IMG/VR virus record: IMGVR_UViG_3300045988_014506
From: a virus
Reading direction: 5' to 3' (one strand)
DNA: 50,496 bases
Part shown: positions 1 through 50,496 of the stretch, in pieces
Position numbering within the stretch: position 1 is the first letter of the stretch
Layout of the letters: each line of letters starts with the position of its first letter
Translations under genes and position numbers: made by a program
The notes under the pieces: generated by a model
Databases searched by the model: none
What the model was told of the DNA's origin: nothing
The model's input: the letters and a program-made list of their open reading frames with translations, nothing else

Positions 1-48
1 TACTATTTCATTGTAACACATAAATCTGGAAAGTGCAATAGGTTTTTT
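1..48. repeat. Terminal direct overlap (identical to 50449-50496)
   Basis: Read directly: tactatttcattgtaacacataaatctggaaagtgcaataggtttttt occurs at both window ends. Consistent with a circular or circularly permuted genome of about 50448 bp. The sequence is also part of a multi-copy promoter cassette. Confidence 0.8.
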
Positions 49-2311
49 AAAATTTTATTTCTTCTCCATACCAATTAGTTGTAACTTCACAATCACACTT
101 AAATGGTAACTTGATTAAATCTGCTGGGGCTTCCCTCATAAGTAAAGATAACCTTTCAGCACACTCTTTAGCATTTTCTCGTGGACATTCTCCAATTACT
201 TCATCGTGTACTTGGATAATTAAATGGAAATCTAATTCTTTCATTCTAGCATCATTATTTATCTTTATCATTGCTAACTTAGCCATATCTGCTGCTGAAC
301 CTTGCACCCTAGCATTAACACACTGTCTCTCTGCTTGTGCTATAAATCCTCCATTATCTTTAATCTTAATACCACGACTTCGTGCTTCTTCTAATATTTG
401 AGATTTTTTCTGCCAACCAAAAGCCCCATTTAACTTACGAGTATATTCTCTCTTAATACTACTTGGTACTTCATTAGATATCTCCTGACCAAATGCCAAT
501 GGGTCAAAACCAATAGGATTTCCACCATCTAATGAGAATTCATAAGGTTCTAACTGCATATCAGGTAGATGTCTCCTTCTGCCCCAAGCAGTAGTTACAT
601 AACCTTTAGTCCTAGCCATATCTTGACTTTCATCAATAAAATTAGCAAGAGCAGGAAATGATGCCATAACCTTATCATATATCTTTTGAGCTTCTTTAGT
701 TGATACTCCTAACTGCTCACCAATAGATGGTATCTGTCTGCCATATAATATACCCAATACTATACTCTTAGCTTGAGTACGTCTTTCTTTACCTGCTGGA
801 TTAACTGTACCATCTTTTCTAAATTCCAGACACTCTTCATATGGTTTGCCAAAAGCCAATCCTGCTATAGTTGCATATATATCTTTTCCGTGGATAAAAG
901 CATCTTGCATAGTCTTATCATCTGAAAGATATGCAGTTACCATAGGTTCTTGCTGACTGTAATCTCCACCTATTAATACATAACCATCTTGAGCTTTAAA
1001 CATTGTTCTAATTTCTTTGTTATGAGAAGGTATGTTCTGCATATTAGGGTCACTTGAACTAAATCTGCCTGTCTTTGCTCCATACTGATTATAGTTACAG
1101 TGTATTCTTCCGTCAGTATGGACAATTTCTGGCATCTTATCAATATAAGTACTAAGTAACTTATCCACTTCCCTAATACCTAATATTGCTTCACATAAAT
1201 TTTTTTCTCTACCTTTAGCAAAATGCTTAAGTATATCTTCACCTGTTCCTCTAGGTGATGTCTTATTAGGACTCTCAAGTTTAAGAATATCATAGAACAA
1301 AATTGCAAGCTGAGTAGGACTACTTAAACTAATTGGGTCAGATAACTTATTATTTGGATGTTCCATACGATAAGTATCTACTAAGTCATCATACATTGCT
1401 AATGCTTCTTGTGCTTGTTTCTGTCTCTCATCTTTAATCTTATGATATTTTTCTATTAAGTTATTTGCTATATCGAAGTCAAGACATATACCTCTATCTT
1501 CCATATCACAGCATACTTTCATTACTGGCATCTCAATATTTCTAAATACATTGTAAGGACCTTCAAGGTCACAACTACTAAATAGATTTTCTTGATGCTT
1601 GTAAAGCTCATAAGTTTTTATAGCATCACCGGCTGCATATAAATATGCCACACTTATTGGAACTAAGTCAAATACTATTCCAGAAAATAACTTATCAAAT
1701 GTTAAACTTTCAGTATCTGTACTATCACAATACTTAAGATGTAAATCTTTAAGTCTATGACTTTCATTCTCATCTATACAATTTCCTGCTAGCATTGTAT
1801 CCCAATAACAGTTTAAATCTATGCCTATGGTATGTCTAACTACCCTTATATCGTACTTAGCATTGTGCATAATCCACTTACATCTTGGAGTATTATTAAA
1901 TTTTTCTAAGTACGGTTTTATATCAGCTTCGGTCAGCTGATTAGATGTTCTAGCACCTGTAACATAACTTTTATGGTTTATAGGTATATAAGCTGCCTTA
2001 AGTGTTGGTGTATATAAGCACACGCCAACTAAATCTAAAGTTAATGGATTTAATCCGGTTGTCTCAGTATCAATGGCACACACTTTATTCTTTATTGCTT
2101 CTTCAATATAGTTCTCAAAAGATTCTATATCTCTAATAATTATGTAGTCATCTTTATGGTGAGAGAGTTTTGCTTCTGCCATTGAAGACATTGCTTGTAT
2201 CTGGGTGGCTATATTACTGCCACCCTTTATACTGGAACGTGTCTTAGTTGACTTAGATTTCTTAACTATATCTTTGTCATTAACTTTAGGTCTGCTAAAT
2301 GATAAAGCCAC
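47..2311 (-). CDS. polA: Family A DNA polymerase (PolA-like) with 3'-5' exonuclease domain
   Basis: 754 aa. Exo I motif CAIDTETTGL. Pol motif A GGDYSQQEP, motif B RRTQAKSIVLGILYG, motif C QVHDEV. GTG start overlaps the upstream TAG (TAGTG). Confidence 0.9.
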   Translation of the reverse strand: MALSFSRPKVNDKDIVKKSKSTKTRSSIKGGSNIATQIQAMSSMAEAKLSHHKDDYIIIRDIESFENYIEEAIKNKVCAIDTETTGLNPLTLDLVGVCLYTPTLKAAYIPINHKSYVTGARTSNQLTEADIKPYLEKFNNTPRCKWIMHNAKYDIRVVRHTIGIDLNCYWDTMLAGNCIDENESHRLKDLHLKYCDSTDTESLTFDKLFSGIVFDLVPISVAYLYAAGDAIKTYELYKHQENLFSSCDLEGPYNVFRNIEMPVMKVCCDMEDRGICLDFDIANNLIEKYHKIKDERQKQAQEALAMYDDLVDTYRMEHPNNKLSDPISLSSPTQLAILFYDILKLESPNKTSPRGTGEDILKHFAKGREKNLCEAILGIREVDKLLSTYIDKMPEIVHTDGRIHCNYNQYGAKTGRFSSSDPNMQNIPSHNKEIRTMFKAQDGYVLIGGDYSQQEPMVTAYLSDDKTMQDAFIHGKDIYATIAGLAFGKPYEECLEFRKDGTVNPAGKERRTQAKSIVLGILYGRQIPSIGEQLGVSTKEAQKIYDKVMASFPALANFIDESQDMARTKGYVTTAWGRRRHLPDMQLEPYEFSLDGGNPIGFDPLAFGQEISNEVPSSIKREYTRKLNGAFGWQKKSQILEEARSRGIKIKDNGGFIAQAERQCVNARVQGSAADMAKLAMIKINNDARMKELDFHLIIQVHDEVIGECPRENAKECAERLSLLMREAPADLIKLPFKCDCEVTTNWYGEEIKF

Positions 2312-2640
2312 TACTTATCTTTATCTCTCTTCTTAGCAGACTTACTCTCTCTCTCACTCATTATGCTTTCTAATCCATCTCGTATTCCTTCTGCTACCAA
2401 CTCACCAATCTTTTCCATCACATCATCCCAACTCTTCGGCTGAGTATCATCTTCCGTTGTCTCATCTTTGCAAGGCTCACAATTACAACTTGGCGGACCG
2501 TCTATTCCGCGCTCAAAAGCTGCTCTTAAGACTTCTTCTGGGATATCACTTTTTAAACTATTAACTAATGTGCTAAACTCTGCTAATATAATTCCGCTTG
2601 TTCCTTCAATATGCACTAAACCTAAATTACACTTAATCAT
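2311..2640 (-). CDS. hypothetical protein (109 aa)
   Basis: ORF track. GGAGG 7 nt upstream of ATG. No recognisable motif. Confidence 0.6.
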   Translation of the reverse strand: MIKCNLGLVHIEGTSGIILAEFSTLVNSLKSDIPEEVLRAAFERGIDGPPSCNCEPCKDETTEDDTQPKSWDDVMEKIGELVAEGIRDGLESIMSERESKSAKKRDKDK

Positions 2641-2652
2641 TATATATTCCTC

Positions 2653-3309
2653 CTATCTACCAACTCTTCGGCTGGAACCTCTTCTTGAACTTACATTGCT
2701 ATCAGAACCTCGTCTTCTAATATTATCATTTCTAACGGGTGCATTATCATCTTCCTGTGGAAACTCGCCAGTATCTAGATATGTCTGCATCTCATCTGGG
2801 TTCTTATCCATAATAAAACCGCCAATAAATTCAGGCCTTTCTACTTCAGAAACATCAACAGGTTCCACATCTGGCATAGGGAATATCTCATACTGAGTTT
2901 TCTTATCACCTGCTGCTCCCCTTCTTTCAATCTCAAATACCATATTACTAAGATTAGGATATCTATTAAAGAGTGCTTCAATTTTCTTTCTAAAAGTCTT
3001 ACCTCTTTCCCAAATCTTCACTTTACCATCAGCGTGGTCATACATTGATAGTATCATAACTGGTTTTATTGGCATACCTGCCGCACAGAATGGGCAGTCA
3101 TCAATAGGTGAGTCATAATCTCTCTTACAATCTACATACCTATCATAGTCTCCTACCTTAACTTTGTGGCAAGCAAAAGTATCAAGTTCTCCATAATTAT
3201 TATAGAGGAACTGTACCCTGGCAACATCGCCATCATTCTGAAGTTTTAACCAATCAGTTGAGTTACCACTTCCATACTTATCCATATCATCTGGATTAAT
3301 TCTTCCCAT
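2653..3309 (-). CDS. putative gp32-like single-stranded DNA-binding protein
   Basis: 218 aa. H-x12-C-x10-C-x2-C (HKVKVGDYDRYVDCKRDYDSPIDDCPFC) closely parallels the T4 gp32 zinc site H-x12-C-x9-C-x2-C. Lies next to the polymerase. SD AAAGGAG. The C-terminal tail is basic, not acidic. Confidence 0.5.
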   Translation of the reverse strand: MGRINPDDMDKYGSGNSTDWLKLQNDGDVARVQFLYNNYGELDTFACHKVKVGDYDRYVDCKRDYDSPIDDCPFCAAGMPIKPVMILSMYDHADGKVKIWERGKTFRKKIEALFNRYPNLSNMVFEIERRGAAGDKKTQYEIFPMPDVEPVDVSEVERPEFIGGFIMDKNPDEMQTYLDTGEFPQEDDNAPVRNDNIRRRGSDSNVSSRRGSSRRVGR

Positions 3310-3438
3310 ACTAATTCTCCTTTCTACTTTTGGGTCTTTTTTGTTCTTGAAGTATATTCCCAGCTTTATTCTACTTCTTTCCCCAATGAACGCATTTCTG
3401 ATATCCGGTCCTTTGTAGTTTTTGTCTGCCAGGGAAAA

Positions 3439-3525
3439 GCGTAAGGAAGGAATCGAACCTACTCACCTAGTCAGATTATTTCAGTACCTTAGTCTGCTAG
3501 AGCTCTACCATTGAGCTACTTACGC
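3439..3525 (-). tRNA. tRNA-like gene, isotype unresolved (aberrant anticodon region)
   Basis: Minus-strand read: GCGTAAG-TA-GCTC-AATGGTA-GAGC ... GTAGG-TTCGATT-CCTTC-CTTACGC. It has a perfect 7-bp acceptor stem, a canonical D arm and a GGTTCGATTCC T arm with one T.T mismatch. 39 nt lie between the D and T arms where a class I tRNA has about 23. No CCA is encoded. Confidence 0.5.
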
Positions 3526-3691
3526 ATAAGATGCTTACCTTTGGATGGTAAAGATAAGCACCCTGTAATAAATAAATATATAGAGTCTCCAGTATTCCTA
3601 ACCATTTTATTTCTGGAGTGACTTATCACTTTAACAACTAGGTACAAAATGAAACTAAAACACCTATCTGGTTAGCACAAGTCATAATAAA

Positions 3692-4192
3692 CTATTTAAT
3701 TATATCTAAAACTTTAGTAGCATATCCTATTTCATAATCTACAGTATATGGTTTTCCACTAAAGTAGACTTTAATATATTTCTGTCTAACTTCAACATAT
3801 GCTATATTCTTCTTTTCACCTTTATTCTTAACAGCCATACAACCTGGTGAACTAGTATATTCTTTAACATCAAAATCTCTAGATAATGCTTCAAGCACAT
3901 TCTTATAATATTGTGTTCTGTCTATTTTATTTGATGACTTTCTACTTCTATTAGTAGGTTTCTTGCTACTTTTTTCTTCACTGTCTGAAGATATATCACC
4001 AGCAGTATTTTGTTCTTCACTAATAAGTGAGTACCATCTTCTAATAGTGGCATATCCCACACAAATTGACTTGCCTTTATTCTTTCCATTCTCGTACTCA
4101 TAGATAACTGTTTTTCTAATATCATCTACTTCTATAATTCTTATAACAGTTTCATTATCTCTCTTGCTTAAATACTTTTCTCCAATATTCAT
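3692..4192 (-). CDS. hypothetical protein (166 aa)
   Basis: The track ORF starts at a GTG at 4231. I prefer the ATG at 4192 (MNIGEKY), which is preceded by AAAGGAG. Confidence 0.6.
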   Translation of the reverse strand: MNIGEKYLSKRDNETVIRIIEVDDIRKTVIYEYENGKNKGKSICVGYATIRRWYSLISEEQNTAGDISSDSEEKSSKKPTNRSRKSSNKIDRTQYYKNVLEALSRDFDVKEYTSSPGCMAVKNKGEKKNIAYVEVRQKYIKVYFSGKPYTVDYEIGYATKVLDIIK

Positions 4193-4278
4193 AATATTTC
4201 TCCTTTTCTCTTTACCAACCACCACTACCACTTATATTATTGGTGTTTTAAGTGTTATCGCCTCACTATTAAGTTTAC

Positions 4279-4422
4279 TTACTGGTCGTCTTCTAACTGG
4301 TCTATATCATACTTTCCTTCTTCAATGGTTTGCACTTCCCAGCTATCTGAACCATCATTACTTTCTACTTTATAATGGTCTTTGTAATGCTTTATAGTGT
4401 AACCTTTGTAGTTAACATCCAT
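4279..4422 (-). CDS. small hypothetical protein (47 aa), first gene after an early promoter cassette
   Basis: Hand-translated: MDVNYKGYTIKHYKDHYKVESNDGSDSWEVQTIEEGKYDIDQLEDDQ. AAGGAGG lies 7 nt upstream. Below the track length cutoff. Confidence 0.45.
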   Translation of the reverse strand: MDVNYKGYTIKHYKDHYKVESNDGSDSWEVQTIEEGKYDIDQLEDDQ

Positions 4423-4503
4423 ATAAACTACCTCCTTATTTATTTATTACTATTTTATTGTAACACATAAATCTGGAAAGTGCAATAAGTTTTTTAAAAT
4501 TTA
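4423..4503 (-). promoter_or_regulatory. Early promoter cassette, copy 1
   Basis: Minus strand: TTGCAC (-35, 4480-4485), 17-nt spacer, TACAAT (-10, 4457-4462) preceded by TGT (extended -10), then an AT-rich leader and GGAGG. The core is near identical to the copies at 38243, 43649 and 50424. Confidence 0.75.
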
Positions 4504-5442
4504 TTAAAAAATTTTTTTAAGTTTTAAGAAATCTTCTTGGAGTTCATTTATATCCCTACCATCTTGGTAATCTAATTCTTTAATAATCTTACCTTTTACA
4601 TAGTACCTAAATCTCTCGGTTGCCTTCCTACCAGCATCATCTGGGTCAAAAGCAAGTATATAAGTTCTAACAGGTAATTTGCTCAATATATCATACTGAA
4701 ACTGATTTCCAGTACCAATCATTGCCATACCCGGTACATTATACTTCCAACCTGTTAAGCAGTTTAGAAAACTTTCAGTTATCATTGCTTCTTTGTACTT
4801 ACCTGAAGTAAACATATTAGCACAGTATATAGGCTTGCTCTGTTCTTTAGGTAATCCAAAAAACTTAGTCTTAACTGACCTGGTTGCTACAAATACTACT
4901 CTTCCGTCTAAATCTTTAATTGGGAAAGTTAAGCAGTCCCTCTTTGAGTCATAACCAATATCAAACCTTTCTATAATATCATCAGTTAATCCTCTTTCAT
5001 ACATATAAGGATGGATGTATCTATAACTATCTAATTCTTCTTCGGTTATATCATTAATTTCTTGGGTTTCTCTGCGGTTTCTAATATCTCCTGTAAATAT
5101 CATAGGTCTCGTCTCTATCTCAAGAGAATTAAATCGCTTTACTAACCATCTTGTTCCAAACTTTCCATTATCTATATAACCAAAAAGTTCGCTAATCATC
5201 TCAGATATTGTGCCACTCCAACCACAAGTAAAGCAATGGCACTTTCCATCATCTATATTTATGCCAAAAGAAGGTTTACGTTCTTGACCATTCTTATGGA
5301 ATGGACAGTTTGTCTGAATATTTCTACCATTAGGTCTAAACATCATAAATCTATCCACTCCTTTGATATATAGTTCTGACTTTAAAGTATTTAGAACATC
5401 TTGCATATCTGCTTGGATTATAGTTTCTTCTAACTTAATCAT
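4504..5442 (-). CDS. dnaG: DNA primase (CHC2 zinc finger + TOPRIM)
   Basis: 312 aa. Zinc finger CPFHKNGQERKPSF...CHCFTCG. TOPRIM-like ITESFLN and AFDPDDAGRKA. Confidence 0.85.
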   Translation of the reverse strand: MIKLEETIIQADMQDVLNTLKSELYIKGVDRFMMFRPNGRNIQTNCPFHKNGQERKPSFGINIDDGKCHCFTCGWSGTISEMISELFGYIDNGKFGTRWLVKRFNSLEIETRPMIFTGDIRNRRETQEINDITEEELDSYRYIHPYMYERGLTDDIIERFDIGYDSKRDCLTFPIKDLDGRVVFVATRSVKTKFFGLPKEQSKPIYCANMFTSGKYKEAMITESFLNCLTGWKYNVPGMAMIGTGNQFQYDILSKLPVRTYILAFDPDDAGRKATERFRYYVKGKIIKELDYQDGRDINELQEDFLKLKKIF

Positions 5443-6707
5443 TAGTATTCCTCATCTTCATCTTTATAACGCCTTCTAATATTCTCGGCTTTTTCTTCAT
5501 CATTTATTCCGCTGTTACCACTTGGTACATATTCAAACTTACCTACATCAATATCCCATAGATAAGTCAACTTAGCACTATTACTACTATTTCTAGATTT
5601 CTTTATGCTTAATTGAAGTCCCGGGTCTTTCTGCTGAACCGCAAGTACCAGTGAAGCATTATAAGCAATACCATCACTATCTCTAATGTTCTCAAGTTCT
5701 AAGTCTTCATTATGTACTCCCTCTCTATTTGACTGGCATACAACTATTACTGGAATCTTTAATTCAATAGATAAATTCATCAAATCTTCGCTAATGTTAG
5801 TTAACTGTGTGGTTCTGCTATCACCTCGTTCTTTTCTTTCATCCGTTAAGTAAGAAATACCATCAATAGCAAGCACATCTATGTTATTATTTTCTACCCA
5901 GCTTTTAAGCTTACTTACTGTAACTTTTCTTTGGAAATCTTTTGGGTGTGCCACAAAGAATGGTACATCACTATTACTTAAGTTTTCTATATATCTATCG
6001 TAACCTTGTATATCATTACCACGAGTCAAACTACTATTAGATATGTGCTTGTGAAGTGTATCAAATCTATAACCAGTTTTAATTGAACTCATCTCAGGTT
6101 CTAATAAACCAATTCTTTTATTCATTTTCCACATATGTTCTAGCATTTTAAGTGACACCCAAGTTTTACCTTGCCCTGTTCTTGCAAAGATTACCACAAG
6201 TTCTTCTCCCATATGATAACCTCCGATAACCTCGTCTAATTCTTCAAAACCAGTTGGTATAAAGTGTGTATCTTTACTTTCTTTTGTTTCTTTATACTCT
6301 TTTAATCTTTCACCTGCTTGACTTATAATATCCACACCTTTTACTGCTTGTGCTACTTTTAATTCTGGAATCTTAGATTTTAAATAATCTACAGCTTCAT
6401 AAGAATTAGTTTGAAGTAACTCCGATAACTTAGTTATTATAGGCACACTTAAAGAGTAAAGATATTCTTCCCTAAAAGTATTAACTAAATATTCTGTGCT
6501 TTCTGATACTTGTATAACATCAAAATCTGGGTATTTAGCAAGGAATGTCTCAATGTTGGGTATATTCCCATATTCTTCTTTATGCTTCTTAATATACTCC
6601 CATTCTTCCTTATACTGGTTAAAATAATCATCAGTTATTCCATTTAGAGATATGATACTATCTGACTGGTCAGAAAGGACTTTATTAATTATCTGCAATT
6701 CTACCAT
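5442..6707 (-). CDS. dnaB: Replicative DNA helicase (DnaB family)
   Basis: 421 aa. Walker A ARTGQGKTW, Walker B VLAIDGISYL, CQSNRE arginine-finger region. DnaB-like N-terminal domain. Confidence 0.9.
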   Translation of the reverse strand: MVELQIINKVLSDQSDSIISLNGITDDYFNQYKEEWEYIKKHKEEYGNIPNIETFLAKYPDFDVIQVSESTEYLVNTFREEYLYSLSVPIITKLSELLQTNSYEAVDYLKSKIPELKVAQAVKGVDIISQAGERLKEYKETKESKDTHFIPTGFEELDEVIGGYHMGEELVVIFARTGQGKTWVSLKMLEHMWKMNKRIGLLEPEMSSIKTGYRFDTLHKHISNSSLTRGNDIQGYDRYIENLSNSDVPFFVAHPKDFQRKVTVSKLKSWVENNNIDVLAIDGISYLTDERKERGDSRTTQLTNISEDLMNLSIELKIPVIVVCQSNREGVHNEDLELENIRDSDGIAYNASLVLAVQQKDPGLQLSIKKSRNSSNSAKLTYLWDIDVGKFEYVPSGNSGINDEEKAENIRRRYKDEDEEY

Positions 6708-7372
6708 TTATAATTAGTCCTCCTTTTATCTTTTTCCTTAAACTCAACTACTTCACTACATCCAAACAATCTACTAGATAATCTATCTCCCATTAATTTA
6801 TAGCAAGCTTCTTTTCCACAGTTACCTGTAAATATATTTGACTTACCTGCATTTATTCTGGCATCTATATATTGAAGTACTATCTGATGCTCATAAGATG
6901 TAAATTCTGAACTTGGTAAGTCATCCCATACTACCAGTTCACATTCTTCTATATGCTTACATAATGCTTCAAATCCTTCTACTTTCTGAGATATATTACG
7001 CTTACAGTTATATAGAAATTGTGGTACATTTATAAATAATCCGTGGCAATCAAATCCTGACTTATGCCAGATTGTATCAAAGTAAGAACACATAAGTTTA
7101 ACTGCCCAACTTGTCTTACCATTACCACATATTTCTGAGTATATATATACATTTCTACCTGACTCAACAAATATATCCATATTATCAGATATAGCTTTTA
7201 ACTGCTTAAATGCTTCAGCATCTACTATATCACAAACTAAGGGTTTAATCTCCCACAAGTATTCAGGTATATTAGAATGCTCAAAAAGCGAACGCATACA
7301 GTTATACCTTATACAAGACTCTGAGCATTTATTCTTGCACTTCTGCTTATACCAGCATTTGCTCAAATCCAT
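6701..7372 (-). CDS. DnaC/IstB-like AAA+ helicase loader (putative)
   Basis: 223 aa. Walker A GNGKTS, Walker B VVWDDLP, downstream NIFTGN...GDRLSSRL pattern typical of DnaC. Cys-rich N-terminus. Sits immediately upstream of dnaB. Confidence 0.6.
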   Translation of the reverse strand: MDLSKCWYKQKCKNKCSESCIRYNCMRSLFEHSNIPEYLWEIKPLVCDIVDAEAFKQLKAISDNMDIFVESGRNVYIYSEICGNGKTSWAVKLMCSYFDTIWHKSGFDCHGLFINVPQFLYNCKRNISQKVEGFEALCKHIEECELVVWDDLPSSEFTSYEHQIVLQYIDARINAGKSNIFTGNCGKEACYKLMGDRLSSRLFGCSEVVEFKEKDKRRTNYKW

Positions 7373-7377
7373 ATTTT

Positions 7378-7707
7378 TTATTCCTTTCTTAACAATAATC
7401 TTCTTGCTTCCATTAAACTATCAATGGTATCAGTTAAGCTGGTTACTCTAACTCTTAAAGCTTTAACTGTTCTATCTATATCTTCAACATCAATGGCAAT
7501 CCAATATCCATCATAAGTTGTAGAACATATTGGATGTCCATCATCTCTTAATTTCTGTACTAACTTAACTACTGTTCTTTTATCACAACCCAATCGGAAT
7601 GCTAAATGCTTACAACTTACCGAGTTATGCTTTCCTTCAGGTATTGACTGCAGTAGTAATTCTTTCATATATTCTTCTGTATTATTATCTCTTACAAACT
7701 TTACCAT
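7378..7707 (-). CDS. putative winged-helix DNA-binding protein
   Basis: 109 aa. HTH-like segment SCKHLAFRLGCDKRTVVKLVQKLRDDG. SD AGGAG. Confidence 0.45.
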   Translation of the reverse strand: MVKFVRDNNTEEYMKELLLQSIPEGKHNSVSCKHLAFRLGCDKRTVVKLVQKLRDDGHPICSTTYDGYWIAIDVEDIDRTVKALRVRVTSLTDTIDSLMEARRLLLRKE

Positions 7708-7894
7708 CTTTTTTCTCCTTTTTATTCTTTTTAATCTGACTTAATATCTTTTCTTGTTCTTCTCGTTCTTCTTTCCAATGTTTCTTATCATATTCATCAG
7801 CATTCTTAGACATAATCAGAAACCAAAGTATATTACCAAATATATAAAAGATTAATACTACCAGAACTATAAATGCTATCATTAGTTCATCCAT
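7685..7894 (-). CDS. small membrane protein (69 aa)
   Basis: One hydrophobic helix (IAFIVLVVLIFYIFGNILWFLIM) followed by a K/E-rich tail. Confidence 0.5.
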   Translation of the reverse strand: MDELMIAFIVLVVLIFYIFGNILWFLIMSKNADEYDKKHWKEEREEQEKILSQIKKNKKEKKDGKVCKR

Positions 7895-7910
7895 ATTTCT
7901 TATTCCTTTC

Positions 7911-8699
7911 TTAGAAAATAAACCTAGGGTTATTCATCATACTATCCACCCTACTGTTATGGTCCTCTATTGATTCTTTATCTGTGTTATCTAATCTATA
8001 TGACTGCTTACTTGACTTCTGAGTATTTATAAATATTCCTTTATAACCATTTCTAATGGAATTATTTATTGCTTCTAACTGGGAATGCTCATCTACACCA
8101 GCTAAAGTATCTAATGTTAAAGTCAACTGGTTTTCAGCAGGATAGTCTCCTTTATCAATTCTATCCGAATAAAAATCTAAAATCTTATCCATAACTTTTT
8201 CTGAGAATTCATATTCAGCAAACTTACCTAAAACTTTGTCTAGATATCTGTCTTTCTTGGTTTTAGATTTCTTTTCGTTTTTTAAATCTTTATTTACTTT
8301 ATCTTTATTTACTTTATCTTTATTTAATTGTTGTGGTTTTTCTATATGTTGATTTTCTACATATAGATTTTCTGTACCTTGTTTTTTACCATCTTGTTTT
8401 TTAGGACTCTCAAAGAAGTTATACTCATATTCAAATCTACCTGAATCTGTTTGACTCGGAAGTTTCTTAATAACTACAAGATATCCATTGTTCTTTAATT
8501 CTTCAAGGGCAGAATTAATTGCTGTCCTATTCTCTTTACAGATTGAAACTAAACCATTCACTGTATAGTCCCAGTTATCAGGTAAAGATAATACTAAACT
8601 TAAAAGCCCTTTAGCTTTAAGAGTGAGATTATCATCTCGCAAGTGATAATTACTCATAACTGTATAATTACTATTCTTTTCAACTCTACATATTGACAT
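7911..8699 (-). CDS. putative replication initiator / replisome organizer (N-terminal wHTH, DnaD-like C-terminus)
   Basis: The N-terminal pattern NYTVMSNYHLRDDNLTLKAKGLLSLVLSLPDNWDYTVNGL is typical of Firmicutes phage/plasmid initiator HTH domains. Start moved to the ATG at 8699, which is preceded by AAGGAGG. Lies upstream of the loader/helicase/primase genes. Confidence 0.5.
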   Translation of the reverse strand: MSICRVEKNSNYTVMSNYHLRDDNLTLKAKGLLSLVLSLPDNWDYTVNGLVSICKENRTAINSALEELKNNGYLVVIKKLPSQTDSGRFEYEYNFFESPKKQDGKKQGTENLYVENQHIEKPQQLNKDKVNKDKVNKDLKNEKKSKTKKDRYLDKVLGKFAEYEFSEKVMDKILDFYSDRIDKGDYPAENQLTLTLDTLAGVDEHSQLEAINNSIRNGYKGIFINTQKSSKQSYRLDNTDKESIEDHNSRVDSMMNNPRFIF

Positions 8700-8760
8700 A
8701 TTAATAACCTCCTTGGTAATTATAGTGCGTGCCCGCTTAATGGACACGCACTTAAAGTAA

Positions 8761-9312
8761 CTACATATTTAGAACATCATCAACTTGCTTATCTACTTCG
8801 CTATTAACTTTTGCCCAAAGTTTTTCCCTGACTTCATCAACTTGTTCTGGTGTTTTAATTACCATTGGGTCAACTGCCCATTCTTCTTCAGCTGTAAACT
8901 TATAATAAGTATCATTCTTCTGTATAGTACAACCACTCATATATCTAATAGATACAGGCACAACACCTTCTGGTATACTATTAGAAGGTTCATCTGCTGC
9001 AGCGTCTTGGGTATTCTCTGCATTTTTATCTTTACTTGTATTGTTGGAAACCTTTGACTGTTTCTTGTCAGAATCTTTAGCCTCTGATTTCTCAGATTTA
9101 TTTTCTTCTTTTACTGCTCTTTCATCTTCAGGTGGGTTCATATCTTTTTCTATTGGATTACTTTCCTCTTCAACTTCAACCTTTTCTTTACTTGGTTCAT
9201 AACCAGCACATTGGTCACAAGATATAGTTTTACCTTCTACTACCATATCTACACCATTGCAATCTTTACAATATTCATCACTGGCATCTCCTGCCCATTT
9301 ACACTTATACAT
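8761..9312 (-). CDS. hypothetical protein with N-terminal Cys4 zinc ribbon and acidic linker
   Basis: 183 aa. CKWAG..CKDC...CDQC. SD GGAGG. Confidence 0.55.
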   Translation of the reverse strand: MYKCKWAGDASDEYCKDCNGVDMVVEGKTISCDQCAGYEPSKEKVEVEEESNPIEKDMNPPEDERAVKEENKSEKSEAKDSDKKQSKVSNNTSKDKNAENTQDAAADEPSNSIPEGVVPVSIRYMSGCTIQKNDTYYKFTAEEEWAVDPMVIKTPEQVDEVREKLWAKVNSEVDKQVDDVLNM

Positions 9313-9329
9313 TTTAATTTCCTCCTATT

Positions 9330-9521
9330 TTATGATTTTTTTATAGGTTTCTTTGAAACCTTAGATTTTAATCCAGCTATGCTATCTAATATTTTCTTAG
9401 CCATTGACTTCTTGTATTTATCATCTGACTTAATAGCTGCTCTTCTTTCAAATCCTAAGAATGGATTTGACCTATGGTAACTTCTATGACTTCTTTGCTT
9501 ATGCTTTAATGCTCCTGCCAT
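9330..9521 (-). CDS. small highly basic protein (63 aa)
   Basis: ORF track. SD GGAGG. K/R/H-rich. Confidence 0.5.
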   Translation of the reverse strand: MAGALKHKQRSHRSYHRSNPFLGFERRAAIKSDDKYKKSMAKKILDSIAGLKSKVSKKPIKKS

Positions 9522-9534
9522 AATATCCTCCTAA

Positions 9535-9942
9535 TTATTTCTTTTTGCTGATTCTTAAGGTTACAACTTCTGCTCCTGGTGTTCTACAAGATTGAAGTTT
9601 ACTAATATCGAACTTACCTGCATATACAAGTTTTTCCAAAGCATCATCATCAATATACTCTTTTGTCTTAATAACTGTAGATAAATCTTCTTTGCTTAAG
9701 TTATCTTTAAGAATATCAATGGCTTTTAGTTCATTAAAATCTTCTTTCTGAGTTACTGTAACTTTAGCTGTCCACTTATCAGATGAGAAATTATCTAACT
9801 TATTGCTGGTCATTATACGTTTAATCTCATCTCCTAAAGCTGAGATTTTTTTCTTGATTTTTGATTCTTCATCTTTACCAGATTTATAATCATCAATCAT
9901 ACCACCAAGGTCAACTGTTGCTTTTCCATCTCTTCTGCTCAT
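9535..9942 (-). CDS. hypothetical protein (135 aa)
   Basis: Start moved to the ATG at 9942 (MSRRDGK), preceded by AAAGGAGG. Confidence 0.55.
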   Translation of the reverse strand: MSRRDGKATVDLGGMIDDYKSGKDEESKIKKKISALGDEIKRIMTSNKLDNFSSDKWTAKVTVTQKEDFNELKAIDILKDNLSKEDLSTVIKTKEYIDDDALEKLVYAGKFDISKLQSCRTPGAEVVTLRISKKK

Positions 9943-10256
9943 TACTTTGCCTCCTTTCTTTCTAATACTTTTGTACCATACTGCCCCCATTGGTAATAAG
10001 CATTAAACTCTGCCATAATTCCTCTATACTTGCTTTGTAAGTCTTCTTTGAACTGTTCAAGGCTAGCAATATCGGACTGCTTAAATAGCATTGTCTTCCT
10101 ACTATCTCGGACATATGATGGTAACTTTAATTCAATAGGTTTCTCATAATCCGGATTCTCATACCATCTATACCACCTTTTTATGGTATTGGTTGATATA
10201 TCCAATATCTGAGCAACTCTTGAAATACTAAATAATTTTTCTTCTCTATTTCCCAC
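9942..10256 (-). CDS. putative MerR/excisionase-type HTH DNA-binding protein
   Basis: 104 aa. FSISRVAQILDISTNTIKRWYRW. GTG start with GGAGGTGA 4 nt upstream. First gene after a promoter variant. Confidence 0.55.
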   Translation of the reverse strand: MGNREEKLFSISRVAQILDISTNTIKRWYRWYENPDYEKPIELKLPSYVRDSRKTMLFKQSDIASLEQFKEDLQSKYRGIMAEFNAYYQWGQYGTKVLERKEAK

Positions 10257-10322
10257 TTACTCACCTCCTTCTTATTACTCTAATTATTGTAACACATAAG
10301 AAATAAATTGTAAAGTATAGAT
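10257..10322 (-). promoter_or_regulatory. Promoter cassette variant, copy 2
   Basis: Minus strand: TTTACA (10309-10314), 17 nt, TACAAT (10286-10291) with TGT extension. It shares the tatgtgTTACAAT core with the early cassette, but the -35 and spacer differ. Confidence 0.6.
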
Positions 10323-12047
10323 TTAAGAAAGTAATTGGTAAATCATATCCATACCTAGTTTACCTCCTTTACCATCAACTAAAGCGTCTGAAACTAATCC
10401 TTTCTTATATACTATATCTTCTATTCTTTCATCAATGGTATTCTTTGTTACTAAAGTTATGATATTTACAGTTCCCTGAGTTCCAATTCTGTGTGCCCTA
10501 TCTTCTGCTTGGTCTTTTAATGCTCTATTCCAAGGACTATCTAAGAATATAACTGTCTGGGCAGCTGTAAGGGTTAAGCCTGTTCCCATTGCTCCTATTG
10601 TTCCAATAATAACTTTACATCTATCATCATTTTGAAACCTTGAAACTTCTTCCATTCTTTCATTAGGTGAAGTGTCTCCAGTTATATAAGCAGGATTATA
10701 TTTAGATAATCTTTCTTTTGCTATGCTAGTAATATTACTCCAGTTGCTAAATATAATACATTTCTTTCCTGCTTGTGCTAATTCTTCAACTAACTCTTCC
10801 ATTCTATCAAGTTTAGCAGACTCTTTAACTTTATCACTAAGTATACCTGTATACCCAGTAGCTTGTCTTAGTCTTATAAGCATAGATAATGGATTATTAC
10901 TAAACTTAATCTTATTTATATCACTCATAACACCATTATATACCTCATTGTAGATTACTTTCTGTTTAGTTCCCATTTCTACATATTCTACTTGGTGCAT
11001 TTTTTCTGGTAAATCTAAAACTTCCATTTTTAGTCGTCTAAGCATTACTAAATCCATAAGTTCCCTTATCTCATCTAAGTTTTTAAATCCAACAACTTCG
11101 GAACCACCCCAACCACCAAGTGTACAGTAGTGTTGCTTAAATTGATAAAAACTATGCTGCTCATATCCTAACCAATGTAGTGGGAAGTATAAGTCAAGTG
11201 GATTATTCATTAGAGGCGTACCACTCATAGCCACCATATATTCTGCACTGATTAAACTCATTGCTCGACCTTGTAAAGATGTTGGATTCTTAGCTTTGTG
11301 GCATTCATCAAAAGCAATCATACTTATCTCACCACTCTTACATAATTCAGCAATCTTCTCTGCTATTGGGAATGAATACTTTGTCTTACTAACTTTCTTT
11401 GCACCAGCCCTTAAAGTTTCTATATTAGTTATTATAAATTTACAGTCAGGAAGGTTATTTAAGTCTGCGAGTTTATCATTGCTGCTTCCCTCATAAGATT
11501 TACCATTCTTTCTAAATCTTGTACCTAATACCCATCCTTTCTCATTACTGTGTATTTCTATTTCTGACTGCCAGTTATATTTAAGTGAGTTAACACCACA
11601 AACTATTAGTACTTTATTTATGCTATGAATATGACTTAAGCATCCTGCTAAATCTATAATCTGCTTGGTCTTTCCAAGACCTTGGTCATCACAAAGTAAA
11701 AACTTGTTATTAGCTAATCCAAACTTTACACCATCTAACTGGTGAGCAAAAGGTTTGGTCTTAAACTTATAAGTTTCAGGAATCTGTATATCATCAAGTT
11801 TTTTAGTTTCCATATCTTGATATATTCCAGTTATCTCAATTTCTTCATTCTCAAACTTATTACATAAACCAATTATATTAGAAACAGGCATTTCCCAAGT
11901 ATGATTTTCTGGGTTATAAACTCTAGTTCCCATATTCTTGATATACTGAACTATTGTACCATTATAGTCAAAACTAACAAAAGCTGAATATTTGACTAAT
12001 ATATTTCCTGATAATTTTTCTGGTTTATCAATTCTTATCTTAATCAT
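10323..12047 (-). CDS. SNF2-family (DEAD-like) helicase/translocase
   Basis: 574 aa. Motif I DDQGLGKT, motif II FDECHKAKN, motif VI QAEDRAHRIGT. Confidence 0.85.
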   Translation of the reverse strand: MIKIRIDKPEKLSGNILVKYSAFVSFDYNGTIVQYIKNMGTRVYNPENHTWEMPVSNIIGLCNKFENEEIEITGIYQDMETKKLDDIQIPETYKFKTKPFAHQLDGVKFGLANNKFLLCDDQGLGKTKQIIDLAGCLSHIHSINKVLIVCGVNSLKYNWQSEIEIHSNEKGWVLGTRFRKNGKSYEGSSNDKLADLNNLPDCKFIITNIETLRAGAKKVSKTKYSFPIAEKIAELCKSGEISMIAFDECHKAKNPTSLQGRAMSLISAEYMVAMSGTPLMNNPLDLYFPLHWLGYEQHSFYQFKQHYCTLGGWGGSEVVGFKNLDEIRELMDLVMLRRLKMEVLDLPEKMHQVEYVEMGTKQKVIYNEVYNGVMSDINKIKFSNNPLSMLIRLRQATGYTGILSDKVKESAKLDRMEELVEELAQAGKKCIIFSNWSNITSIAKERLSKYNPAYITGDTSPNERMEEVSRFQNDDRCKVIIGTIGAMGTGLTLTAAQTVIFLDSPWNRALKDQAEDRAHRIGTQGTVNIITLVTKNTIDERIEDIVYKKGLVSDALVDGKGGKLGMDMIYQLLS

Positions 12048-12318
12048 TCTTATTACCTTCCTTTATTCTCTCAACTTGTTCTGCAGTAAAAAATGCTGAT
12101 AATTTTGGAAAACATCTACTAACTTTCTTTTCTTCTCCTGTTTCTTTATCTTCCACAACTTTTATAGAATACTTCCATATTGTTATCTTATGTTCTGACT
12201 TTTCACCTTTCTTAACTTTATATCCAAGTTTTTTCCAAGCTTCATAAGTATGTAATTGAGTATCTAGTGGAATACCTTTTTCTAATTTATATCTAGCAAT
12301 AATATCATTGTTACTCAT
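12040..12318 (-). CDS. ArdC N-terminal-like (DUF1738-like) ssDNA-binding domain protein (putative)
   Basis: 92 aa from the ATG after the SD GGAGGTG. HTYEAWKKLGYKVKKGEKSEHKITIW resembles the ArdC-N signature (T..QW..LG..V.KGEK). First gene after a promoter cassette. Confidence 0.4.
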   Translation of the reverse strand: MSNNDIIARYKLEKGIPLDTQLHTYEAWKKLGYKVKKGEKSEHKITIWKYSIKVVEDKETGEEKKVSRCFPKLSAFFTAEQVERIKEGNKND

Positions 12319-12391
12319 AATATGCACCTCCATATTTATTTATTACTACTTTATTGTAACACATAAATTCTTAATTGTAAATAGTTTTCTC
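12319..12391 (-). promoter_or_regulatory. Promoter cassette variant, copy 3
   Basis: Minus strand: TTTACA (12376-12381), 17 nt, TACAAT (12353-12358) with TGT extension. The leader ATGGAGGTGCATATTATG is identical to the copy at 43649. Confidence 0.6.
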
Positions 12392-12424
12392 AAAAAAATA
12401 AAGGAAGAACATTGTCTCCCTTTA
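12392..12424 (-). terminator. Rho-independent terminator
   Basis: Minus strand: TAAAGGGAGA-CAATGT-TCTTCCTTTA (10-bp stem, one mismatch) followed by TTTTTTT. Lies directly after the stop at 12433. Confidence 0.6.
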
Positions 12425-12432
12425 TCTAAGCC

Positions 12433-12780
12433 TTATATAATTGTAGTAGTTGCTATACTAGCTATATCATTGGTAAATTTCTTAAATAGCATTTTTTCTT
12501 TACTATCACTACAAGTATGGTATAGTTCACTTATCATATTATATATAGTAGAAAGCATCTTTTCCAAGTTCTCAGATGTTCTATTACTCATATAGTTTAC
12601 AAATAGTGCTTGGATATCTTCTATTTGTTCATCAATATTACTTTCTGGAACCAAATCTTTTGCTTTGGTCATATGCTCCCTTACTATATATAAACTAGCC
12701 AGTTTGTCACATACACTAAATGTAGTATCTCCGGATTCTAACTCTTCTATGGTGTTGTCTATTTCTTCTAGATTTAGCAT
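12433..12780 (-). CDS. hypothetical protein (115 aa)
   Basis: ORF track. Overlaps the upstream stop. Confidence 0.55.
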   Translation of the reverse strand: MLNLEEIDNTIEELESGDTTFSVCDKLASLYIVREHMTKAKDLVPESNIDEQIEDIQALFVNYMSNRTSENLEKMLSTIYNMISELYHTCSDSKEKMLFKKFTNDIASIATTTII

Positions 12781-13343
12781 ATACTTACACCGATTTCTTC
12801 AGACTTCTTCTTATACTTATTGTGCATCTCATCTTGGCATAAGTAAACTGAATCTATGTTGTAGTCAATAGACTTGAGTTTTAAACCCTCTCTTTCTGCA
12901 TACTTAAGTTCTTTATCTACATCACATATGAGTTCCTTTACTTTGCAAGCAGCTGCAATCTCTCCAAGCTCACAAAGTTCTTTATACATTTCTTCATAAA
13001 GCTTCTTAGTTTTCTTTTCCCAGTCAATCCAAAGTGTTATTCCAGTTTTAAGGGCATTCTGCTTAGTATTAGTATCAACATCCCAACGACCATAGTTATA
13101 CCAACTGTCTGGAATTACTTTAGGTTCTTCAACTGGAGATTTCTTTATTAACTTATTGAAATGATTAGTATAGTATCTTTCTACTGTTCTCATTGTGCAA
13201 GCTTCTTCTAAGAAATGATATTCGTGGCACCTCTTATATCCGTGAAGGTCCAAGAAATCGTAGAAGTTAGCTAGCTGGTCGTGAGTCATAAGACCTTCTA
13301 TCTCGTGTGCTAATATTTTTGAGAATACTTCATCAACGGTCAT
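12774..13343 (-). CDS. hypothetical helical protein (189 aa)
   Basis: ORF track. SD GGAGG. The N-terminal half (HEIEGLMTHDQLANFY...HEYHFLEEA) is loosely ferritin-like. This is not a confident call. Confidence 0.55.
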   Translation of the reverse strand: MTVDEVFSKILAHEIEGLMTHDQLANFYDFLDLHGYKRCHEYHFLEEACTMRTVERYYTNHFNKLIKKSPVEEPKVIPDSWYNYGRWDVDTNTKQNALKTGITLWIDWEKKTKKLYEEMYKELCELGEIAAACKVKELICDVDKELKYAEREGLKLKSIDYNIDSVYLCQDEMHNKYKKKSEEIGVSIC

Positions 13344-13563
13344 TCTCCACTACCTCCAATCTTTTTAATAATCTGTCTAATTTTATATCTTGTTCTTCTA
13401 AATGAGAATGTATCTCTTTTAAGATTATAGAGGTCTGCTTATCAGTCTCAGACATAAGTTCTTGCTTATCTCCTTGTGTCAGATTATCTTGTAGATTCAT
13501 TAATCCTATAAAGAAACTCATAATATTTAGAATATCAAGTATAGTTAACTCTCCGTCTTTCAT
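13333..13563 (-). CDS. hypothetical protein (76 aa)
   Basis: ORF track. Weak SD. Confidence 0.45.
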   Translation of the reverse strand: MKDGELTILDILNIMSFFIGLMNLQDNLTQGDKQELMSETDKQTSIILKEIHSHLEEQDIKLDRLLKRLEVVENDR

Positions 13564-13564
13564 A

Positions 13565-13972
13565 CTAGCATATCTTAGTTACAACTACATTTACTTGGTT
13601 AAATGTAGCTCCTACGCCAACATTATCAATAGTTAAAACTGTAGGACTATCGCAGCATCTACAAGAATTATTTTCTGATACTTGTACTAATGTTGTAAAA
13701 CCAACAGGTACTACTGTGGTAGTTGTACCAGTAGCAGTAGATATTGCTTGTGGCTGAAGAGTTCCATTCTTTCTTAACTGTATAGACACATTACCAGCAG
13801 CAGTTGCAGTTGCTGAACCATCAACTTCTAACATATATACACCACACTTATTTAACTGTATTGTAGTTGAATCAGATTTGACTGCTGTACAACCTTTCTG
13901 TATACTAGTTGAGTTAAATGGTATTGCCGTATTAGTTAACACTGTTACATTCTGACTATATGCTTCTAACAT
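13565..13972 (-). CDS. BclA C-terminal-domain-like (C1q/TNF-like jelly-roll) protein (putative)
   Basis: 135 aa. The pattern NTAIPFN...IQLNKCGVYMLEV...VSIQLRKNGT resembles exosporium BclA C-terminal domains. SD AAAGGAG. Confidence 0.4.
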   Translation of the reverse strand: MLEAYSQNVTVLTNTAIPFNSTSIQKGCTAVKSDSTTIQLNKCGVYMLEVDGSATATAAGNVSIQLRKNGTLQPQAISTATGTTTTVVPVGFTTLVQVSENNSCRCCDSPTVLTIDNVGVGATFNQVNVVVTKIC

Positions 13973-13997
13973 ATTACTTATTCTCCTTTCTCATATT

Positions 13998-14027
13998 AAA
14001 AAATAGGGAGTAGCATTGCCACTCCCT
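13998..14027 (-). terminator. Rho-independent terminator
   Basis: Stem AGGGAGT (14005-14011) / ACTCCCT (14021-14027) with a 9-nt loop. Followed on the minus strand by ATTTTTT. Confidence 0.6.
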
Positions 14028-14053
14028 TTAACTGGCATACTACAATGCTCTAA

Positions 14054-14647
14054 TTATACTGTTGTTCCGCAGCAGCCACATCCTGTATTAAAGTAAGGAC
14101 TAAAACCAGCTGAATATGTTGTAGCGTTTGGATATCTAACTACACCACATAATGCTTGGTTTAATTCTAACTGCTGGATTCTAGCTGCCTGCTGAGCTGC
14201 TTTATCAGCACACATCTGGTCAAGAATCTTCTGGATTCCTGCGGTTGTGTTTGCATTAATAGAAGCAGTTGCCTGAGCCATATTGAAGTTTACACCATCA
14301 ATAGCTCTCTGAGTTGTGCAGCAGCAATCTGATAACTGACTTTCTAAAGTATTGAAGTTTCTTAATGTCTCATAACCTAAGTTACAAATTGCGTTTCCAA
14401 GGTTAGTATTTACACCATTTACCTGGTCATTAAGTCTTCCTACAGAACTTTTTAACTCATTGAATGAGTTAGCATTACACAAAGCTGCCTCAGTTACTAC
14501 ACCATCAGTAGTGTTTCTGCCCCAAGCTCCGTTTCCACCCCAGAATAGAATCAAAAGAGCAAAAATCCACATAAAGCCATTATCTCCCCAATCACCATTA
14601 TCACGGTTAAGAAGAGCTACATCACTTGCACTTAATCCTGTATCCAT
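14054..14647 (-). CDS. Cys-rich single-pass membrane protein (197 aa), unknown function
   Basis: TM helix FMWIFALLILFWGG, a coiled-coil-like N/Q-rich ectodomain, and cysteine clusters DCCCT and GCGCCG at the C-terminus. SD AAAGGAG. Confidence 0.6.
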   Translation of the reverse strand: MDTGLSASDVALLNRDNGDWGDNGFMWIFALLILFWGGNGAWGRNTTDGVVTEAALCNANSFNELKSSVGRLNDQVNGVNTNLGNAICNLGYETLRNFNTLESQLSDCCCTTQRAIDGVNFNMAQATASINANTTAGIQKILDQMCADKAAQQAARIQQLELNQALCGVVRYPNATTYSAGFSPYFNTGCGCCGTTV

Positions 14648-14715
14648 AGCGTTATCTCCTTTCTAATAATCTTGTATAGTAAAGTATTAACTCGTACGCC
14701 ATCAATACTTACTTT

Positions 14716-14994
14716 TTATTTAAGCATAGATATAATCTGTTCTGGATTTATACCTTGTTGCTTTGCCACTTGATTAAATAAATCTTTAGGTGTCATACCT
14801 TTAGAATTTACCATATTCATTATTTGGTTTAATTGAGGATTCTGTCCTCCCATCATCTGTAATATCTGCATAGGGTTACCTTTACCTTTTAACATACTTG
14901 CCATCCTTTTAACTGACTGTATTGCTTCTGGGTTAAACCCGCTACTCTGTAAGTTTTGGTTTAGATTTTGATTGCTGAATAGACTGCTTGCCAT
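14716..14994 (-). CDS. hypothetical N/Q/M-rich repeat protein (92 aa)
   Basis: Repeated NP-x-Q-I/M units (NPEAIQSV, NPMQILQMM, NPQLNQIMNM, NPEQIISML). AAAGGAG upstream. Overlaps the preceding gene by 53 nt. Confidence 0.5.
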   Translation of the reverse strand: MASSLFSNQNLNQNLQSSGFNPEAIQSVKRMASMLKGKGNPMQILQMMGGQNPQLNQIMNMVNSKGMTPKDLFNQVAKQQGINPEQIISMLK

Positions 14995-15364
14995 ACTGCT
15001 TCATCTCCTTTTTAAATTCTTCAAATTCTTCTCTACTAATATAATCAACTACTGGTGCTACTTCTTGTTTCTGTTCTATAGGACTAAAAGAAAAAGTTCT
15101 TATAGTAGGAAAACCTGCACCATCTGTGGATTTAACATACATAATGTCTTCACTGCTATCAAATAGCGCAACTGTGCTATTAGGTTGCATCTGGTATGCT
15201 TTTGCACCATCAATCCCAGTTACCCTTATTAAGTTATTTACAGGTTCATTCTGAACAGGTGTTATACCAGCAAAATTATTAGTAGGAAAATTTGGATTAC
15301 TCCCCATAAAGTTGTTTACTGGATATTGTGGATTCATCATCATTGGATTTCCGTTCATCATCAT
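14942..15364 (-). CDS. hypothetical protein with N/P/M-rich N-terminus (140 aa)
   Basis: The track starts at a TTG at 15370. I prefer the ATG at 15364, which follows AAAGGAA. The exact start is uncertain. Confidence 0.55.
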   Translation of the reverse strand: MMMNGNPMMMNPQYPVNNFMGSNPNFPTNNFAGITPVQNEPVNNLIRVTGIDGAKAYQMQPNSTVALFDSSEDIMYVKSTDGAGFPTIRTFSFSPIEQKQEVAPVVDYISREEFEEFKKEMKQYGKQSIQQSKSKPKLTE

Positions 15365-15432
15365 TACCAAATTCCTTTCTTATATATTCATTAAATTCCA
15401 ATAATCCTCTAGTTAACACTAAAGGGTCTAAC

Positions 15433-15564
15433 TTATATAATTCTTCTCTTGTTAGTATCATCATTTATCTCCGCTATTGCTACAAGTATCTTTATAATAT
15501 GAAGAACTGGTATGTCTTGTATTCCTTCTTTCTGCATTAGCAGTCTTAAGAATTCTCTATCCAT
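15433..15564 (-). CDS. small hypothetical protein (43 aa)
   Basis: Hand-translated: MDREFLRLLMQKEGIQDIPVLHIIKILVAIAEINDDTNKRRII. AAAGGAG lies 7 nt upstream. First ORF after the terminator at 15611-15651. Confidence 0.35.
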   Translation of the reverse strand: MDREFLRLLMQKEGIQDIPVLHIIKILVAIAEINDDTNKRRII

Positions 15565-15610
15565 ACCAGTTCTCCTTTCTCACTTGTGTTTTGTTTATAA
15601 TTAAATTCTA

Positions 15611-15651
15611 AACAAAAAAGACGCACTTAACAATGTAGTTAAAATGCGTCT
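15611..15651 (-). terminator. Rho-independent terminator
   Basis: Stem AAGACGCA (15617-15624) / TGCGTCTT (15644-15651). Followed on the minus strand by TTTTTGTTT. Confidence 0.65.
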
Positions 15652-15676
15652 TAAATGTAATTAAAATGTAATGGGA

Positions 15677-15868
15677 TTATAATACCTTTATAATTTTCTT
15701 ATTGACTTTCTGACTAAGTTTCCGTGCATAATCAATAGATATATTTAAGTCATCAGCTATTGTTTCCAATGTATCACCTTGGCTTCGTCTTTCAAATAAA
15801 TCTATTTCCAGATTTACGTTGTAGTTGTGGTTGACGTTTCTGCTGGTAAATTCCAAGCATATAGCCAA
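15677..15868 (-). CDS. small sigma-70 region-4-like / LuxR-type HTH protein
   Basis: 63 aa. RRSQGDTLETIADDLNISIDYARKLSQKVNKKI resembles sigma region 4. Only TTG starts are available and there is no SD. Overlaps a candidate TM ORF in another frame. Confidence 0.4.
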   Translation of the reverse strand: MAICLEFTSRNVNHNYNVNLEIDLFERRSQGDTLETIADDLNISIDYARKLSQKVNKKIIKVL

Positions 15869-15960
15869 GCAATATTACTAGCAAAGAACATAATCAAAAC
15901 TATGATAAATGCTATAAACCACTTCTTCATATTAGATTTTAACTGATGAAGTAATTCCAT
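15814..15960 (-). CDS. candidate small membrane protein (48 aa)
   Basis: Hand-translated: MELLHQLKSNMKKWFIAFIIVLIMFFASNIAWLYAWNLPAETSTTTTT. One TM helix. Lies in the lysis cassette. Weak SD. Confidence 0.3.
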   Translation of the reverse strand: MELLHQLKSNMKKWFIAFIIVLIMFFASNIAWLYAWNLPAETSTTTTT

Positions 15961-15970
15961 TGCTAAGGTG

Positions 15971-16234
15971 TTATCTTCCATCTTTTGCGTCCTCCTCTAA
16001 ATCCTTTATCCTATGGTTTGCTGCTTTTACTCTATCATCTAATAGATTTATAGCTCCCTCTATTTCATATACTCTTTCTATTAAGTTATTATGCTTGTCT
16101 TGTTTTTCTTCAAGCTTACTAACTCGGTATTCAATAAGTTCAGTTATATCTCTATTATGCTTTCTATTCTGCAACCATACACCACAAAGTGTACCACCAC
16201 AAGTAATCAAAGCTACAATAATCTCGCTAGTCAC
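15971..16234 (-). CDS. membrane-anchored coiled-coil protein, possible lysis accessory
   Basis: 87 aa. N-terminal TM (IIVALITCGGTLCGVWL) then a coiled coil. GTG start overlaps the endolysin TAG (TAGTG) and follows AAGGAG. Confidence 0.55.
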   Translation of the reverse strand: MTSEIIVALITCGGTLCGVWLQNRKHNRDITELIEYRVSKLEEKQDKHNNLIERVYEIEGAINLLDDRVKAANHRIKDLEEDAKDGR

Positions 16235-16743
16235 TAGTTAATCTCCTTCTTAAATTTTTCCCACATAGCATTATTCTTTCCGGTCATAGGAGCTGGGCAG
16301 TTCTTGCCATTTACATCCCAATGTCTAATTATAGTTTTAGCATTAGGACAGTATCTACGGATATACTTAATAAGTTTCTTAACAGATTTTGCTTGTTTAG
16401 ATGTGTAAGATGTTAAGCAATCACATAACTCAATGCTAACAGAGTTTGCATTAGTACACTTACCATAATATGTAGCTTCTCCAGATTTACCACATCTTTG
16501 GTCACCACCAACTGCCCAAGCTGTTCTATTCATAGGAATACTTCTCCAAACTGCACCTTTTGGTCCAACAAAGAAATGAGCACCAGCTTCTCGAGTATTA
16601 TTAGTAGCAAAATATATAGCATTATTCTTAGCCGTATCTCCTTTGTTGCCAGTATAATGTATCACTATATACTTTACATCTTTTCTTTTTCTCTTAATAC
16701 TAGAATAAGATATACTTTTTGCTAATTTCTTATAAATCTTCAT
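16234..16743 (-). CDS. Endolysin, N-acetylmuramoyl-L-alanine amidase (Amidase_2/PGRP fold)
   Basis: 169 aa. IVIHYTGN...AGAHFFVG...TAWAVGG...SVSIELC pattern. No obvious wall-binding domain. Confidence 0.85.
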   Translation of the reverse strand: MKIYKKLAKSISYSSIKRKRKDVKYIVIHYTGNKGDTAKNNAIYFATNNTREAGAHFFVGPKGAVWRSIPMNRTAWAVGGDQRCGKSGEATYYGKCTNANSVSIELCDCLTSYTSKQAKSVKKLIKYIRRYCPNAKTIIRHWDVNGKNCPAPMTGKNNAMWEKFKKEIN

Positions 16744-16746
16744 AAC

Positions 16747-16944
16747 TTACTCCTCCTCAGTAAATGCTTTAATAATAAGGTTCCAGATGGCAGTAAGTCC
16801 TGCAGAACCAAAAGCAATAATTGCTGTCTTAGCATCAACATCACCCAAAGCTTGTACTGATACTATTCCTGCTACCACAAAAGTTTTTCCTGTTCTAATA
16901 AGAACATCAATAATTTGTTTCTTTGTTACTTTAGATAACTTCAT
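16747..16944 (-). CDS. Holin (putative)
   Basis: 65 aa. Two hydrophobic helices and an acidic C-terminus (TEEE). Lies immediately upstream of the endolysin. Confidence 0.6.
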   Translation of the reverse strand: MKLSKVTKKQIIDVLIRTGKTFVVAGIVSVQALGDVDAKTAIIAFGSAGLTAIWNLIIKAFTEEE

Positions 16945-16971
16945 AGTATTTTACCTCCTATCTTTTTAAAT

Positions 16972-17000
16972 ATTATAACAAAACTTAGCTAAATTGTATA
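16972..17000 (-). promoter_or_regulatory. Sigma-A-type promoter for the lysis cassette (putative)
   Basis: Minus strand: TATACA (16995-17000), 17 nt, TGTTATAAT (extended -10, 16972-16980). Confidence 0.45.
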
Positions 17001-17003
17001 GCT

Positions 17004-17849
17004 TTAATCTAAAGTATAAGTTCCTATAAGTTCTTCTAAGTCAAGTTGCATTGGATGAGCAAAAGTAGTACATACTGTTATCTTACCTTCAGAAGTAATA
17101 GTGATATGGTCTTTAATCTCAGTAGTTATATAACTTCTTGACTTAATCCAACTTCTATAAGTTTTAGGAGCATATTTTTTATCAAAAGTTATAGTTGTTG
17201 GATTACTATTATCTGTAGACGCAAGAATATATCTAGTACCTCCTATAGTACATTTATTACCTTCTAATCTCATATAGAAAGGTTCTTGGGTATATTCTGG
17301 AGGTCCTGATACATAATTCACACCGGAAGTATCTAGCAAGTCTTCACGCCTTCCAGTATCTAAATACCAGGTATTAGCAACTAATTCTACGGATTCAACA
17401 CTTAACCCATTTATGTTGATTCTATACAGTACTAAGTCATCTTCCAGATTATCTTCGTTAAGCAAATCTTTGTCTAAGTATTCTGGGTCCACATAATCCT
17501 CGCCAGCAGTTCCTTCAATTATTCTTAATTCTGCACTTTCTATTCCTGTAGTTGAATCTTTAGAATAATGGATAACTACTAAATCACTTCTTTTAGCTCC
17601 ACTTATTCCTGTGCTTATTTCTAATTCTTCATAGTCGTGGTTTACCATTCCCATCAATCTTCCTTGGTTGATGGCATAACCATTGTTGATTTTAATAAGT
17701 GTATTACTTTCCAGTTCGTAATCAAAAGAATTACCAACACTAATAATATACTTACCTGTTGTCTCAAGTGCAGCAGCATTTAGTGTTGCATCTTGCTGAG
17801 AAGTTATATGAGGTTTTCCCACATAACCTGTAACTAATTCTAATGCCAT
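17004..17849 (-). CDS. tail fiber / receptor-binding protein candidate
   Basis: 281 aa. Last gene of the tail module, after the Tal-like gene. No motif recognised. Confidence 0.4.
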   Translation of the reverse strand: MALELVTGYVGKPHITSQQDATLNAAALETTGKYIISVGNSFDYELESNTLIKINNGYAINQGRLMGMVNHDYEELEISTGISGAKRSDLVVIHYSKDSTTGIESAELRIIEGTAGEDYVDPEYLDKDLLNEDNLEDDLVLYRININGLSVESVELVANTWYLDTGRREDLLDTSGVNYVSGPPEYTQEPFYMRLEGNKCTIGGTRYILASTDNSNPTTITFDKKYAPKTYRSWIKSRSYITTEIKDHITITSEGKITVCTTFAHPMQLDLEELIGTYTLD

Positions 17850-17861
17850 AATATACCTCCT

Positions 17862-19778
17862 TTAATACTCGTTAGTTGTATCATCATTACCCAGCTCATA
17901 CTGGACTGATATCTTATTATTTTCTATAGTGACTATTTTTTTAGTTATCTGAGAAGTTATTGCAACTTTAGTAATATTCTCAGTTGCACCTACCACGTCT
18001 CCAACATCATACTCTTGCTCATCTGTAGTTAAAGAAATAGTAACTGAATCTAAACTCCAATATTCTTGTAGTTTTGCAATACCATTGGTAACTAAGTCAG
18101 CATAGTTATCATAAACCTTCCTATAATAGTATCCAGTTATAAATGGTGGTATTATCTCTTTTTCTGTCTTAGCATAAAACTTTCCTGATACCCATTCTGG
18201 ACTGCTTGTTGCTTCATTTTTCCAGTAATAAGTTTTAGCATAGAAATCTGGAGCTCTTTCTTTACTTACCGCTGTATAAAATGGTGCATACTTAGAGTCT
18301 TTCCAAGATTTAAAATCCGACATCTTAACTTTAGGTGTAGGTTTCTCATCTAAGTAGTCTTCTGGCTTTTTAACTAAGTCAGAAATCTTAACATACTCGG
18401 TTTTTACCAGTTTTGAAGATTTAAGACTAATCTTATAATCTTTCTTATTAAAAGTAGGTATTTTATATTTATAAGTTGCTTCCCATTTATCCCACACACC
18501 ACTACGTTTTTTCTTAATAGTGTAAGTGTATTCCCAATGTTCTACTTTAACATAGTAATTACCTTTATTAGATGACCAATCTGATGGTTTAATAGTCTGT
18601 TTAGTATACTTTGTATACTTATAAGGTTCTACTGCTTTATAACCAGTTCCTTCAGGTGTTCCATCACTATAATACTCAAAGTAATTCTTATAATTTTTCT
18701 TCCAGTCAACAGGTTCTCCATCAAGTTTAAGATAGTCAGTGTCTACAACTAATAAACTATCATCTACACTTTTATAGTTTTCTCCATCTTTATAATAATA
18801 TGAAGAGTAGTTCCAATTCCAGTCAAGAGGTTTAGTTGTAAGATTCTCATAAACTTCATCAAATTCTCTTTCTATCTGGTTATATGAGTTAGAAGTAGCA
18901 TCATATATATAATACTGAGTAAATATATAAGGTTGTTCCCAGCTCTGTGGTTTCTCTTGTATTTTCTCGTAGTTCTCTGCGGTTTGTGCTCCATTATAAT
19001 CATACACTTGACTTCTGTCTAATAACCCGGTAAATACTTGATTTCTTGAGTCTAATATATACTGACTGTCCATATAAGGTTCATCAATAGTTGAGTAAGG
19101 TTGTATACCACCATTTCCATCAGTAAATAACTCAATAACGTGTCTATCTTTTAAATCTCCAGAACCTAAACAATATAGATGGTTTACGGGATTAAAATGC
19201 TTATTTATTGCCATAGCAAATTCACTAGTATCCCATTCTTCATCTTTGCTATAGTCAACATAAGGGGACACACTTAATATAACTTTCCCATTAAAGAATA
19301 TTAAGTTTAGTTTACCTCCAAACTCATATAGCATCTTCCTTAAACCTTGATACAATCCTATATACCTTGGAAAATTATAGTTATTTATTACTATATTGCT
19401 ATCTTCTGTGACTACTGTAAATAAACTAGTTAAACCTACCCTAACTAATAATTGTTGGATTATTACATTGGCTTCCCCGTTCAAAGTAAGATGGTCTTGC
19501 CCCTTATCAGGGCTGACCACTTTACTGTCCATTATTCCGTGCCAGGTTCTTCCATTATATTTAACAGTTTCAGAACTTGTGTCCGGGTTTACATTATCAA
19601 TAATACCGCCATACTGAGTATTCTCATAATATACAAAGTTATTAGGCTCTAGACAAGCGTTATCAATAGCTAATTCTATCTCAAAGTCATTCTCATCTTT
19701 ACCAAAAGCTAAGTCAATCTTATATTCTGGAATTATTCCTAAATCTACTCTATTACTATCTGTATAGATTAAGTCCAT
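17862..19778 (-). CDS. tail-associated (Tal-like) baseplate protein
   Basis: 638 aa. The N-terminus MDLIYTDSNRVDLGIIPEYKIDLAFGKDENDFEIEL is typical of siphophage minor structural / Tal N-terminal regions. Follows Dit. Confidence 0.5.
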   Translation of the reverse strand: MDLIYTDSNRVDLGIIPEYKIDLAFGKDENDFEIELAIDNACLEPNNFVYYENTQYGGIIDNVNPDTSSETVKYNGRTWHGIMDSKVVSPDKGQDHLTLNGEANVIIQQLLVRVGLTSLFTVVTEDSNIVINNYNFPRYIGLYQGLRKMLYEFGGKLNLIFFNGKVILSVSPYVDYSKDEEWDTSEFAMAINKHFNPVNHLYCLGSGDLKDRHVIELFTDGNGGIQPYSTIDEPYMDSQYILDSRNQVFTGLLDRSQVYDYNGAQTAENYEKIQEKPQSWEQPYIFTQYYIYDATSNSYNQIEREFDEVYENLTTKPLDWNWNYSSYYYKDGENYKSVDDSLLVVDTDYLKLDGEPVDWKKNYKNYFEYYSDGTPEGTGYKAVEPYKYTKYTKQTIKPSDWSSNKGNYYVKVEHWEYTYTIKKKRSGVWDKWEATYKYKIPTFNKKDYKISLKSSKLVKTEYVKISDLVKKPEDYLDEKPTPKVKMSDFKSWKDSKYAPFYTAVSKERAPDFYAKTYYWKNEATSSPEWVSGKFYAKTEKEIIPPFITGYYYRKVYDNYADLVTNGIAKLQEYWSLDSVTISLTTDEQEYDVGDVVGATENITKVAITSQITKKIVTIENNKISVQYELGNDDTTNEY

Positions 19779-21016
19779 TTTGGCTCACTCCTATCTTCAA
19801 ATAACTCAACATCAAAAGCATATGCTCCATTCCAACCAACTATGTTCTGACCCACTGCAATCTTTTGAAAAGCATAGAAATCTTTTAATCTGTGACTAAA
19901 TAGGTTCTCTATTGCACCTGTTACAGTTATCTTATAAACTTTCTTATTTACGGAATCAATTATAAGTTTTTCGCCTGTGCTTAAATCCACATCAGTTGCA
20001 CCATAATTCCAATCTCCAATACTTATCAGTGGGTCACTACATTTACCATATATTGTAAGTTTAAAATCAGAAGCAGCATAACCATCATTAGTTAAACTAT
20101 TTATCCTTATATCATTAGTATAGTCATATAAATAATCTAATGGATAGTCTAAAAATGATGAAGTGCTTTTACCATAAACTTCAAACTCATATATGGAATA
20201 ACCATATGCTGGGAGTGCTCTAGTTATACCTTGAAACTTAATAAATCTATAATAGTTTACACCCTCTAATACTATCTCGTCTGTTCCACCAGACATATTT
20301 CTCATACTTTTAAGTGTTGACCAACTTATACCATCATTAGATACAAGTATATTATAGTTTGTTGCATAAGCAGTTTCCCAGTATATCTTTATGCTTTCTA
20401 AATAATACTGCTCACCCAAATCAATAGCTACCCAAGCATCATCTGCAAAGTTAGATGACCATCTTGTTCCTAAATCTCCATCTACTACATTCATAGGTAA
20501 ACTAGCCACATTATCATAACCTGAAGCAGTAACGGATTTATTTAGTGCAATATTTGTACTTGGCATACCATTATCTACATCTGAGCTTGTGGATTTACCA
20601 AAATGGAATATATTAGACGTCTTCCAATTACCATCAGGTGATAGCAATGTAAACTGAACTGTTGAGTTATTAACCATCAAGTACTTACTGCTTTTAGAAC
20701 TAGCAAATATATAGCAATCTAAATAGTAATTATCTACATATAATCTGCCAGGTGATAACTTAACTACATCAGCATCAAAGAAAGCAGTAATCTTTTCTAT
20801 GTTATTTAGATAATCTTGGTCATTCAACCCTTTAACTCTAATCTTAATCTTTTTCTGAACCATACTTCGACTAAAAGAACTTATTCTAGGGAAGCTTGTC
20901 CCTTTGGTTGTGTTACTCCAAGTATAGTCAAATAAATCTGTATCGGCAAGCATTAGATAAGGGTAGGTAACTAAATCTAATTTCTCGCCTTGTGAATTAA
21001 TATAGTATATATCCAT
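19769..21016 (-). CDS. Distal tail protein (Dit) with inserted F5/8 type C (discoidin, CBM32-like) domain
   Basis: 415 aa. Lies directly after the TMP. Internal NKSVTASG...VVDGDLGTRWSS...AWVAIDLG...IKIYWE is a discoidin-domain signature. Confidence 0.65.
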   Translation of the reverse strand: MDIYYINSQGEKLDLVTYPYLMLADTDLFDYTWSNTTKGTSFPRISSFSRSMVQKKIKIRVKGLNDQDYLNNIEKITAFFDADVVKLSPGRLYVDNYYLDCYIFASSKSSKYLMVNNSTVQFTLLSPDGNWKTSNIFHFGKSTSSDVDNGMPSTNIALNKSVTASGYDNVASLPMNVVDGDLGTRWSSNFADDAWVAIDLGEQYYLESIKIYWETAYATNYNILVSNDGISWSTLKSMRNMSGGTDEIVLEGVNYYRFIKFQGITRALPAYGYSIYEFEVYGKSTSSFLDYPLDYLYDYTNDIRINSLTNDGYAASDFKLTIYGKCSDPLISIGDWNYGATDVDLSTGEKLIIDSVNKKVYKITVTGAIENLFSHRLKDFYAFQKIAVGQNIVGWNGAYAFDVELFEDRSEPKWT

Positions 21017-23340
21017 TATACTGTTACCTCCCTTACTAATCTTCCAAACTGTCTATTTCCAACTGATACACCAATATTAGCATTTACAAAAGCATCAACA
21101 GTTGCTTCTCCCATTTTATCATAGTCAATACCATCATAGTACCCACCACTTAAAGTCATTGTAGTATCAAGTTTCTTCATACCATACTTAAGTTCATCAT
21201 TAATCTGGTCCATTGGATTTTCTTGGTCAAAACCTACCCATATACCTTGAGCTATAAACTTACCAATCTGGTCTCTCATAAGTTTTGAAGGTGAAGCAAT
21301 ACCAAAGAAGTCTTTGATACTATCCACAACGCCTCCAAAGAATCCACTTATCTTATCTCTTAGCCAAGCACCTGCATCTTTAATACCATTCCATAATCCT
21401 TTAATTAAGTTTAGACCTATATCAGCCATATCACTTAAATAGTCGCCAAAACCATCAACTAAGGCTTTTATAATATCTGGTATTGCAGTTATAATCTTAC
21501 CAATAATCTTAGGTAGATTAGTTATAAGTGAACCTAATAGTTTAACACCAGTACTGATAATCTTAGGAATAGCATCAACTAATGCACCAACTATACCTGT
21601 AATGATTTTAGGTATTGCTTTTACTATAGTTATAATAATCTTTGGCAGTGCATCTACAAGTGAAGTTATAAGTTTAAATCCAGCATCTATAATATCTGGT
21701 AAATGGTCAAGTACTGCATTAATTAGATTAGTTATAATTTCTGGAATAACTTCAACTATAGTATCAATTATTTCTGGTAGATTGTCAACCAGCGAAGTTA
21801 ATAACTGAACACCAGCATCTATAATCATTGGAATAGCATTTAATAAAGCATTTATAAGTGAGTTTATTAACTGTGGTAATGCCGCCAATAATGTAGGTAT
21901 TGCTTGAAGTATACCATTAACTAATCCTACCACTAACTGTAGACCCATTTGGATTATTGTTGGTAATTGCTGGATTATAAAATTTAATAAGTTAGTAACT
22001 ATAAGTATAGCTCCATTCAATAACTGAGGCAAGGCTTGAGTTAACCCTGTTATAAGGTTAGTTATAAGATTTGTAGCCATTGTTGCCATACTGTCAAGCA
22101 TTGAACCTTCACTTAGCATTGTAACCAGTGAATCCATCAGTATCGGAATATTTTCTAATAAGAAAGTTCCAAGCTGAGACAATATTTCCATCAATGAGGT
22201 AAATAATTGTGGAGCTGCAGTTTTAAGTGTTGTTCCTATCTGGGTTATTATTGTTGGAAGTACATTCAATAATGCTGGTATTGCTGAAGCAATTCCTTGT
22301 ATTAATGTAAGTACTATATTTGTACCTGATGATAATAAACTAGGTAATAGATTTTCTATCAATCCAGGTATAGCATCAACTATAACAGGTAATAGCTTCT
22401 CTACAAGTGAATCAATACCACCAAGAGCGGTTTCAATTCTAGGAGGTATGTTTGAAGCTGCTGTGCTTACTGAATCTACGAAGTTATTAACTAAACTATC
22501 AAAGTCAGCATTATCATCAGCAAGACCAACCATAAGATTTTCCCAAGCAGCTTTTGCTGAGTTAACCGAACCTTCAATAGTTGTACTGGCTTCTTTTGCA
22601 GTTGTTCCGGTTATACCCATTTCTGTCTGTACAACGTGGATTGCTTCTGCCATATCAGCCATATTACCTAGTTCATACTTCTGCCCAGATAACTTTTCGG
22701 CATCTGCAAGAAGTCTTTCCATTTCAGACTTTGTACCGCCATAGCCAAGTTTCAAGTTATCCAACATAGAGTAGTTTTGCTTAGCAAATCCATTATAGGC
22801 ATTCTGTATCATTTCCATATCAGTGCCCATCTTGTTTGCATTATCTGCCATATCTACAACTATCTGGTCAGCAGCTTTTGCCGCTTCTGTCTCATTCTCT
22901 GTACTTTGCTTAAGAGAAGCAGCAAAACTTGTAACTGTTTCCATATAATCATTAGCAGACAGTCCAGCAGTCTTGTATGCTTTATCGGCATTTTCTAAAG
23001 CTATATTCTGAGCATTCATAAGTTGCTCATAATCGGCTTTAGCTTCACTTGTACTCTTTCCTACTGACTTGGCATATTCTTCAAGTGTTTGACCACCTGC
23101 TCCAAACAGTGTTTCTATACCACCTACCAACTGTTCATAAGAAGCATAAGCATCAATAGCGGATTTTGTAAGTGCCCCAGCTGCAGTTGCTCCAGCTGCT
23201 ACGGCAGCTGTACCAATCTTTGCTATACTTTTGACCGCACTTCCCATACCAGATGTAATAGAGGAACCAAGTTGCTTTATACTTTTATCCGCACCAGATG
23301 AATCTAGTTCGGTATCAATTACAACTTTACCATCAGCCAT
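21016..23340 (-). CDS. Tape measure protein
   Basis: 774 aa. Helical, with long degenerate A/I/L/P repeats (LPxIIxxIVxAIPxII). Position after the tail chaperone genes. Confidence 0.8.
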   Translation of the reverse strand: MADGKVVIDTELDSSGADKSIKQLGSSITSGMGSAVKSIAKIGTAAVAAGATAAGALTKSAIDAYASYEQLVGGIETLFGAGGQTLEEYAKSVGKSTSEAKADYEQLMNAQNIALENADKAYKTAGLSANDYMETVTSFAASLKQSTENETEAAKAADQIVVDMADNANKMGTDMEMIQNAYNGFAKQNYSMLDNLKLGYGGTKSEMERLLADAEKLSGQKYELGNMADMAEAIHVVQTEMGITGTTAKEASTTIEGSVNSAKAAWENLMVGLADDNADFDSLVNNFVDSVSTAASNIPPRIETALGGIDSLVEKLLPVIVDAIPGLIENLLPSLLSSGTNIVLTLIQGIASAIPALLNVLPTIITQIGTTLKTAAPQLFTSLMEILSQLGTFLLENIPILMDSLVTMLSEGSMLDSMATMATNLITNLITGLTQALPQLLNGAILIVTNLLNFIIQQLPTIIQMGLQLVVGLVNGILQAIPTLLAALPQLINSLINALLNAIPMIIDAGVQLLTSLVDNLPEIIDTIVEVIPEIITNLINAVLDHLPDIIDAGFKLITSLVDALPKIIITIVKAIPKIITGIVGALVDAIPKIISTGVKLLGSLITNLPKIIGKIITAIPDIIKALVDGFGDYLSDMADIGLNLIKGLWNGIKDAGAWLRDKISGFFGGVVDSIKDFFGIASPSKLMRDQIGKFIAQGIWVGFDQENPMDQINDELKYGMKKLDTTMTLSGGYYDGIDYDKMGEATVDAFVNANIGVSVGNRQFGRLVREVTV

Positions 23341-23371
23341 AAATAACTGTTCCTCCTTTCTATCTTAAAAA

Positions 23372-23935
23372 TTAAGTCTTCTTATATACACTATTATAGA
23401 ATAAGCTATTAATCTCGTTCATTGTTTCTTTTGATACTTTATGCTTTGTTTGAGGTAATGACCACACTCTTTTATTCTCTTCACATTGTGCCTCATATGA
23501 CTTATGAGACTTCTTATAAGAACGCATAGACATTATCTGCTTAATCTTAGTATCATCACGCAGACCTGAGAACAATGCTTTAAACATATGCCAGTGCATA
23601 TCTACACTAGTTAAATCTATCCTATAATCTTGCATAAAAGATGCTACAATATATTCTCCATCTTCTATATAATCTATAATCTTATCCCTGGAAGTGTTAT
23701 TTGTATCTTTAGGTGTTAGATTTGGATTACTATAGAATTCTACTAGTTGTGGAAAGAAGTTTGCTAAAGGTATATCTTCGCCTTCTTTAATTAAGAATAA
23801 GTAATCAGATAAAGGTCTATTATCATTTATCATCTCACCAAACTTTAACCACAACCTAAAATCTGTATTTATGAAAAAATCCTTACCATTAACCTTAATG
23901 GTATCTGGTAAGGACTTATTTCTTAAATCAATCAT
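23372..23935 (-). CDS. Gp15-family protein (tail assembly, putative)
   Basis: 187 aa. The N-terminus LPDTIKVNGKDFFINTDFRLWLKF resembles the Phage_Gp15 family. Lies between the chaperone and the TMP. Confidence 0.45.
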   Translation of the reverse strand: MIDLRNKSLPDTIKVNGKDFFINTDFRLWLKFGEMINDNRPLSDYLFLIKEGEDIPLANFFPQLVEFYSNPNLTPKDTNNTSRDKIIDYIEDGEYIVASFMQDYRIDLTSVDMHWHMFKALFSGLRDDTKIKQIMSMRSYKKSHKSYEAQCEENKRVWSLPQTKHKVSKETMNEINSLFYNSVYKKT

Positions 23936-23938
23936 AAC

Positions 23939-24334
23939 TTATCTGCCAAATTTGCTGCCACTTTCAAGAATACCACTTTTGGATATACTATCAAAGGCAC
24001 TTAACACTTCCATCATCTTTGTTAGACTATTATCATTAAGTTTTGACTCAATCTTCTCACTATTGTATTCAGCAAGAGGCTGATTATAGCAAGCCACGAT
24101 ACTTAAGTACAGAAGATTAATATCATTTGGGTCGCAAGAATCAAAATTTCCGATAAGTTCAGTTAATTCTTTGCTTCCAATAAGTTCAGACTCAAAGTTA
24201 TACATAACTTTACACTTATCTCTAAATTTCTTGCTACCATTGTTACTAGCTTCTACTTCTTCAATCTTACTTGCTATACCAAAACTATAATTTGGCAAAG
24301 TTATCTCTGTTCCATTAAAAACTATTGAATACAT
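23939..24334 (-). CDS. tail assembly chaperone (putative)
   Basis: 131 aa, acidic. Position between the major tail protein and the TMP. Confidence 0.4.
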   Translation of the reverse strand: MYSIVFNGTEITLPNYSFGIASKIEEVEASNNGSKKFRDKCKVMYNFESELIGSKELTELIGNFDSCDPNDINLLYLSIVACYNQPLAEYNSEKIESKLNDNSLTKMMEVLSAFDSISKSGILESGSKFGR

Positions 24335-24357
24335 ATCTTGTCCTCCTTTATAAAATA

Positions 24358-24867
24358 TTAGTCAATAGATAAACTTGATGCTGCTTCTGTGGCAGCAGTA
24401 AATACCGGCTTACCATCAGTTATCTTATATGTTCCAAGTTCAATATCTCCACCCATCTTCATTGAGAAAGAAAGCTTTCCATCTGTTGTGGATAAAGTAT
24501 CAAGTAACAAAGTACATATACCTCTCCAAGCTCTGGCTGTTGTACCTCCAAAGCAAAGAAGGAAAGGAACTTTACATTCATCACCGGTTGGAAGATTATA
24601 TAACTTTTCTGCCATATAATCATATAATGGATTACCTTCGTATAAAGCAATCTCCTGAGGTAATTCTGGCTGGTTGCTTAAAACTTCTTCTACTGCATTC
24701 TTATAGCAGATATAATCCATAGATTCTGACTGTGGATTTATTGCAAGTTCAAATATAGTAGATAAGTCAATTCTTGCCCACTCACTAGCTGCATAAGTTT
24801 TATCTTCTGCAGTGTCAAGAAATGGGATAAACTGGTCTTTTGTCAGTTTAGTCATTGCATTTGCCAT
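24358..24867 (-). CDS. Major tail protein (putative)
   Basis: 169 aa. Position, and a strong SD AAAGGAG. Confidence 0.5.
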   Translation of the reverse strand: MANAMTKLTKDQFIPFLDTAEDKTYAASEWARIDLSTIFELAINPQSESMDYICYKNAVEEVLSNQPELPQEIALYEGNPLYDYMAEKLYNLPTGDECKVPFLLCFGGTTARAWRGICTLLLDTLSTTDGKLSFSMKMGGDIELGTYKITDGKPVFTAATEAASSLSID

Positions 24868-24869
24868 CT

Positions 24870-25304
24870 TTATTCTCCTTTCATTTCCATATAAGTTATC
24901 TTAAACTGCCCTTGATACTTTGCCATACCAGCTTGAGTATCAGTAGTTACACTTGGTACAGTTTCAAGAACGTCTACTTGTTCTATAATAATATTATTTC
25001 CAAAATCTGGAAAATTCTTATCTTTATTCTGTGCTTCAATCCATTCAGAAATATTCTCAAATTCTTTATTGGCTTCTAAATTGATTGTGCTAGTTCCTGT
25101 ATCATATTCTTTAACTAAATCTAAAGCAAACAGAAATTCAACTCGTCTGCTCCCATCTATAAACTTGTCTAACTCTCTTTCGTTCTGTACACTATTAAGT
25201 GATAAGTTTCCTGGTTCACTATTAGTTACATTAAAGTATATCCAACTAAATCTTGGTGTATAAGTTTTTAACCAGTCAGAAATCTTCTCATATCTATTAA
25301 CCAT
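24870..25304 (-). CDS. tail completion / head-tail joining protein (putative)
   Basis: 144 aa. Called by position only. Confidence 0.35.
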   Translation of the reverse strand: MVNRYEKISDWLKTYTPRFSWIYFNVTNSEPGNLSLNSVQNERELDKFIDGSRRVEFLFALDLVKEYDTGTSTINLEANKEFENISEWIEAQNKDKNFPDFGNNIIIEQVDVLETVPSVTTDTQAGMAKYQGQFKITYMEMKGE

Positions 25305-25306
25305 AA

Positions 25307-25645
25307 TTAAATTCCATTCTTTCTAATAAAATTTGAAACTTCATTTGCCAGTTGTGAACCTTTTGCTACAGACATAGCATTATCCCATCTAGCAGTAGCC
25401 AAGGGATGCTTTTCCTTATTAAAGTTCAAACTGTGACCTTCAAATATATGGTGAGCATAAGGAGAATCATAAGTAACCTTAAAAGGTTCAACTGTAGTAT
25501 TATCAACTAGCATTCCAGTATCCATTGGTACATAAGGAGCCATTAATCTTTCGGCTTGTTGAGCAAAGTATAAACCAACTTTCTCACTTTTACATATCTT
25601 AGATATCTTAACTGGAACGCCAGATAAATCCATCTTAATTCCCAT
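25307..25645 (-). CDS. HK97 gp10-like head-tail joining protein (putative)
   Basis: 112 aa. DTGMLVDN...SPYAHHIFEG resembles the gp10-family pattern (TG.L....YA..vE.G). Confidence 0.45.
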   Translation of the reverse strand: MGIKMDLSGVPVKISKICKSEKVGLYFAQQAERLMAPYVPMDTGMLVDNTTVEPFKVTYDSPYAHHIFEGHSLNFNKEKHPLATARWDNAMSVAKGSQLANEVSNFIRKNGI

Positions 25646-25648
25646 AAC

Positions 25649-26059
25649 TTATACTCCTGATATTCTAAGCTGAATCTTAACACCATACTTCTGTGGAACT
25701 TCTTCTATAGAACGAACTTCGCAGACATTAGGTTCATATTTTGTCTTAGTTTTTAGAATATTATTAGGGGTTATTTCTTCCTCTAACTCACTTCCAAGAA
25801 ATATATAATCGCCTTGACTGATTGTGAAGGTATTATCTTTCTGATTACTATTCTTCCACTCTGCATAAGGTAAATACTTACCAGTAAATGGAATCAAGAT
25901 TATAAATTGCTGTCCCATACTGACTTCTGTTCCAACAACACTGGTTACTTTTGTATTAGTATACTTAATGTCTTTCATTATAGTTTTATACCATACATCT
26001 AAACCAGTGGATGAATCTTGATGCTTTAGTTTATTTAAAATAGTTATTGGACCTTGCAT
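25649..26059 (-). CDS. head closure protein (putative)
   Basis: 136 aa. Called by position only. Confidence 0.3.
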   Translation of the reverse strand: MQGPITILNKLKHQDSSTGLDVWYKTIMKDIKYTNTKVTSVVGTEVSMGQQFIILIPFTGKYLPYAEWKNSNQKDNTFTISQGDYIFLGSELEEEITPNNILKTKTKYEPNVCEVRSIEEVPQKYGVKIQLRISGV

Positions 26060-26411
26060 CTTTCCAACCTCGCTTTCCTCTATACATCAATTCAGGTGGA
26101 AGATATAACTTGCACAACCTAATAATCTTTGATTCTGTGGGTTTTTGTCCCACTCCTTCATTATTGTAGGATATGCTTTCAATACCATCAGAATAACTAG
26201 AAATTGACCCGTCTAATGACTCATTCTTTTCCAGTAAGTCAATGCATCTTACAATTAGTCTCTTAATACTATCAGTAAATGGTGCACTGTGTATCTTACT
26301 CATTGTTATCCTGTCAAGATAAATCTCACAATCTAAAAGTAAATTAGGGAAGTTATCAATATCTACCTTACCACCAAGACTCTTGTAATCTTCATACGTT
26401 AAGTGCTCCAT
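26031..26411 (-). CDS. head-tail connector protein (putative)
   Basis: Start moved to the ATG at 26411 (MEHLTYEDY), preceded by GAGGGAGG. Called by position. Confidence 0.4.
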   Translation of the reverse strand: MEHLTYEDYKSLGGKVDIDNFPNLLLDCEIYLDRITMSKIHSAPFTDSIKRLIVRCIDLLEKNESLDGSISSYSDGIESISYNNEGVGQKPTESKIIRLCKLYLPPELMYRGKRGWKDARSNNYFK

Positions 26412-26432
26412 CAATAACCTCCCTCTCAAATA

Positions 26433-26576
26433 TTAGGCTTCTTTTTTCTCGGAGGACTTAGTTTTAGAAGCCCCACTATTTGACTTTATTTCTTTTCCTC
26501 CGAACTTAAGTCTCTGCTCGTTAAGTTCATCATTAGAACTTTCTAAGATTACACCATTTGGCATTTTAATCTTCAT
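26433..26576 (-). CDS. small hypothetical protein (47 aa)
   Basis: Hand-translated: MKIKMPNGVILESSNDELNEQRLKFGGKEIKSNSGASKTKSSEKKEA. AAGGAGG lies 6 nt upstream. Fills the gap after the capsid gene. Confidence 0.45.
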   Translation of the reverse strand: MKIKMPNGVILESSNDELNEQRLKFGGKEIKSNSGASKTKSSEKKEA

Positions 26577-26603
26577 AAGCTACCTCCTTAATATGTTCTT
26601 ATC

Positions 26604-27446
26604 TTACTCACCAGCTGGTTCGTAGTAAAGAATTGTTTCCGGAGTTACTGCTTTTGTTCCATAATAGAAGAATAATTCTATTGCTATTGCTTCAGACATT
26701 GGAATTCTTTCAGCATCATATGGTGTACTTCTAATAGGCTGTGCTATTGAACCATCAACCATAATCTCGAACTTAACTCCTGCTGGAAGTCTGTTTGAAC
26801 TATAACATCTAACACCGTGGAACATAATAAACTCTTCTGAAGTTGTATCCACGTTAGTGTTAGATATTTTATCCAACCAAGTTCTCATAGCAGAATATGT
26901 CTCAGCATCAAATACAATAGACATTAAGTCTCTATCAATACCATCAATATAATCTGTCTTTGTAGTTTCTAAAGTTACAATAGCTTCTTCTACAATATCC
27001 TGAATCTCAGTCTTTGTAGGTGTAATCTTTGTACCTTCAGTTTTACCAACTTCAAAGAATTTAGCATCTAATTCAGCTGCCATTCTTAAAGCGTGATTAG
27101 CAGAACGTTTTGCGATAAGACCATCTACACCTAAAAGTGAAACGTCTTTCTGTTCTACTTCTTCAATAAACTCCCTATCTGTATCAATAGGAATAGTAAC
27201 TGGTTTACCTTTTACGGCATCACCTTTACCTTCTGCTCTAGCTGTACCATAAGCTTTAGATGTTGCATTAGCAAATCTTTTAGCTTCAACTGTACCTGCT
27301 GTAGGGTCACCAGATAAATCTGTGTTCTTAAGAGCACTCGAGATTGCTTTCTTCTGGACATTCTCAAGCACACCATCATAGGCTTCTGCTAAGAGCATCT
27401 TGCCTTCTGAGTCTAACAATACGTCTAAAGATGTAATTCTTGCCAT
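26604..27446 (-). CDS. Major capsid protein
   Basis: 280 aa. Lies immediately after the scaffold gene. Strong SD. The composition is typical of small Firmicutes-phage capsid proteins. Confidence 0.7.
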   Translation of the reverse strand: MARITSLDVLLDSEGKMLLAEAYDGVLENVQKKAISSALKNTDLSGDPTAGTVEAKRFANATSKAYGTARAEGKGDAVKGKPVTIPIDTDREFIEEVEQKDVSLLGVDGLIAKRSANHALRMAAELDAKFFEVGKTEGTKITPTKTEIQDIVEEAIVTLETTKTDYIDGIDRDLMSIVFDAETYSAMRTWLDKISNTNVDTTSEEFIMFHGVRCYSSNRLPAGVKFEIMVDGSIAQPIRSTPYDAERIPMSEAIAIELFFYYGTKAVTPETILYYEPAGE

Positions 27447-27478
27447 TTCTTTATCTCCTTTTCATAAAATTTACTTAA

Positions 27479-28144
27479 TTACCAGATAAGAGGTCTTTCT
27501 TTTGGCTTATCATCACCATCTCCCTTACCTTTGTTTCCTTCTAAGTCGCCTTTACCGCTTTTGTCTGAGAATTTAGGTTTTGGTTTGCCATCATTGTTGT
27601 CTACATCATCACTGTTGTCTTCAACTACAAACGCACCAGCATCCTCTTCCTTGTATTTAGCAACATAATCATCAAAGCCTAGAAGTGTGTCACCATCCAT
27701 CTTAAGTCCTGTAGCAATTACATCTGCTATAAAATTCTTTTTAGCAGCATTACTTGTGAACTGTAAAGTGTTGACTTTTTCTTTAACTGCAAACTCATAT
27801 TTCTGCTTATTAAGCTGAGCTTCATAACTCTTTTTATCTTCCGCATAAGAAGTCTTAAGATTCTCAAGCTCTTGCTGTACTGTTTCTAGCTGCTCAGAAT
27901 TATCGCCGGCTTCTTTAAGCTGTTTCTGTAACTTAGCTAGGTCAGCATCTCGCTGCTTAATATCATTGTTATACTTTTCTTTGTAAGTATCACGTTCTTC
28001 AGTTACATTAGTCAAGTTATTCTTAACTTCTTCGAGTTCAGCTACTGTCTTGTAGTTTTCTGCTACAAGTTTATCAAACTCTTCTTTCTTGTCTTCTGGA
28101 ATAGTGATTCCAAACTTTTCTAAGATGTTGTAAATATTCTTCAT
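27479..28144 (-). CDS. Scaffolding protein (GP20-like)
   Basis: 221 aa, coiled-coil and acidic. The N-terminus LEKFGITIPEDKKEEFDKLVAENYK is typical of the GP20 family. Confidence 0.65.
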   Translation of the reverse strand: MKNIYNILEKFGITIPEDKKEEFDKLVAENYKTVAELEEVKNNLTNVTEERDTYKEKYNNDIKQRDADLAKLQKQLKEAGDNSEQLETVQQELENLKTSYAEDKKSYEAQLNKQKYEFAVKEKVNTLQFTSNAAKKNFIADVIATGLKMDGDTLLGFDDYVAKYKEEDAGAFVVEDNSDDVDNNDGKPKPKFSDKSGKGDLEGNKGKGDGDDKPKERPLIW

Positions 28145-28213
28145 AATATAATTTCCTCCTAAAATGTTTTATATAGCGAGTTTTCTTCGCTCTGGATTCT
28201 ATTTACATATTCT

Positions 28214-28242
28214 ATTATACACAAGTTATTAACATTTGTAAA
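28214..28242 (-). promoter_or_regulatory. Near-consensus sigma-A-type promoter upstream of the scaffold/capsid/tail operon
   Basis: Minus strand: TTTACA (28237-28242), 17 nt, TATAAT (28214-28219). The spacer contains one copy of the 13-bp repeat (28223-28235). Confidence 0.55.
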
Positions 28243-28451
28243 TAGAAAATGTTGATAACTTTTAAGAAATGTTGATAACTTATGTTAGTAACTTAAAAAA
28301 TGTTGATAACTTACCTCAATTAAAGGAAGTTATCAACATTGGTCACAAAGTTATTAACATTTATAGTAAGTTATCAACAAAGTTATTAACATTACTAACA
28401 TTATTAACATCTTAGTAAAAGTTATTAACATTTTTACTGAGTTATTAACAT
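28223..28451. repeat. Array of about 12 copies of a 13-bp motif AAGTTAT[T/C]AACAT in both orientations
   Basis: Plus-sense copies start at 28223, 28327, 28348, 28368, 28380, 28419 and 28439, with a partial copy at 28401. Inverted copies (ATGTTGATAACTT) start at 28249, 28269 and 28300, with a degenerate copy at 28282. The C variant contains TTATCAACA, an 8/9 match to the DnaA box TTATCCACA. Confidence 0.85.
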
Positions 28452-29563
28452 TACCTTCCAGTATATCCTGGTACTCTCATACGTTCTGGTCGTGGTTTTA
28501 ATCCAGCTTGAGAAGCAATAGCATTATATCTATCCCTATCCTTCTTTATCTTAGCTTTTGACTTGCTAAGTAATACATCATCACCACTAGCTTTTGCTGC
28601 TATATAGGAATCTTTGGCATATCTAATATTGGTTTCTAGATTTCTCATTAACTGAGATGCTTGATATCTAGTAACTTGTTTGCCATTGCCCAAGTCAATA
28701 GTATCATTAGAATAATTCTTAAGATTATCCAACTCTTTATCAGAATATGCCGGTTGTGATATACCCATAACTATTGGATAAGCAGTATGCTGGCAATTCA
28801 TTGTACCAATAGGTCGTTCTAGATTGCTTTGTAATCTTTCAAACTGTTTTAGTGTATATTGCTTACCCTGTACTGGTTGGTGGTCTTCAGCACACAAACC
28901 GTGGGCAGATATCTCATACCCATCTGCACCAAATTGCTCACCTGTTATCATACGAGTTCCCAAGTTAACTTGTCTAACACCTTCTAATATATTCATTCTA
29001 ACGGCACTATCTAATCTTCTGGTATAACCACTTTCATATTCTACACGCATTCCTTTAGTAGCTGCATTAACTAGCACACGCCTAATAGCTGATTGATAAT
29101 CTTCTACACCAGATGATACTGCATAGATACTAGTATCTACAAGTTTCCTATAATTCTTAGATATTGCAGTTGTTCTAGCCATATTCTCGAATGTACTAGC
29201 AGTTAATCTATTAACTGACTGGATATATTGTTGGATACGCATATTTTTGGCAAAAGGAACTTGTATAGCTCCTTTTGCTGCGTAGAAAACTGCGGTATCT
29301 TCATATATTGATAGTCCACTTGCTTGATATAATGCTTCCAACTGTTTAACTGTTAAGCTACATTGCTTTCTAAGTAGTTTATTTATCTCATCTATATTAG
29401 CATTCATTTTTGCCATCTGCTGTAGTCGGTGCATATCAGTAGCAGTTAACTTACCCATTTCTTTAACGTGCTTTGCCATCAACTCAATATACTTAGTATT
29501 TATTTCTTCAAATGCTTCAGACATCTGGTATGATATCTCGGTTATCTTATCACTACTAATCAT
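28451..29563 (-). CDS. Head morphogenesis / minor capsid protein (SPP1 gp7, Mu F-like)
   Basis: 370 aa. Lies after the portal. ISAHGLCAEDHQPVQGKQY resembles the gp7-family H...dG motif. Confidence 0.6.
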   Translation of the reverse strand: MISSDKITEISYQMSEAFEEINTKYIELMAKHVKEMGKLTATDMHRLQQMAKMNANIDEINKLLRKQCSLTVKQLEALYQASGLSIYEDTAVFYAAKGAIQVPFAKNMRIQQYIQSVNRLTASTFENMARTTAISKNYRKLVDTSIYAVSSGVEDYQSAIRRVLVNAATKGMRVEYESGYTRRLDSAVRMNILEGVRQVNLGTRMITGEQFGADGYEISAHGLCAEDHQPVQGKQYTLKQFERLQSNLERPIGTMNCQHTAYPIVMGISQPAYSDKELDNLKNYSNDTIDLGNGKQVTRYQASQLMRNLETNIRYAKDSYIAAKASGDDVLLSKSKAKIKKDRDRYNAIASQAGLKPRPERMRVPGYTGR

Positions 29564-29575
29564 TTAGAGTCTCTC

Positions 29576-31189
29576 CTATTCATTGTTATCCAGATTATCC
29601 TCCGGATTATTATCATCTGGATTACCATCAATGTTATCATCTGGATTATTATTATCTTCTAAAGTTGTTTCTTGCTTCTGACTAAATAAGTCATTGAGCA
29701 TACTATTAGAACTTGAATCTGTTATTTCTTCAATCTTTGCTTTAGCAGTTTCTTCATCCTCGCCAGTATACCAAGCACGAACTTCATACTTAGCAAGTAC
29801 ATCAGCATCCATTAACTGTATCTTCTGAGTTAACTCTGTATCAGTATCAGTAAGGATACTATCTTTCCAATCTGTTGTGGTGGTATATTCTCCATCAGGT
29901 GCAAGTTCATATAAAGTGGTGAGCACATCCATAGCATAGATAGCATCATTCAAAGCATTTTCCAAAGCTTCTTGGTTACGGGTAATAGTAATAAAAGAAC
30001 GCTGCTTTAGTATTTTAATTTCTGTTGCTGTCCTGGCTTCTGATTGAACCTCAGATAATGAACCTCGTGCTAAACCAACTAAATCTTCTATTCTAGTTAA
30101 GTAACGGTTTAATCCAGCTATATAGTTTGTATCTCTAAGACTAGGTGTAAATGCTTTATAAGTATCATCTGAACCTAAGTCAAGTCCTCTATATAATCTA
30201 TCTTTAACCCTATCCATCTTAGGAACACTTCCAAAATAAGTATTAGAAAAGTTTATAGCAGTTTCGTCTACATCAATAGCCATCTGACCACCTTCATACT
30301 CCCAGTCAAGTCTACTGAACTGCTCGTCTGCTTTTTTAATCATCTTTATTGCCGGGCTAAACACTGATATACCTAATGGACTATCCATATCAATATTATT
30401 AGCAAGTGGGACTCTATAGAAACCAAATAATGGTCTATCTACGTTCTCAATGGTAATAGGTTCGGGTGATATACTTGACCATCTTGGAACATCAGTCAAA
30501 GGTATTTCTAAACCTAATACTTCTTGTTCTTCTTCATCATCATCATTATTTCTTATCTGTGCTTTGAAAGCTTTATTCTCAACTACAACCACGCCTTGCT
30601 CAGCATTGAATGTCTGTCTTTCTATCTTTGTATAGATATAATTACCAGCTACAAACTGGTCTGGAAATGCTATGTCTATGATATTATCATCATCATCAAA
30701 AGCAATAGGAATGAAGTTACCTTGTCTACAGAAATCAAAGTAAATACTGTCTCCTACTACATATGGTTTAAATATCATACCTCCCATAGCCATACCTTGT
30801 TCCAATTTACTTGGCAATTTCTTAAGTAAATGTTTCTGATACTGGCTATTTAAGAATGATGCTCGAGTATCAGGAACGGGTGTAGTTGATGACTCATCTT
30901 CTTTTGGTGTTGTACTGCCTGGTGCAGTAATTGTACTAGTCATCTCAGACATTACTTGTGACTGGAGTGTCTGGCATATTTCTTTACCCAGTTGTAATGA
31001 GTATATACCTTCTGCTTCATCTAACCAAGGTGCTTCATCTTTGTAAATATCCTTCCATAAGTTAACGGCATCTTTCATTGCTTCACTAACAGTATACATC
31101 TGGACATCATTCACTGTGTCTGATATTGTCCTATATGCTACCATCTTACGAAGTGCTTCCTTAATCATCTCAATTAGTTTACTAAACAT
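29576..31189 (-). CDS. Portal protein
   Basis: 537 aa. Size, position downstream of the terminase, and an acidic C-terminal tail. Confidence 0.75.
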   Translation of the reverse strand: MFSKLIEMIKEALRKMVAYRTISDTVNDVQMYTVSEAMKDAVNLWKDIYKDEAPWLDEAEGIYSLQLGKEICQTLQSQVMSEMTSTITAPGSTTPKEDESSTTPVPDTRASFLNSQYQKHLLKKLPSKLEQGMAMGGMIFKPYVVGDSIYFDFCRQGNFIPIAFDDDDNIIDIAFPDQFVAGNYIYTKIERQTFNAEQGVVVVENKAFKAQIRNNDDDEEEQEVLGLEIPLTDVPRWSSISPEPITIENVDRPLFGFYRVPLANNIDMDSPLGISVFSPAIKMIKKADEQFSRLDWEYEGGQMAIDVDETAINFSNTYFGSVPKMDRVKDRLYRGLDLGSDDTYKAFTPSLRDTNYIAGLNRYLTRIEDLVGLARGSLSEVQSEARTATEIKILKQRSFITITRNQEALENALNDAIYAMDVLTTLYELAPDGEYTTTTDWKDSILTDTDTELTQKIQLMDADVLAKYEVRAWYTGEDEETAKAKIEEITDSSSNSMLNDLFSQKQETTLEDNNNPDDNIDGNPDDNNPEDNLDNNE

Positions 31190-31207
31190 CTTACTTTCTC
31201 CTTTTCT

Positions 31208-31585
31208 TTAATTTAATATATCTAATTCCCCATATACTTTAGCAAGTTTGGGAAACTGAAGTGCAATCCAATCAACCATTTCTTCATTCTGTGCCCAAGC
31301 ATTCACTCTACCAGACGATACATACAAACCACTCTCAAATAGAAAAGCGTGTACTATCTCGTGTCTCATAACTGACCTTCTGTAACTTGTAACATCAACA
31401 AAGTCCTGACTTTCTGGTGGATAGATAGCAACGTGTATTTCTTTTACACTATAATCAACGTAGCCATCTACGCCTAATTCATCAAATCTTGGGTTTCGCT
31501 GGGTTTTTTCTAATATGCAAGTGTAATTTACACCTAATATGCTAACCTTTCTTTTAAACGGGTTTCTGTAATCATAATGTTCCAT
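31208..31585 (-). CDS. small HExxH zinc-metallopeptidase-like protein
   Basis: 125 aa. VMRHEIVHAFLFESG contains HExxH. Inserted between TerL and the portal. Confidence 0.45.
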   Translation of the reverse strand: MEHYDYRNPFKRKVSILGVNYTCILEKTQRNPRFDELGVDGYVDYSVKEIHVAIYPPESQDFVDVTSYRRSVMRHEIVHAFLFESGLYVSSGRVNAWAQNEEMVDWIALQFPKLAKVYGELDILN

Positions 31586-31591
31586 ATAATG

Positions 31592-32869
31592 TTACCTTCC
31601 TTTCCTTTTCCAAACTTTTTCCATTGCATATCTGGTCATATCAATACTGTGGTTATTAGCATCTGGTACGTTGCTTGTTGGCTCGCCATCTTTAGTAAGT
31701 TCATACTCGTATTCCTTAAACTCTTTATAAGTTGCTGGACATCTTTTTGGGTCTATAACTATCTCAACTAGTGATTGTAGCCACTTTAATCCATACCTTA
31801 CACTATCTGGTCCTTTTTCTGCGTCTCGAGCATTCAATCCATAACTCCTATAATCTGCAGTTGATTTCTTTTCTGCACTATCACAAGTTATCTGGTCGTG
31901 CGCTCTAACACCTTTATGCTCTACTAAGTATGCTGCAGTATCTCTATTCTTGGTTTTGATTGTTCTATATTCATCAAAGATATATAGCTTTCTTCTATTA
32001 GCATCATAGTGCATCTTGCCCCAGTGGAATGGGTCAGGATACCAACCCCAGTCAATACCCATATGTATATGGTCGAAAGATGCTATTTCTTCATCTGTTA
32101 TTTCTCGACCTACTATATTATCAAATACATTATTACCTGTTCCTACTGCTTTACCTAGATACTCGTGCTCGTAAGCTTTTGGGTTTATTTCTTTTAGCCA
32201 TTCAGCATCATCAATGAATTGCTGACCTAGCCATTCCTTCGGAGCTTGAAGATAAGTTGTTTCTGATACATATACATCACTTCTTAACTTATCTTGCTCT
32301 ATGAACGAGTTTGCCCAGTTAGTTTTACTTCTGGGTGGGTTCATACTCCTAAATACTACGAACTTTGGTCCACCTCTTAATACAGACTGCTGTACTGTTC
32401 TTAATTCTTGCTCTCCATTGAACTCGTCCAATTCTTCAAACCATAAATACTTAAAGTAGCCAAACTGTGTCTTTACTGACTTTGATTTTTTAGCTTTATC
32501 CAAACCTTTAAATACTATCTTCTGTCCTGTAGGTTTATAAGTACACCTATAAGGAGATTTGGTGCAGTGCCATAACTCAGTTACACCCAGTTTATCAATC
32601 GCCCAGCATATTTGCTCATACACTGAGTCGCCTATTGTATCTGCTACTTTTCTATACACCAAAGCATTAGCATCTTTATCTTCCATCATTCCTAAGATTA
32701 TTTCTAAACTGATTACTGAAGATTTAAGACTACCTCTTCCCCCTACGCAGTCATAATAAGTATGGTTTCCATCAACAATATCCCAGTGCATATCATAAAA
32801 CGCTTGACCAATACAATCAGTCAAAGGAACAGTTATTTCTTCTTGTTGCTGTCTAACTGGAAACATCAT
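31592..32869 (-). CDS. terL: Terminase large subunit
   Basis: Walker A GGRGSLKS, Walker B LWFEELDEF, nuclease-domain GIDWGW. Start moved to ATGATG at 32869, preceded by AAGGAGG. Confidence 0.85.
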   Translation of the reverse strand: MMFPVRQQQEEITVPLTDCIGQAFYDMHWDIVDGNHTYYDCVGGRGSLKSSVISLEIILGMMEDKDANALVYRKVADTIGDSVYEQICWAIDKLGVTELWHCTKSPYRCTYKPTGQKIVFKGLDKAKKSKSVKTQFGYFKYLWFEELDEFNGEQELRTVQQSVLRGGPKFVVFRSMNPPRSKTNWANSFIEQDKLRSDVYVSETTYLQAPKEWLGQQFIDDAEWLKEINPKAYEHEYLGKAVGTGNNVFDNIVGREITDEEIASFDHIHMGIDWGWYPDPFHWGKMHYDANRRKLYIFDEYRTIKTKNRDTAAYLVEHKGVRAHDQITCDSAEKKSTADYRSYGLNARDAEKGPDSVRYGLKWLQSLVEIVIDPKRCPATYKEFKEYEYELTKDGEPTSNVPDANNHSIDMTRYAMEKVWKRKGR

Positions 32870-33293
32870 TATCCTCCTTTTTTGCTGGTCTTGGAATATC
32901 ATTCACAATCTTAACTGGTATAACAGCTGGTTTAGTATCAACTAATCTTCTCGCTAGTTCAGTTGCTGCTTTTGTTCTATCTGCCAGTGAAGGCTCTAAG
33001 TCAAACTGGTCTTGTACTTCTCCTCTCATTACTGAAGTTAAATATTCTAAAACTTCATCTGCAGTCGCTACTTTGTCAGCATCTAACTCAGCCATACGTT
33101 CTGCTATGTAAGTTTGTCCTTTTATCGAACTTAACATTCTTGAACCTTGTTGACTCGCTGTCTTTGCACTATATCCTGCATCTATTGCTGACTGTGTGAT
33201 ATTATTAGTTGCTAGATAATTCTCATAAAACTCAAACTGTTTTTGATTAAGATAATCTGGCTTAATACGTTTTCTTCTAATTGTCTTTGCCAT
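32853..33293 (-). CDS. terS: Terminase small subunit (Terminase_2 type)
   Basis: 146 aa. QSAIDAGYSAKTASQQGSRMLS is the classic signature. Confidence 0.8.
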   Translation of the reverse strand: MAKTIRRKRIKPDYLNQKQFEFYENYLATNNITQSAIDAGYSAKTASQQGSRMLSSIKGQTYIAERMAELDADKVATADEVLEYLTSVMRGEVQDQFDLEPSLADRTKAATELARRLVDTKPAVIPVKIVNDIPRPAKKEDNDVSS

Positions 33294-33579
33294 TATATAA
33301 GTCCTCCAATCTTATCTTTACAATGGTATCTATTGCTTTACTATTTATTTGTTTATAATCTAAGGTTTTTATTATACTTAATATAGTTGCTAGATGCTTT
33401 ATTATCTTTATACTACTATATGAACTATATATTTCTTTATTATTTCTTTTCAGCATATACCTTTTTATGTACCGGTTTTGCTCTCTGGAATAAAATTGAG
33501 ATGTACTTATAGTTATAATATAACCTTTCTGCTTTAATGCTAATTGTAGTTTATACATCAACCCTTGCTGGTTTGCCAT
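33277..33579 (-). CDS. hypothetical protein (100 aa)
   Basis: ORF track. SD GGAGG. First gene after the promoter at 33606-33634. Confidence 0.5.
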   Translation of the reverse strand: MANQQGLMYKLQLALKQKGYIITISTSQFYSREQNRYIKRYMLKRNNKEIYSSYSSIKIIKHLATILSIIKTLDYKQINSKAIDTIVKIRLEDLYNGKDN

Positions 33580-33605
33580 ATCTTAACCTCCAATAACTTA
33601 AATAA

Positions 33606-33634
33606 AATATAACAGAATATTTACTTAATGTAAA
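33606..33634 (-). promoter_or_regulatory. Sigma-A-type promoter for the packaging operon (putative)
   Basis: Minus strand: TTTACA (33629-33634), 17 nt, TGTTATATT (extended -10, 33606-33614). Confidence 0.5.
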
Positions 33635-33635
33635 T

Positions 33636-33670
33636 AAAAAGCACACAAATCCGTTTAGAATCTGTGTGCT
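33636..33670 (-). terminator. Rho-independent terminator
   Basis: Stem AGCACACA / TGTGTGCT (8 bp) followed on the minus strand by TTTTTATTT. Lies after the stop at 33694. Confidence 0.6.
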
Positions 33671-33693
33671 AAATGTTAAGTATTTGTTAAGTA

Positions 33694-33915
33694 TTATACT
33701 GTATCATACTTCGGAAGTTTTGCTGAAAGTTCTCTAATCTTCTCTCTAAGTGTTTCTACATATGCTATCTCTTCTGCATATTCTTCTATTGTAGATACAC
33801 CAGTTGCTATCTTAACACCTATATAGTCATATGACTTTATTTCCATATATAAACTATCTACTTGCCTTCTTATTTCTTCTTGCTCTTCCCAAGTTAATGT
33901 ATTTTTACTTGCCAT
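33694..33915 (-). CDS. hypothetical protein (73 aa)
   Basis: ORF track. SD AAGGAGG. Confidence 0.55.
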   Translation of the reverse strand: MASKNTLTWEEQEEIRRQVDSLYMEIKSYDYIGVKIATGVSTIEEYAEEIAYVETLREKIRELSAKLPKYDTV

Positions 33916-33930
33916 TATTAATATACCTCC

Positions 33931-35511
33931 TTAATATCTTGATAATGAATATTCTAAACTAATATCTTTACCTGTACCGCCTTGATAACTCACATTAATT
34001 CTAATAGCATCACAATCTGAGACATCATAATAGGTATTTGAAGATATAGAATTTATAGTTTCTATTACTTCATTGTCTTTAACTTTGTATAATGTTACTG
34101 ATATAAAAACTGCTGGTAATAATGTATTGTAAGTGTTCTCATAAGTAATATAACCAAAACTTATATAATTATATTGACTTACATCCGTATCTTCTGTGTC
34201 TGTATAAGTTACGCCAGTAATATTTCCTGCCTTTATACCAAGATTATTCATTATTCTCTCTGCTTGTGTGTCTAATGCTGATGCCTGTGCTTGAGCAGTA
34301 TTATTAATAGCATCAATCTGAGATTGTGCTATTGTATTAATATCTGATATCTTGCCTAATGCCACTTGGTTAATACCATCAATCTGAGATTGGGCTGCTT
34401 GTGATATAGATTTATTCGCTGCGTCTATAGCGGCAACGGCTGAGTTGTTTATGGCAGTAATCTGAGCTGCTGCGGTATTATTTATATCACTTAACTTAGC
34501 ATCTACAATAGATTGGATATCTTGTATCTTTGCATTTACTAAGGCATCAATGCTCTGAGACATTGCTTGTAACTGAGAAGTTGCTGTGGCATTAATTGCA
34601 TCAATCTGAGATTGTGCTATTGTATTAATATCTGATATCTTGCCTAATGCCACTTGGTTAATACCATCAATCTGAGATTGGGCTGCTTGTGATATAGATT
34701 TATTCGCTGCGTCTATAGCGGCAACGGCTGAGTTGTTTATGGCAGTAATCTGAGCTGCTGCGGTATTATTTATATCACTTAACTTAGCATCTACAATAGA
34801 TTGGATATCTTGTATCTTTGCATTTACTAAGGCATCAATGCTCTGAGACATTGCTTGTAACTGAGAAGTTGCTGTGGCATTAATTGCATTAATCTGACTG
34901 GTTGCTATATTATTTATATCCCCAATCTTTGCATTAGCTACTTCGCTAATACTATTTAAACTTGCGTCTTTCTGGTTTACTATACTATTTAATGCACTTT
35001 CTTGCTGAACACTTATAGCTTTCTGAGCTGATATAACTTGCTCAGTTATATCTGCTTGTAATTGCTGCATCTGTAGATAAATCTTATTTATCTCAGTTAT
35101 AAGTTGCTCTGCTAACTCTGGATTTATATCCACTACTAAAGTATCCGACCCAATTATCTTTAATAATAATTCTAAGTTATGCACGGAATCTGGTTTATCA
35201 TCATCAACTTTCTCAGTTGCTAATGTCTCGCTTATCGTAAATGTCTTTAGATAGGATTTCTGGACAGCTTTATTACTATAGTTTATTTGTGCTTCTAACT
35301 TAACTAGCCCCTCAAGTGTTTCTGTATCTTGTTGACTTAAAGGTATAATAAAGATATCTTGCATTAGTGTAACTGCTTCTGGATACACTTTCTGAACCAT
35401 ATTTCCACTATTAGTTTGTAAAGTAAATATAATCTTATCTATTATGTCCATAGAAGAGTCGGTTATATCTGGAACCTTTACCATAAGATTATAAGTTGCT
35501 CCTGCTTTCAT
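33931..35511 (-). CDS. Repeat-rich fiber-like structural protein (526 aa)
   Basis: A long A/I/N/Q-rich helical repeat region (xxIxxINxxAxxQ) sits between globular N- and C-terminal domains. It has its own promoter and lies outside the main tail module. Confidence 0.6.
   Translation of the reverse strand: MKAGATYNLMVKVPDITDSSMDIIDKIIFTLQTNSGNMVQKVYPEAVTLMQDIFIIPLSQQDTETLEGLVKLEAQINYSNKAVQKSYLKTFTISETLATEKVDDDKPDSVHNLELLLKIIGSDTLVVDINPELAEQLITEINKIYLQMQQLQADITEQVISAQKAISVQQESALNSIVNQKDASLNSISEVANAKIGDINNIATSQINAINATATSQLQAMSQSIDALVNAKIQDIQSIVDAKLSDINNTAAAQITAINNSAVAAIDAANKSISQAAQSQIDGINQVALGKISDINTIAQSQIDAINATATSQLQAMSQSIDALVNAKIQDIQSIVDAKLSDINNTAAAQITAINNSAVAAIDAANKSISQAAQSQIDGINQVALGKISDINTIAQSQIDAINNTAQAQASALDTQAERIMNNLGIKAGNITGVTYTDTEDTDVSQYNYISFGYITYENTYNTLLPAVFISVTLYKVKDNEVIETINSISSNTYYDVSDCDAIRINVSYQGGTGKDISLEYSLSRY
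34310..34889. repeat. Perfect tandem duplication, 2 x 288 bp (96 codons), inside the fiber-like gene
   Basis: Base-by-base comparison shows 34311-34598 equals 34599-34886. The flanks continue with partial identity. Confidence 0.9.
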
Positions 35512-35541
35512 CTAATTATCTCCTTTCTATTTGATAATTAG

Positions 35542-35570
35542 ATTATACAAAGATATAGTATTTTTTACAA
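35542..35570 (-). promoter_or_regulatory. Sigma-A-type promoter for the fiber-like gene (putative)
   Basis: Minus strand: TTGTAA (35565-35570), 17 nt, TATAAT (35542-35547). Confidence 0.5.
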
Positions 35571-35573
35571 GTT

Positions 35574-35747
35574 TTATTCTATTTTGCTTTCTGCTGGTTC
35601 TTTTTCATAACTAAATAGTTTTTTATGATTATCTTCTTCCATAAATTTCTTCCAGCAAGTGGCACCCATACCTAATTCTATTGCTTTGGGATTTCTAAGC
35701 TTCCTGCCACACCTTTTACAAGTAGTTTGTTCCAACTCATTCATCAT
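35574..35747 (-). CDS. small CxxCGR zinc-ribbon protein (DUF6011-like, 57 aa)
   Basis: Hand-translated: MMNELEQTTCKRCGRKLRNPKAIELGMGATCWKKFMEEDNHKKLFSYEKEPAESKIE. Below the track cutoff. Confidence 0.5.
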   Translation of the reverse strand: MMNELEQTTCKRCGRKLRNPKAIELGMGATCWKKFMEEDNHKKLFSYEKEPAESKIE

Positions 35748-36057
35748 AGTTTTCTGTACCTCCTAACTTATCAAATACTTCTTTGTCTATAACTTCAGCT
35801 ATAAACATATCACCATCCTTACCTCCGGCACACATAACTTGAAGAACAACTACAGGTTTATGATGGTTAGACTTCCAATCACCATAACTTGGGTCATGGA
35901 CATAAGGGTTTAGATTAAGTAAAGATTTTTCTAGCGCACTTCCTAACTGAAACCTTAAAAAATAAGATTCTTTATAGTTTTTTACCAACGTACCACACAC
36001 TGCGTTTATGTGGAAACTATTATTATTTTTCATAGTGGCATTATAAGTATTAAGCAT
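35737..36057 (-). CDS. hypothetical protein (106 aa)
   Basis: The track starts at a TTG at 36081. I prefer the ATG at 36057, 6 nt after GAGGAGG. Ends in a genuine TGA stop. Confidence 0.6.
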   Translation of the reverse strand: MLNTYNATMKNNNSFHINAVCGTLVKNYKESYFLRFQLGSALEKSLLNLNPYVHDPSYGDWKSNHHKPVVVLQVMCAGGKDGDMFIAEVIDKEVFDKLGGTENYDE

Positions 36058-36457
36058 TGACGACCTCCTCAGAATCTTCAACTATACTTTTTGCAAAGTT
36101 ATAAGCTTCTTCATATGTATTCCATTTTACTGTATTATCATCTCTTACTTGCATATCATCAATATAAGCATAATAATGATTACCGCCTTCAAACTTCTTT
36201 ATTCTTATATCATTAAGTTTAAAACTTGGAAATACCAGATGTTTACGTCTAACAAAACCATATTCTTTGTCAGAATCATTTATAGCGTGATAACCACCTT
36301 TTCTATTTATATAGATACCGCCACACTGCCTTATTGTGTGTAACTGGGTAAATGCTAGCTCTTGTCTAAATAATCTTATACCATCAAATATATTAAGATG
36401 TTTACTTTGAGAAAATAAAACTATTGCTTGAGTAAGTGAGTAATACTCAGGATAAGG
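36050..36457 (-). other. Start-less 135-codon open frame, in frame with the ORF 36458-36634 across a single TGA
   Basis: Hand translation finds no stop from 36457 to the TAA at 36050-36052. No in-frame ATG/GTG/TTG occurs before codon 102, and there is no SD. Confidence 0.7.
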
Positions 36458-36634
36458 TCAATGCTTATTACTTTCGCTATTGAATTCTTTGCCTTCAAGG
36501 TAATTCTGAATTATCTGGTCAGCGTGGAAGTCAGTGTTTTCTATATAATCAATCAGTTGCTCAGCATCAGTAATCTTTAACCACCAACCTTGATTACTTG
36601 TTCCTTTATCTTTAAGCACAAATAGATATTCCAT
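36458..36634 (-). CDS. hypothetical protein (58 aa), N-terminal part of a TGA-interrupted gene
   Basis: ATG at 36634 (MEYLFVLK) follows GGGGG. Ends in TGA at 36458-36460 in the TGA-C context. Confidence 0.6.
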   Translation of the reverse strand: MEYLFVLKDKGTSNQGWWLKITDAEQLIDYIENTDFHADQIIQNYLEGKEFNSESNKH

Positions 36635-36635
36635 A

Positions 36636-37277
36636 TTATAACCCCCTAAGTTCATTTAGCATAGCTGCATAAACTTTATCTTCTTTTGCATACATCTCAT
36701 CTAACCTGCTTGCTTCAATAATCTTTCTTCTCTCAGCCATCTCTTTCTTAAGTTTTTCTTTTCTTTTTCTTCTATCAACTCTATCCATATAATCGGATAA
36801 GTCAACTTTACAGATAACTTCTTGATTAATATCCAATCTAACTTCGTCCACACTCTTTATATCTGCTATAAAGCATAACTTACCTTCAGCTACTCCTGTA
36901 ACTAATACATAGTCACTAACCTTAATGGTATCATCATATAGAGCATAAGCATATGTCTTGTCCGAACCATCAATACTTACCATTGCTACTTTATTATATC
37001 CTTCTAACTTAATATTCATCTTATTACCCTCCTTATTATTAATTTCTTCTAAATTTTCAGGATTAAACCAAAAGCATCCATAACTAGATGCTTCATTATT
37101 TACACCATCTACGTCTACACCAACCTTTATTCCAGAAACTCTAACAACGGTACCTTCTTTACCTACCAGACTTCTGTAGTGACTATTATGAGACACACAT
37201 CTATGAGGTAAATCTAATATTCTAACACGTTGTCCTTCATTAGGGTCTGGACCAAGATTTAACCTAATATTATACAT
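36636..37277 (-). CDS. hypothetical protein (213 aa)
   Basis: Start moved to the ATG at 37277 (MYNIRLN), preceded by AAGGAGG. Confidence 0.6.
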   Translation of the reverse strand: MYNIRLNLGPDPNEGQRVRILDLPHRCVSHNSHYRSLVGKEGTVVRVSGIKVGVDVDGVNNEASSYGCFWFNPENLEEINNKEGNKMNIKLEGYNKVAMVSIDGSDKTYAYALYDDTIKVSDYVLVTGVAEGKLCFIADIKSVDEVRLDINQEVICKVDLSDYMDRVDRRKRKEKLKKEMAERRKIIEASRLDEMYAKEDKVYAAMLNELRGL

Positions 37278-37290
37278 AACTGTAACCTCC

Positions 37291-37575
37291 TTATTTATCA
37301 ATTACCACTTTTATAAATCCTTTAAGCGTCTTATTACCAGTCATAGTATTCACACCTACATCCCAATGGATATGTGGTAAGAGCATATCTCCCAGACGTC
37401 TTGCTATATCTCTTTTTATACAATCTACTGGTATTCTTTCTTCAAGGTCAAGTGAGTATCCAAACTCAGTAATATTTTTTTCTAATATATTTATAGTAGG
37501 TTTTGAACAGTCTAGCATACCCTCAAGGTATGCTATCCTATTCCTAAGTTGCTTCTTTGATTGCCATTTCTTCAT
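37291..37575 (-). CDS. hypothetical protein (94 aa)
   Basis: The track ORF extends to 37767, overlapping the upstream gene. The ATG at 37575 (MKKWQSK) follows AAGGAGGG. Confidence 0.55.
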   Translation of the reverse strand: MKKWQSKKQLRNRIAYLEGMLDCSKPTINILEKNITEFGYSLDLEERIPVDCIKRDIARRLGDMLLPHIHWDVGVNTMTGNKTLKGFIKVVIDK

Positions 37576-37588
37576 ATATAATCCCTCC

Positions 37589-38242
37589 TTAGCATCCAAT
37601 CTGTCTAGCAGACATAGCTGATTTTCCTTCCTGCTTTCCTTCATACATTGCTTGTTTAGTATGACCGTATGTTCTTCCATTACTTCTAATACTAATAGAA
37701 GTGTTTTTTGTGCCAAAATCTTTAGAATATTCAGCATAGCTTTCCTTAACTTCTTCAGGTATAACAATCATAAGAGCGGTACACTGTGCATCCAATGCTT
37801 CTTTAACACCAGAAGTAAAACCATAAGTAAAAGAATTATAAACTCCAGAAGCACTTCCTACTTCTTTCTTAACTTTACGAGTATAAGCATTAGCTTTCTT
37901 ATCACCTACCTTATATAGGTATTCAAAAGTTGAGCAAGCTACTTCAGTATCTGTCTCATACCCATAAAAGTAAATTCTTCTTCCACACATAAACATCTGG
38001 CATCTAAAATTTCTAGCTATTACTGATGCTAGTGAATACTTCCATTTTGCCAAACCCACATCAGTAAACTTTTCTACAATATTCTCAGAAGTTTCATCAT
38101 TAATATCTGATTCTTTAATATTGTACTTTGCTAATAATTCTTGTGCTTTCAGTGCTGCTGCCTTTGCTTCTTCTTCGGATGGATTATTCTTTGATAATTC
38201 CAATACCTTCTTAATTGTTGCAATAATTTTCTCATTCTTCAT
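37589..38242 (-). CDS. DUF2786-like protein
   Basis: 217 aa. The N-terminus IATIKKVLELSKNNPSEEEAKAAALKAQELLAKYNI matches the DUF2786 pattern. First gene after an early cassette. Confidence 0.55.
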   Translation of the reverse strand: MKNEKIIATIKKVLELSKNNPSEEEAKAAALKAQELLAKYNIKESDINDETSENIVEKFTDVGLAKWKYSLASVIARNFRCQMFMCGRRIYFYGYETDTEVACSTFEYLYKVGDKKANAYTRKVKKEVGSASGVYNSFTYGFTSGVKEALDAQCTALMIVIPEEVKESYAEYSKDFGTKNTSISIRSNGRTYGHTKQAMYEGKQEGKSAMSARQIGC

Positions 38243-38334
38243 AAGAACACCTCCATATATTTAATATTTATTACTACTTTATTGTAACACATAAATCTGG
38301 AAAGTGCAATAGGTTTTTTAAAATTTGTAGAAAA
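38243..38334 (-). promoter_or_regulatory. Early promoter cassette, copy 4
   Basis: Minus strand: TTGCAC (38304-38309), 17 nt, TACAAT (38281-38286) with TGT extension. The core is identical to the other copies. Confidence 0.75.
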
Positions 38335-39279
38335 TTACTGCAGACAACTAACAACTAAGTAGTCTAAAGCCACGTCTTCGTCAATCAAACCTTTCTTTAT
38401 ACCACTTTCAACTTCTTGGCATATAATCATATTTCTGACTAGTTCTTTATTACTATAACCACCTATATTTTTCTTAACTTGCTGTATTTGCCATCCAGTT
38501 AAACCTGTTCTAATACCTGGATTAGATTTGTCTTTTCCGAGTCCTTGGTAAGCTAGCATATTTCTAAAACCATTATATAAGATACTTGCTATTACCATTG
38601 AAGGTTCATTCTTAAGTTTTGCTTCTTGTAATACTTTACCTGCTTTTTCTAAGTCGCCATAAAGTACGGCATCTGTAAGTTCAAAAGTTATATCTCCTAT
38701 ATCTGCATAGATAGCATCTTGGTTTATTAGCATAGCAAAAGCATCAACGGCCTTAAGTTTTGTGGCATTCATATAATGAGTTATCTTATCACACTCTAAT
38801 AGTATCCTGCCATAATCATTACCACACATATTGCATAGTTTCTCCGCATTATTCTCGGGTAGCTCTGGGATTATATTAAGTATATAGTTAATTAATACAC
38901 TGGTATCTAATTTATTGAACTCTACACAGATTTCTTTATTTCTTGTATAGAATTTTCTAGTTTTATTAATATTAGCATACCGAAGTATAAGTATATGCTT
39001 ACTGGAATTAACTATATCTTTCACACTTTCCCATTTATCTTCTTTATTTGTATATTCAGAATCTTCAGTAACCACATAAGCTTTAACTGACTTGTCCAAA
39101 GATTTCTTATCAATACGACTTAGTACAGAAGATACATTATCACAGTGCACTATCTTATATCCAATATCTGCAATCTTACTAAGGTATATATCTAATATCT
39201 TTTGCTCTTCTCCAAACCATATAGAATACTTAGGCGGATTACTATTAGATATTGATTGCATAAGTTTTACTAATTCCAT
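38335..39279 (-). CDS. Clamp loader delta-subunit-like protein (putative)
   Basis: 314 aa. The N-terminus PKYSIWFGEEQKILDIY resembles HolA (YLLYGEE.fL). Lies in an operon with the DnaX-like and delta-prime-like genes. Confidence 0.5.
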   Translation of the reverse strand: MELVKLMQSISNSNPPKYSIWFGEEQKILDIYLSKIADIGYKIVHCDNVSSVLSRIDKKSLDKSVKAYVVTEDSEYTNKEDKWESVKDIVNSSKHILILRYANINKTRKFYTRNKEICVEFNKLDTSVLINYILNIIPELPENNAEKLCNMCGNDYGRILLECDKITHYMNATKLKAVDAFAMLINQDAIYADIGDITFELTDAVLYGDLEKAGKVLQEAKLKNEPSMVIASILYNGFRNMLAYQGLGKDKSNPGIRTGLTGWQIQQVKKNIGGYSNKELVRNMIICQEVESGIKKGLIDEDVALDYLVVSCLQ

Positions 39280-39635
39280 TAGAATAGCCTCCTTTTAGTC
39301 ACTTTACTAGGTTTTTTAGTTTCTTTTTTCTTTCCAATTCCTGTAATATGCTGAGCAATATTCTTTAGATATGCTTTATCTTTATCATTAAGTCTACTAT
39401 ATAAGTCAAACCCAGTTGTTCCATCAAAATCATACATAACATACCCATACTGAGTATTACTAATATCTGGATAATCTTTCTGCATATCAACAAGTTGTCT
39501 ACTTAATTCATCATACTCTCTATCTGTCATCTTAGAAGTGTTCAGCTCATAGTATATTATAGAATTTATTATTACTTTTCTTTGTAAAAAATCTATCTTA
39601 TCTTTATCAGTCCATCTTCTTGGAAATTTCTGCAC
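39279..39635 (-). CDS. small protein with NAD-ligase Ia-domain-like motif and basic ..RRLF C-terminus
   Basis: 118 aa. IIYYELNTSKMTDREYDELSRQLVDMQKDYP parallels the LigA N-terminal YY..D.P.I.D.EYD.L..EL..LE...P. Ends PSKVTKRRLF. GTG start follows GGAGG. Confidence 0.45.
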   Translation of the reverse strand: MQKFPRRWTDKDKIDFLQRKVIINSIIYYELNTSKMTDREYDELSRQLVDMQKDYPDISNTQYGYVMYDFDGTTGFDLYSRLNDKDKAYLKNIAQHITGIGKKKETKKPSKVTKRRLF

Positions 39636-40419
39636 TCTTAAATACCTCCAGAATCTTTATAAGCATACATTCTATACTAGCTTTCTTATTTATACTTTTA
39701 CTTGTGAGTTCTCTTTTACACTTCTCAATATGAGTAAGACACTCTAAGTATATATATAAACTACTTATATTACTTTCTATAAGATTTTCAAATACAGATA
39801 GAAACAAACTACAATCTAACTTATCAGTTTCTGCTTCTTTGGACTTTAGTTTAGTACAAGCTTTTAGTATCTTTGTTCCGGACTTACTAACTAATCCATC
39901 TATAACTTCATTTACCGTGGTCTCTGCCGTCAGAATCTGCATTCTATCTAAGTTTTTACATTTACCTGGTGTATTACAATACTTAATAACCAAGTCGTCA
40001 GATGTAAAGGTTTTCAACTGTTCTTTAGTATATGGTTGCATCTTAATAAGCGTACCTCTACTCTTTATGGTATCAAGTGTACCATCAATACTTTTAAGAG
40101 TCATAATAAAATATGCTTTATTTGGAGGTTCTTCAACAACCTTAAGTAAAGAATTCTTAGCATTTAAAGACATATCATCTGCATTTCTGAATATATAGAC
40201 AGTAGTTGACTGCACATTATACGCATTTTCTATAGTTTTTCTAACATCATCAATACTATTTCCTACAATAACTCCGGTAGCATTTAGAATCTTGATTATA
40301 CTTTTTGCTAATGTTAGTCTACCGCTGCCTTCTTCTCCTTCAATTAATATAAATCTAGGTACTGATTTTTTTAGTCTCCAGTTAACTAGCATATTAGTAT
40401 TCTTTTCTTGTCCTACCAT
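39607..40419 (-). CDS. Clamp loader delta-prime-like AAA+ protein (putative)
   Basis: 270 aa. Degenerate P-loop GEEGSGRLTLA, and LLKVVEEPP (the sensor-region pattern shared by the DnaX/HolB family). Confidence 0.55.
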   Translation of the reverse strand: MVGQEKNTNMLVNWRLKKSVPRFILIEGEEGSGRLTLAKSIIKILNATGVIVGNSIDDVRKTIENAYNVQSTTVYIFRNADDMSLNAKNSLLKVVEEPPNKAYFIMTLKSIDGTLDTIKSRGTLIKMQPYTKEQLKTFTSDDLVIKYCNTPGKCKNLDRMQILTAETTVNEVIDGLVSKSGTKILKACTKLKSKEAETDKLDCSLFLSVFENLIESNISSLYIYLECLTHIEKCKRELTSKSINKKASIECMLIKILEVFKSAEISKKMD

Positions 40420-40425
40420 ATGCTA

Positions 40426-41448
40426 CTACACTCCTTCCTTGCAATATAACACTAATCCCATCTGCACCAAAGTTTTTGGGTCAGCATCATACTTTATCTG
40501 ATTATTTATATCCATTATAGTACGCATTACTGAGAATGTACTATCACTATCTAATGATTTTAATTCTTCTTCCATCTCATTGGTTGCGGGTATTGTTAGA
40601 TAATCCATATTCTTAAATATAGCATATTTCTGGCAATCTAAAATGAACTTAGAAAATTCTTTCATAAACTGCTTTATATCTTTGCCATCAGCAAACACAT
40701 TATCTATAATCTCAATACAAGTTAAATCTCTGCTACATAATCCTTTTAATAACTTAAAGAATGTGCTATAATCTTCACTTCCCACAACTTTTAGTACATT
40801 ATCTAAGGTCAGATGATTAGACAAAGATAAACACTTATCCATCATAGTTATAGCATCACGCATTCCGCCATTGGCAATCTTAGCTATATAAGATACGGCT
40901 TCTGGATGAACTTCACCACCTACTTCTAACTCATTATGTAGTATAGTATGTAACCTATCTTCAATACCAGAATTACTAATCTTATTAAACTGATATCTTT
41001 GTACTCTGCTCATAATAGTGGCAGGAATCTTCTGTGGGTCGGTCGTACACAAGATAAATATACTATACTTTGGTGGTTCTTCTAACAACTTTAGCATTGC
41101 TTGCCAGGCTCCACTACTAAGCGAGTGACACTCATCTATAATATATATCTTATACTCAGCATCCAAGGCTTTCTTCTTGCTATCATCAATAATATGCCTA
41201 ATATTATCCACACCACTATTAGAAGCTGCATCCACTTCTATCGGGTTTCCTTTATTCTGGTTTATCATATCAGCAAATATTCTAGCAGATGTTGTCTTAC
41301 CTGTTCCTGCTGGACCTGTAAATAAATAAGCGTGCTGGAATGTCTTAGTCTTAATCTGCTCTTCTAATATATCTTTTATTGCTGACTGCTCAGTCAAGTC
41401 ATCAAATGTTCTAGGTCTGTACTTAACTGCTAAACTTGTTCTTGCCAT
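40426..41448 (-). CDS. dnaX: Clamp loader ATPase (DNA polymerase III gamma/tau, DnaX-like)
   Basis: 340 aa. KYRPRTFDDL, GPAGTGKTT, IIDECHSLS, LLKLLEEPP, SRVQRYQF (SRC motif). Confidence 0.85.
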   Translation of the reverse strand: MARTSLAVKYRPRTFDDLTEQSAIKDILEEQIKTKTFQHAYLFTGPAGTGKTTSARIFADMINQNKGNPIEVDAASNSGVDNIRHIIDDSKKKALDAEYKIYIIDECHSLSSGAWQAMLKLLEEPPKYSIFILCTTDPQKIPATIMSRVQRYQFNKISNSGIEDRLHTILHNELEVGGEVHPEAVSYIAKIANGGMRDAITMMDKCLSLSNHLTLDNVLKVVGSEDYSTFFKLLKGLCSRDLTCIEIIDNVFADGKDIKQFMKEFSKFILDCQKYAIFKNMDYLTIPATNEMEEELKSLDSDSTFSVMRTIMDINNQIKYDADPKTLVQMGLVLYCKEGV

Positions 41449-41450
41449 AA

Positions 41451-41825
41451 CTAAATATCTCCCTTCTGTCTATTGTTTGCTTTATGAATATCAAAACCTT
41501 CTGGGTATCGTGCTTTTAACTTATCTATATTCATTTCCATAATAGTATCCAAGTCATAACCGCAAGCGTGGCACATTAAAGCTAAATACCAAAGTATATC
41601 TCCCATTTCTTTCTTAAAATGTGCTTCATCCATGGGTGTTCCGTGATAGATAAATTTCTTTACCATATCATTAAGTTCACCTACTTCACCAGAAAGACCT
41701 AATGAAGCATTTAAAACTTCACTTATGTCTACAAGCATATTACTATCAATCTTGCTTTGTAGTCTTTCCTTACATCTTCCATCATTAGTTCTCATTGCTA
41801 ATTCTACATATTCCTTGCCAGTCAT
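41451..41825 (-). CDS. mazG: MazG-like nucleoside triphosphate pyrophosphohydrolase
   Basis: 124 aa. LGLSGEVGELND and EMGDILWYL motifs. Confidence 0.8.
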   Translation of the reverse strand: MTGKEYVELAMRTNDGRCKERLQSKIDSNMLVDISEVLNASLGLSGEVGELNDMVKKFIYHGTPMDEAHFKKEMGDILWYLALMCHACGYDLDTIMEMNIDKLKARYPEGFDIHKANNRQKGDI

Positions 41826-42034
41826 TATTTATTCCTCCTTCTATTCTTTAAACACTGGTCTATTGTGAACTGTCTAGCTGAGTCAGACAATTCTCTACTT
41901 AATTTAACTTGATAATTAAAATCTGATATATCTTTCTTATACTTCTGATATTCAGTACAAGTACTGTGACAACCCACAAATCTATCTTCGCAATCCTTAC
42001 AAGGAGCCACAGGTTTTTTCTTAATAATTTCCAT
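41825..42034 (-). CDS. small Cys-rich protein (69 aa)
   Basis: CKDCEDRFVGCHSTC. ORF track. Confidence 0.5.
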   Translation of the reverse strand: MEIIKKKPVAPCKDCEDRFVGCHSTCTEYQKYKKDISDFNYQVKLSRELSDSARQFTIDQCLKNRRRNK

Positions 42035-42368
42035 AGTATTCTTCCTGCCTATGTCTTAAGTATTCCAGAAACTGCTTCTCAGTTAGCACATAATAATTTT
42101 CTCCTTCTGGTTCAAATTGAAAAGCCAAAACACTTTCATCCATACCTTGCTCAAATGCTTGCTCAAATGCTTTATCTATCCAATCTTTCTTAACTGAAAA
42201 AGAACCTTGCTTTCTAGTAAGAGTCTTTGCTTCAATAAGTATAGGTTCCGCTATAACATCACCTCCGCCGAATTTTGTACCACCTGAATTTGGTGTTACT
42301 GCACCACCAGTTACTCGAGCAATATGCTTTTCCTGCTTATCACTATAATACCTTGTTGACTTATCCAT
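42021..42368 (-). CDS. PD-(D/E)xK-fold nuclease (putative resolvase-like)
   Basis: 115 aa. GGDV...LIEAK fits D-x(n)-E-x-K. Confidence 0.4.
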   Translation of the reverse strand: MDKSTRYYSDKQEKHIARVTGGAVTPNSGGTKFGGGDVIAEPILIEAKTLTRKQGSFSVKKDWIDKAFEQAFEQGMDESVLAFQFEPEGENYYVLTEKQFLEYLRHRQEEYYGNY

Positions 42369-42386
42369 ACTTTTTATTCTCCTTAT

Positions 42387-42620
42387 CTACCATATATATC
42401 TTTTTGCATATTCAGCAACAGACATATCTAACTCTCTAGCATTCTTATTAATACAACCAATACAGAGTAAGTCTTTACCTTTATTAGAATAACTATCATC
42501 AAGAGTAACTTTAGTTCCGCATTGCTTACATATAAATTTCTTATCCGGATTGTTATAACCGTTATGGAATAGATTTATATTATGCTTATCTATATCCAAC
42601 TTAAACTTAACATCTATCAT
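42387..42620 (-). CDS. small zinc-ribbon protein (77 aa)
   Basis: CKQCG...CIGC. Confidence 0.5.
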   Translation of the reverse strand: MIDVKFKLDIDKHNINLFHNGYNNPDKKFICKQCGTKVTLDDSYSNKGKDLLCIGCINKNARELDMSVAEYAKRYIW

Positions 42621-43154
42621 TTATATCTCCTCCCATTTCTTTATTGCTGACTTTATAACCCAACCTTTCCAAGTTACACTTCCTATCTGCTCAACTAAGA
42701 TATTCCACTTTTCTTTTGCTTCTTCTTCAGTTTCAATTCTTAATATACCAGCTTTTGCACTACATTCTGGTCCTATACCATATAACTTCGAGATTGGATT
42801 ACTAAGAGTTCTTCCACAGCACATACAGATTGAAGTTGGTTCAGCTTTACCTTGTAATTCCATCTGGTACATACCTCTAGTCTCTTTTATAACTCTGCCT
42901 TGCATAACTACAAGTGGCATAGGTTTATCATCATTCCATTTAGTATGGAAATCAAATGTAGTAGTTGCTGGCTCAGTCATATACTTCTTTACTTGAATCT
43001 TATAAGTATTACCAACAGTCATCTTATTAACTGGACATAATAATGAACTATCTTTTTCTTTGCCATCACTACTTGGAAGTACAATCTTAAATTCTTTACC
43101 AAGTTCAAATGACTGTTCTTTGAATCTATGAATCTGACTAAATACACTAATCAC
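42621..43154 (-). CDS. hypothetical protein with C-terminal CxxCGR (DUF6011-like) motif
   Basis: 177 aa. CMCCGRTLSNPISKLYGIGPEC. GTG start overlaps the upstream TGA (GTGA) and follows GGAGG. Confidence 0.55.
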   Translation of the reverse strand: MISVFSQIHRFKEQSFELGKEFKIVLPSSDGKEKDSSLLCPVNKMTVGNTYKIQVKKYMTEPATTTFDFHTKWNDDKPMPLVVMQGRVIKETRGMYQMELQGKAEPTSICMCCGRTLSNPISKLYGIGPECSAKAGILRIETEEEAKEKWNILVEQIGSVTWKGWVIKSAIKKWEEI

Positions 43155-43327
43155 GGATTATACCTCCTTCCATATTTCCAAATTCTTTCAAGTTCAACAA
43201 TAACAATATCTAATAATACTATAAGTACTAAACTATAAAGTATTCTTCCAACACCCATTGGAATTGACCAACCGTCCATCATATTTAATATAACTATTAA
43301 TAATGTTGATATAATAAAATTCTTCAT
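43151..43327 (-). CDS. small membrane protein (58 aa)
   Basis: Hand-translated: MKNFIISTLLIVILNMMDGWSIPMGVGRILYSLVLIVLLDIVIVELERIWKYGRRYNP. AAGGAG lies 7 nt upstream. Confidence 0.45.
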   Translation of the reverse strand: MKNFIISTLLIVILNMMDGWSIPMGVGRILYSLVLIVLLDIVIVELERIWKYGRRYNP

Positions 43328-43342
43328 CTGTAGACTCCTTTA

Positions 43343-43648
43343 TTACTTATACTCCATACAACACTTCTGGTCATTCCAATAATGTACTTTACTAACTATA
43401 AGATTATCACGGTTGCTCACTTTTGTACTTACAAAGTAGTCATTCTTATTAGCTTTGCCAATAGTATTGAGATTTAAGTCTGTCTTAACAATAGTTCCAC
43501 TATCTGTTGTAACTACAACTTGTGTCTTTGTAAATTTTGTTATTGTTCCAAACTCACCAAATATAGTATGTCCGGAACCACACCGTGCAACAAGCACTTT
43601 CTGTCCAAGTTCTATTTCTTCAAACCTTCCACAATTAAAAATCTTCAT
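43343..43648 (-). CDS. hypothetical protein (101 aa), first gene after an early cassette
   Basis: The track ORF runs upstream through the promoter. The real start is taken as the ATG at 43648 (MKIFNCGRF), 6 nt after GGAGGTG. Confidence 0.6.
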   Translation of the reverse strand: MKIFNCGRFEEIELGQKVLVARCGSGHTIFGEFGTITKFTKTQVVVTTDSGTIVKTDLNLNTIGKANKNDYFVSTKVSNRDNLIVSKVHYWNDQKCCMEYK

Positions 43649-43736
43649 AATATGCACCTCCATATATTTAATATTTATTACTATTTCATTGTAACACATA
43701 AATCTGGAAAGTGCAATAGGTTTTTTAAAATTTATT
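43649..43736 (-). promoter_or_regulatory. Early promoter cassette, copy 5
   Basis: Minus strand: TTGCAC (43711-43716), 17 nt, TACAAT (43688-43693) with TGT extension. Leader ATGGAGGTGCATATTATG. Confidence 0.75.
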
Positions 43737-43769
43737 AAAAAAAAATAAAGCAGGATAATCTCCTGCTTT
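43737..43769 (-). terminator. Rho-independent terminator
   Basis: Stem AAAGCAGGA (43747-43755) / TCCTGCTTT (43761-43769) with a 5-nt loop. Followed on the minus strand by ATTTTTTTTT. Lies directly after the recA-like stop. Confidence 0.8.
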
Positions 43770-43772
43770 ATA

Positions 43773-44804
43773 TTACTGTAAATCTTCAATCCCTGATGCT
43801 ATATAATCTGCAATATCTGGATTTTCTTTAATATATTCCAAGAATTTAGGTTTACCTTGTAACTTAATAAGTTCCCCATCTGGGTCTTGCAATACCTCAC
43901 TTGTTTCTGTGTCAAGCAAACTATACCAAGCTCCACTCTGAACTATCAATCCTACCTTTATACCTACATCAAACATATCTGAGATATAGTCTATTCCAGT
44001 AAGATATCTAAGTGTGTAGAATCCTACTTTTCTATCAGGTGGACAAACTTTAGATTTATCAAGTGAGACATTAACTATATTTCCTGCTGGATTCTCACAA
44101 GCTCTGGAAAGTGCATTGCCATTATTATCTATAAAATTGCCTTTCCTAAATGATAATCTAGTAGTACAGCTATGTCTCCAAGCTCTTCCTCCTGTGGTAG
44201 TTGTGCCACCATACATAGAATTCATATCATCTCTAATCTGGTTTATACCAATAAAGGCAGTGTGGGTTCTAGCAAGGATAGGTGTTATCTTCTTAGAAAA
44301 CTCTGTTAAACTCATACTGATACCACCATAAGTTCTCTCCCCTATCTCTTTCTCATTAGCTTGCATACTTACCATTGCTCCTATAGAGTCTAGTATAGCT
44401 AATGATATCTCACCACTATCTATAATCTCTATTAGAGTATTAAATACTTCTTCTGCTCCCATACTATCTGGGTCAAAGTAAAGTATATTCTCTACATCAA
44501 CACCCAACTTGGTTGCCCAAACTGGGTCAAAAGTATGTTCTATATCACAGACAAGTACTTTTTTATCTGGGAATAACTTCTGAGCTTGACCCGCTAAATC
44601 AAGTGCAGTAGTTGTCTTACCAGAACCATCCGCACCACTAAATTCTGCAATCCTTCCCAATGGTATACCACCATAAGTCATATAGTTTAATCTACAACTG
44701 GAAAAAGGTATTTTCTTGATATCTTGGAATTCTACACCTAACTGTATGTTTCCTATCTTCATTTTTCTATTAAGATTTTTTATAATACTATCTAATTCGC
44801 TCAT
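43773..44804 (-). CDS. RecA-family recombinase
   Basis: 343 aa. GRIAEFSGADGSGKTT (Walker A), AILDSIGAM (Walker B region). RecA-like length. Confidence 0.8.
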   Translation of the reverse strand: MSELDSIIKNLNRKMKIGNIQLGVEFQDIKKIPFSSCRLNYMTYGGIPLGRIAEFSGADGSGKTTTALDLAGQAQKLFPDKKVLVCDIEHTFDPVWATKLGVDVENILYFDPDSMGAEEVFNTLIEIIDSGEISLAILDSIGAMVSMQANEKEIGERTYGGISMSLTEFSKKITPILARTHTAFIGINQIRDDMNSMYGGTTTTGGRAWRHSCTTRLSFRKGNFIDNNGNALSRACENPAGNIVNVSLDKSKVCPPDRKVGFYTLRYLTGIDYISDMFDVGIKVGLIVQSGAWYSLLDTETSEVLQDPDGELIKLQGKPKFLEYIKENPDIADYIASGIEDLQ

Positions 44805-45321
44805 CTGGTTGTCCTCCCATATACCTTGATTGAGATAATTCCATCTCAGTTATACGCTTATTCATAACTTTCTTAAGAGAATTTAGCATCTCATAACCTG
44901 CTTCTACTTTTAACTTAACTTTCTTATATGCTCTACTATATATTGCCAATGTTATAGTTTCGGTTTGAGATGCTAATGTGCCTGCCATATCTTTATCAGC
45001 AACAGTTCCTTTTGCTTGCTCTCTTGCTTTATTAAATACTTCTTGTCTTATAGCTTTACAAGTATCTTCTTTTATACCTAAATCTTCTTGTGCTGAGCAC
45101 GCAAAATATAAGGAATTAGCAAGGTCTAATATTAAGTGTTCCAAAGTATCATCACTTATAATTTCTTGCGAATTTAACCGGTTTCTGATGGTATCTAACT
45201 GGTTATCTAAATCAGACAAGTATTTATTAGTCAAGTGTTCTGACACTTCTGCTACAATCTTAGAAGTATTATCTACTTTTATCATAACTTTATCTGTTTC
45301 TGATACATTCCTTCTACTCAT
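44788..45321 (-). CDS. hypothetical helical protein (177 aa)
   Basis: ORF track. SD AAGGAG. Lies next to the recombinase, so a mediator role is possible but unsupported. Confidence 0.55.
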   Translation of the reverse strand: MSRRNVSETDKVMIKVDNTSKIVAEVSEHLTNKYLSDLDNQLDTIRNRLNSQEIISDDTLEHLILDLANSLYFACSAQEDLGIKEDTCKAIRQEVFNKAREQAKGTVADKDMAGTLASQTETITLAIYSRAYKKVKLKVEAGYEMLNSLKKVMNKRITEMELSQSRYMGGQPDERIR

Positions 45322-45776
45322 AATCTTCTCCTTGCATATTCTGCCATAAGCATAGACTCTGCTATTCCATCATCATCTTTCTTACACCTTTCGGTTCTTT
45401 TTAAAGAAATGTTAGGAAAAAGTCTTCTAGCACAATCAATAGAAGTATTCTTATTTGAAGTCACACTAAATTCTTTTTTCCATTTTTGCGGTGGTACTAA
45501 TTGGAAAGGTATTCCAAAAGATTTTAGTACACCTTGTATAAACCCAAAGTTCTGTCCAAAGTTAAACATTGAAGTAACACCTTGACCTGGCATAGCATTA
45601 ACTTTTTCCAAGCAACACTTAACTTCTTCGCCACATAACTCCTTACATATATTAATAAGTACCTCTTCATCAAATGGTTTAGAATCTATGTATATCTTTC
45701 CATTATCAGATAACTGGTTCATAACAGTTATAGCTCCACTTTTTCCAGGGTCTATTCCCATATAATAATAACTCAT
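45318..45776 (-). CDS. RuvC-like Holliday junction resolvase
   Basis: 152 aa. N-terminal MGIDPGKSGA (catalytic Asp motif). Confidence 0.65.
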   Translation of the reverse strand: MSYYYMGIDPGKSGAITVMNQLSDNGKIYIDSKPFDEEVLINICKELCGEEVKCCLEKVNAMPGQGVTSMFNFGQNFGFIQGVLKSFGIPFQLVPPQKWKKEFSVTSNKNTSIDCARRLFPNISLKRTERCKKDDDGIAESMLMAEYARRRL

Positions 45777-45781
45777 AACTA

Positions 45782-46582
45782 CTAACCTACTTTCTTACAG
45801 ATTGTCTTATAAGCGCACCATCTACAATTCTTAGGATTATCAGTTTTAGGTGGAGCTATCATTCTTTCCACATATCCTTCACACTCCATAATCTTATCAA
45901 TACAGAGTTCCTGCTTCATCTTGCTTGTAACTTCAAATATCTCAGGACACTCCAAGTTACATACGTCTCTATTCTCATAGAGTACAAAAGCTTTATCTAA
46001 ATCAAGTAAAGTACAGTAGCAAGTAACTTGGTCAACGTGTGCTTCATCCACACACTCTTTATCTGCATACTTAAAAGATGTCTGATTTTTGAACTCGAAT
46101 AAGAAGTATTCATCTGTGCTTATTCTTCTTATTATACCATCACATCTAAAACTAACTTTTAGTGCACTATCAAACAATTTAGTTTCTGCTCCATCTTTAC
46201 CCTTAATAACTAAGGTTTTACACTTACCAAACTTTTGCTTCTTCTTAACATATTCTTCCACATCAACATATTCCCAGTCATAACCCAGTTCTCTCATATG
46301 TAGTAAAACTTCTTGGATGGCTTCGTGTCTGCGGGTACCTGTATCAGCCATACCAATAAGATTATAACTTGTACTCTGTGGGTCAGTTGGTGCAGAAGTT
46401 CTAGTAAAGTACATTCCTCTCATACAAGTAAATGAGGACGGTTTATACCAAACTGATGGTTTTCTACTTGTCTGAGCATCATACCTTTCTATAGCGGACA
46501 TAACGTCCACTAAGAATTTCTTATTAGCAGGCAAATCCTTAGTGGCATTGTCCATCATAGTAATGAGTTTTCTTCTACTCAT
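45782..46582 (-). CDS. Cas4/RecB-like PD-(D/E)xK exonuclease
   Basis: 266 aa. CDGIIRR...LFEFK nuclease core. C-terminal CRWCAYKTIC plus an N-terminal Cys fit the Cas4-type Fe-S cluster pattern. Confidence 0.6.
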   Translation of the reverse strand: MSRRKLITMMDNATKDLPANKKFLVDVMSAIERYDAQTSRKPSVWYKPSSFTCMRGMYFTRTSAPTDPQSTSYNLIGMADTGTRRHEAIQEVLLHMRELGYDWEYVDVEEYVKKKQKFGKCKTLVIKGKDGAETKLFDSALKVSFRCDGIIRRISTDEYFLFEFKNQTSFKYADKECVDEAHVDQVTCYCTLLDLDKAFVLYENRDVCNLECPEIFEVTSKMKQELCIDKIMECEGYVERMIAPPKTDNPKNCRWCAYKTICKKVG

Positions 46583-47669
46583 TCTTATTGCTTTCTAACT
46601 CTTCGTCCTCCAAAAGAGCTATTACCTGAGTGACTTTTCCACTCTCAATCTTAAGTGCGTTCTCATTACCATAATAAATCTTAACTGTCTCATCTGGGTT
46701 AGCAATTAACTGCTCTTTAAGCATTGGAATGTCTACGCAGCAAACAAATGGTTCAAAATCTTTACTTTCTACATAGTTTACTGTTTCCACAGAAGCATCT
46801 TTCTTACTATGAATATTGATACCTTTTCTACCAAAAGTAAAATAAGCACCATTCTTATCATAGGGTTCTATGAATAATGCTAATCTATCAAGTACGTCCA
46901 GTAATAGGTCTTTAGGAACTTTACAACTAGAAGTAAATGCTTCATCCAAGTATGCTTTAATCTCAGATACTGGATAATCTTCGATACCTTCCAGAACAGG
47001 TCCGGTTATAACTACATCTTTGGTTACAAAATTAAGTTCTGAATTATTAATAACCATATACTCAATTTTCTCACTACTATTGAGTGTTAGCAAAGCCATC
47101 ATCTGAGAAGATATAAGTAATGGTTCACCATACTTAAAAGCATCAAAACCATTAAAAGTTATAACACTTCCATCTGTTGTAATAACCATATCTCCGCAGT
47201 AATAACCAGTTAAACTTGGCTGTTCCAATGTCTTAGACAATGCCGACTTATTAATATTATAAGCTGCTAAAATGCTAGTAAGTAAAACTTCTCCATCAGG
47301 TTCATTTCCTACTTTAACATCAGGAAAAGATACAATACCTTCCTCATCTGCAATTAATGGTAGTTTATATGTACCATTGGCTTTAATTATTAACTTATCA
47401 TCATTAACAGACAAGTCAACTTCTTCAGAAGTAATCTTGGAAATAAGTTTGCCGAACTTATCAGCATCAACTGTGATATCCATATCATCTCCTACTACTT
47501 TATCAATGATAATACATAGCGTATTAGTCATATCTGTAGTCAGTAATCTAAGATTACCTTGTGATAACTTAATACCAACCATTGAGGTCAAAGGAATTAA
47601 GTTATTAAAACTGGCACCTTTTATTGCCTTATTTACTGCGTCTTTGAATCTTTGAGTTGAAACTTTCAT
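46575..47669 (-). CDS. dnaN: DNA polymerase III beta-type sliding clamp
   Basis: 364 aa. Beta-clamp length and N-terminal pattern (IPLTSMVGIKLSQGNLRLLTTDMTN...VDADKFGKLI). Confidence 0.7.
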   Translation of the reverse strand: MKVSTQRFKDAVNKAIKGASFNNLIPLTSMVGIKLSQGNLRLLTTDMTNTLCIIIDKVVGDDMDITVDADKFGKLISKITSEEVDLSVNDDKLIIKANGTYKLPLIADEEGIVSFPDVKVGNEPDGEVLLTSILAAYNINKSALSKTLEQPSLTGYYCGDMVITTDGSVITFNGFDAFKYGEPLLISSQMMALLTLNSSEKIEYMVINNSELNFVTKDVVITGPVLEGIEDYPVSEIKAYLDEAFTSSCKVPKDLLLDVLDRLALFIEPYDKNGAYFTFGRKGINIHSKKDASVETVNYVESKDFEPFVCCVDIPMLKEQLIANPDETVKIYYGNENALKIESGKVTQVIALLEDEELESNKNE

Positions 47670-47683
47670 CTATAAATCCTCCT

Positions 47684-48352
47684 TTATATATCTTTCTTTT
47701 TAAGAAAGTTTGTTACTGGTCTTGTAATAAATGGTACAAGTACACTTTCAATTAGCACTTCTAAAGATGTTCCTAATAATACTACACTCAACATATCTTC
47801 CCATCTCATCTCAAATGCTGATAACCCAATAGGTGCAAAAGCAATTACTAAGAATATTAAGTTATCGCAGAATTGACCTACAATAGTCGATAAAACTGCT
47901 CTTATAAAGAATAGTATAGAATTATCATTTCCTTTACTGCAAGCTCTATCTCTTAATACTACCATAATATGAGTATTAATATAATTACCAATCCAGAAAG
48001 CAATAAATGATGCTAATGCCGTTCTTACACCATTACTAAATATTAAAGCAAAAGCTGAATTCTGGTCTGGATAAGTCCCAGGTAAAGCAATAACTAATTG
48101 AGCTAATATTACTACAAATAAGTTAAGTAATCCGGCTAAAGTAAATGACCTAACATTGGCTTTCTTTCCATATATTTCTGTAGTTATATCTCCTACCATA
48201 AAAGGTATCCAAGAAACTACCGTTCCACCTCCCATCAATGCAAAAGTTGTAGACCCAATAGTTTTCATCTCAAATAAATTCTGTACTACTGTAAATACGC
48301 AGTAGATACAAGTTAACAATGCTAGATAACTAAATGTACTTTTTTTGTTCAT
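47684..48352 (-). CDS. yhhQ: YhhQ/DUF165-family queuosine-precursor (preQ0/preQ1) transporter
   Basis: 222 aa polytopic membrane protein. FPFMVGDITTEIYGKK-type motif (here IPFMVGDITTEIYGKK) and overall YhhQ-like topology. Confidence 0.75.
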   Translation of the reverse strand: MNKKSTFSYLALLTCIYCVFTVVQNLFEMKTIGSTTFALMGGGTVVSWIPFMVGDITTEIYGKKANVRSFTLAGLLNLFVVILAQLVIALPGTYPDQNSAFALIFSNGVRTALASFIAFWIGNYINTHIMVVLRDRACSKGNDNSILFFIRAVLSTIVGQFCDNLIFLVIAFAPIGLSAFEMRWEDMLSVVLLGTSLEVLIESVLVPFITRPVTNFLKKKDI

Positions 48353-48364
48353 AAAAATTTCCTC

Positions 48365-49291
48365 CTAAAATAATGTTCTTCGTGTAATTTTACTCTCATT
48401 CTTACACTTATAGTTTTTTGCCCAGTTTATTAAAAATAAAGCATTGGCTTTTATTCTTGATACATAATCTGTCTGGACTTCTTCTAAAGTTAATCCAATA
48501 CTTTCTAAATAATCAGATAACTTCTTTTGAGCTTCTGCTGGCATTTTGGCTATATTTCTATCCACATCAATCCTAACTTCGCTACATACAATCTTTCCAT
48601 AAGGTGTCCAAACATCTCCCATAACACCAGCTAAAATCCAAGTAGTTGAATCTGCACTAGTCAATGGAAATTCTTCCATTATATCTAAACTAGTCATACC
48701 AAAAGCGTGAGTCTTAACATTAGGATTAGAACTCTGCTTTATTATAGTGAAGCATTTATCTAAGAATTCTGATTTTGCTTTCTTAGACACATCTCCTCTA
48801 GGTGACAATCCAACATACTCAACTTTACTTCCATCTTCATCACGGAATTCTAACATATTTTCTAACCATTTAAAATTCTCGCCTTGATGGAATACAGGAA
48901 TAAGTTTTTCTGGGCTCTTTACTTTACTTCTCATATATAAGTAATTCTCCCAACTCATTTCTGGGGCTTCTGCCCAATCTTTTGCTGTCTTATGCTGATG
49001 GTACACACCCGGTATCTTATCTACTTGAGCAAAAACTGTAACATACTCATCTATGGAATTTATGAATTCTATATAATCATCCACATCCACTACTCTGCCT
49101 TTTGTATGAGCACTATGAGCACCTGAATCTATAAACAGTTTTTCTTCAGGTTCAGGATTTGGATGAGTTTCAATCCATTTCTTAATGGCCCCACGGTCAT
49201 TTAACTGGCTGAATAATCTTGGTACTTTTGCTTCAGTAAGTAAATCTTGTAATTCCTTGGGACCACCCCCAGCATAATATAAGTCAAGCAT
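48365..49291 (-). CDS. dpdA: DpdA-like DNA-guanine transglycosylase (TGT superfamily)
   Basis: 308 aa. LFIDSGAHS parallels the TGT catalytic-Asp motif DSGGFQ. HAFGMTS...TSADSTTW parallels the second TGT Asp region. Adjacent to yhhQ. Confidence 0.6.
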   Translation of the reverse strand: MLDLYYAGGGPKELQDLLTEAKVPRLFSQLNDRGAIKKWIETHPNPEPEEKLFIDSGAHSAHTKGRVVDVDDYIEFINSIDEYVTVFAQVDKIPGVYHQHKTAKDWAEAPEMSWENYLYMRSKVKSPEKLIPVFHQGENFKWLENMLEFRDEDGSKVEYVGLSPRGDVSKKAKSEFLDKCFTIIKQSSNPNVKTHAFGMTSLDIMEEFPLTSADSTTWILAGVMGDVWTPYGKIVCSEVRIDVDRNIAKMPAEAQKKLSDYLESIGLTLEEVQTDYVSRIKANALFLINWAKNYKCKNESKITRRTLF

Positions 49292-49307
49292 AGCTTATCC
49301 TCCTTTC

Positions 49308-50216
49308 TTAAAATAATCTTTTAGAAGCTGTACTCCTTTTATATTTAGGAACTTCAACTTCATTATAGCATATAGGGTTTAACCTGTCAACATATAATAA
49401 CTTCTTGCTTTTATTATAGTTATTATTAAAATTTCTCCAAGTTATTCTGCCCTTACTATCACGACTTAAACCATAATCTTTATACTGATTACACAAAGCA
49501 TCTAAATCTTTTTGTAGTATTAAGTCTCTTCTTTCTACATCATCACCAAATATACTAGACACATTCATATTAAGATTCTTCTTAATTCCTGTAGTTACTG
49601 TATACCAAGTATAACCTTTAAGTAACCATCTAATAAGAAAGTCAATATCTTCCCTACCTTCTCCATTGTTAGCATCAATATTCTGAAAGTAAAGCTGGGT
49701 ACCTTTATGTTTATATATATTTAATATAAAACCGCAAGCTGACCCAGAATTCAATTCCCTAGGAATAAATCTATGCTTATCTAACACTAACTTGTCTTCG
49801 TAGTTTTCTTTCTTATATGGATGATACTCAGGCTCCAATAATGATATAGCCATAACTTCATAGAAATCTTCCGGATATCTATTTATCTGGTCAAATAATC
49901 CTTCTATATCATAATAAGGATACCATATGGTATCATCATCACAGAGCATAAGAAAGTCATACTGTGTACTATAGAAATAGTCTAATAGTACATTTCTGGC
50001 TTTTCCTGCTCCTAAAGGCTGGTCATATACTATATACTTAATACCGTCTATAAAATCTGATTCTTTATAATTCTGAGCTACAACGATAAACTCATTGTCT
50101 GGATATACTTTGCGTATATGCTCTGCTTGTACCTTAATAGCATCTAACCTTTTCTTTCTTATATTACAATCATCTGGTAAGTATGATACTATACCAATCA
50201 TAACACTATTTTCCAT
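49308..50216 (-). CDS. GT-A fold (family 2-like) glycosyltransferase
   Basis: 302 aa, no TM segment. N-terminal IGIVSYLPDD, GAGKARN, DxD-type LMLCDDDT, EGREDIDF. Confidence 0.55.
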   Translation of the reverse strand: MENSVMIGIVSYLPDDCNIRKKRLDAIKVQAEHIRKVYPDNEFIVVAQNYKESDFIDGIKYIVYDQPLGAGKARNVLLDYFYSTQYDFLMLCDDDTIWYPYYDIEGLFDQINRYPEDFYEVMAISLLEPEYHPYKKENYEDKLVLDKHRFIPRELNSGSACGFILNIYKHKGTQLYFQNIDANNGEGREDIDFLIRWLLKGYTWYTVTTGIKKNLNMNVSSIFGDDVERRDLILQKDLDALCNQYKDYGLSRDSKGRITWRNFNNNYNKSKKLLYVDRLNPICYNEVEVPKYKRSTASKRLF

Positions 50217-50225
50217 AATTGTCTC

Positions 50226-50423
50226 CTACAATGTTCTACCAACCACTATTCCTAATGCTGAATAGAATGCTTCTGCAATCTGCTTATTAGAATATTCTGA
50301 ATAGTCAAAACCATTACACTTCATACTTTCACAGACTTCTACAAGATTAAAATCTAAGAACTCTCCCGTCTGGTCAAGTACTTCTGTAATCTGCTCCACA
50401 AAATAATTTCTAATCTTACTCAT
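50226..50423 (-). CDS. small hypothetical protein (65 aa), first gene after an early cassette
   Basis: ATG at 50423 (MSKIRNYF), 6 nt after GGAGGTG. Confidence 0.55.
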   Translation of the reverse strand: MSKIRNYFVEQITEVLDQTGEFLDFNLVEVCESMKCNGFDYSEYSNKQIAEAFYSALGIVVGRTL

Positions 50424-50496
50424 AATATGCACCTCCAGATTTATTTATTACTATTTCATTGTAACACATAAATCTGGAAAGTGCAATAGGTTTTTT
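50424..50496 (-). promoter_or_regulatory. Early promoter cassette, copy 6 (continues into 1-60 if the genome is circular)
   Basis: Minus strand: TTGCAC (50481-50486), 17 nt, TACAAT (50458-50463) with TGT extension. Confidence 0.75.
50449..50496. repeat. Terminal direct overlap (identical to 1-48)
   Basis: See the feature at 1-48. Confidence 0.8.

Follow-up and report, generated by a model that had tools for sequence, protein, structure and literature searches.

An in-frame TGA in a gut phage gene probably marks a young nonsense allele of an ordinary single-polypeptide gene

Prokaryotic genes often contain in-frame stop codons that do not persist for long, and genes of phages and transposons have more than their share of them (Belinky et al. 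2021; PMC7918605). Such polymorphisms are single-base nonsense changes in otherwise intact genes under purifying selection, where very close relatives have the sense codon and almost no mismatches are found nearby. TGA is described there as a leaky stop, and a readthrough of ~6% is quoted in that source for wild-type Bacillus subtilis. Loss of function can also be positively selected in phages as an escape from host defence: among 66 escape mutants of lactococcal phages, nonsense mutations were present in 4 (PMC12184496).

Stop-recoded gut phages, in which TAG or TGA is reassigned and suppressor tRNAs are found, likewise have in-frame stops in real genes. In phage Q-beta, the UGA that lies between the coat protein and the extended A1 product is fixed, and the phage depends on the extended product. 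Bacterial selenoprotein genes, known from Sec/Cys pairs, have UGA where the nearest homologues have Cys.

The window investigated here is a stretch of 50,496 nucleotides from a gut phage (IMG/VR record IMGVR_UViG_3300045988_014506), and one of its genes is split by an in-frame TGA. The gene has something in common with each of these systems. Like the described in-frame stop polymorphisms, it belongs to a phage, the over-represented class, its stop is the leaky TGA, and one base has changed in a gene that is otherwise intact and under purifying selection, with the sense codon in very close relatives, almost no nearby mismatches and a short life. As in Q-beta, the UGA is followed by open, coding-looking sequence, and two products of different length would share their N-terminus if the stop were leaky. 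As in the recoded phages, the stop is in a real gene for which gene callers have chosen an alternative code, and as in selenoprotein genes the UGA takes the place of a Cys. Is this stop a signal for programmed readthrough? Or, is it a recent nonsense mutation or an error of assembly? The original prediction, made from the letters of the window alone, offered these three options; the evidence below favours recent nonsense mutation, lends no support to programmed readthrough and argues against an assembly error.

The split gene is on the minus strand at positions 36050..36634 and has 194 codons including the TGA, an extent that is given by its translation, by more than 140 full-length homologues and by an AlphaFold2 model. 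Its start is the ATG at 36634-36632, with AGGGGG 5' of it. The 58 codons 5' of the stop (36461..36634, minus strand), MEYLFVLKDKGT...SNKH, are seen in the ORF translation and in public gene calls, where the 58-aa product is P0121 and is present on 5 contigs (NCBI, JGI, ENA). Codon 59 is the TGA (36460-36458, minus strand), whose derivation from a Cys codon was established by codon comparison with four related contigs (L043, L117, L118 and L003). The same frame is then open for 135 codons to a TAA at 36052-36050, and this part (36050..36457, minus strand) is supported by both reading frame and homology. The arrangement of ATG, 58 codons, TGA, 135 codons and TAA was therefore described correctly in the original prediction, as was the C that follows the TGA. 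Also confirmed is that no in-frame start is present before codon 102 of the downstream stretch: the first ATG, GTG or TTG past the TGA is the ATG at 36154 (MQVRDD...). The downstream 135 codons have no Shine-Dalgarno sequence at the locus, again as claimed.

The full-length frame has not yet ended when the next gene begins at its ATG (36057-36055; ATGCTTAA), and the overlap that had been pointed out is thereby confirmed. This next gene (35737..36057, minus strand) encodes 106 aa of no known family and has its own GAGGAGG Shine-Dalgarno sequence. The upstream gene (36636..37277, minus strand) encodes 213 aa, also of no known family, and its TAA is directly 5' of the ATG of the split gene. Together these are part of a run of small co-oriented genes, mostly of unknown function, which encode a DUF2786/DUF7168 protein, a 94-aa protein, the 213-aa protein, the product of the split gene (fourth in the run), the 106-aa protein and a DUF6011 protein. 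A promoter and terminator scan of 35500-38400 gave nothing beyond chance, with no terminator past the TGA and no internal promoter, and a tblastn check for paralogues found the split gene to be single-copy in the window. If termination at the TGA is complete, the 58-aa part is the only part of the split gene that is translated. Premature termination might also, by polarity, lower expression of the 106-aa next gene.

Both halves are one gene, because the homologues are single proteins that span both. A search with the fused sequence, with X at the stop, returned 141 proteins, nearly all of 177-232 aa, at ~95% query cover and with E values down to 1e-98. Within this set the matches to the downstream frame make up the C-terminal two thirds of the full-length proteins, of which there are more than 140. 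The downstream stretch had been claimed to be coding without being a gene of its own, and this homology to single proteins supports the claim; the strength of the matches puts the length of the open frame beyond chance. The family is made up of conserved, uncharacterised phage and prophage proteins of ~180-200 aa, found in genomes of Lachnospiraceae that include Clostridium symbiosum, Blautia and Ruminococcus, as well as on viral contigs of 8-380 kb. Invariant or near-invariant residues are present on both sides of the stop: F5, G16, W18, L19 and Y30 upstream, and N110, P136, G151, H153, Y155 and K170 downstream.

The AlphaFold2 model of the full-length protein, built with the homologue alignment, has a pLDDT of 91.9 and a pTM of 0.80. 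In the model the 58-codon part forms a beta-hairpin and two helices, and residue 59 is in a coil (49-61) between helix 38-47 and helix 62-77. A genuine gene fission into two separately initiated genes would be consistent with this position of the stop, which in the model is in a loop between the N-terminal beta-hairpin and two-helix unit and the remaining protein. However, a downstream gene would have to begin without an ATG, GTG or TTG for 101 codons past the stop and without a Shine-Dalgarno sequence, its homologues are single polypeptides rather than pairs of separately initiated genes, and the pTM of the model suggests one compact fold. Fission is thus highly improbable.

Sequence profiles of Pfam, PHROGs, NCBIfam and PDB had no significant match to the halves or to the fusion, and the region had no match among GenBank phages, either by megablast or by tblastn. 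The only link seen to Blautia phage Montmirail, a cultivable relative, is a TerL homologue. The fold search with the model found no PDB match (best E 0.78) and one viral match without a name, H9NBR2, at E 1.7e-4. The family is thus one with more than 140 database matches and a confident predicted fold that has no match in PDB.

What was the codon before it became TGA? The closest relatives have a Cys codon at this position. Contig L043 [GenBank: PPYE01000327.1], with 98% DNA identity to the window over 4.1 kb, has TGC at codon 59. TGC is also present in L117 and L118, whose identity to the window is 98.1% and 99.5%, respectively, in the gene region and 99.1-99.9% in the other aligned blocks. 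The five other full-length variants in the 90%-identity protein cluster (P0123-P0127) all have Cys59, and L003, whose protein has 78% aa identity to that of the window, has TGT. Over the 585 nt of the gene, codon 59 (TGC versus TGA) and codon 60 (CTT versus CCT) are all that sets L117 and L118 apart from the window, and the codon-60 variant is common to the window and L043. This leaves the TGA as the only change private to the window lineage in the gene, and it is therefore a single, very recent C-to-A substitution. The ancestral codon 59 was Cys, which a single base change turns into the stop, and the mutation is so young that the downstream frame has had no time to decay. Comparison with related phages, which the original prediction had proposed as a check, has in this way given strong support to its option of a recent nonsense mutation, through the TGC of near-identical strains.

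At least four further contigs have the same TGA; they are the output of different assemblers, and their data come from two sequencing runs and an additional sample accession. From run ERR209862 there are a Logan contig (L001; 3,435 nt, the whole contig, 100% identical to the window) and a k127 contig (L114; 14,684 nt of a 44,985-nt contig, 99.9-100% identical). Run ERR209861 contributes a whole k127 contig of 6,618 nt (L116; 100% identical), and a scaffold from SAMEA2042624 is 100% identical over 12,325 nt of its 50,503 nt (L115). The TGA allele is reproducible across these assemblies, which argues against the option of an assembly error and makes such an error unlikely. All of the TGA contigs may trace to one study, perhaps to one person, so that the allele would be real but private.

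That possible shared origin, together with the type of change, is what would speak for a sequencing or assembly artefact in which the true base gives TGC. C-to-A (G-to-T) transversions are of the class made by oxidative damage during library preparation. Such damage, however, consists of low-frequency events that should not become the consensus of a fully assembled 50-kb contig, and an identical base was found in the window and in the four other contigs across two runs and a further sample accession. We consider an artefact very unlikely.

The stop might instead be read as Trp, either through genetic code 4 or by a suppressor, in the phage or in its host. This appears to be what the public gene calls show, as the database proteins P0001 and P0013 have a W at the stop. 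The W in P0001 is a gene-caller artefact, the result of an alternative code being picked for a short contig. In the 62 window ORFs of at least 80 aa, there are 15,148 codons with 158 TGG and no in-frame TGA, and these ORFs end in 42 TAA, 17 TAG and 3 TGA. The TGA-ended ORFs are at 35737, 39607 and 45318, and TGA also ends small ORFs, such as a 58-aa ORF at 43151-43153. TGA is accordingly a genuine stop elsewhere in this genome, as had been stated, and reading it as sense makes no other gene meaningfully longer. The only phage tRNA is a tRNA-Leu(AAG) at 3438-3525, with no suppressor tRNA (anticodon UCA); an Rfam search of the whole window at gathering threshold found tRNA only, and the phage genome has no release-factor gene. 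The exclusion of genome-wide recoding in the original prediction is upheld by the lack of any other in-frame TGA in the 15,148 codons and of a suppressor tRNA. To our knowledge the Lachnospiraceae, in whose genomes the homologues are found, use the standard code. A further contig with a TGA allele, L057, has Trp encoded only by TGG in its flanks. Unlike the stop-recoded gut phages, then, the window has one in-frame TGA in ~15,000 codons, uses TGA as a terminator and has neither a suppressor tRNA nor a release-factor gene. A TGA recoded in this way is exceedingly improbable.

Does the sequence around the TGA contain a signal for readthrough? The context of the stop is SESNKH-TGA-PYPEYYS. UGA followed by C is reportedly the weakest termination context in E. 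coli (Poole, Brown and Tate 1995), and we infer that it gives only basal leakiness here. The 72 nt around and past the TGA fold at -6.7 kcal/mol (z = -0.37), and 72 of 200 shuffled sequences fold as well. Downstream of the stops in the two other TGA lineages considered below, the corresponding z values are +0.76 (L002) and -0.11 (L057). The hairpin TGAGTA-N9-TACTCA noted in the original prediction does exist, with a loop that has no G, but shuffled sequence folds equally well, and the hairpin carries no weight as a signal. Rfam models gave no hit to 36250-36560 in a permissive scan with E values up to 10. Nor is the stop conserved. It is absent even from strains of 98-99.5% identity, and of the 118 aligned family members 116 show either an amino acid or a gap at the stop column. 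The column is among the most variable of the protein, with 13 different residues (A 26, I 22, C 12, V 12, F 10, S 8, G 8, etc.). With the stop not conserved, the family made up of single polypeptides and no structure beyond chance, programmed readthrough is not supported, and nothing indicates a programmed, conserved recoding signal. This differs from Q-beta, since sister strains of the window phage and nearly the whole family lack the stop, and there is no evidence of a role for the short product.

A UGA at a Cys position could also be decoded as selenocysteine by host SelB machinery. Many Clostridia use Sec, both the ancestral and the sister codon are Cys, and twelve other family members have Cys at the stop column. 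Several other features of selenoprotein genes are lacking, however. There is no SECIS-like hairpin, given the z of -0.37, small-hairpin loops without a G and no Rfam match at E up to 10. Across the family the stop column varies, and A and I are each more frequent there than Cys. The residues around the stop include no second Cys and hence form no local redox motif. Strains that are 98-99.5% identical do not have the TGA, and the other two TGA alleles of the family replace Gly and Trp. We regard selenocysteine as having next to no chance of being the explanation.

The split gene is probably an ordinary phage gene for one polypeptide, in which a nonsense allele has arisen recently. Cys codon 59 went from TGC to TGA by one C-to-A transversion in the sampled phage lineage. 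Ribosomes that start at the ATG at 36634 would mostly terminate after 58 residues, and any full-length product would be unprogrammed leakage. Low-level function, if there is any, would come from near-cognate decoding of UGA-C, at a few percent at most, that places Trp into a variable surface loop. The remaining phage genome is intact and apparently complete, which implies that the gene is either dispensable under the sampled conditions or working at a low level. Two points count against this explanation: the recurrence of TGA in one loop of the family, described below, and the fact that assembly of an otherwise intact, complete genome gave TGA as the consensus, so that the allele is clearly not strongly deleterious. 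It may have no effect on fitness, a mild cost, or an advantage through loss of function. By analogy with the lactococcal phage mutants, selection as an escape from host defence is a possibility. The best reading of the split gene is that of an accessory early gene whose TGA allele is null or weakly expressed. This case also suggests caution, since an open frame past a TGA-C can mimic programmed readthrough until sister strains reveal a one-base nonsense polymorphism.

The window is not the only member of the family with a nonsense allele. Two chicken-gut contigs with 99.4% mutual identity, L002 and L110, have TGA in place of GGA at the same alignment column as the window, in the context CAC TGA CCA. 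An intact GGA is present in L113, which is 98.7% identical to L002. L111 and L112, at 99.0% identity to L002, keep the GGA at this column and have instead a change of GAA to TAA at codon 183. In L057, a 54-kb human-gut contig, TGG has become TGA in GKE-W-NW, and seven close relatives have TGG. The L057 stop is 8 residues upstream of the window stop in a tblastn alignment to the window protein, and 13 alignment columns from it because of an indel. Its context is TGA-A, and that of the window and of L002/L110 is TGA-C. In all, four independent nonsense events are seen in the family, of which three are TGA and three are within 13 columns of one loop. Each of the nonsense alleles outside the window also has intact, near-identical sisters, which agrees with the published view of such stops and speaks for a young nonsense allele in the window. 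The one unusual feature, and a difference from the described in-frame stop polymorphisms, is that the same loop, and once the same column, has been struck independently in three lineages.

Relaxed constraint after the stop was considered as a source of further evidence and was set aside. Private substitutions are mostly nonsynonymous in L057 (4N:1S) and in the chicken-gut allele (3-4N:1S). Intact sisters show a similar nonsynonymous excess and the counts are small, so the counts decide nothing on relaxed constraint.

In a simulation, nonsense mutations were drawn uniformly from all single-step paths in three ancestral-like sequences; the resulting probabilities are nominal and post hoc and assume this uniform null. 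Under these terms, the window and chicken-gut events fall on the same column with a probability of 0.009, and three events fall within 13 columns with a probability of 0.013. At least three of four events fall within a 13-column span with a probability of 0.049, and at least three of four are TGA with a probability of 0.038. The TGA excess is partly one of ascertainment, because two of the alleles surfaced only via code-4 gene calls. The clustering and the TGA excess together hint that selection has filtered the position and type of stop, and some alleles may keep function via leakage.

This is the ground for an alternative in which the stop is a tolerated or selected leaky one, a hypomorph. 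Readthrough by near-cognate tRNA (Trp) would give a low but sufficient dose of the full-length protein, and such stops would arise repeatedly to turn expression down. In its favour are three independent lineages with TGA in the same loop, two of them (the window and L002/L110) at the same column and both TGA-C, and the simulated probabilities for the shared column, the three events within 13 columns and the excess of TGA. Inserted Trp should be harmless, because the column is highly variable and, in the model, is in a coil in a loop of varying length. A UGA readthrough of ~6% is also quoted for wild-type Bacillus subtilis in PMC7918605. However, the statistics are post hoc and the TGA excess is in part ascertainment. 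Each TGA allele has intact, near-identical sisters, which means that none has been long-lived. The mostly nonsynonymous private changes of L057 and the chicken-gut allele fit relaxed constraint equally well, the stop of L057 is TGA-A and not TGA-C, and the sequence downstream of the TGA has no structure beyond that of shuffles. We therefore judge a leaky hypomorph to be unlikely, and prefer the young nonsense allele.

An extension of the leaky-stop idea to the family, which we regard as rather unlikely, is that loop residues ~51-60 are a recurrent site of tolerated or selected leaky UGA, arising from Cys, Gly and Trp codons and acting as reversible hypomorphs through basal UGA-to-Trp misreading in Clostridia hosts. 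If true, nature would here provide a case in which unprogrammed readthrough tunes the dose of a protein. If the recurrence is beyond coincidence, the family would be a natural system in which to measure basal UGA leakage in gut Clostridia, and it could show whether phages use such leakage to reversibly lower the expression of a gene.

The family also illustrates a hazard of public gene calls, as those made under code 4, with W at the stop, create misleading "full-length" database proteins. Hidden TGA-coded Trp was considered as well for family members with a rare W, and was rejected: P0058 and P0117 are both obtained with the standard code, and their W is therefore encoded by TGG.

Independent premature stops are also present in other members of the split-gene family. 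In two contigs of the chicken-gut group, L002 and L110 (positions 27-617 in both), a GGA codon is replaced by TGA at the same alignment column as the window TGA. In the 54-kb human-gut contig L057 (~3001-3609) the change is from TGG to TGA and lies eight residues upstream of the window TGA position. L111 (373-963) and L112 (288-878) carry TAA in place of GAA at codon 183. For each of these stop-bearing alleles (L002/L110, L057 and L111/L112) intact, near-identical relatives exist.

The public gene calls behind two of the database proteins, P0001 (window 36050-36634) and P0013 (L002 27-617), used an alternative code that places W at the TGA. With the standard code, these "full-length" proteins do not exist. 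Both genes have also been recorded a second way, as fragments of 58/65 aa and 123 aa (P0121, P0122 and P0060).

The family of the split gene (window 36050-36634) has 141 database matches at E ≤ 0.01. Its AlphaFold2 model is very confident (pLDDT 91.9), and a PDB structure search with this model returned no significant match. The only structural match is an unnamed viral protein, H9NBR2 (E 1.7e-4). As modelled, the family may have an undescribed fold.

A conserved cassette of ~90 nt is found in five copies in the window, all on the minus strand, at 43642-43742, 38236-38334, 4441-4511, 12315-12368 and 50420-50496, the last running on into 1-55. In each copy, AAAAAACCTATTGCAC is separated by 17 nt from an extended -10-like motif, TGT-TACAAT; after this motif come ~25 nt of AT-rich leader, GGAGGT and ATG. 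The cassettes look like repeated promoter and 5' UTR units, each at the head of one of five transcription units. The operon to which the split gene belongs would be driven by the copy at 38236-38334.

Two loci near the split gene vary between strains. The first, a 526-aa ORF (33931-35511, minus strand), consists mostly of long near-perfect tandem repeats containing ...SQIDAINATATSQLQAMSQSIDALVNAKIQDIQSIVDAKLSDINNTAAAQITAINNSAV... in their sequence. Its counterparts are of 450 aa in L117 and 421 aa in L118, the contigs of sister strains with an intact split gene, and of 430 aa in L114, a contig that carries the TGA; the repeat number therefore differs among strains. The second is the 57-aa DUF6011 gene (35574-35747, minus strand). 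L117 and L118 are without ~186 bp corresponding to window ~35513-35698 on the minus strand, and this gene is therefore mostly gone there. This difference is an indel polymorphism, and the split gene lies directly beside it. Another DUF6011 protein, of 177 aa, is encoded at 42621-43154.

Positions 1-48 of the window are an exact repeat of 50449-50496 (~48 nt). The contig is probably a complete phage genome of ~50.4 kb, circular or circularly permuted. In a second assembly there is a scaffold of 50,503 nt, of which the 12.3 kb retrieved is identical to the window.

The sole phage-encoded tRNA is a tRNA-Leu (3438-3525, minus strand; anticodon AAG). Its variable arm is long, as is typical for this tRNA, and it is not a suppressor. 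Precomputed Pfam matches on a contig identical to the window place a replication and recombination set at ~39279-47669 on the minus strand. This includes the phage's own DNA polymerase III beta-clamp-like protein and clamp-loader (delta/delta'-like, AAA) proteins, as well as a RecA homologue, MazG and an Nlig-Ia domain protein. TerL shares ~50% identity with its counterparts in phages from human faeces and in Blautia phage Montmirail.

Follow-up and report, generated by a model that had tools for sequence, protein, structure and literature searches.

Three proteins encoded on the minus strand of IMG/VR virus record IMGVR_UViG_3300045988_014506, a DpdA-like DNA transglycosylase, a glycosyltransferase and a solo Nlig-Ia protein, end in a common [KR]-[KR]-x-L-F tail (Table 1), which, judged from sequence comparison, we read with a probability of about 0.7 as a short linear beta-clamp-binding motif on a flexible extension. 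The tails are best explained as basic versions of the Q-x-x-L-F pentapeptide known from bacteria, and the phage's own beta clamp is their proposed receptor. A first-pass annotation of the window (the whole 50,496-nucleotide stretch analyzed) had drawn attention to near-identical endings on otherwise unrelated proteins; translation of the minus strand bears this out, and pairwise BLASTP among the three proteins returned no significant similarity, the best match (E=0.013) pairing the tail region of the DpdA-like protein with Nlig-Ia.

Table 1. Tail-bearing proteins, replication genes and related features of the window.
Feature	Coordinates	Strand	Length	Family matches and remarks
DpdA-like DNA (7-deazaguanine) transglycosylase	48365-49291	(-)	308 aa	phrog_887, E=1.6e-54
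DpdA-like tail, ESKITRRTLF	codons 48368-48397; with stop 48365-48397	(-)		translation
GT2-family glycosyltransferase	49308-50216	(-)	302 aa	PF00535 E=2.7e-5; phrog_2456
Glycosyltransferase tail, KRSTASKRLF	codons 49311-49340; with stop 49308-49340	(-)		translation
Solo Nlig-Ia (DNA-ligase domain Ia-like) protein	39279-39635	(-)	118 aa	PF22745 E=2.6e-18
Nlig-Ia tail, PSKVTKRRLF	codons 39282-39311; with stop 39279-39311	(-)		translation
Phage beta-type sliding clamp	46575-47669	(-)	364 aa	PF00712; phrog_947 E=1.2e-35
Clamp-loader operon	38335-41448	(-)		PF13177, PF00004, PF22608, PF21694
DnaX-like ATPase	40426-41448	(-)		clamp-loader operon
delta'	39607-40419	(-)		clamp-loader operon
delta	38335-39279	(-)		clamp-loader operon
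Family-A DNA polymerase with 3'-5' exonuclease	47-2311	(-)	754 aa	PF00476 E=1.9e-89; PF01612
Polymerase N-terminus, MALSF	codons 2297-2311	(-)		proposed polymerase clamp-binding motif
YhhQ/Vut_1-family transporter	47684-48352	(-)		PF02592 E=2.3e-32; between dpdA and clamp gene
DnaG-type primase	4504-5442	(-)		ends LKLKKIF; PF01807, PF13155
Replication-initiator-like HTH protein	7911-8747	(-)		ends NPRFIF; PF13730, phrog_4707

The DpdA-like protein is 43% identical to gp7 of Streptococcus phage Dp-1, and its AF2 model (pLDDT 93.7) matches the tRNA-guanine transglycosylase (TGT) fold. In this model, residues 293-308 form a coil after the last helix (276-292), with pLDDT falling to 51, and the tail is predicted to be disordered beyond that helix. 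The glycosyltransferase gene, the direct upstream neighbor of dpdA, shows a weak match to TAGT (TET-associated glycosyltransferase); its product may act on DNA, and both enzymes are likely to be DNA-modifying. The transporter, which is tail-less, is a candidate preQ0/preQ1 importer belonging to the same modification module; no FolE/QueC/D/E/F homologs were found in the window. The Nlig-Ia gene is flanked by the clamp-loader genes delta' and delta, in an operon whose synteny is kept in related loci. That the phage encodes its own beta-type clamp and clamp loader, as previously annotated, is confirmed by the matches in Table 1, and the clamp family profile additionally matches Bacillus subtilis DnaN (PDB 4TR6) over its full length (E=2.8e-24). 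The clamp C-terminus is acidic (…ALLEDEELESNKNE); the AF2 model of the clamp (pLDDT 47.7) is too low in confidence for pocket inspection.

All three proteins have homologs in which the tail is strongly conserved, contrary to the loss of tails that would have refuted the clamp reading. Among DpdA homologs, 104/120 end in LF, with K/R at position -5 in 95/104 and at -4 in 92/104 of these, and 35/150 representatives (50%-identity) of the glycosyltransferase family do so, including most of the closest full-length relatives. Nlig-Ia homologs end in LF in 113/120 cases, typically as KKKGGLF after a variable linker; in the window, the K-R-R codons of the Nlig-Ia tail (AAAAGGAGG) also serve delta as its Shine-Dalgarno sequence, so the apparent conservation of the residues preceding LF may be inflated. 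Other families that act on DNA also bear the tail in related loci, namely two PF01555 DNA methylases, a class-I SAM methyltransferase, a PAPS-reductase-like protein and a sub-threshold DUF6884-like protein. In Cellulophaga phage phi38:2, DpdA itself is tail-less, and the flanking weakly ParB-like and CxxCxxCC proteins carry the tail.

Leu-Phe is the sole invariant part of these endings. The clamp-binding consensus of bacteria is QL[S/D]LF, or QLxLxL in its hexapeptide form (Dalrymple et al. 2001; via PMC3716654), Pol II has QLGLF at its C-terminus, and Leu-Phe inserts into subsite 1 (PMC3716654). The tails of the window lack the Gln of this motif and have Arg/Lys instead, positions 2-3 being basic, whereas canonical Q-x-x-L-F C-termini occur in DpdA orthologs of phages Dp-1 (QRRLF), Flasso (QGKLF) and R5C (QVSLF), as EQRLF in RHEph05 and Erebus, and as QRTLF in a near-identical DpdA variant (P0001). 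In distant phages, a DpdA with such an ending adjoins a clamp gene, and R5C is among the phages with a clamp gene. In other distant orthologs the tail is non-basic (PLSLF, RIQELF, DPVLF), and a jumbo-phage DpdA group ends in …ARRIGL, which resembles the QLxLxL class. The system shares with the bacterial motif, as in the C-terminal tails of E. coli Pol II and Pol IV, a short terminal Leu-Phe peptide on a flexible extension and a set of unrelated clients that includes polymerases; it differs in that the window's clients comprise likely DNA-modifying enzymes together with a solo ligase domain, that the phage supplies the clamp and that binding is putative.

The same motif is found on replicative polymerases. 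Family-A polymerases of this phage and its relatives begin with LF-type N-termini (MALSF, MSGLF, MSQKGLFG), LF or LSF falling within the first 12 residues in 37/59 distinct full-length PolA homologs against a background of 3.8%, and in Queuovirinae-like phages the PolB enzymes begin …G[LFI]FW…. At one locus (L117), DpdA (…FPLSLF) and the polymerase (…VPLSLF) end identically in PLSLF, with a beta-clamp gene adjacent. The motif also switches between termini: when the C-terminal tail is missing from an Nlig-Ia ortholog, the motif stands at the N-terminus (MQKSLFG, MPLFDIKK, MALFTVHKK, MNLFSIAKKK), where it resembles the polymerase start of the same phage.

The motif furthermore co-occurs with clamp genes. 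In most loci, and in eleven phage isolates from distant lineages, dpdA has a clamp gene 12-4500 bp away; for some loci whose flanks are complete, for example L019, no clamp-sized ORF was found downstream. Counted by lineage, Nlig-Ia has clamp and motif together in 7 cases, clamp only in 1 (L089), motif only in 0 and neither in 4 (Fisher P=0.01), in agreement with the expectation that the tail is kept only alongside a phage dnaN. The motif is missing from Nlig-Ia and DpdA proteins of phages in which no clamp gene was detected, clamp absence in these negative controls being based on annotation and our own HMMs, with L010-L012 and L108 represented by partial genomes. Mycobacteriophages Bipper and Rosebush have a tail-less DpdA, and the Bipper annotation lists no clamp and no DNA polymerase, only a DnaQ-like exonuclease. 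Even a phage with a clamp can do without the motif: besides Nlig-Ia of L089, glycosyltransferase homologs on jumbo-phage contigs have no motif despite a clamp. Charge covariation between basic tails and acidic clamp C-termini was not significant (rho=-0.17, P=0.31). Phage solo Nlig-Ia domains of the same family (PF22745), likewise standalone proteins, were proposed to be NAD+ sensors in a study that makes no mention of terminal LF motifs or clamp-loader linkage (PMC9503650); here, by contrast, the gene lies among or beside the clamp-loader genes, and its product has the motif only in clamp-encoding phages. Taken with the polymerase motif, the shared PLSLF ending and the switching of termini, this co-occurrence supports the earlier suggestion that the tails are candidate sliding-clamp-binding peptides.

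It is unlikely that the tails bind the host beta clamp (DnaN) rather than that of the phage, serving recruitment to host replisomes or competition with host clients. Many ortholog tails do match the general bacterial consensus Q-x-x-L-F, and the clamps of these phages are genuine homologs of DnaN, so cross-binding with the host clamp is plausible. However, the surveyed tails occur where the phage has its own clamp, usually a few kb from dpdA; DpdA and Nlig-Ia of clamp-less phages lack the tail although their hosts have DnaN; and the basic, Gln-free variant of the window is unlike typical host motifs.

Docking of the LF-type termini to a different hub of the replisome, for example a clamp-loader subunit, helicase or SSB, instead of the clamp cleft appears quite improbable. 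The position of the Nlig-Ia gene inside the clamp-loader operon would suit it, and further terminal-aromatic tails are present on the helicase, primase and initiator of these phages, so several peptide-docking sites probably exist. These tails nevertheless form a separate class. The primase and initiator-like protein had been annotated as weaker relatives of the three main tails; the endings given in Table 1 are indeed present, but their assignment to the same motif is not supported, the tails being acidic or neutral rather than basic-LF. Primase homologs end in [ED][ED]Fxx[LC]x[EK][ILVYF]F, and their last 10 residues have a median net charge of -1. Initiator-like homologs end in SIKHF, LEVF, TTVF or SIHHF, the terminal F being conserved. 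Helicase- and SSB-type tails of the phage group are acidic, with [VI]F or Y as their ending, and the aromatic ends of helicase, primase and initiator, as well as the DLDDDIPF end of the NP1 helicase, resemble the SSB C-terminal tail (DDDIPF) and the Phe-ending acidic tails of T7 gp4/gp2.5. By contrast, the ligand that defines the beta-clamp cleft is a terminal Leu-Phe peptide, and the motif is borne by the replicative polymerase, for which the clamp is the canonical partner.

A C-terminal degradation or regulatory tag, or a plain basic DNA-binding patch, is highly unlikely. The ClpX recognition signal of MuA, RRKKAI, is likewise basic and then hydrophobic, and basic tails can raise non-specific DNA affinity; against both readings, the tails of distant orthologs can be non-basic, the motif also occurs at N-termini, including that of the essential polymerase, and it follows the presence of a clamp gene. 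A chance resemblance, or one arising from overlapping nucleotide signals, is extremely improbable and largely refuted by the conservation data: the genome is ~33% GC, Leu and Phe codons are AT-rich and the Nlig-Ia codons double as a Shine-Dalgarno sequence, but for dpdA and the glycosyltransferase the Shine-Dalgarno sequence follows the stop codon, the tail is kept across families with differing downstream genes and at N-termini, LF is the commonest terminal dipeptide in related loci (105 of 2180 ORFs; next commonest, 60), and the 3/75 LF-ending minus-strand ORFs of the window compare with 0.21 expected in composition-preserving shuffles (P=0.0013), or 0.07 expected with K/R no more than three residues upstream of LF, for which three were reached in 0/20,000 shuffles.

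If the tails do dock to the phage clamp, the clamp loader would place the clamp onto replicating phage DNA, the family-A polymerase would attach through its N-terminal MALSF, and DpdA, the glycosyltransferase and Nlig-Ia would occupy the same hydrophobic cleft with their C-terminal Leu-Phe, whether on the clamp's second protomer or on clamps that remain behind the fork. The newly made phage duplex would then have base exchange (G to 7-deazaguanine) tethered to it, and probably glycosylation as well; such tethering may matter for modification in that nascent DNA would be modified promptly and phage DNA favored over host DNA.

A comparable arrangement is the PIP box through which DNMT1 binds PCNA, tying maintenance methylation to eukaryotic replication (reviewed in PMC9690074). 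A DNA-modifying enzyme on a sliding clamp would be common to both cases, and related phages have DNA methylases that bear the tail; here, however, the clamp is a beta dimer and not PCNA, the motif is not a PIP box, the chemistry includes transglycosylase base exchange and tethering is putative. The T4 clamp gp45 resembles the proposed hub in serving gp43 polymerase, gp33 and gp55 via C-terminal tails, but is a PCNA-like trimer recognizing a different motif. We know of no T4 DNA-modification enzyme that uses gp45. In the bacterial Dpd system, DpdA, of the same transglycosylase family, partners the ParB-like ATPase DpdB to insert 7-deazaguanine into DNA, whereas most phage DpdA proteins lack a DpdB partner; the LF-tailed neighbor of DpdA in phi38:2 is itself weakly ParB-like. 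We hypothesize that tail and clamp may, instead of DpdB, supply DNA engagement for phage DpdA. The first-pass annotation knew of no description of clamp docking for DpdA systems and, consistently, no paper linking DpdA to a clamp was found. If true, clamp docking would let phage enzymes modify new DNA during copying.

All genes in the window (~33% GC) lie on the minus strand, and the region studied is a module for replication and DNA modification whose features are collected in the table below; at the nucleotide level (megablast) it has no match among isolated phages. The supposition that the phage encodes its own beta-type clamp holds good: beside the Pfam and PHROG assignments, the clamp family profile matches Bacillus subtilis DnaN (PDB 4TR6) over its full length (E = 2.8e-24). 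An AF2 model of the clamp alone had a pLDDT of 47.7, from a shallow alignment in which every row was at least 72% identical. The replicative polymerase that goes with this clamp and with the DnaX/delta'/delta loader is a family-A (Pol I-like) enzyme.

Features of the window and, below them, features of related loci on other contigs (L-numbers)
Feature	Position	Strand	Match or remark
GT2 glycosyltransferase	49308-50216	-	PF00535; weak match to TET-associated glycosyltransferase (TAGT); first in transcription order
DpdA-like transglycosylase	48365-49291	-	phrog_887, E = 1.6e-54; second in order
YhhQ/Vut_1 transporter	47684-48352	-	third in order
Modification module (the three genes above)	47684-50216	-	
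Beta-type sliding clamp	46575-47669	-	PF00712, phrog_947; fourth in order
Cas4-like nuclease, RuvC-like protein, UvsX-like recombinase		-	after the clamp gene in transcription order
Clamp-loader operon	38335-41448	-	further downstream
DnaX-like	40426-41448	-	
delta'	39607-40419	-	
Solo Nlig-Ia, 118 aa	39279-39635	-	PF22745, E = 2.6e-18
Nlig-Ia tail codons and delta Shine-Dalgarno sequence	39279-39311	-	
delta	38335-39279	-	
DnaB-like helicase	5442-6707	-	acidic tail
Family-A replicative polymerase with proofreading domain	47-2311	-	PF00476, E = 1.9e-89
Acidic-tail gene, L003	11847-13622		acidic tail
Acidic-tail gene, L102	12266-12889		acidic tail
dpdA, L026, L027, L029 and L033	~10001-11590		long form
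LPG_synthase_C-like gene, L048	3472-4431		just after PolA
dpdA and DNA polymerase region, L117	5421-10328		

The DpdA-like protein, the glycosyltransferase and the solo Nlig-Ia protein end, each at its extreme C terminus and at precisely the positions first given, in ESKITRRTLF, KRSTASKRLF and PSKVTKRRLF, respectively, and nothing significant relates the three outside the tail region, both as the first-pass annotation had it. Three of the 75 minus-strand open reading frames (ORFs) end in LF, whereas shuffling that preserves composition predicts 0.21 (P = 0.0013); if a lysine or arginine is also demanded no more than three residues upstream, the expectation falls to 0.07, and a count of three was never attained in 20,000 shuffles. 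In the AF2 model of DpdA (pLDDT 93.7), which has a tRNA-guanine transglycosylase fold (Foldseek E about 1e-7, TM about 0.6), the chain exits the fold past the helix formed by residues 276-292, and residues 293-308 are coil with pLDDT down to 51. A search of the DpdA sequence against the PDB gave no meaningful match; tblastn matches it to Dp-1 gp7 and to the ‘DpdA’ annotations of VogelGryff and Iggy. Predicted fold and homology to phage DpdA together point to a transglycosylase of this kind.

The tails are conserved in homologs of all three families. Among 120 DpdA homologs, mostly 49-56% identical with three closer, 104 end in LF, nine more in LI and three in LL, and the LF-enders carry lysine or arginine at position −5 in 95 cases and at −4 in 92. 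Nlig-Ia homologs end in LF in 113 of 120 cases, usually as KKKGGLF, behind lysine-rich linkers that vary in length and sequence. For the glycosyltransferase, the count is 35 of 150 representatives at 50% identity, including most of the closest full-length members, and several other representatives have a sub-terminal motif of the …SLFD type. Taken together, the invariant dipeptide at the end, the partly conserved charges, the varying linker and the predicted disorder are those of a short linear docking motif. Across 2180 ORFs of related loci, LF is the commonest C-terminal dipeptide (105 cases versus 60 for the next). The tail is present in at least 10 unrelated families. Carriers of the basic-LF form in these loci include two PF01555 N6/N4 DNA methylases that differ from each other, a SAM methyltransferase of class I whose gene adjoins dpdA, a PAPS-reductase-like protein and several proteins that match no family; one further carrier matches DUF6884 below threshold. 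Experimentally tractable phages have the motif too, among them Dp-1, coliphages of the genera Seuratvirus and Nonagvirus, and Pseudomonas phage NP1.

The endings of the primase (LKLKKIF) and the initiator-like protein (NPRFIF), which had been counted as weaker relatives, do not belong here; they fall into an acidic or neutral class ending in [ILVY]F or HF. The DnaB-like helicase has a strongly conserved acidic tail of this different class, which closes on a terminal F or Y in the window (…KDEDEEY) and in each of its 35 full-length homologs (…DGTEVF); acidic-tail genes in L003 and L102 were noted with it. The phiCTP1 SSB ends in …TGADVF, and the NP1 helicase in DLDDDIPF, identical in style to the C-terminal tail of bacterial SSB. 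To judge from these sequences, acidic terminal peptides appear to be a second docking code in these replisomes, distinct from the basic-LF one.

Beta-clamp ligands follow the consensus QL[S/D]LF, often at the C terminus, as in Pol II (QLGLF), with Leu-Phe entering subsite 1 of the clamp (PMC3716654). Judged by a pentapeptide Q-x-x-[LM]-F (QL[S/D]LF) or a hexapeptide QLxLxL, the window tails are a partial fit, keeping Leu-Phe with arginine or lysine in place of glutamine (RRTLF, KRRLF and SKRLF). Many DpdA orthologs are a full Q-x-x-L-F fit at the C terminus: Dp-1 ends in QRRLF, Flasso in QGKLF and Dinoroseobacter phage R5C in QVSLF, with endings of the same type in Rhizobium phage RHEph05 and Aminobacter phage Erebus (both EQRLF) and in BcepGomr (QQGLFV). 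P0001, a DpdA variant near-identical to that of the window, ends in QRTLF. Net charges of DpdA tail and clamp C terminus do not covary significantly over 40 distinct pairs (Spearman rho −0.17, P = 0.31), and we make no claim of charge complementarity between basic tails and acidic clamp C termini.

On jumbo-phage contigs of 135-166 kb (L072, L076, L082-L088 and L090), most DpdA proteins end in …ARRIGL, resembling the QLxLxL class, and two in …ARRIGNR; the neighbouring clamps (349-351 aa) end in …TSIGLIV, and glycosyltransferase homologs on these contigs have no tail. In L026, L027, L029 and L033, DpdA is long (522-529 aa), with a C-terminal extension that ends in …GFNS or …AGF, not LF, and the polymerases start MGLLNIK, MSLLNIK or MGLLSIK; these endings and starts may be a variant motif pair.

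A motif of the same kind recurs in the replicative polymerases. LF or LSF lies within the first 12 residues of 37 of 59 distinct full-length PolA (family-A polymerase) homologs, versus a background of 3.8% in other ORFs, with MALSF in the window clade, MALF…, MPLF… and MSGLFNLPPR elsewhere, and MSQKGLFGAKP in Dp-1-like phages; in four more homologs it follows a mis-called start, and the remainder have GLL, GLI, DMF, KVF or SLW in its place. About 59 PolA relatives keep such a start, an LF-type motif with a basic linker behind it. PolB (family-B polymerase) of Queuovirinae-like phages starts M..D..G[LFI]FW[EQD]D, followed by a lysine-rich linker. L117 is a phage-like contig from a Parcubacteria MAG bin, and the last five residues of its DpdA (…FPLSLF) are the same as those of its DNA polymerase (…VPLSLF; phrog_1252, E = 1e-135); directly after the polymerase gene come a beta clamp (PF00712 and PF02768) and then a PF01555 DNA methylase. 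L117 came from a scan of genome contigs for the DpdA of bacterial Dpd islands, meant as controls without a clamp; most of what it yielded were phage-like contigs in MAG bins, and these were therefore used as positives.

Where Nlig-Ia orthologs have no C-terminal tail, the motif stands at the N terminus, in a form resembling that of the polymerase encoded by the phage in question: Dp-1-like phages have MQKSLFG…, L071, L074 and L075 have M[PA]LFDIKK…, L023 has MALFTVHKK… and phiCTP1 gp60 has MNLFSIAKKK…; in L079 it stands at both termini. When all ORF families are compared, N-terminal starts of the form M-x(0-5)-L[FW] cluster in PolA (34/75) and Nlig-Ia (7/17). In L048, a 318-aa LPG_synthase_C-like (aminoacyl-transferase-like) protein, with identical genes in three related loci, starts MLFDYSEIK and may be a further carrier.

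The tails might alternatively be a by-product of Shine-Dalgarno sequences, and for Nlig-Ia this is a partial caveat. Its K-R-R codons (AAAAGGAGG; AAA AGG AGG) make a perfect Shine-Dalgarno sequence for delta: they lie 8 nt ahead of the delta ATG, and that start codon overlaps the stop codon of Nlig-Ia (TAATG). One stretch of DNA thus serves as ribosome-binding site and as code for a peptide motif, so that conservation just ahead of Leu-Phe may be partly at the nucleotide level; the KGG of homologs (AAR GGN GGN) could in principle give the same signal, extending the caveat to the K-G-G residues. For DpdA and the glycosyltransferase the explanation fails, since their Shine-Dalgarno sequences lie past the stop codon, and it leaves the N-terminal versions of the motif unexplained.

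Solo Nlig-Ia proteins have been proposed to be free NAD+ sensors, in a paper that does not mention the LF motif (PMC9503650). The gene sits in or beside clamp-loader genes in the window and in L006-L009, L052, L053, L071, L074 and L075, in the order dnaX-delta'-Nlig-delta in the window clade and Nlig-dnaX-delta'-delta in Dp-1-like phages, which suggests an accessory role in the replisome or clamp loader rather than that of a free sensor.

In most of 80 viral-contig loci with enough flank, dpdA lies 12-4500 bp from a clamp gene, and a clamp gene is likewise near dpdA in Dp-1, Flasso, NP1, VogelGryff, Edwardsiella phage ZHS, RHEph05, BcepGomr, Synechococcus phage Yong-L2-223, Erebus, R5C and phi38:2. 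Among these phages, those of the PolB type (NP1, VogelGryff, RHEph05, BcepGomr, Yong-L2-223, Erebus and R5C) have clamps of 317-324 aa, which are identified mainly by depositors’ annotation; the family profile of these Queuovirinae-like ‘clamps’ matches PDB beta clamps at E = 1.6e-4, with a sub-threshold Pfam match. By lineage, Nlig-Ia bears out the expectation that the motif is kept only with a phage clamp: seven lineages with clamp or clamp-loader genes have the motif and one (L089) lacks it, whereas the four in which no clamp genes were found (L010/L011, L012, Clostridium phage CS266P4 and Arthrobacter phage DrManhattan) all lack it (one-sided Fisher P = 0.01, for a small and partly annotation-based sample). 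The DpdA proteins of mycobacteriophages Bipper and Rosebush have no tail; Bipper, with a DnaQ-like exonuclease only and no annotated clamp or DNA polymerase, served as a clamp-less control together with CS266P4, DrManhattan and L010-L012, and Rosebush was counted for its tail only, not for a clamp. The motif is also missing from some homologs despite a clamp. Cellulophaga phage phi38:2 is an apparent exception, with a clamp and a short, tail-less DpdA, although both neighbours of its dpdA are tailed: a weakly ParB-like protein (…ETSVNLF; ParB_N sub-threshold, annotated as a ParB-like nuclease) and a CxxCxxCC protein (…DNQVNLF). A degron of the ClpX C-motif-2 (MuA-like) type, which the basic and then non-polar residues of the window tails superficially resemble, is argued against by this linkage to clamp genes, by the non-basic tails of orthologs and by the N-terminal versions.

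The modification module consists of the glycosyltransferase, DpdA and the YhhQ-type transporter. No preQ0 synthesis genes (homologs of FolE, QueC, QueD, QueE or QueF) were found anywhere in the window, so the 7-deazaguanine precursor is probably salvaged through the transporter or taken from host pools; by its gene content the module points to salvage-dependent insertion of 7-deazaguanine into phage DNA. The modified base might in addition be glycosylated, as gene position and the weak TAGT match suggest that the adjacent GT2 enzyme may act on DNA.

We consider it probable, at roughly 70%, that the tails are beta-clamp-binding peptides. The phage clamp loader would put the phage clamp onto replicating phage DNA, PolA would bind it through its N-terminal motif, and DpdA, the glycosyltransferase and Nlig-Ia would bind through their C-terminal Leu-Phe, which in a beta-clamp ligand goes into the hydrophobic cleft that clamp domains II and III form between them, using either the second cleft of the dimer or lagging-strand clamps left behind. 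Base exchange, and probably glycosylation too, would then follow the fork, favouring phage over host DNA.

In keeping with the first-pass annotation, to which no description of such a link in DpdA systems was known, full-text searches found no paper that connects DpdA with either a clamp or a motif for clamp binding, and the Dp-1 host-phage interactome paper mentions neither DnaN nor gp7. The beta-clamp ‘tool-belt’ with its clamp-binding motif is the same mechanism as proposed here, and DNMT1-PCNA is the closest functional analogue. As far as sequence tells, what would be new is the set of clients (DpdA, glycosyltransferase, DNA methylases and solo Nlig-Ia) and their spread over distant phage lineages.

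Phage 7-deazaguanine modification occurs after replication, by base exchange. Clamp docking would link it to the replisome, addressing both the targeting of DpdA and its speed against restriction without a DpdB partner, and the idea would reach the methyltransferases and glycosyltransferases of the same phages; it would also supply a sequence rule for clamp clients in phage genomes, namely a terminal LF-type peptide together with a phage clamp gene. Tethering to the phage clamp as a general principle of phage DNA hypermodification is a tentative extension that we regard as possible. If it were true, DpdA and, depending on lineage, DNA methyltransferases, glycosyltransferases and accessory enzymes would all carry a clamp handle, and solo Nlig-Ia would belong to the replisome, in association with the clamp or its loader, instead of being a free NAD+ sensor. 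The clamp would be a mobile platform that also labels the DNA as that of the phage; for DpdA it would take over the part that the ATPase DpdB plays in the bacterial system, and enzymes of low sequence specificity would modify nascent phage DNA just behind the fork while host DNA is spared.

Follow-up and report, generated by a model that had tools for sequence, protein, structure and literature searches.

A soluble glycosyltransferase (GT) gene lies beside genes for a DpdA-like DNA-guanine transglycosylase and a YhhQ-type transporter in the genome of a gut phage, raising the question of whether its product could decorate a 7-deazaguanine base in DNA or acts on something else altogether. Phage DNA glycosylation is known so far on hydroxylated pyrimidines only, namely 5hmC, 5hmU and 5hoC (PMC12783734, PMC13326640). 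An earlier note on this DNA knew of no glycosylated form among the described phage deazaguanine modifications, and the literature agrees: neither a glycosyltransferase nor a glycosylated derivative has been reported in phage 7-deazaguanine pathways, and the eight known derivatives include no glycoside (PMC10516641).

Genome closure and gene layout

The window, by which we mean the whole 50,496-nucleotide stretch of DNA analyzed here, is a complete, circularly permuted 50.4-kb gut phage genome: a 48-nt direct repeat is present at both of its ends, and its end is fused to its start in an independent, 100% identical contig. Because the genome is closed, no genes are hidden past the window edge. 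The phage looks virulent, and its cassette region has no megablast match among 50,697 phage records. Host labels from MAGs are mixed (Prevotella, Bacilli, Lachnospiraceae, Bacteroidales and others), probably through binning noise.

The three genes that the earlier note singled out are all present as adjacent open reading frames on the minus strand (Table 1), but they do not open their operon: a 65-aa ORF and a promoter-like repeat precede the GT gene. Read 5' to 3' on that strand, the order is promoter-like element, 65-aa ORF, GT, DpdA, YhhQ and DnaN, with DNA polymerase A (PolA) encoded just upstream, across the genome junction. The repeat, which spans promoter and 5' UTR, occurs in four near-identical copies in the genome (blastn), and in their alignment the -35, the -10, the RBS and the ATG are all invariant; we infer that the element acts as a promoter. 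The copy in Table 1 heads the block from the 65-aa ORF to DnaN. The 65-aa ORF, which gave no significant match in family searches, is kept in near-identical contigs (L003-L008) and is missing from a relative (L009) in which PolA directly abuts the GT. The DnaN-like protein matches Pfam DNA_pol3_beta (E=4e-7) and the processivity factor family phrog_947 (E=1e-35), and in most related loci of sufficient reach its gene directly follows the cassette.

Table 1. Features of the cassette and of the proteins with LF-type termini (window coordinates)
Feature	Position	Strand	Basis or remark
Promoter-like element	50458..50486	-	TTGCAC, 17 nt, extended -10 TGTGTTACAAT, then RBS GGAGG
65-aa acidic ORF	50226..50423	-	first gene behind promoter-like element
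Soluble GT-A glycosyltransferase, 302 aa	49308..50216	-	Pfam GT2, AF2 fold, invariant residues
GT tail S-K-R-L-F-COOH, putative sliding-clamp docking peptide	49311..49325	-	disordered end
DpdA-like DNA-guanine transglycosylase, Dp-1 clade, 308 aa	48365..49291	-	profile, identity, fold
DpdA tail R-R-T-L-F-COOH, same kind as GT tail	48368..48382	-	homolog ends
YhhQ/Vut_1 membrane transporter, putative preQ0/preQ1 importer, 222 aa	47684..48352	-	Pfam, TIGR00697
DnaN-like sliding clamp, 364 aa	46575..47669	-	acidic C-terminus
Nlig-Ia (ligase N-terminal domain-like) protein, 118 aa	39279..39635	-	ends KRRLF

Predicted base exchange and precursor supply

The earlier note took the 308-aa protein for a phage DpdA on the strength of the motifs LFIDSGAHS and TSADSTTW, both of which it contains. 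The AF2 model (pLDDT 92.2) has a TGT fold: the top 50 Foldseek matches in the PDB are all TGTs, of bacterial, archaeal and eukaryotic origin (E ~1e-6, TMq ~0.6), and this fold search alone gave matches, sequence and profile searches against PDB sequences returning nothing meaningful. The protein matches phrog_887, annotated 'queuine tRNA-ribosyltransferase' (E=1.6e-54), and is 43-44% identical over its full length to the DpdA proteins of Streptococcus phage Dp-1 (gp7, 43%) and Bacillus phage Flasso. Against the bacterial DpdA equivalog NF041059 it scores 15.9 bits, below the 200-bit cut-off; it belongs to the phage clade phrog_887 and is not a bacterial Dpd-island enzyme; the NCBIfam DpdA model aligns its residues 171-226 to profile positions 209-267. 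Four columns, D55, D91, H135 and D214, are invariant among homologs. In Salmonella DpdA, D95 is the general acid/base, D130 the base-recognition residue and D256 the nucleophile (PMC10164549). D55 (FIDSGA), invariant in 43 DpdA homologs, corresponds to the general acid/base Asp of E. coli TGT and of Salmonella DpdA; hhalign pairs it with D89 of the E. coli enzyme (LTDSGGFQ), the local match being weak (E=0.063). D91 and D214 (TSADST) may supply the other two Asp residues, the D55/D91/D214 spacing of 36/123 being near the 35/126 of Salmonella DpdA.

The TGT fold, the annotation of the family and a tRNA-Leu gene encoded in the genome would also suit a phage Tgt that acts on tRNA, in a module that tunes translation. 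We consider this highly improbable: the closest characterized relative comes from Dp-1, whose virion DNA contains dPreQ1 at 1.7% of G (PMC6884629), the dpdA gene lies between DNA polymerase and clamp genes, and the C-terminal tail described below tracks PolA/DnaN neighborhoods. Because dPreQ1 is found in the DNA of the phage that encodes the 43%-identical homolog, DNA is the probable substrate of the window enzyme. The Dp-1 cluster (gp1-gp7) is also similar in the RRLF-type C-terminal tail of its DpdA and in a syntenic replication module (DpdA, DnaN, Cas4-like exonuclease, RecU-type resolvase, RecA). In contrast to the window phage, however, Dp-1 has its own precursor synthesis (QueF-like, QueC, QueD, QueE, FolE) and a QueT transporter, whereas the window phage has YhhQ in place of QueT, no synthesis genes, and a GT that Dp-1 lacks.

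Assignment of the 222-aa membrane protein to the YhhQ/DUF165 type was sound, with scores above the cut-offs of both Pfam Vut_1 (PF02592; 112.9 bits, gathering score 27.2, E=2.3e-32) and TIGR00697, 'queuosine precursor transporter' (66.5 bits, cut-off 50.95); against NF008406, the equivalog built for E. coli YhhQ, it scores 27.6 bits, below the cut-off of 252. Judged by its family annotation, the protein probably carries preQ0 or preQ1. For FolE, QueD, QueE, QueC and QueF, the proteins of Dp-1 and Flasso, used as tblastn queries, gave nothing below E=0.4, and no Pfam or PHROGs match to de novo preQ0 genes occurs anywhere in the complete genome, the rest of which was checked by Pfam scans of concatenated ORFs. 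A preQ1 riboswitch was sought in the window and in six related loci, with tRNA matches as the only result. In Dp-1, the que genes precede DpdA; that they might lie beyond the window edge here was considered and rejected, as the window is a closed genome. The lack of these five genes, which the earlier note had reported for the window, is thus strengthened by whole-genome closure, and the salvage-only reading holds because the genome is complete and lacks them. The layout itself was already recognized and is common (PMC6884629), with many of the 80 related loci consisting of DpdA and YhhQ only. Such 'DpdA-only' phages, some with YhhQ, are the third group of Hutinet et al. 2019 (PMC6884629); like the window phage, they have no preQ0/G+ synthesis genes, and a host-made or imported precursor is presumed. 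That group was defined largely on mycobacteriophages and Salmonella phage 7-11, whereas the window phage has a DpdA of the Dp-1 clade, plus the GT. Modification is slight or absent in some DpdA-only phages (PMC6884629), a point against our reading of the cassette.

The glycosyltransferase and its association with DpdA

The 302-aa protein contains the motifs LMLCDDDT, GAGKARN and EGREDIDF, from which a soluble GT-A enzyme had been called; a high-confidence AF2 model with a GT-A fold (pLDDT 94.4), an invariant DDD motif and the lack of any membrane segment bear this out. Pfam Glycos_transf_2 is matched at 24.6 bits, just over the gathering score of 23.3, and the Foldseek matches are GT-A enzymes (E ~1e-6); here, too, the fold search alone succeeded, sequence and profile searches against PDB sequences giving nothing meaningful. 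Among 66 family members, R23 and D93-D94-D95 (DXD) are invariant, D94 in at least 90%. The 197 homologs and 334 cluster representatives include none that is named, and tblastn against phage records gives one weak match, in Sinorhizobium phage Phosso. Besides generic GT2 enzymes, the nearest named relatives are TET-associated and T-even DNA glucosyltransferases: the GT scores 20.2 bits (E=6e-4) against TAGT (PF20691), below the gathering score of 27.5, and 14 of the 66 family members match that family (best E=7e-6). In the fold search, mucin-type transferases, the wall-teichoic-acid enzyme TarP and further GT-A enzymes match equally well. A distant branch of the family, at ~30% identity, has an extra N-terminal domain, no LF tail, and a cellular glycan context beside UDP-galactopyranose mutase and UvrA; one family representative is fused to Stealth domains. 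Very distant relatives are poorly sampled because the related-locus searches used narrower GT alignments, the broad ones being too divergent.

Close relatives of the GT keep company with DpdA. All eight GT-anchored IMG/VR loci with enough flank have DpdA no more than 2.1 kb away, and when loci are anchored on DpdA, a GT is present in 8/80, every time inside the cassette. The two genes occur together in at least five gene orders among the phages sampled: (i) with YhhQ (GT-DpdA-YhhQ; GT-DpdA-SGNH-YhhQ; YhhQ-DpdA-GT; GT-DpdA-YhhQ-GT), (ii) without YhhQ or que genes (GT-DpdA), and (iii) with preQ0 biosynthesis (DpdA-GT-QueC..QueD-QueE-FolE; DpdA-QueC-GT-QueD-QueE-FolE), the GT of one relative (L015) sitting between QueC and QueD. 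Loci with the GT are scattered over at least six branches of the DpdA tree, and sister phages with and without it, whose DpdA proteins are 84-85% identical, differ by a clean GT indel of ~0.9 kb, which fits an optional step after insertion. A special DpdA clade with a pocket altered for the GT was rejected, as GT+ and GT- enzymes are interleaved and ~85% identical. This co-occurrence is not phylogenetically independent, since the sampled phages share one PolA...DnaN module and the PolA-DnaN gap, clearly variable among related loci, could be an insertion hot spot.

Were the gap such a hot spot, the GT could be a host-takeover or surface enzyme that glycosylates proteins, lipid-linked glycans or wall polymers, while DpdA and YhhQ act alone. 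The variable gap, generic GT-A fold matches that include TarP, TarS and RmlT, and the setting of the distant branch and of the Stealth fusion are all consistent with this, and TarP-type surface enzymes are likewise phage-encoded, with a GT-A fold and a DXD motif. TarP-type genes, however, serve lysogenic conversion, whereas the window GT is encoded in the early replication operon of a virulent-looking phage, next to DpdA and with a replisome-type tail, and has neither a membrane segment nor a polyprenol-linked partner. In the loci sampled, moreover, the LF-tailed GT clade is never found without DpdA and in L015 is lodged within the biosynthetic genes, and the tail is common to GT and DpdA but missing from the surface-context branch. 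A surface role is, in our view, unlikely. Between the modified base and a host surface polymer, the two acceptors that the earlier note had entertained, restriction of the GT clade to the neighborhood of DpdA in the phages sampled, embedding among que genes in one relative and the LF tail make the DNA-linked side the more probable one; the cellular context of the distant branch weighs the other way.

C-terminal tails, possible acceptors and implications

Termini of the form [KR][KR]x?LF occur in 3 of the 75 ORFs of the genome, those of GT, DpdA and the Nlig-Ia protein, a putative peripheral member of a candidate set of clamp clients. The tails are modeled with low confidence, as disordered, in GT and DpdA alike, with a pLDDT of 56-68 over the last ~12 residues of the GT. 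Among close homologs, the tail is kept in 118/120 GTs (44/111 full-length representatives) and an LF-type tail in 105/120 DpdA proteins. Across loci, it is present in 15/17 GT and 68/86 DpdA proteins and in none of the YhhQ (35), DnaN (65), PolA (64) or Cas4-exonuclease (55) proteins, nor in QueC/D/E or SGNH; DpdA proteins with PolA/DnaN neighbors carry it in 12/13 cases and those in other contexts in 0/10. Elsewhere, DpdA ends in RQRRLF (Dp-1), GKLF (Flasso) or IQELF (Pseudomonas phage NP1, where the gene abuts that for a processivity factor). The beta-clamp motif Q-phi-x-[LM]-[FL] is often C-terminal and ends in [LM][FL] (PMC11139829). GT and DpdA both have disordered tails that terminate in [LM][FL]. 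Two points speak against clamp docking: the conserved Gln at motif position 1 is K/R or T in the window tails, though present in some relatives (the Dp-1 and NP1 tails, RQRSLI in others), and many family members have no basic residues ahead of LF. A precedent for a clamp-bound glycosyltransferase is the alpha-glucosyltransferase of T4, a binding partner of gp45 (PMC13216743). We suggest, from the sequence pattern, that the LF tails dock on the phage DnaN-like clamp encoded next door.

T4 alpha-GT and TAGT-type enzymes (beta-glucosyl-HMC-alpha-GT) offer a parallel to the proposed activity, placing a sugar onto a modified base after replication, and TAGT is, like the window GT, a GT-A family. 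Their acceptor is the hydroxyl of 5hmC, whereas the window genome has no 5hmC, 5hmU or 5hoC pathway. Pfam and PHROGs find no ThyA homolog, TET or methyltransferase in it, and on that ground we rejected both 5hmC and 5hoC as handles. These absences also count against a GT that acts on DNA at the replisome but on an acceptor unrelated to the DpdA product, such as another base or a handle that an unrecognized phage or host enzyme makes, and lays down a second, independent anti-restriction mark: ThyA-like hydroxylases/hydroxymethylases, TET and cytosine methyltransferases are all missing, and in the loci sampled the GT is always inside the deazaguanine cassette. The tail, the position in the replication module and the TAGT-like similarity would fit this reading, as would the lack of a classical O-glycosyl acceptor among known deazaguanine side chains (PMC10516641); we judge it quite unlikely nonetheless. 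Since none of the known derivatives offers a hydroxyl (PMC10516641), the acceptor for the GT would have to be an amine, an amide, an amidine, a carboxylate or another group. Optional genes beside the insertion cluster have precedents in preQ1 methyltransferase, formyltransferase and CDG decarboxylase, which diversify the 7-substituent by adding methyl or formyl or by removing CO2 (PMC10516641).

The GT might instead work on the free precursor, so that DpdA inserts a processed or glycosylated base or the imported base is trapped in the cell. The fold matches include a nucleoside-glycosylating GT-A enzyme, AvpGT with Ara-A, and the GT shares its cassette with YhhQ and, in relatives, with an SGNH hydrolase. 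We think this very unlikely: the GT also accompanies de novo cassettes and DpdA alone (L012, L013, L015, L064), a replisome-type tail makes little sense on a small-molecule enzyme, and the base pocket of DpdA is probably unchanged, because the enzymes of GT+ and GT- sisters are so similar. Glycosylation after insertion, which we favor, has an analog in eukaryotic tRNA, which carries glycosylated queuosine (mannosyl-Q and galactosyl-Q): there, too, a sugar is placed onto a 7-deazaguanine derivative after insertion by a TGT-family enzyme, but the nucleic acid is RNA rather than DNA and the acceptor is the queuine cyclopentenediol, missing from preQ0 and preQ1. To our knowledge, the queuosine glycosyltransferases are unrelated to the window GT.

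Building on the gene identities, folds, lack of biosynthesis genes, GT-DpdA co-occurrence and tail distribution established above, we posit that the cassette is an early-expressed DNA hypermodification module carried by a virulent gut phage similar to Dp-1. YhhQ would bring in preQ0 or preQ1, import being invoked because the phage makes no precursor, and DpdA would swap guanine in duplex phage DNA for the imported base. The GT, a proposed DNA glycosyltransferase, would then draw on a host NDP-sugar to glycosylate the modified DNA, most probably at the deazaguanine 7-substituent, with both enzymes held at the replication fork by disordered x-x-L-F tails docking on the phage DnaN. DNA as the acceptor of the GT is a proposal, as are the atom that would take the sugar and the kind of sugar, and we give this explanation as a whole about an even chance of being right. 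More tentatively, and somewhat short of even chances, glycosylated 7-deazaguanine installed co-replicatively by DpdA and then the GT on the clamp could form a second-layer shield against modification-dependent defenses.

We know of no sugar-decorated purine reported before in any genome, and this would be the first. If true, coupling of the GT to DpdA would represent new chemistry, the N- or acyl-glycosylation of a purine analog, and could yield enzymes that attach sugar tags to DNA at selected sites. The sugar would shield deazaguanine DNA much as glucose shields 5hmC in T4. Newly found defense glycosylases target deazaguanine phage DNA (bioRxiv 10.1101/2025.10.29.685425), and the sugar could explain the escape of deazaguanine phages from such enzymes, Dag among them. 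Finally, the shared LF tail suggests a coupling between the replisome and DpdA-type base exchange, which would bear on how partial, motif-limited or complete replacement of G arises.

Gene content and expression of the cassette

The three minus-strand genes that the earlier note had read as a salvage-only module of YhhQ and DpdA with an adjacent glycosyltransferase (GT) are all present, every motif quoted from them is found in the proteins, and the family assignments hold by profile, identity, and fold matches. The 222-aa YhhQ belongs to Pfam Vut_1 (E = 2.3e-32 in a profile search) and scores 66.5 bits against TIGR00697, "queuosine precursor transporter" (curated cutoff, 50.95). The 308-aa DpdA matches phrog_887, "queuine tRNA-ribosyltransferase" (E = 1.6e-54), and is 43-44% identical over its full length to the DpdAs of Streptococcus phage Dp-1 and Bacillus phage Flasso. 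The 302-aa GT barely reaches Pfam Glycos_transf_2 (24.6 vs. 23.3 bits) and matches TAGT, the TET-associated glycosyltransferase family, below threshold.

The window has a 48-nt direct repeat at its termini, and a separate 50,503-bp contig, 100% identical, spans its junction without a break: it is a complete genome. The DNA polymerase A (PolA) gene therefore lies directly upstream of a 65-aa ORF and GT, and que genes such as those directly upstream of QueT-DpdA in Dp-1 (QueF-like, QueC, QueD, QueE, and FolE) cannot be hidden past an edge. A tblastn search of the whole window with the Dp-1 and Flasso enzymes gave no que/FolE homolog below E = 0.4, and Pfam and PHROGs scans assigned the rest of the genome to replication, recombination, structural, and lysis functions only, confirming genome-wide the proposed lack of de novo preQ0/preQ1 genes. 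Phages with DpdA that rely on salvage, a number of them also encoding YhhQ, have been recognized since 2019 (PMC6884629). YhhQ with DpdA is a known system in an unremarkable and widespread form; the novel variation on this deazaguanine system is the coupled GT. The observation is confirmed, and its hedged interpretation is supported.

A unit of ~75 nt, made up of a promoter-like element and a 5'UTR, occurs in four genomic copies, 92-97% alike; it reads TTGCAC, 17 nt, TGTGTTACAAT as extended -10, GGAGG as ribosome-binding site, and ATG. Each copy heads a block of minus-strand replication genes, and these are probably early or middle phage promoters. In front of GT, one copy immediately precedes the 65-aa ORF, so the suggestion that the three genes open an operon is essentially right, except that the small ORF leads, not GT. 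A sequence that matches the sigma-70 consensus perfectly (TTGACA, 17 nt, TATAAT, plus a TG extension) falls within the last ~25 codons of GT; dpdA starts ~70 nt farther downstream, and the sequence could be an internal promoter for DpdA-YhhQ expression independent of GT.

Coordinates of features in the window and in related loci fetched for comparison (L numbers)
Feature	Location	Remarks
GT	49308-50216 (-)	302 aa
DpdA	48365-49291 (-)	308 aa
DpdA C-terminal tail	48368-48382	RRTLF
YhhQ	47684-48352 (-)	222 aa
PolA	47-2311
Promoter repeat copies	50421-50496; 4430-4511; 38236-38336; 43645-43742	first copy runs on into 1-48 over the junction
Sigma-70 consensus inside GT	49362-49390 (-)
tRNA-Leu(AAG), MazG-type nucleotide pyrophosphohydrolase, small ArdC-N-like (anti-restriction, ssDNA-binding) domain protein, SNF2-family helicase	3438-3525; 41451-41825; 12040-12333; 10323-12047	listed together
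GT paralogs	L014:4695-5513, 8001-8774	one on either side of DpdA-YhhQ
Divergent QueC	L013:8886-9638; L015:7263-7985	GT-containing de novo cassettes
Distant GT-family member	L104:2520-3851	443 aa, extra N-terminal domain; listed with L104:3876-4994, 8561-11380
GDSL/SGNH hydrolase beside YhhQ	L009:9930-10553; L010:9939-10556	also L045, L047, L049, L057, L065, L101, L118
PolA in pieces	L010:4674-8001; L013:3650-6810	231-aa ORF inserted in L010
Two adjacent DpdA genes	L083, L084, L087-L092, L094, L099
DpdA of Pseudomonas phage NP1	L115:19827-20765	ends IQELF

The two enzymes and their genomic association

No solved structure was reached from DpdA by sequence or profile search. The predicted TGT fold was borne out by its AlphaFold model (pLDDT 92.2), whose 50 top-ranked PDB hits are without exception tRNA-guanine transglycosylases (TGTs), from bacteria, archaea, and eukaryotes. 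D55, D91, H135, and D214 are unchanged across 43 homologs; the spacing of the three aspartates (36 and 123 residues) is near the 35 and 126 that separate D95, D130, and D256, the catalytic residues in the Salmonella enzyme (PMC10164549), and a weak hhalign match places D55 (FIDSGA) on D89 of Escherichia coli TGT (LTDSGGFQ). With an NCBIfam score of 15.9 against a cutoff of 200 bits for the bacterial Dpd-island enzyme, DpdA is not that enzyme and belongs instead to the phage clade of Dp-1, the characterized member, in whose virion DNA dPreQ1 makes up 1.7% of G (PMC6884629).

GT is less readily placed. Neither its 197 homologs at 90% clustering nor 334 representatives at 50% carry an informative name, and the long contigs that encode a homolog are mostly phage-sized. 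Conserved residues are R23 and the aspartates of a DDD motif (D93-D95); of 66 members, at least 90% have D94. Fourteen of the 66 match TAGT and 14 match GT2, all weakly. The model (pLDDT 94.4) has a GT-A fold with generic PDB matches (ppGalNAc-T2, TarP, B4GALNT1, SpsA, and AvpGT; TMq ~0.5), and its matches among viral models include several TET-associated GTs and a T-even-type beta-glucosyl-HMC-alpha-glucosyltransferase. Fold and family point to an NDP-sugar, metal-dependent transferase, and neither gives the acceptor.

Relatives at ~50% identity retain the order PolA-GT-DpdA-(SGNH hydrolase)-YhhQ-DnaN, DnaN being the sliding-clamp gene next downstream. An IMG/VR pattern search with GT returned nine loci, with DpdA at most 2.1 kb away in all eight that had enough flank. 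Across the 80 loci returned by a DpdA search, the PolA-DnaN gap holds a modular 7-deazaguanine cassette: DpdA and YhhQ alone (the commonest type), DpdA with QueT, DpdA with QueC/D/E/FolE and optional QueF, and, in 8 of the 80, these types plus GT. GT may stand ahead of DpdA or behind it, between QueC and QueD (L015), or 3' of YhhQ-DpdA (L093), and in L014 it is present in two copies, which hint at a two-sugar modification, likened to the gentiobiosyl-5hmC of T-even phages. On the DpdA tree, GT-containing loci occupy at least six branches, mixed among loci that lack it; sister phages with and without GT differ by a clean ~0.9-kb indel, and their DpdAs are 84-85% identical, above the identity of their polymerases. 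Among the sampled loci, then, GT comes only with DpdA, DpdA often comes without GT, and DpdA stays unaltered where GT is present, a pattern expected if GT performs an optional step once the base has been inserted. The PolA-DnaN gap could also be a general hot spot, and because one replication module is common to all these phages, the GT-DpdA observations are not independent.

Two further features of these loci deserve mention. A GDSL/SGNH hydrolase, absent from the window, stands next to YhhQ in many relatives, whether GT is present or absent, and may act on an imported precursor that is acylated or conjugated. In some relatives, inserted ORFs break PolA into two to four parts; the inserts are probably of homing-endonuclease or intein type.

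A C-terminal tail common to GT and DpdA

GT and DpdA end alike, in SKRLF and RRTLF. The genome has 75 ORFs, and besides these two, such an LF tail is found only in an Nlig-Ia protein of 118 aa (KRRLF). Across the fetched loci, LF-type C termini are found in 15 of 17 GTs and 68 of 86 DpdAs, and in none of 35 YhhQ, 65 DnaN, 64 PolA, and 55 Cas4-like exonuclease proteins, nor in any QueC, QueD, QueE, or SGNH protein. Database homologs agree (118/120 close GTs and 105/120 DpdAs); within the GT family the tail becomes rarer with distance, down to 0/18 in long fusion forms. In bacterial and archaeal genome bins, it is present in 12 of 13 DpdAs beside PolA/DnaN and in none of 10 in other, nonphage contexts. 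The Dp-1 enzyme (gp7) ends in RQRRLF, and that of Pseudomonas phage NP1 (Queuovirinae) is followed directly by a phage processivity factor. Phage DpdAs from Firmicutes phages through Queuovirinae (compared were the window, Dp-1 as L001, NP1 as L115, and loci L117-L137) combine the tail with a neighboring clamp gene, a feature of which we found no mention in the literature searched. Some relatives encode tandem DpdA paralogs, one with an LF/LI-type tail (RQRSLI) and the other without (ELKSGFNF). These pairs call to mind eukaryotic TGT, a heterodimer of one catalytic and one accessory subunit.

Both tails are modeled with low confidence. For contact with the beta clamp, Pol II and Pol IV use a short, disordered peptide at the C terminus, with [LM][FL] as its last two residues; a Gln in the canonical motif is missing from the GT and DpdA tails (PMC11139829). 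T4 alpha-glucosyltransferase binds the gp45 clamp (PMC13216743). From these precedents and the distribution of the tail, we infer that DpdA and GT are clients of the phage DnaN; full-text literature searches turned up no published interaction between DpdA and a clamp. The tail is a second lead, testable independently.

Candidate products

This proposed client status is the main argument for placing GT activity on DNA and not at the cell surface. That GT makes a glycosylated deazaguanine in DNA we rate at just under an even chance. Full-text searches found no report of such a base, and the eight described 7-deazaguanine derivatives include none that is glycosylated or bears a hydroxyl (PMC10516641), so the acceptor would have to be the dPreQ1 amine, the dADG amide, the dG+ amidine, or else a carboxylate. 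The GT-containing de novo cassettes L013 and L015 have FolE, QueD, QueE, and a divergent QueC but lack QueF, which points to a precursor at the level of preQ0, whose nitrile is no obvious acceptor. This QueC scores above the Pfam gathering threshold and is missed by tblastn with the Dp-1 and Flasso QueCs; in L051/L053 (PolA-YhhQ-QueC-DpdA-DnaN) it is paired with YhhQ without QueD/E/FolE, which suggests that it acts on an imported base.

A surface acceptor is favored by a distant GT branch (~30% identity) that has an N-terminal extension of ~140 aa, lacks the LF tail, and is not beside DpdA. Its member in the 11.5-kb contig L104 lies between tail-fiber-like ORFs and a UDP-galactopyranose mutase, with UvrA close by, likely a prophage surface-glycan (galactofuranose) module, and one family representative is fused to Stealth domains; the GT family as a whole is thus not dedicated to DNA. 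For the tailed GTs beside DpdA, modification of DNA would have a plausible selective reason: deazaguanine DNA is the target of newly described defense glycosylases (bioRxiv 10.1101/2025.10.29.685425), and a sugar may mask the base from them.
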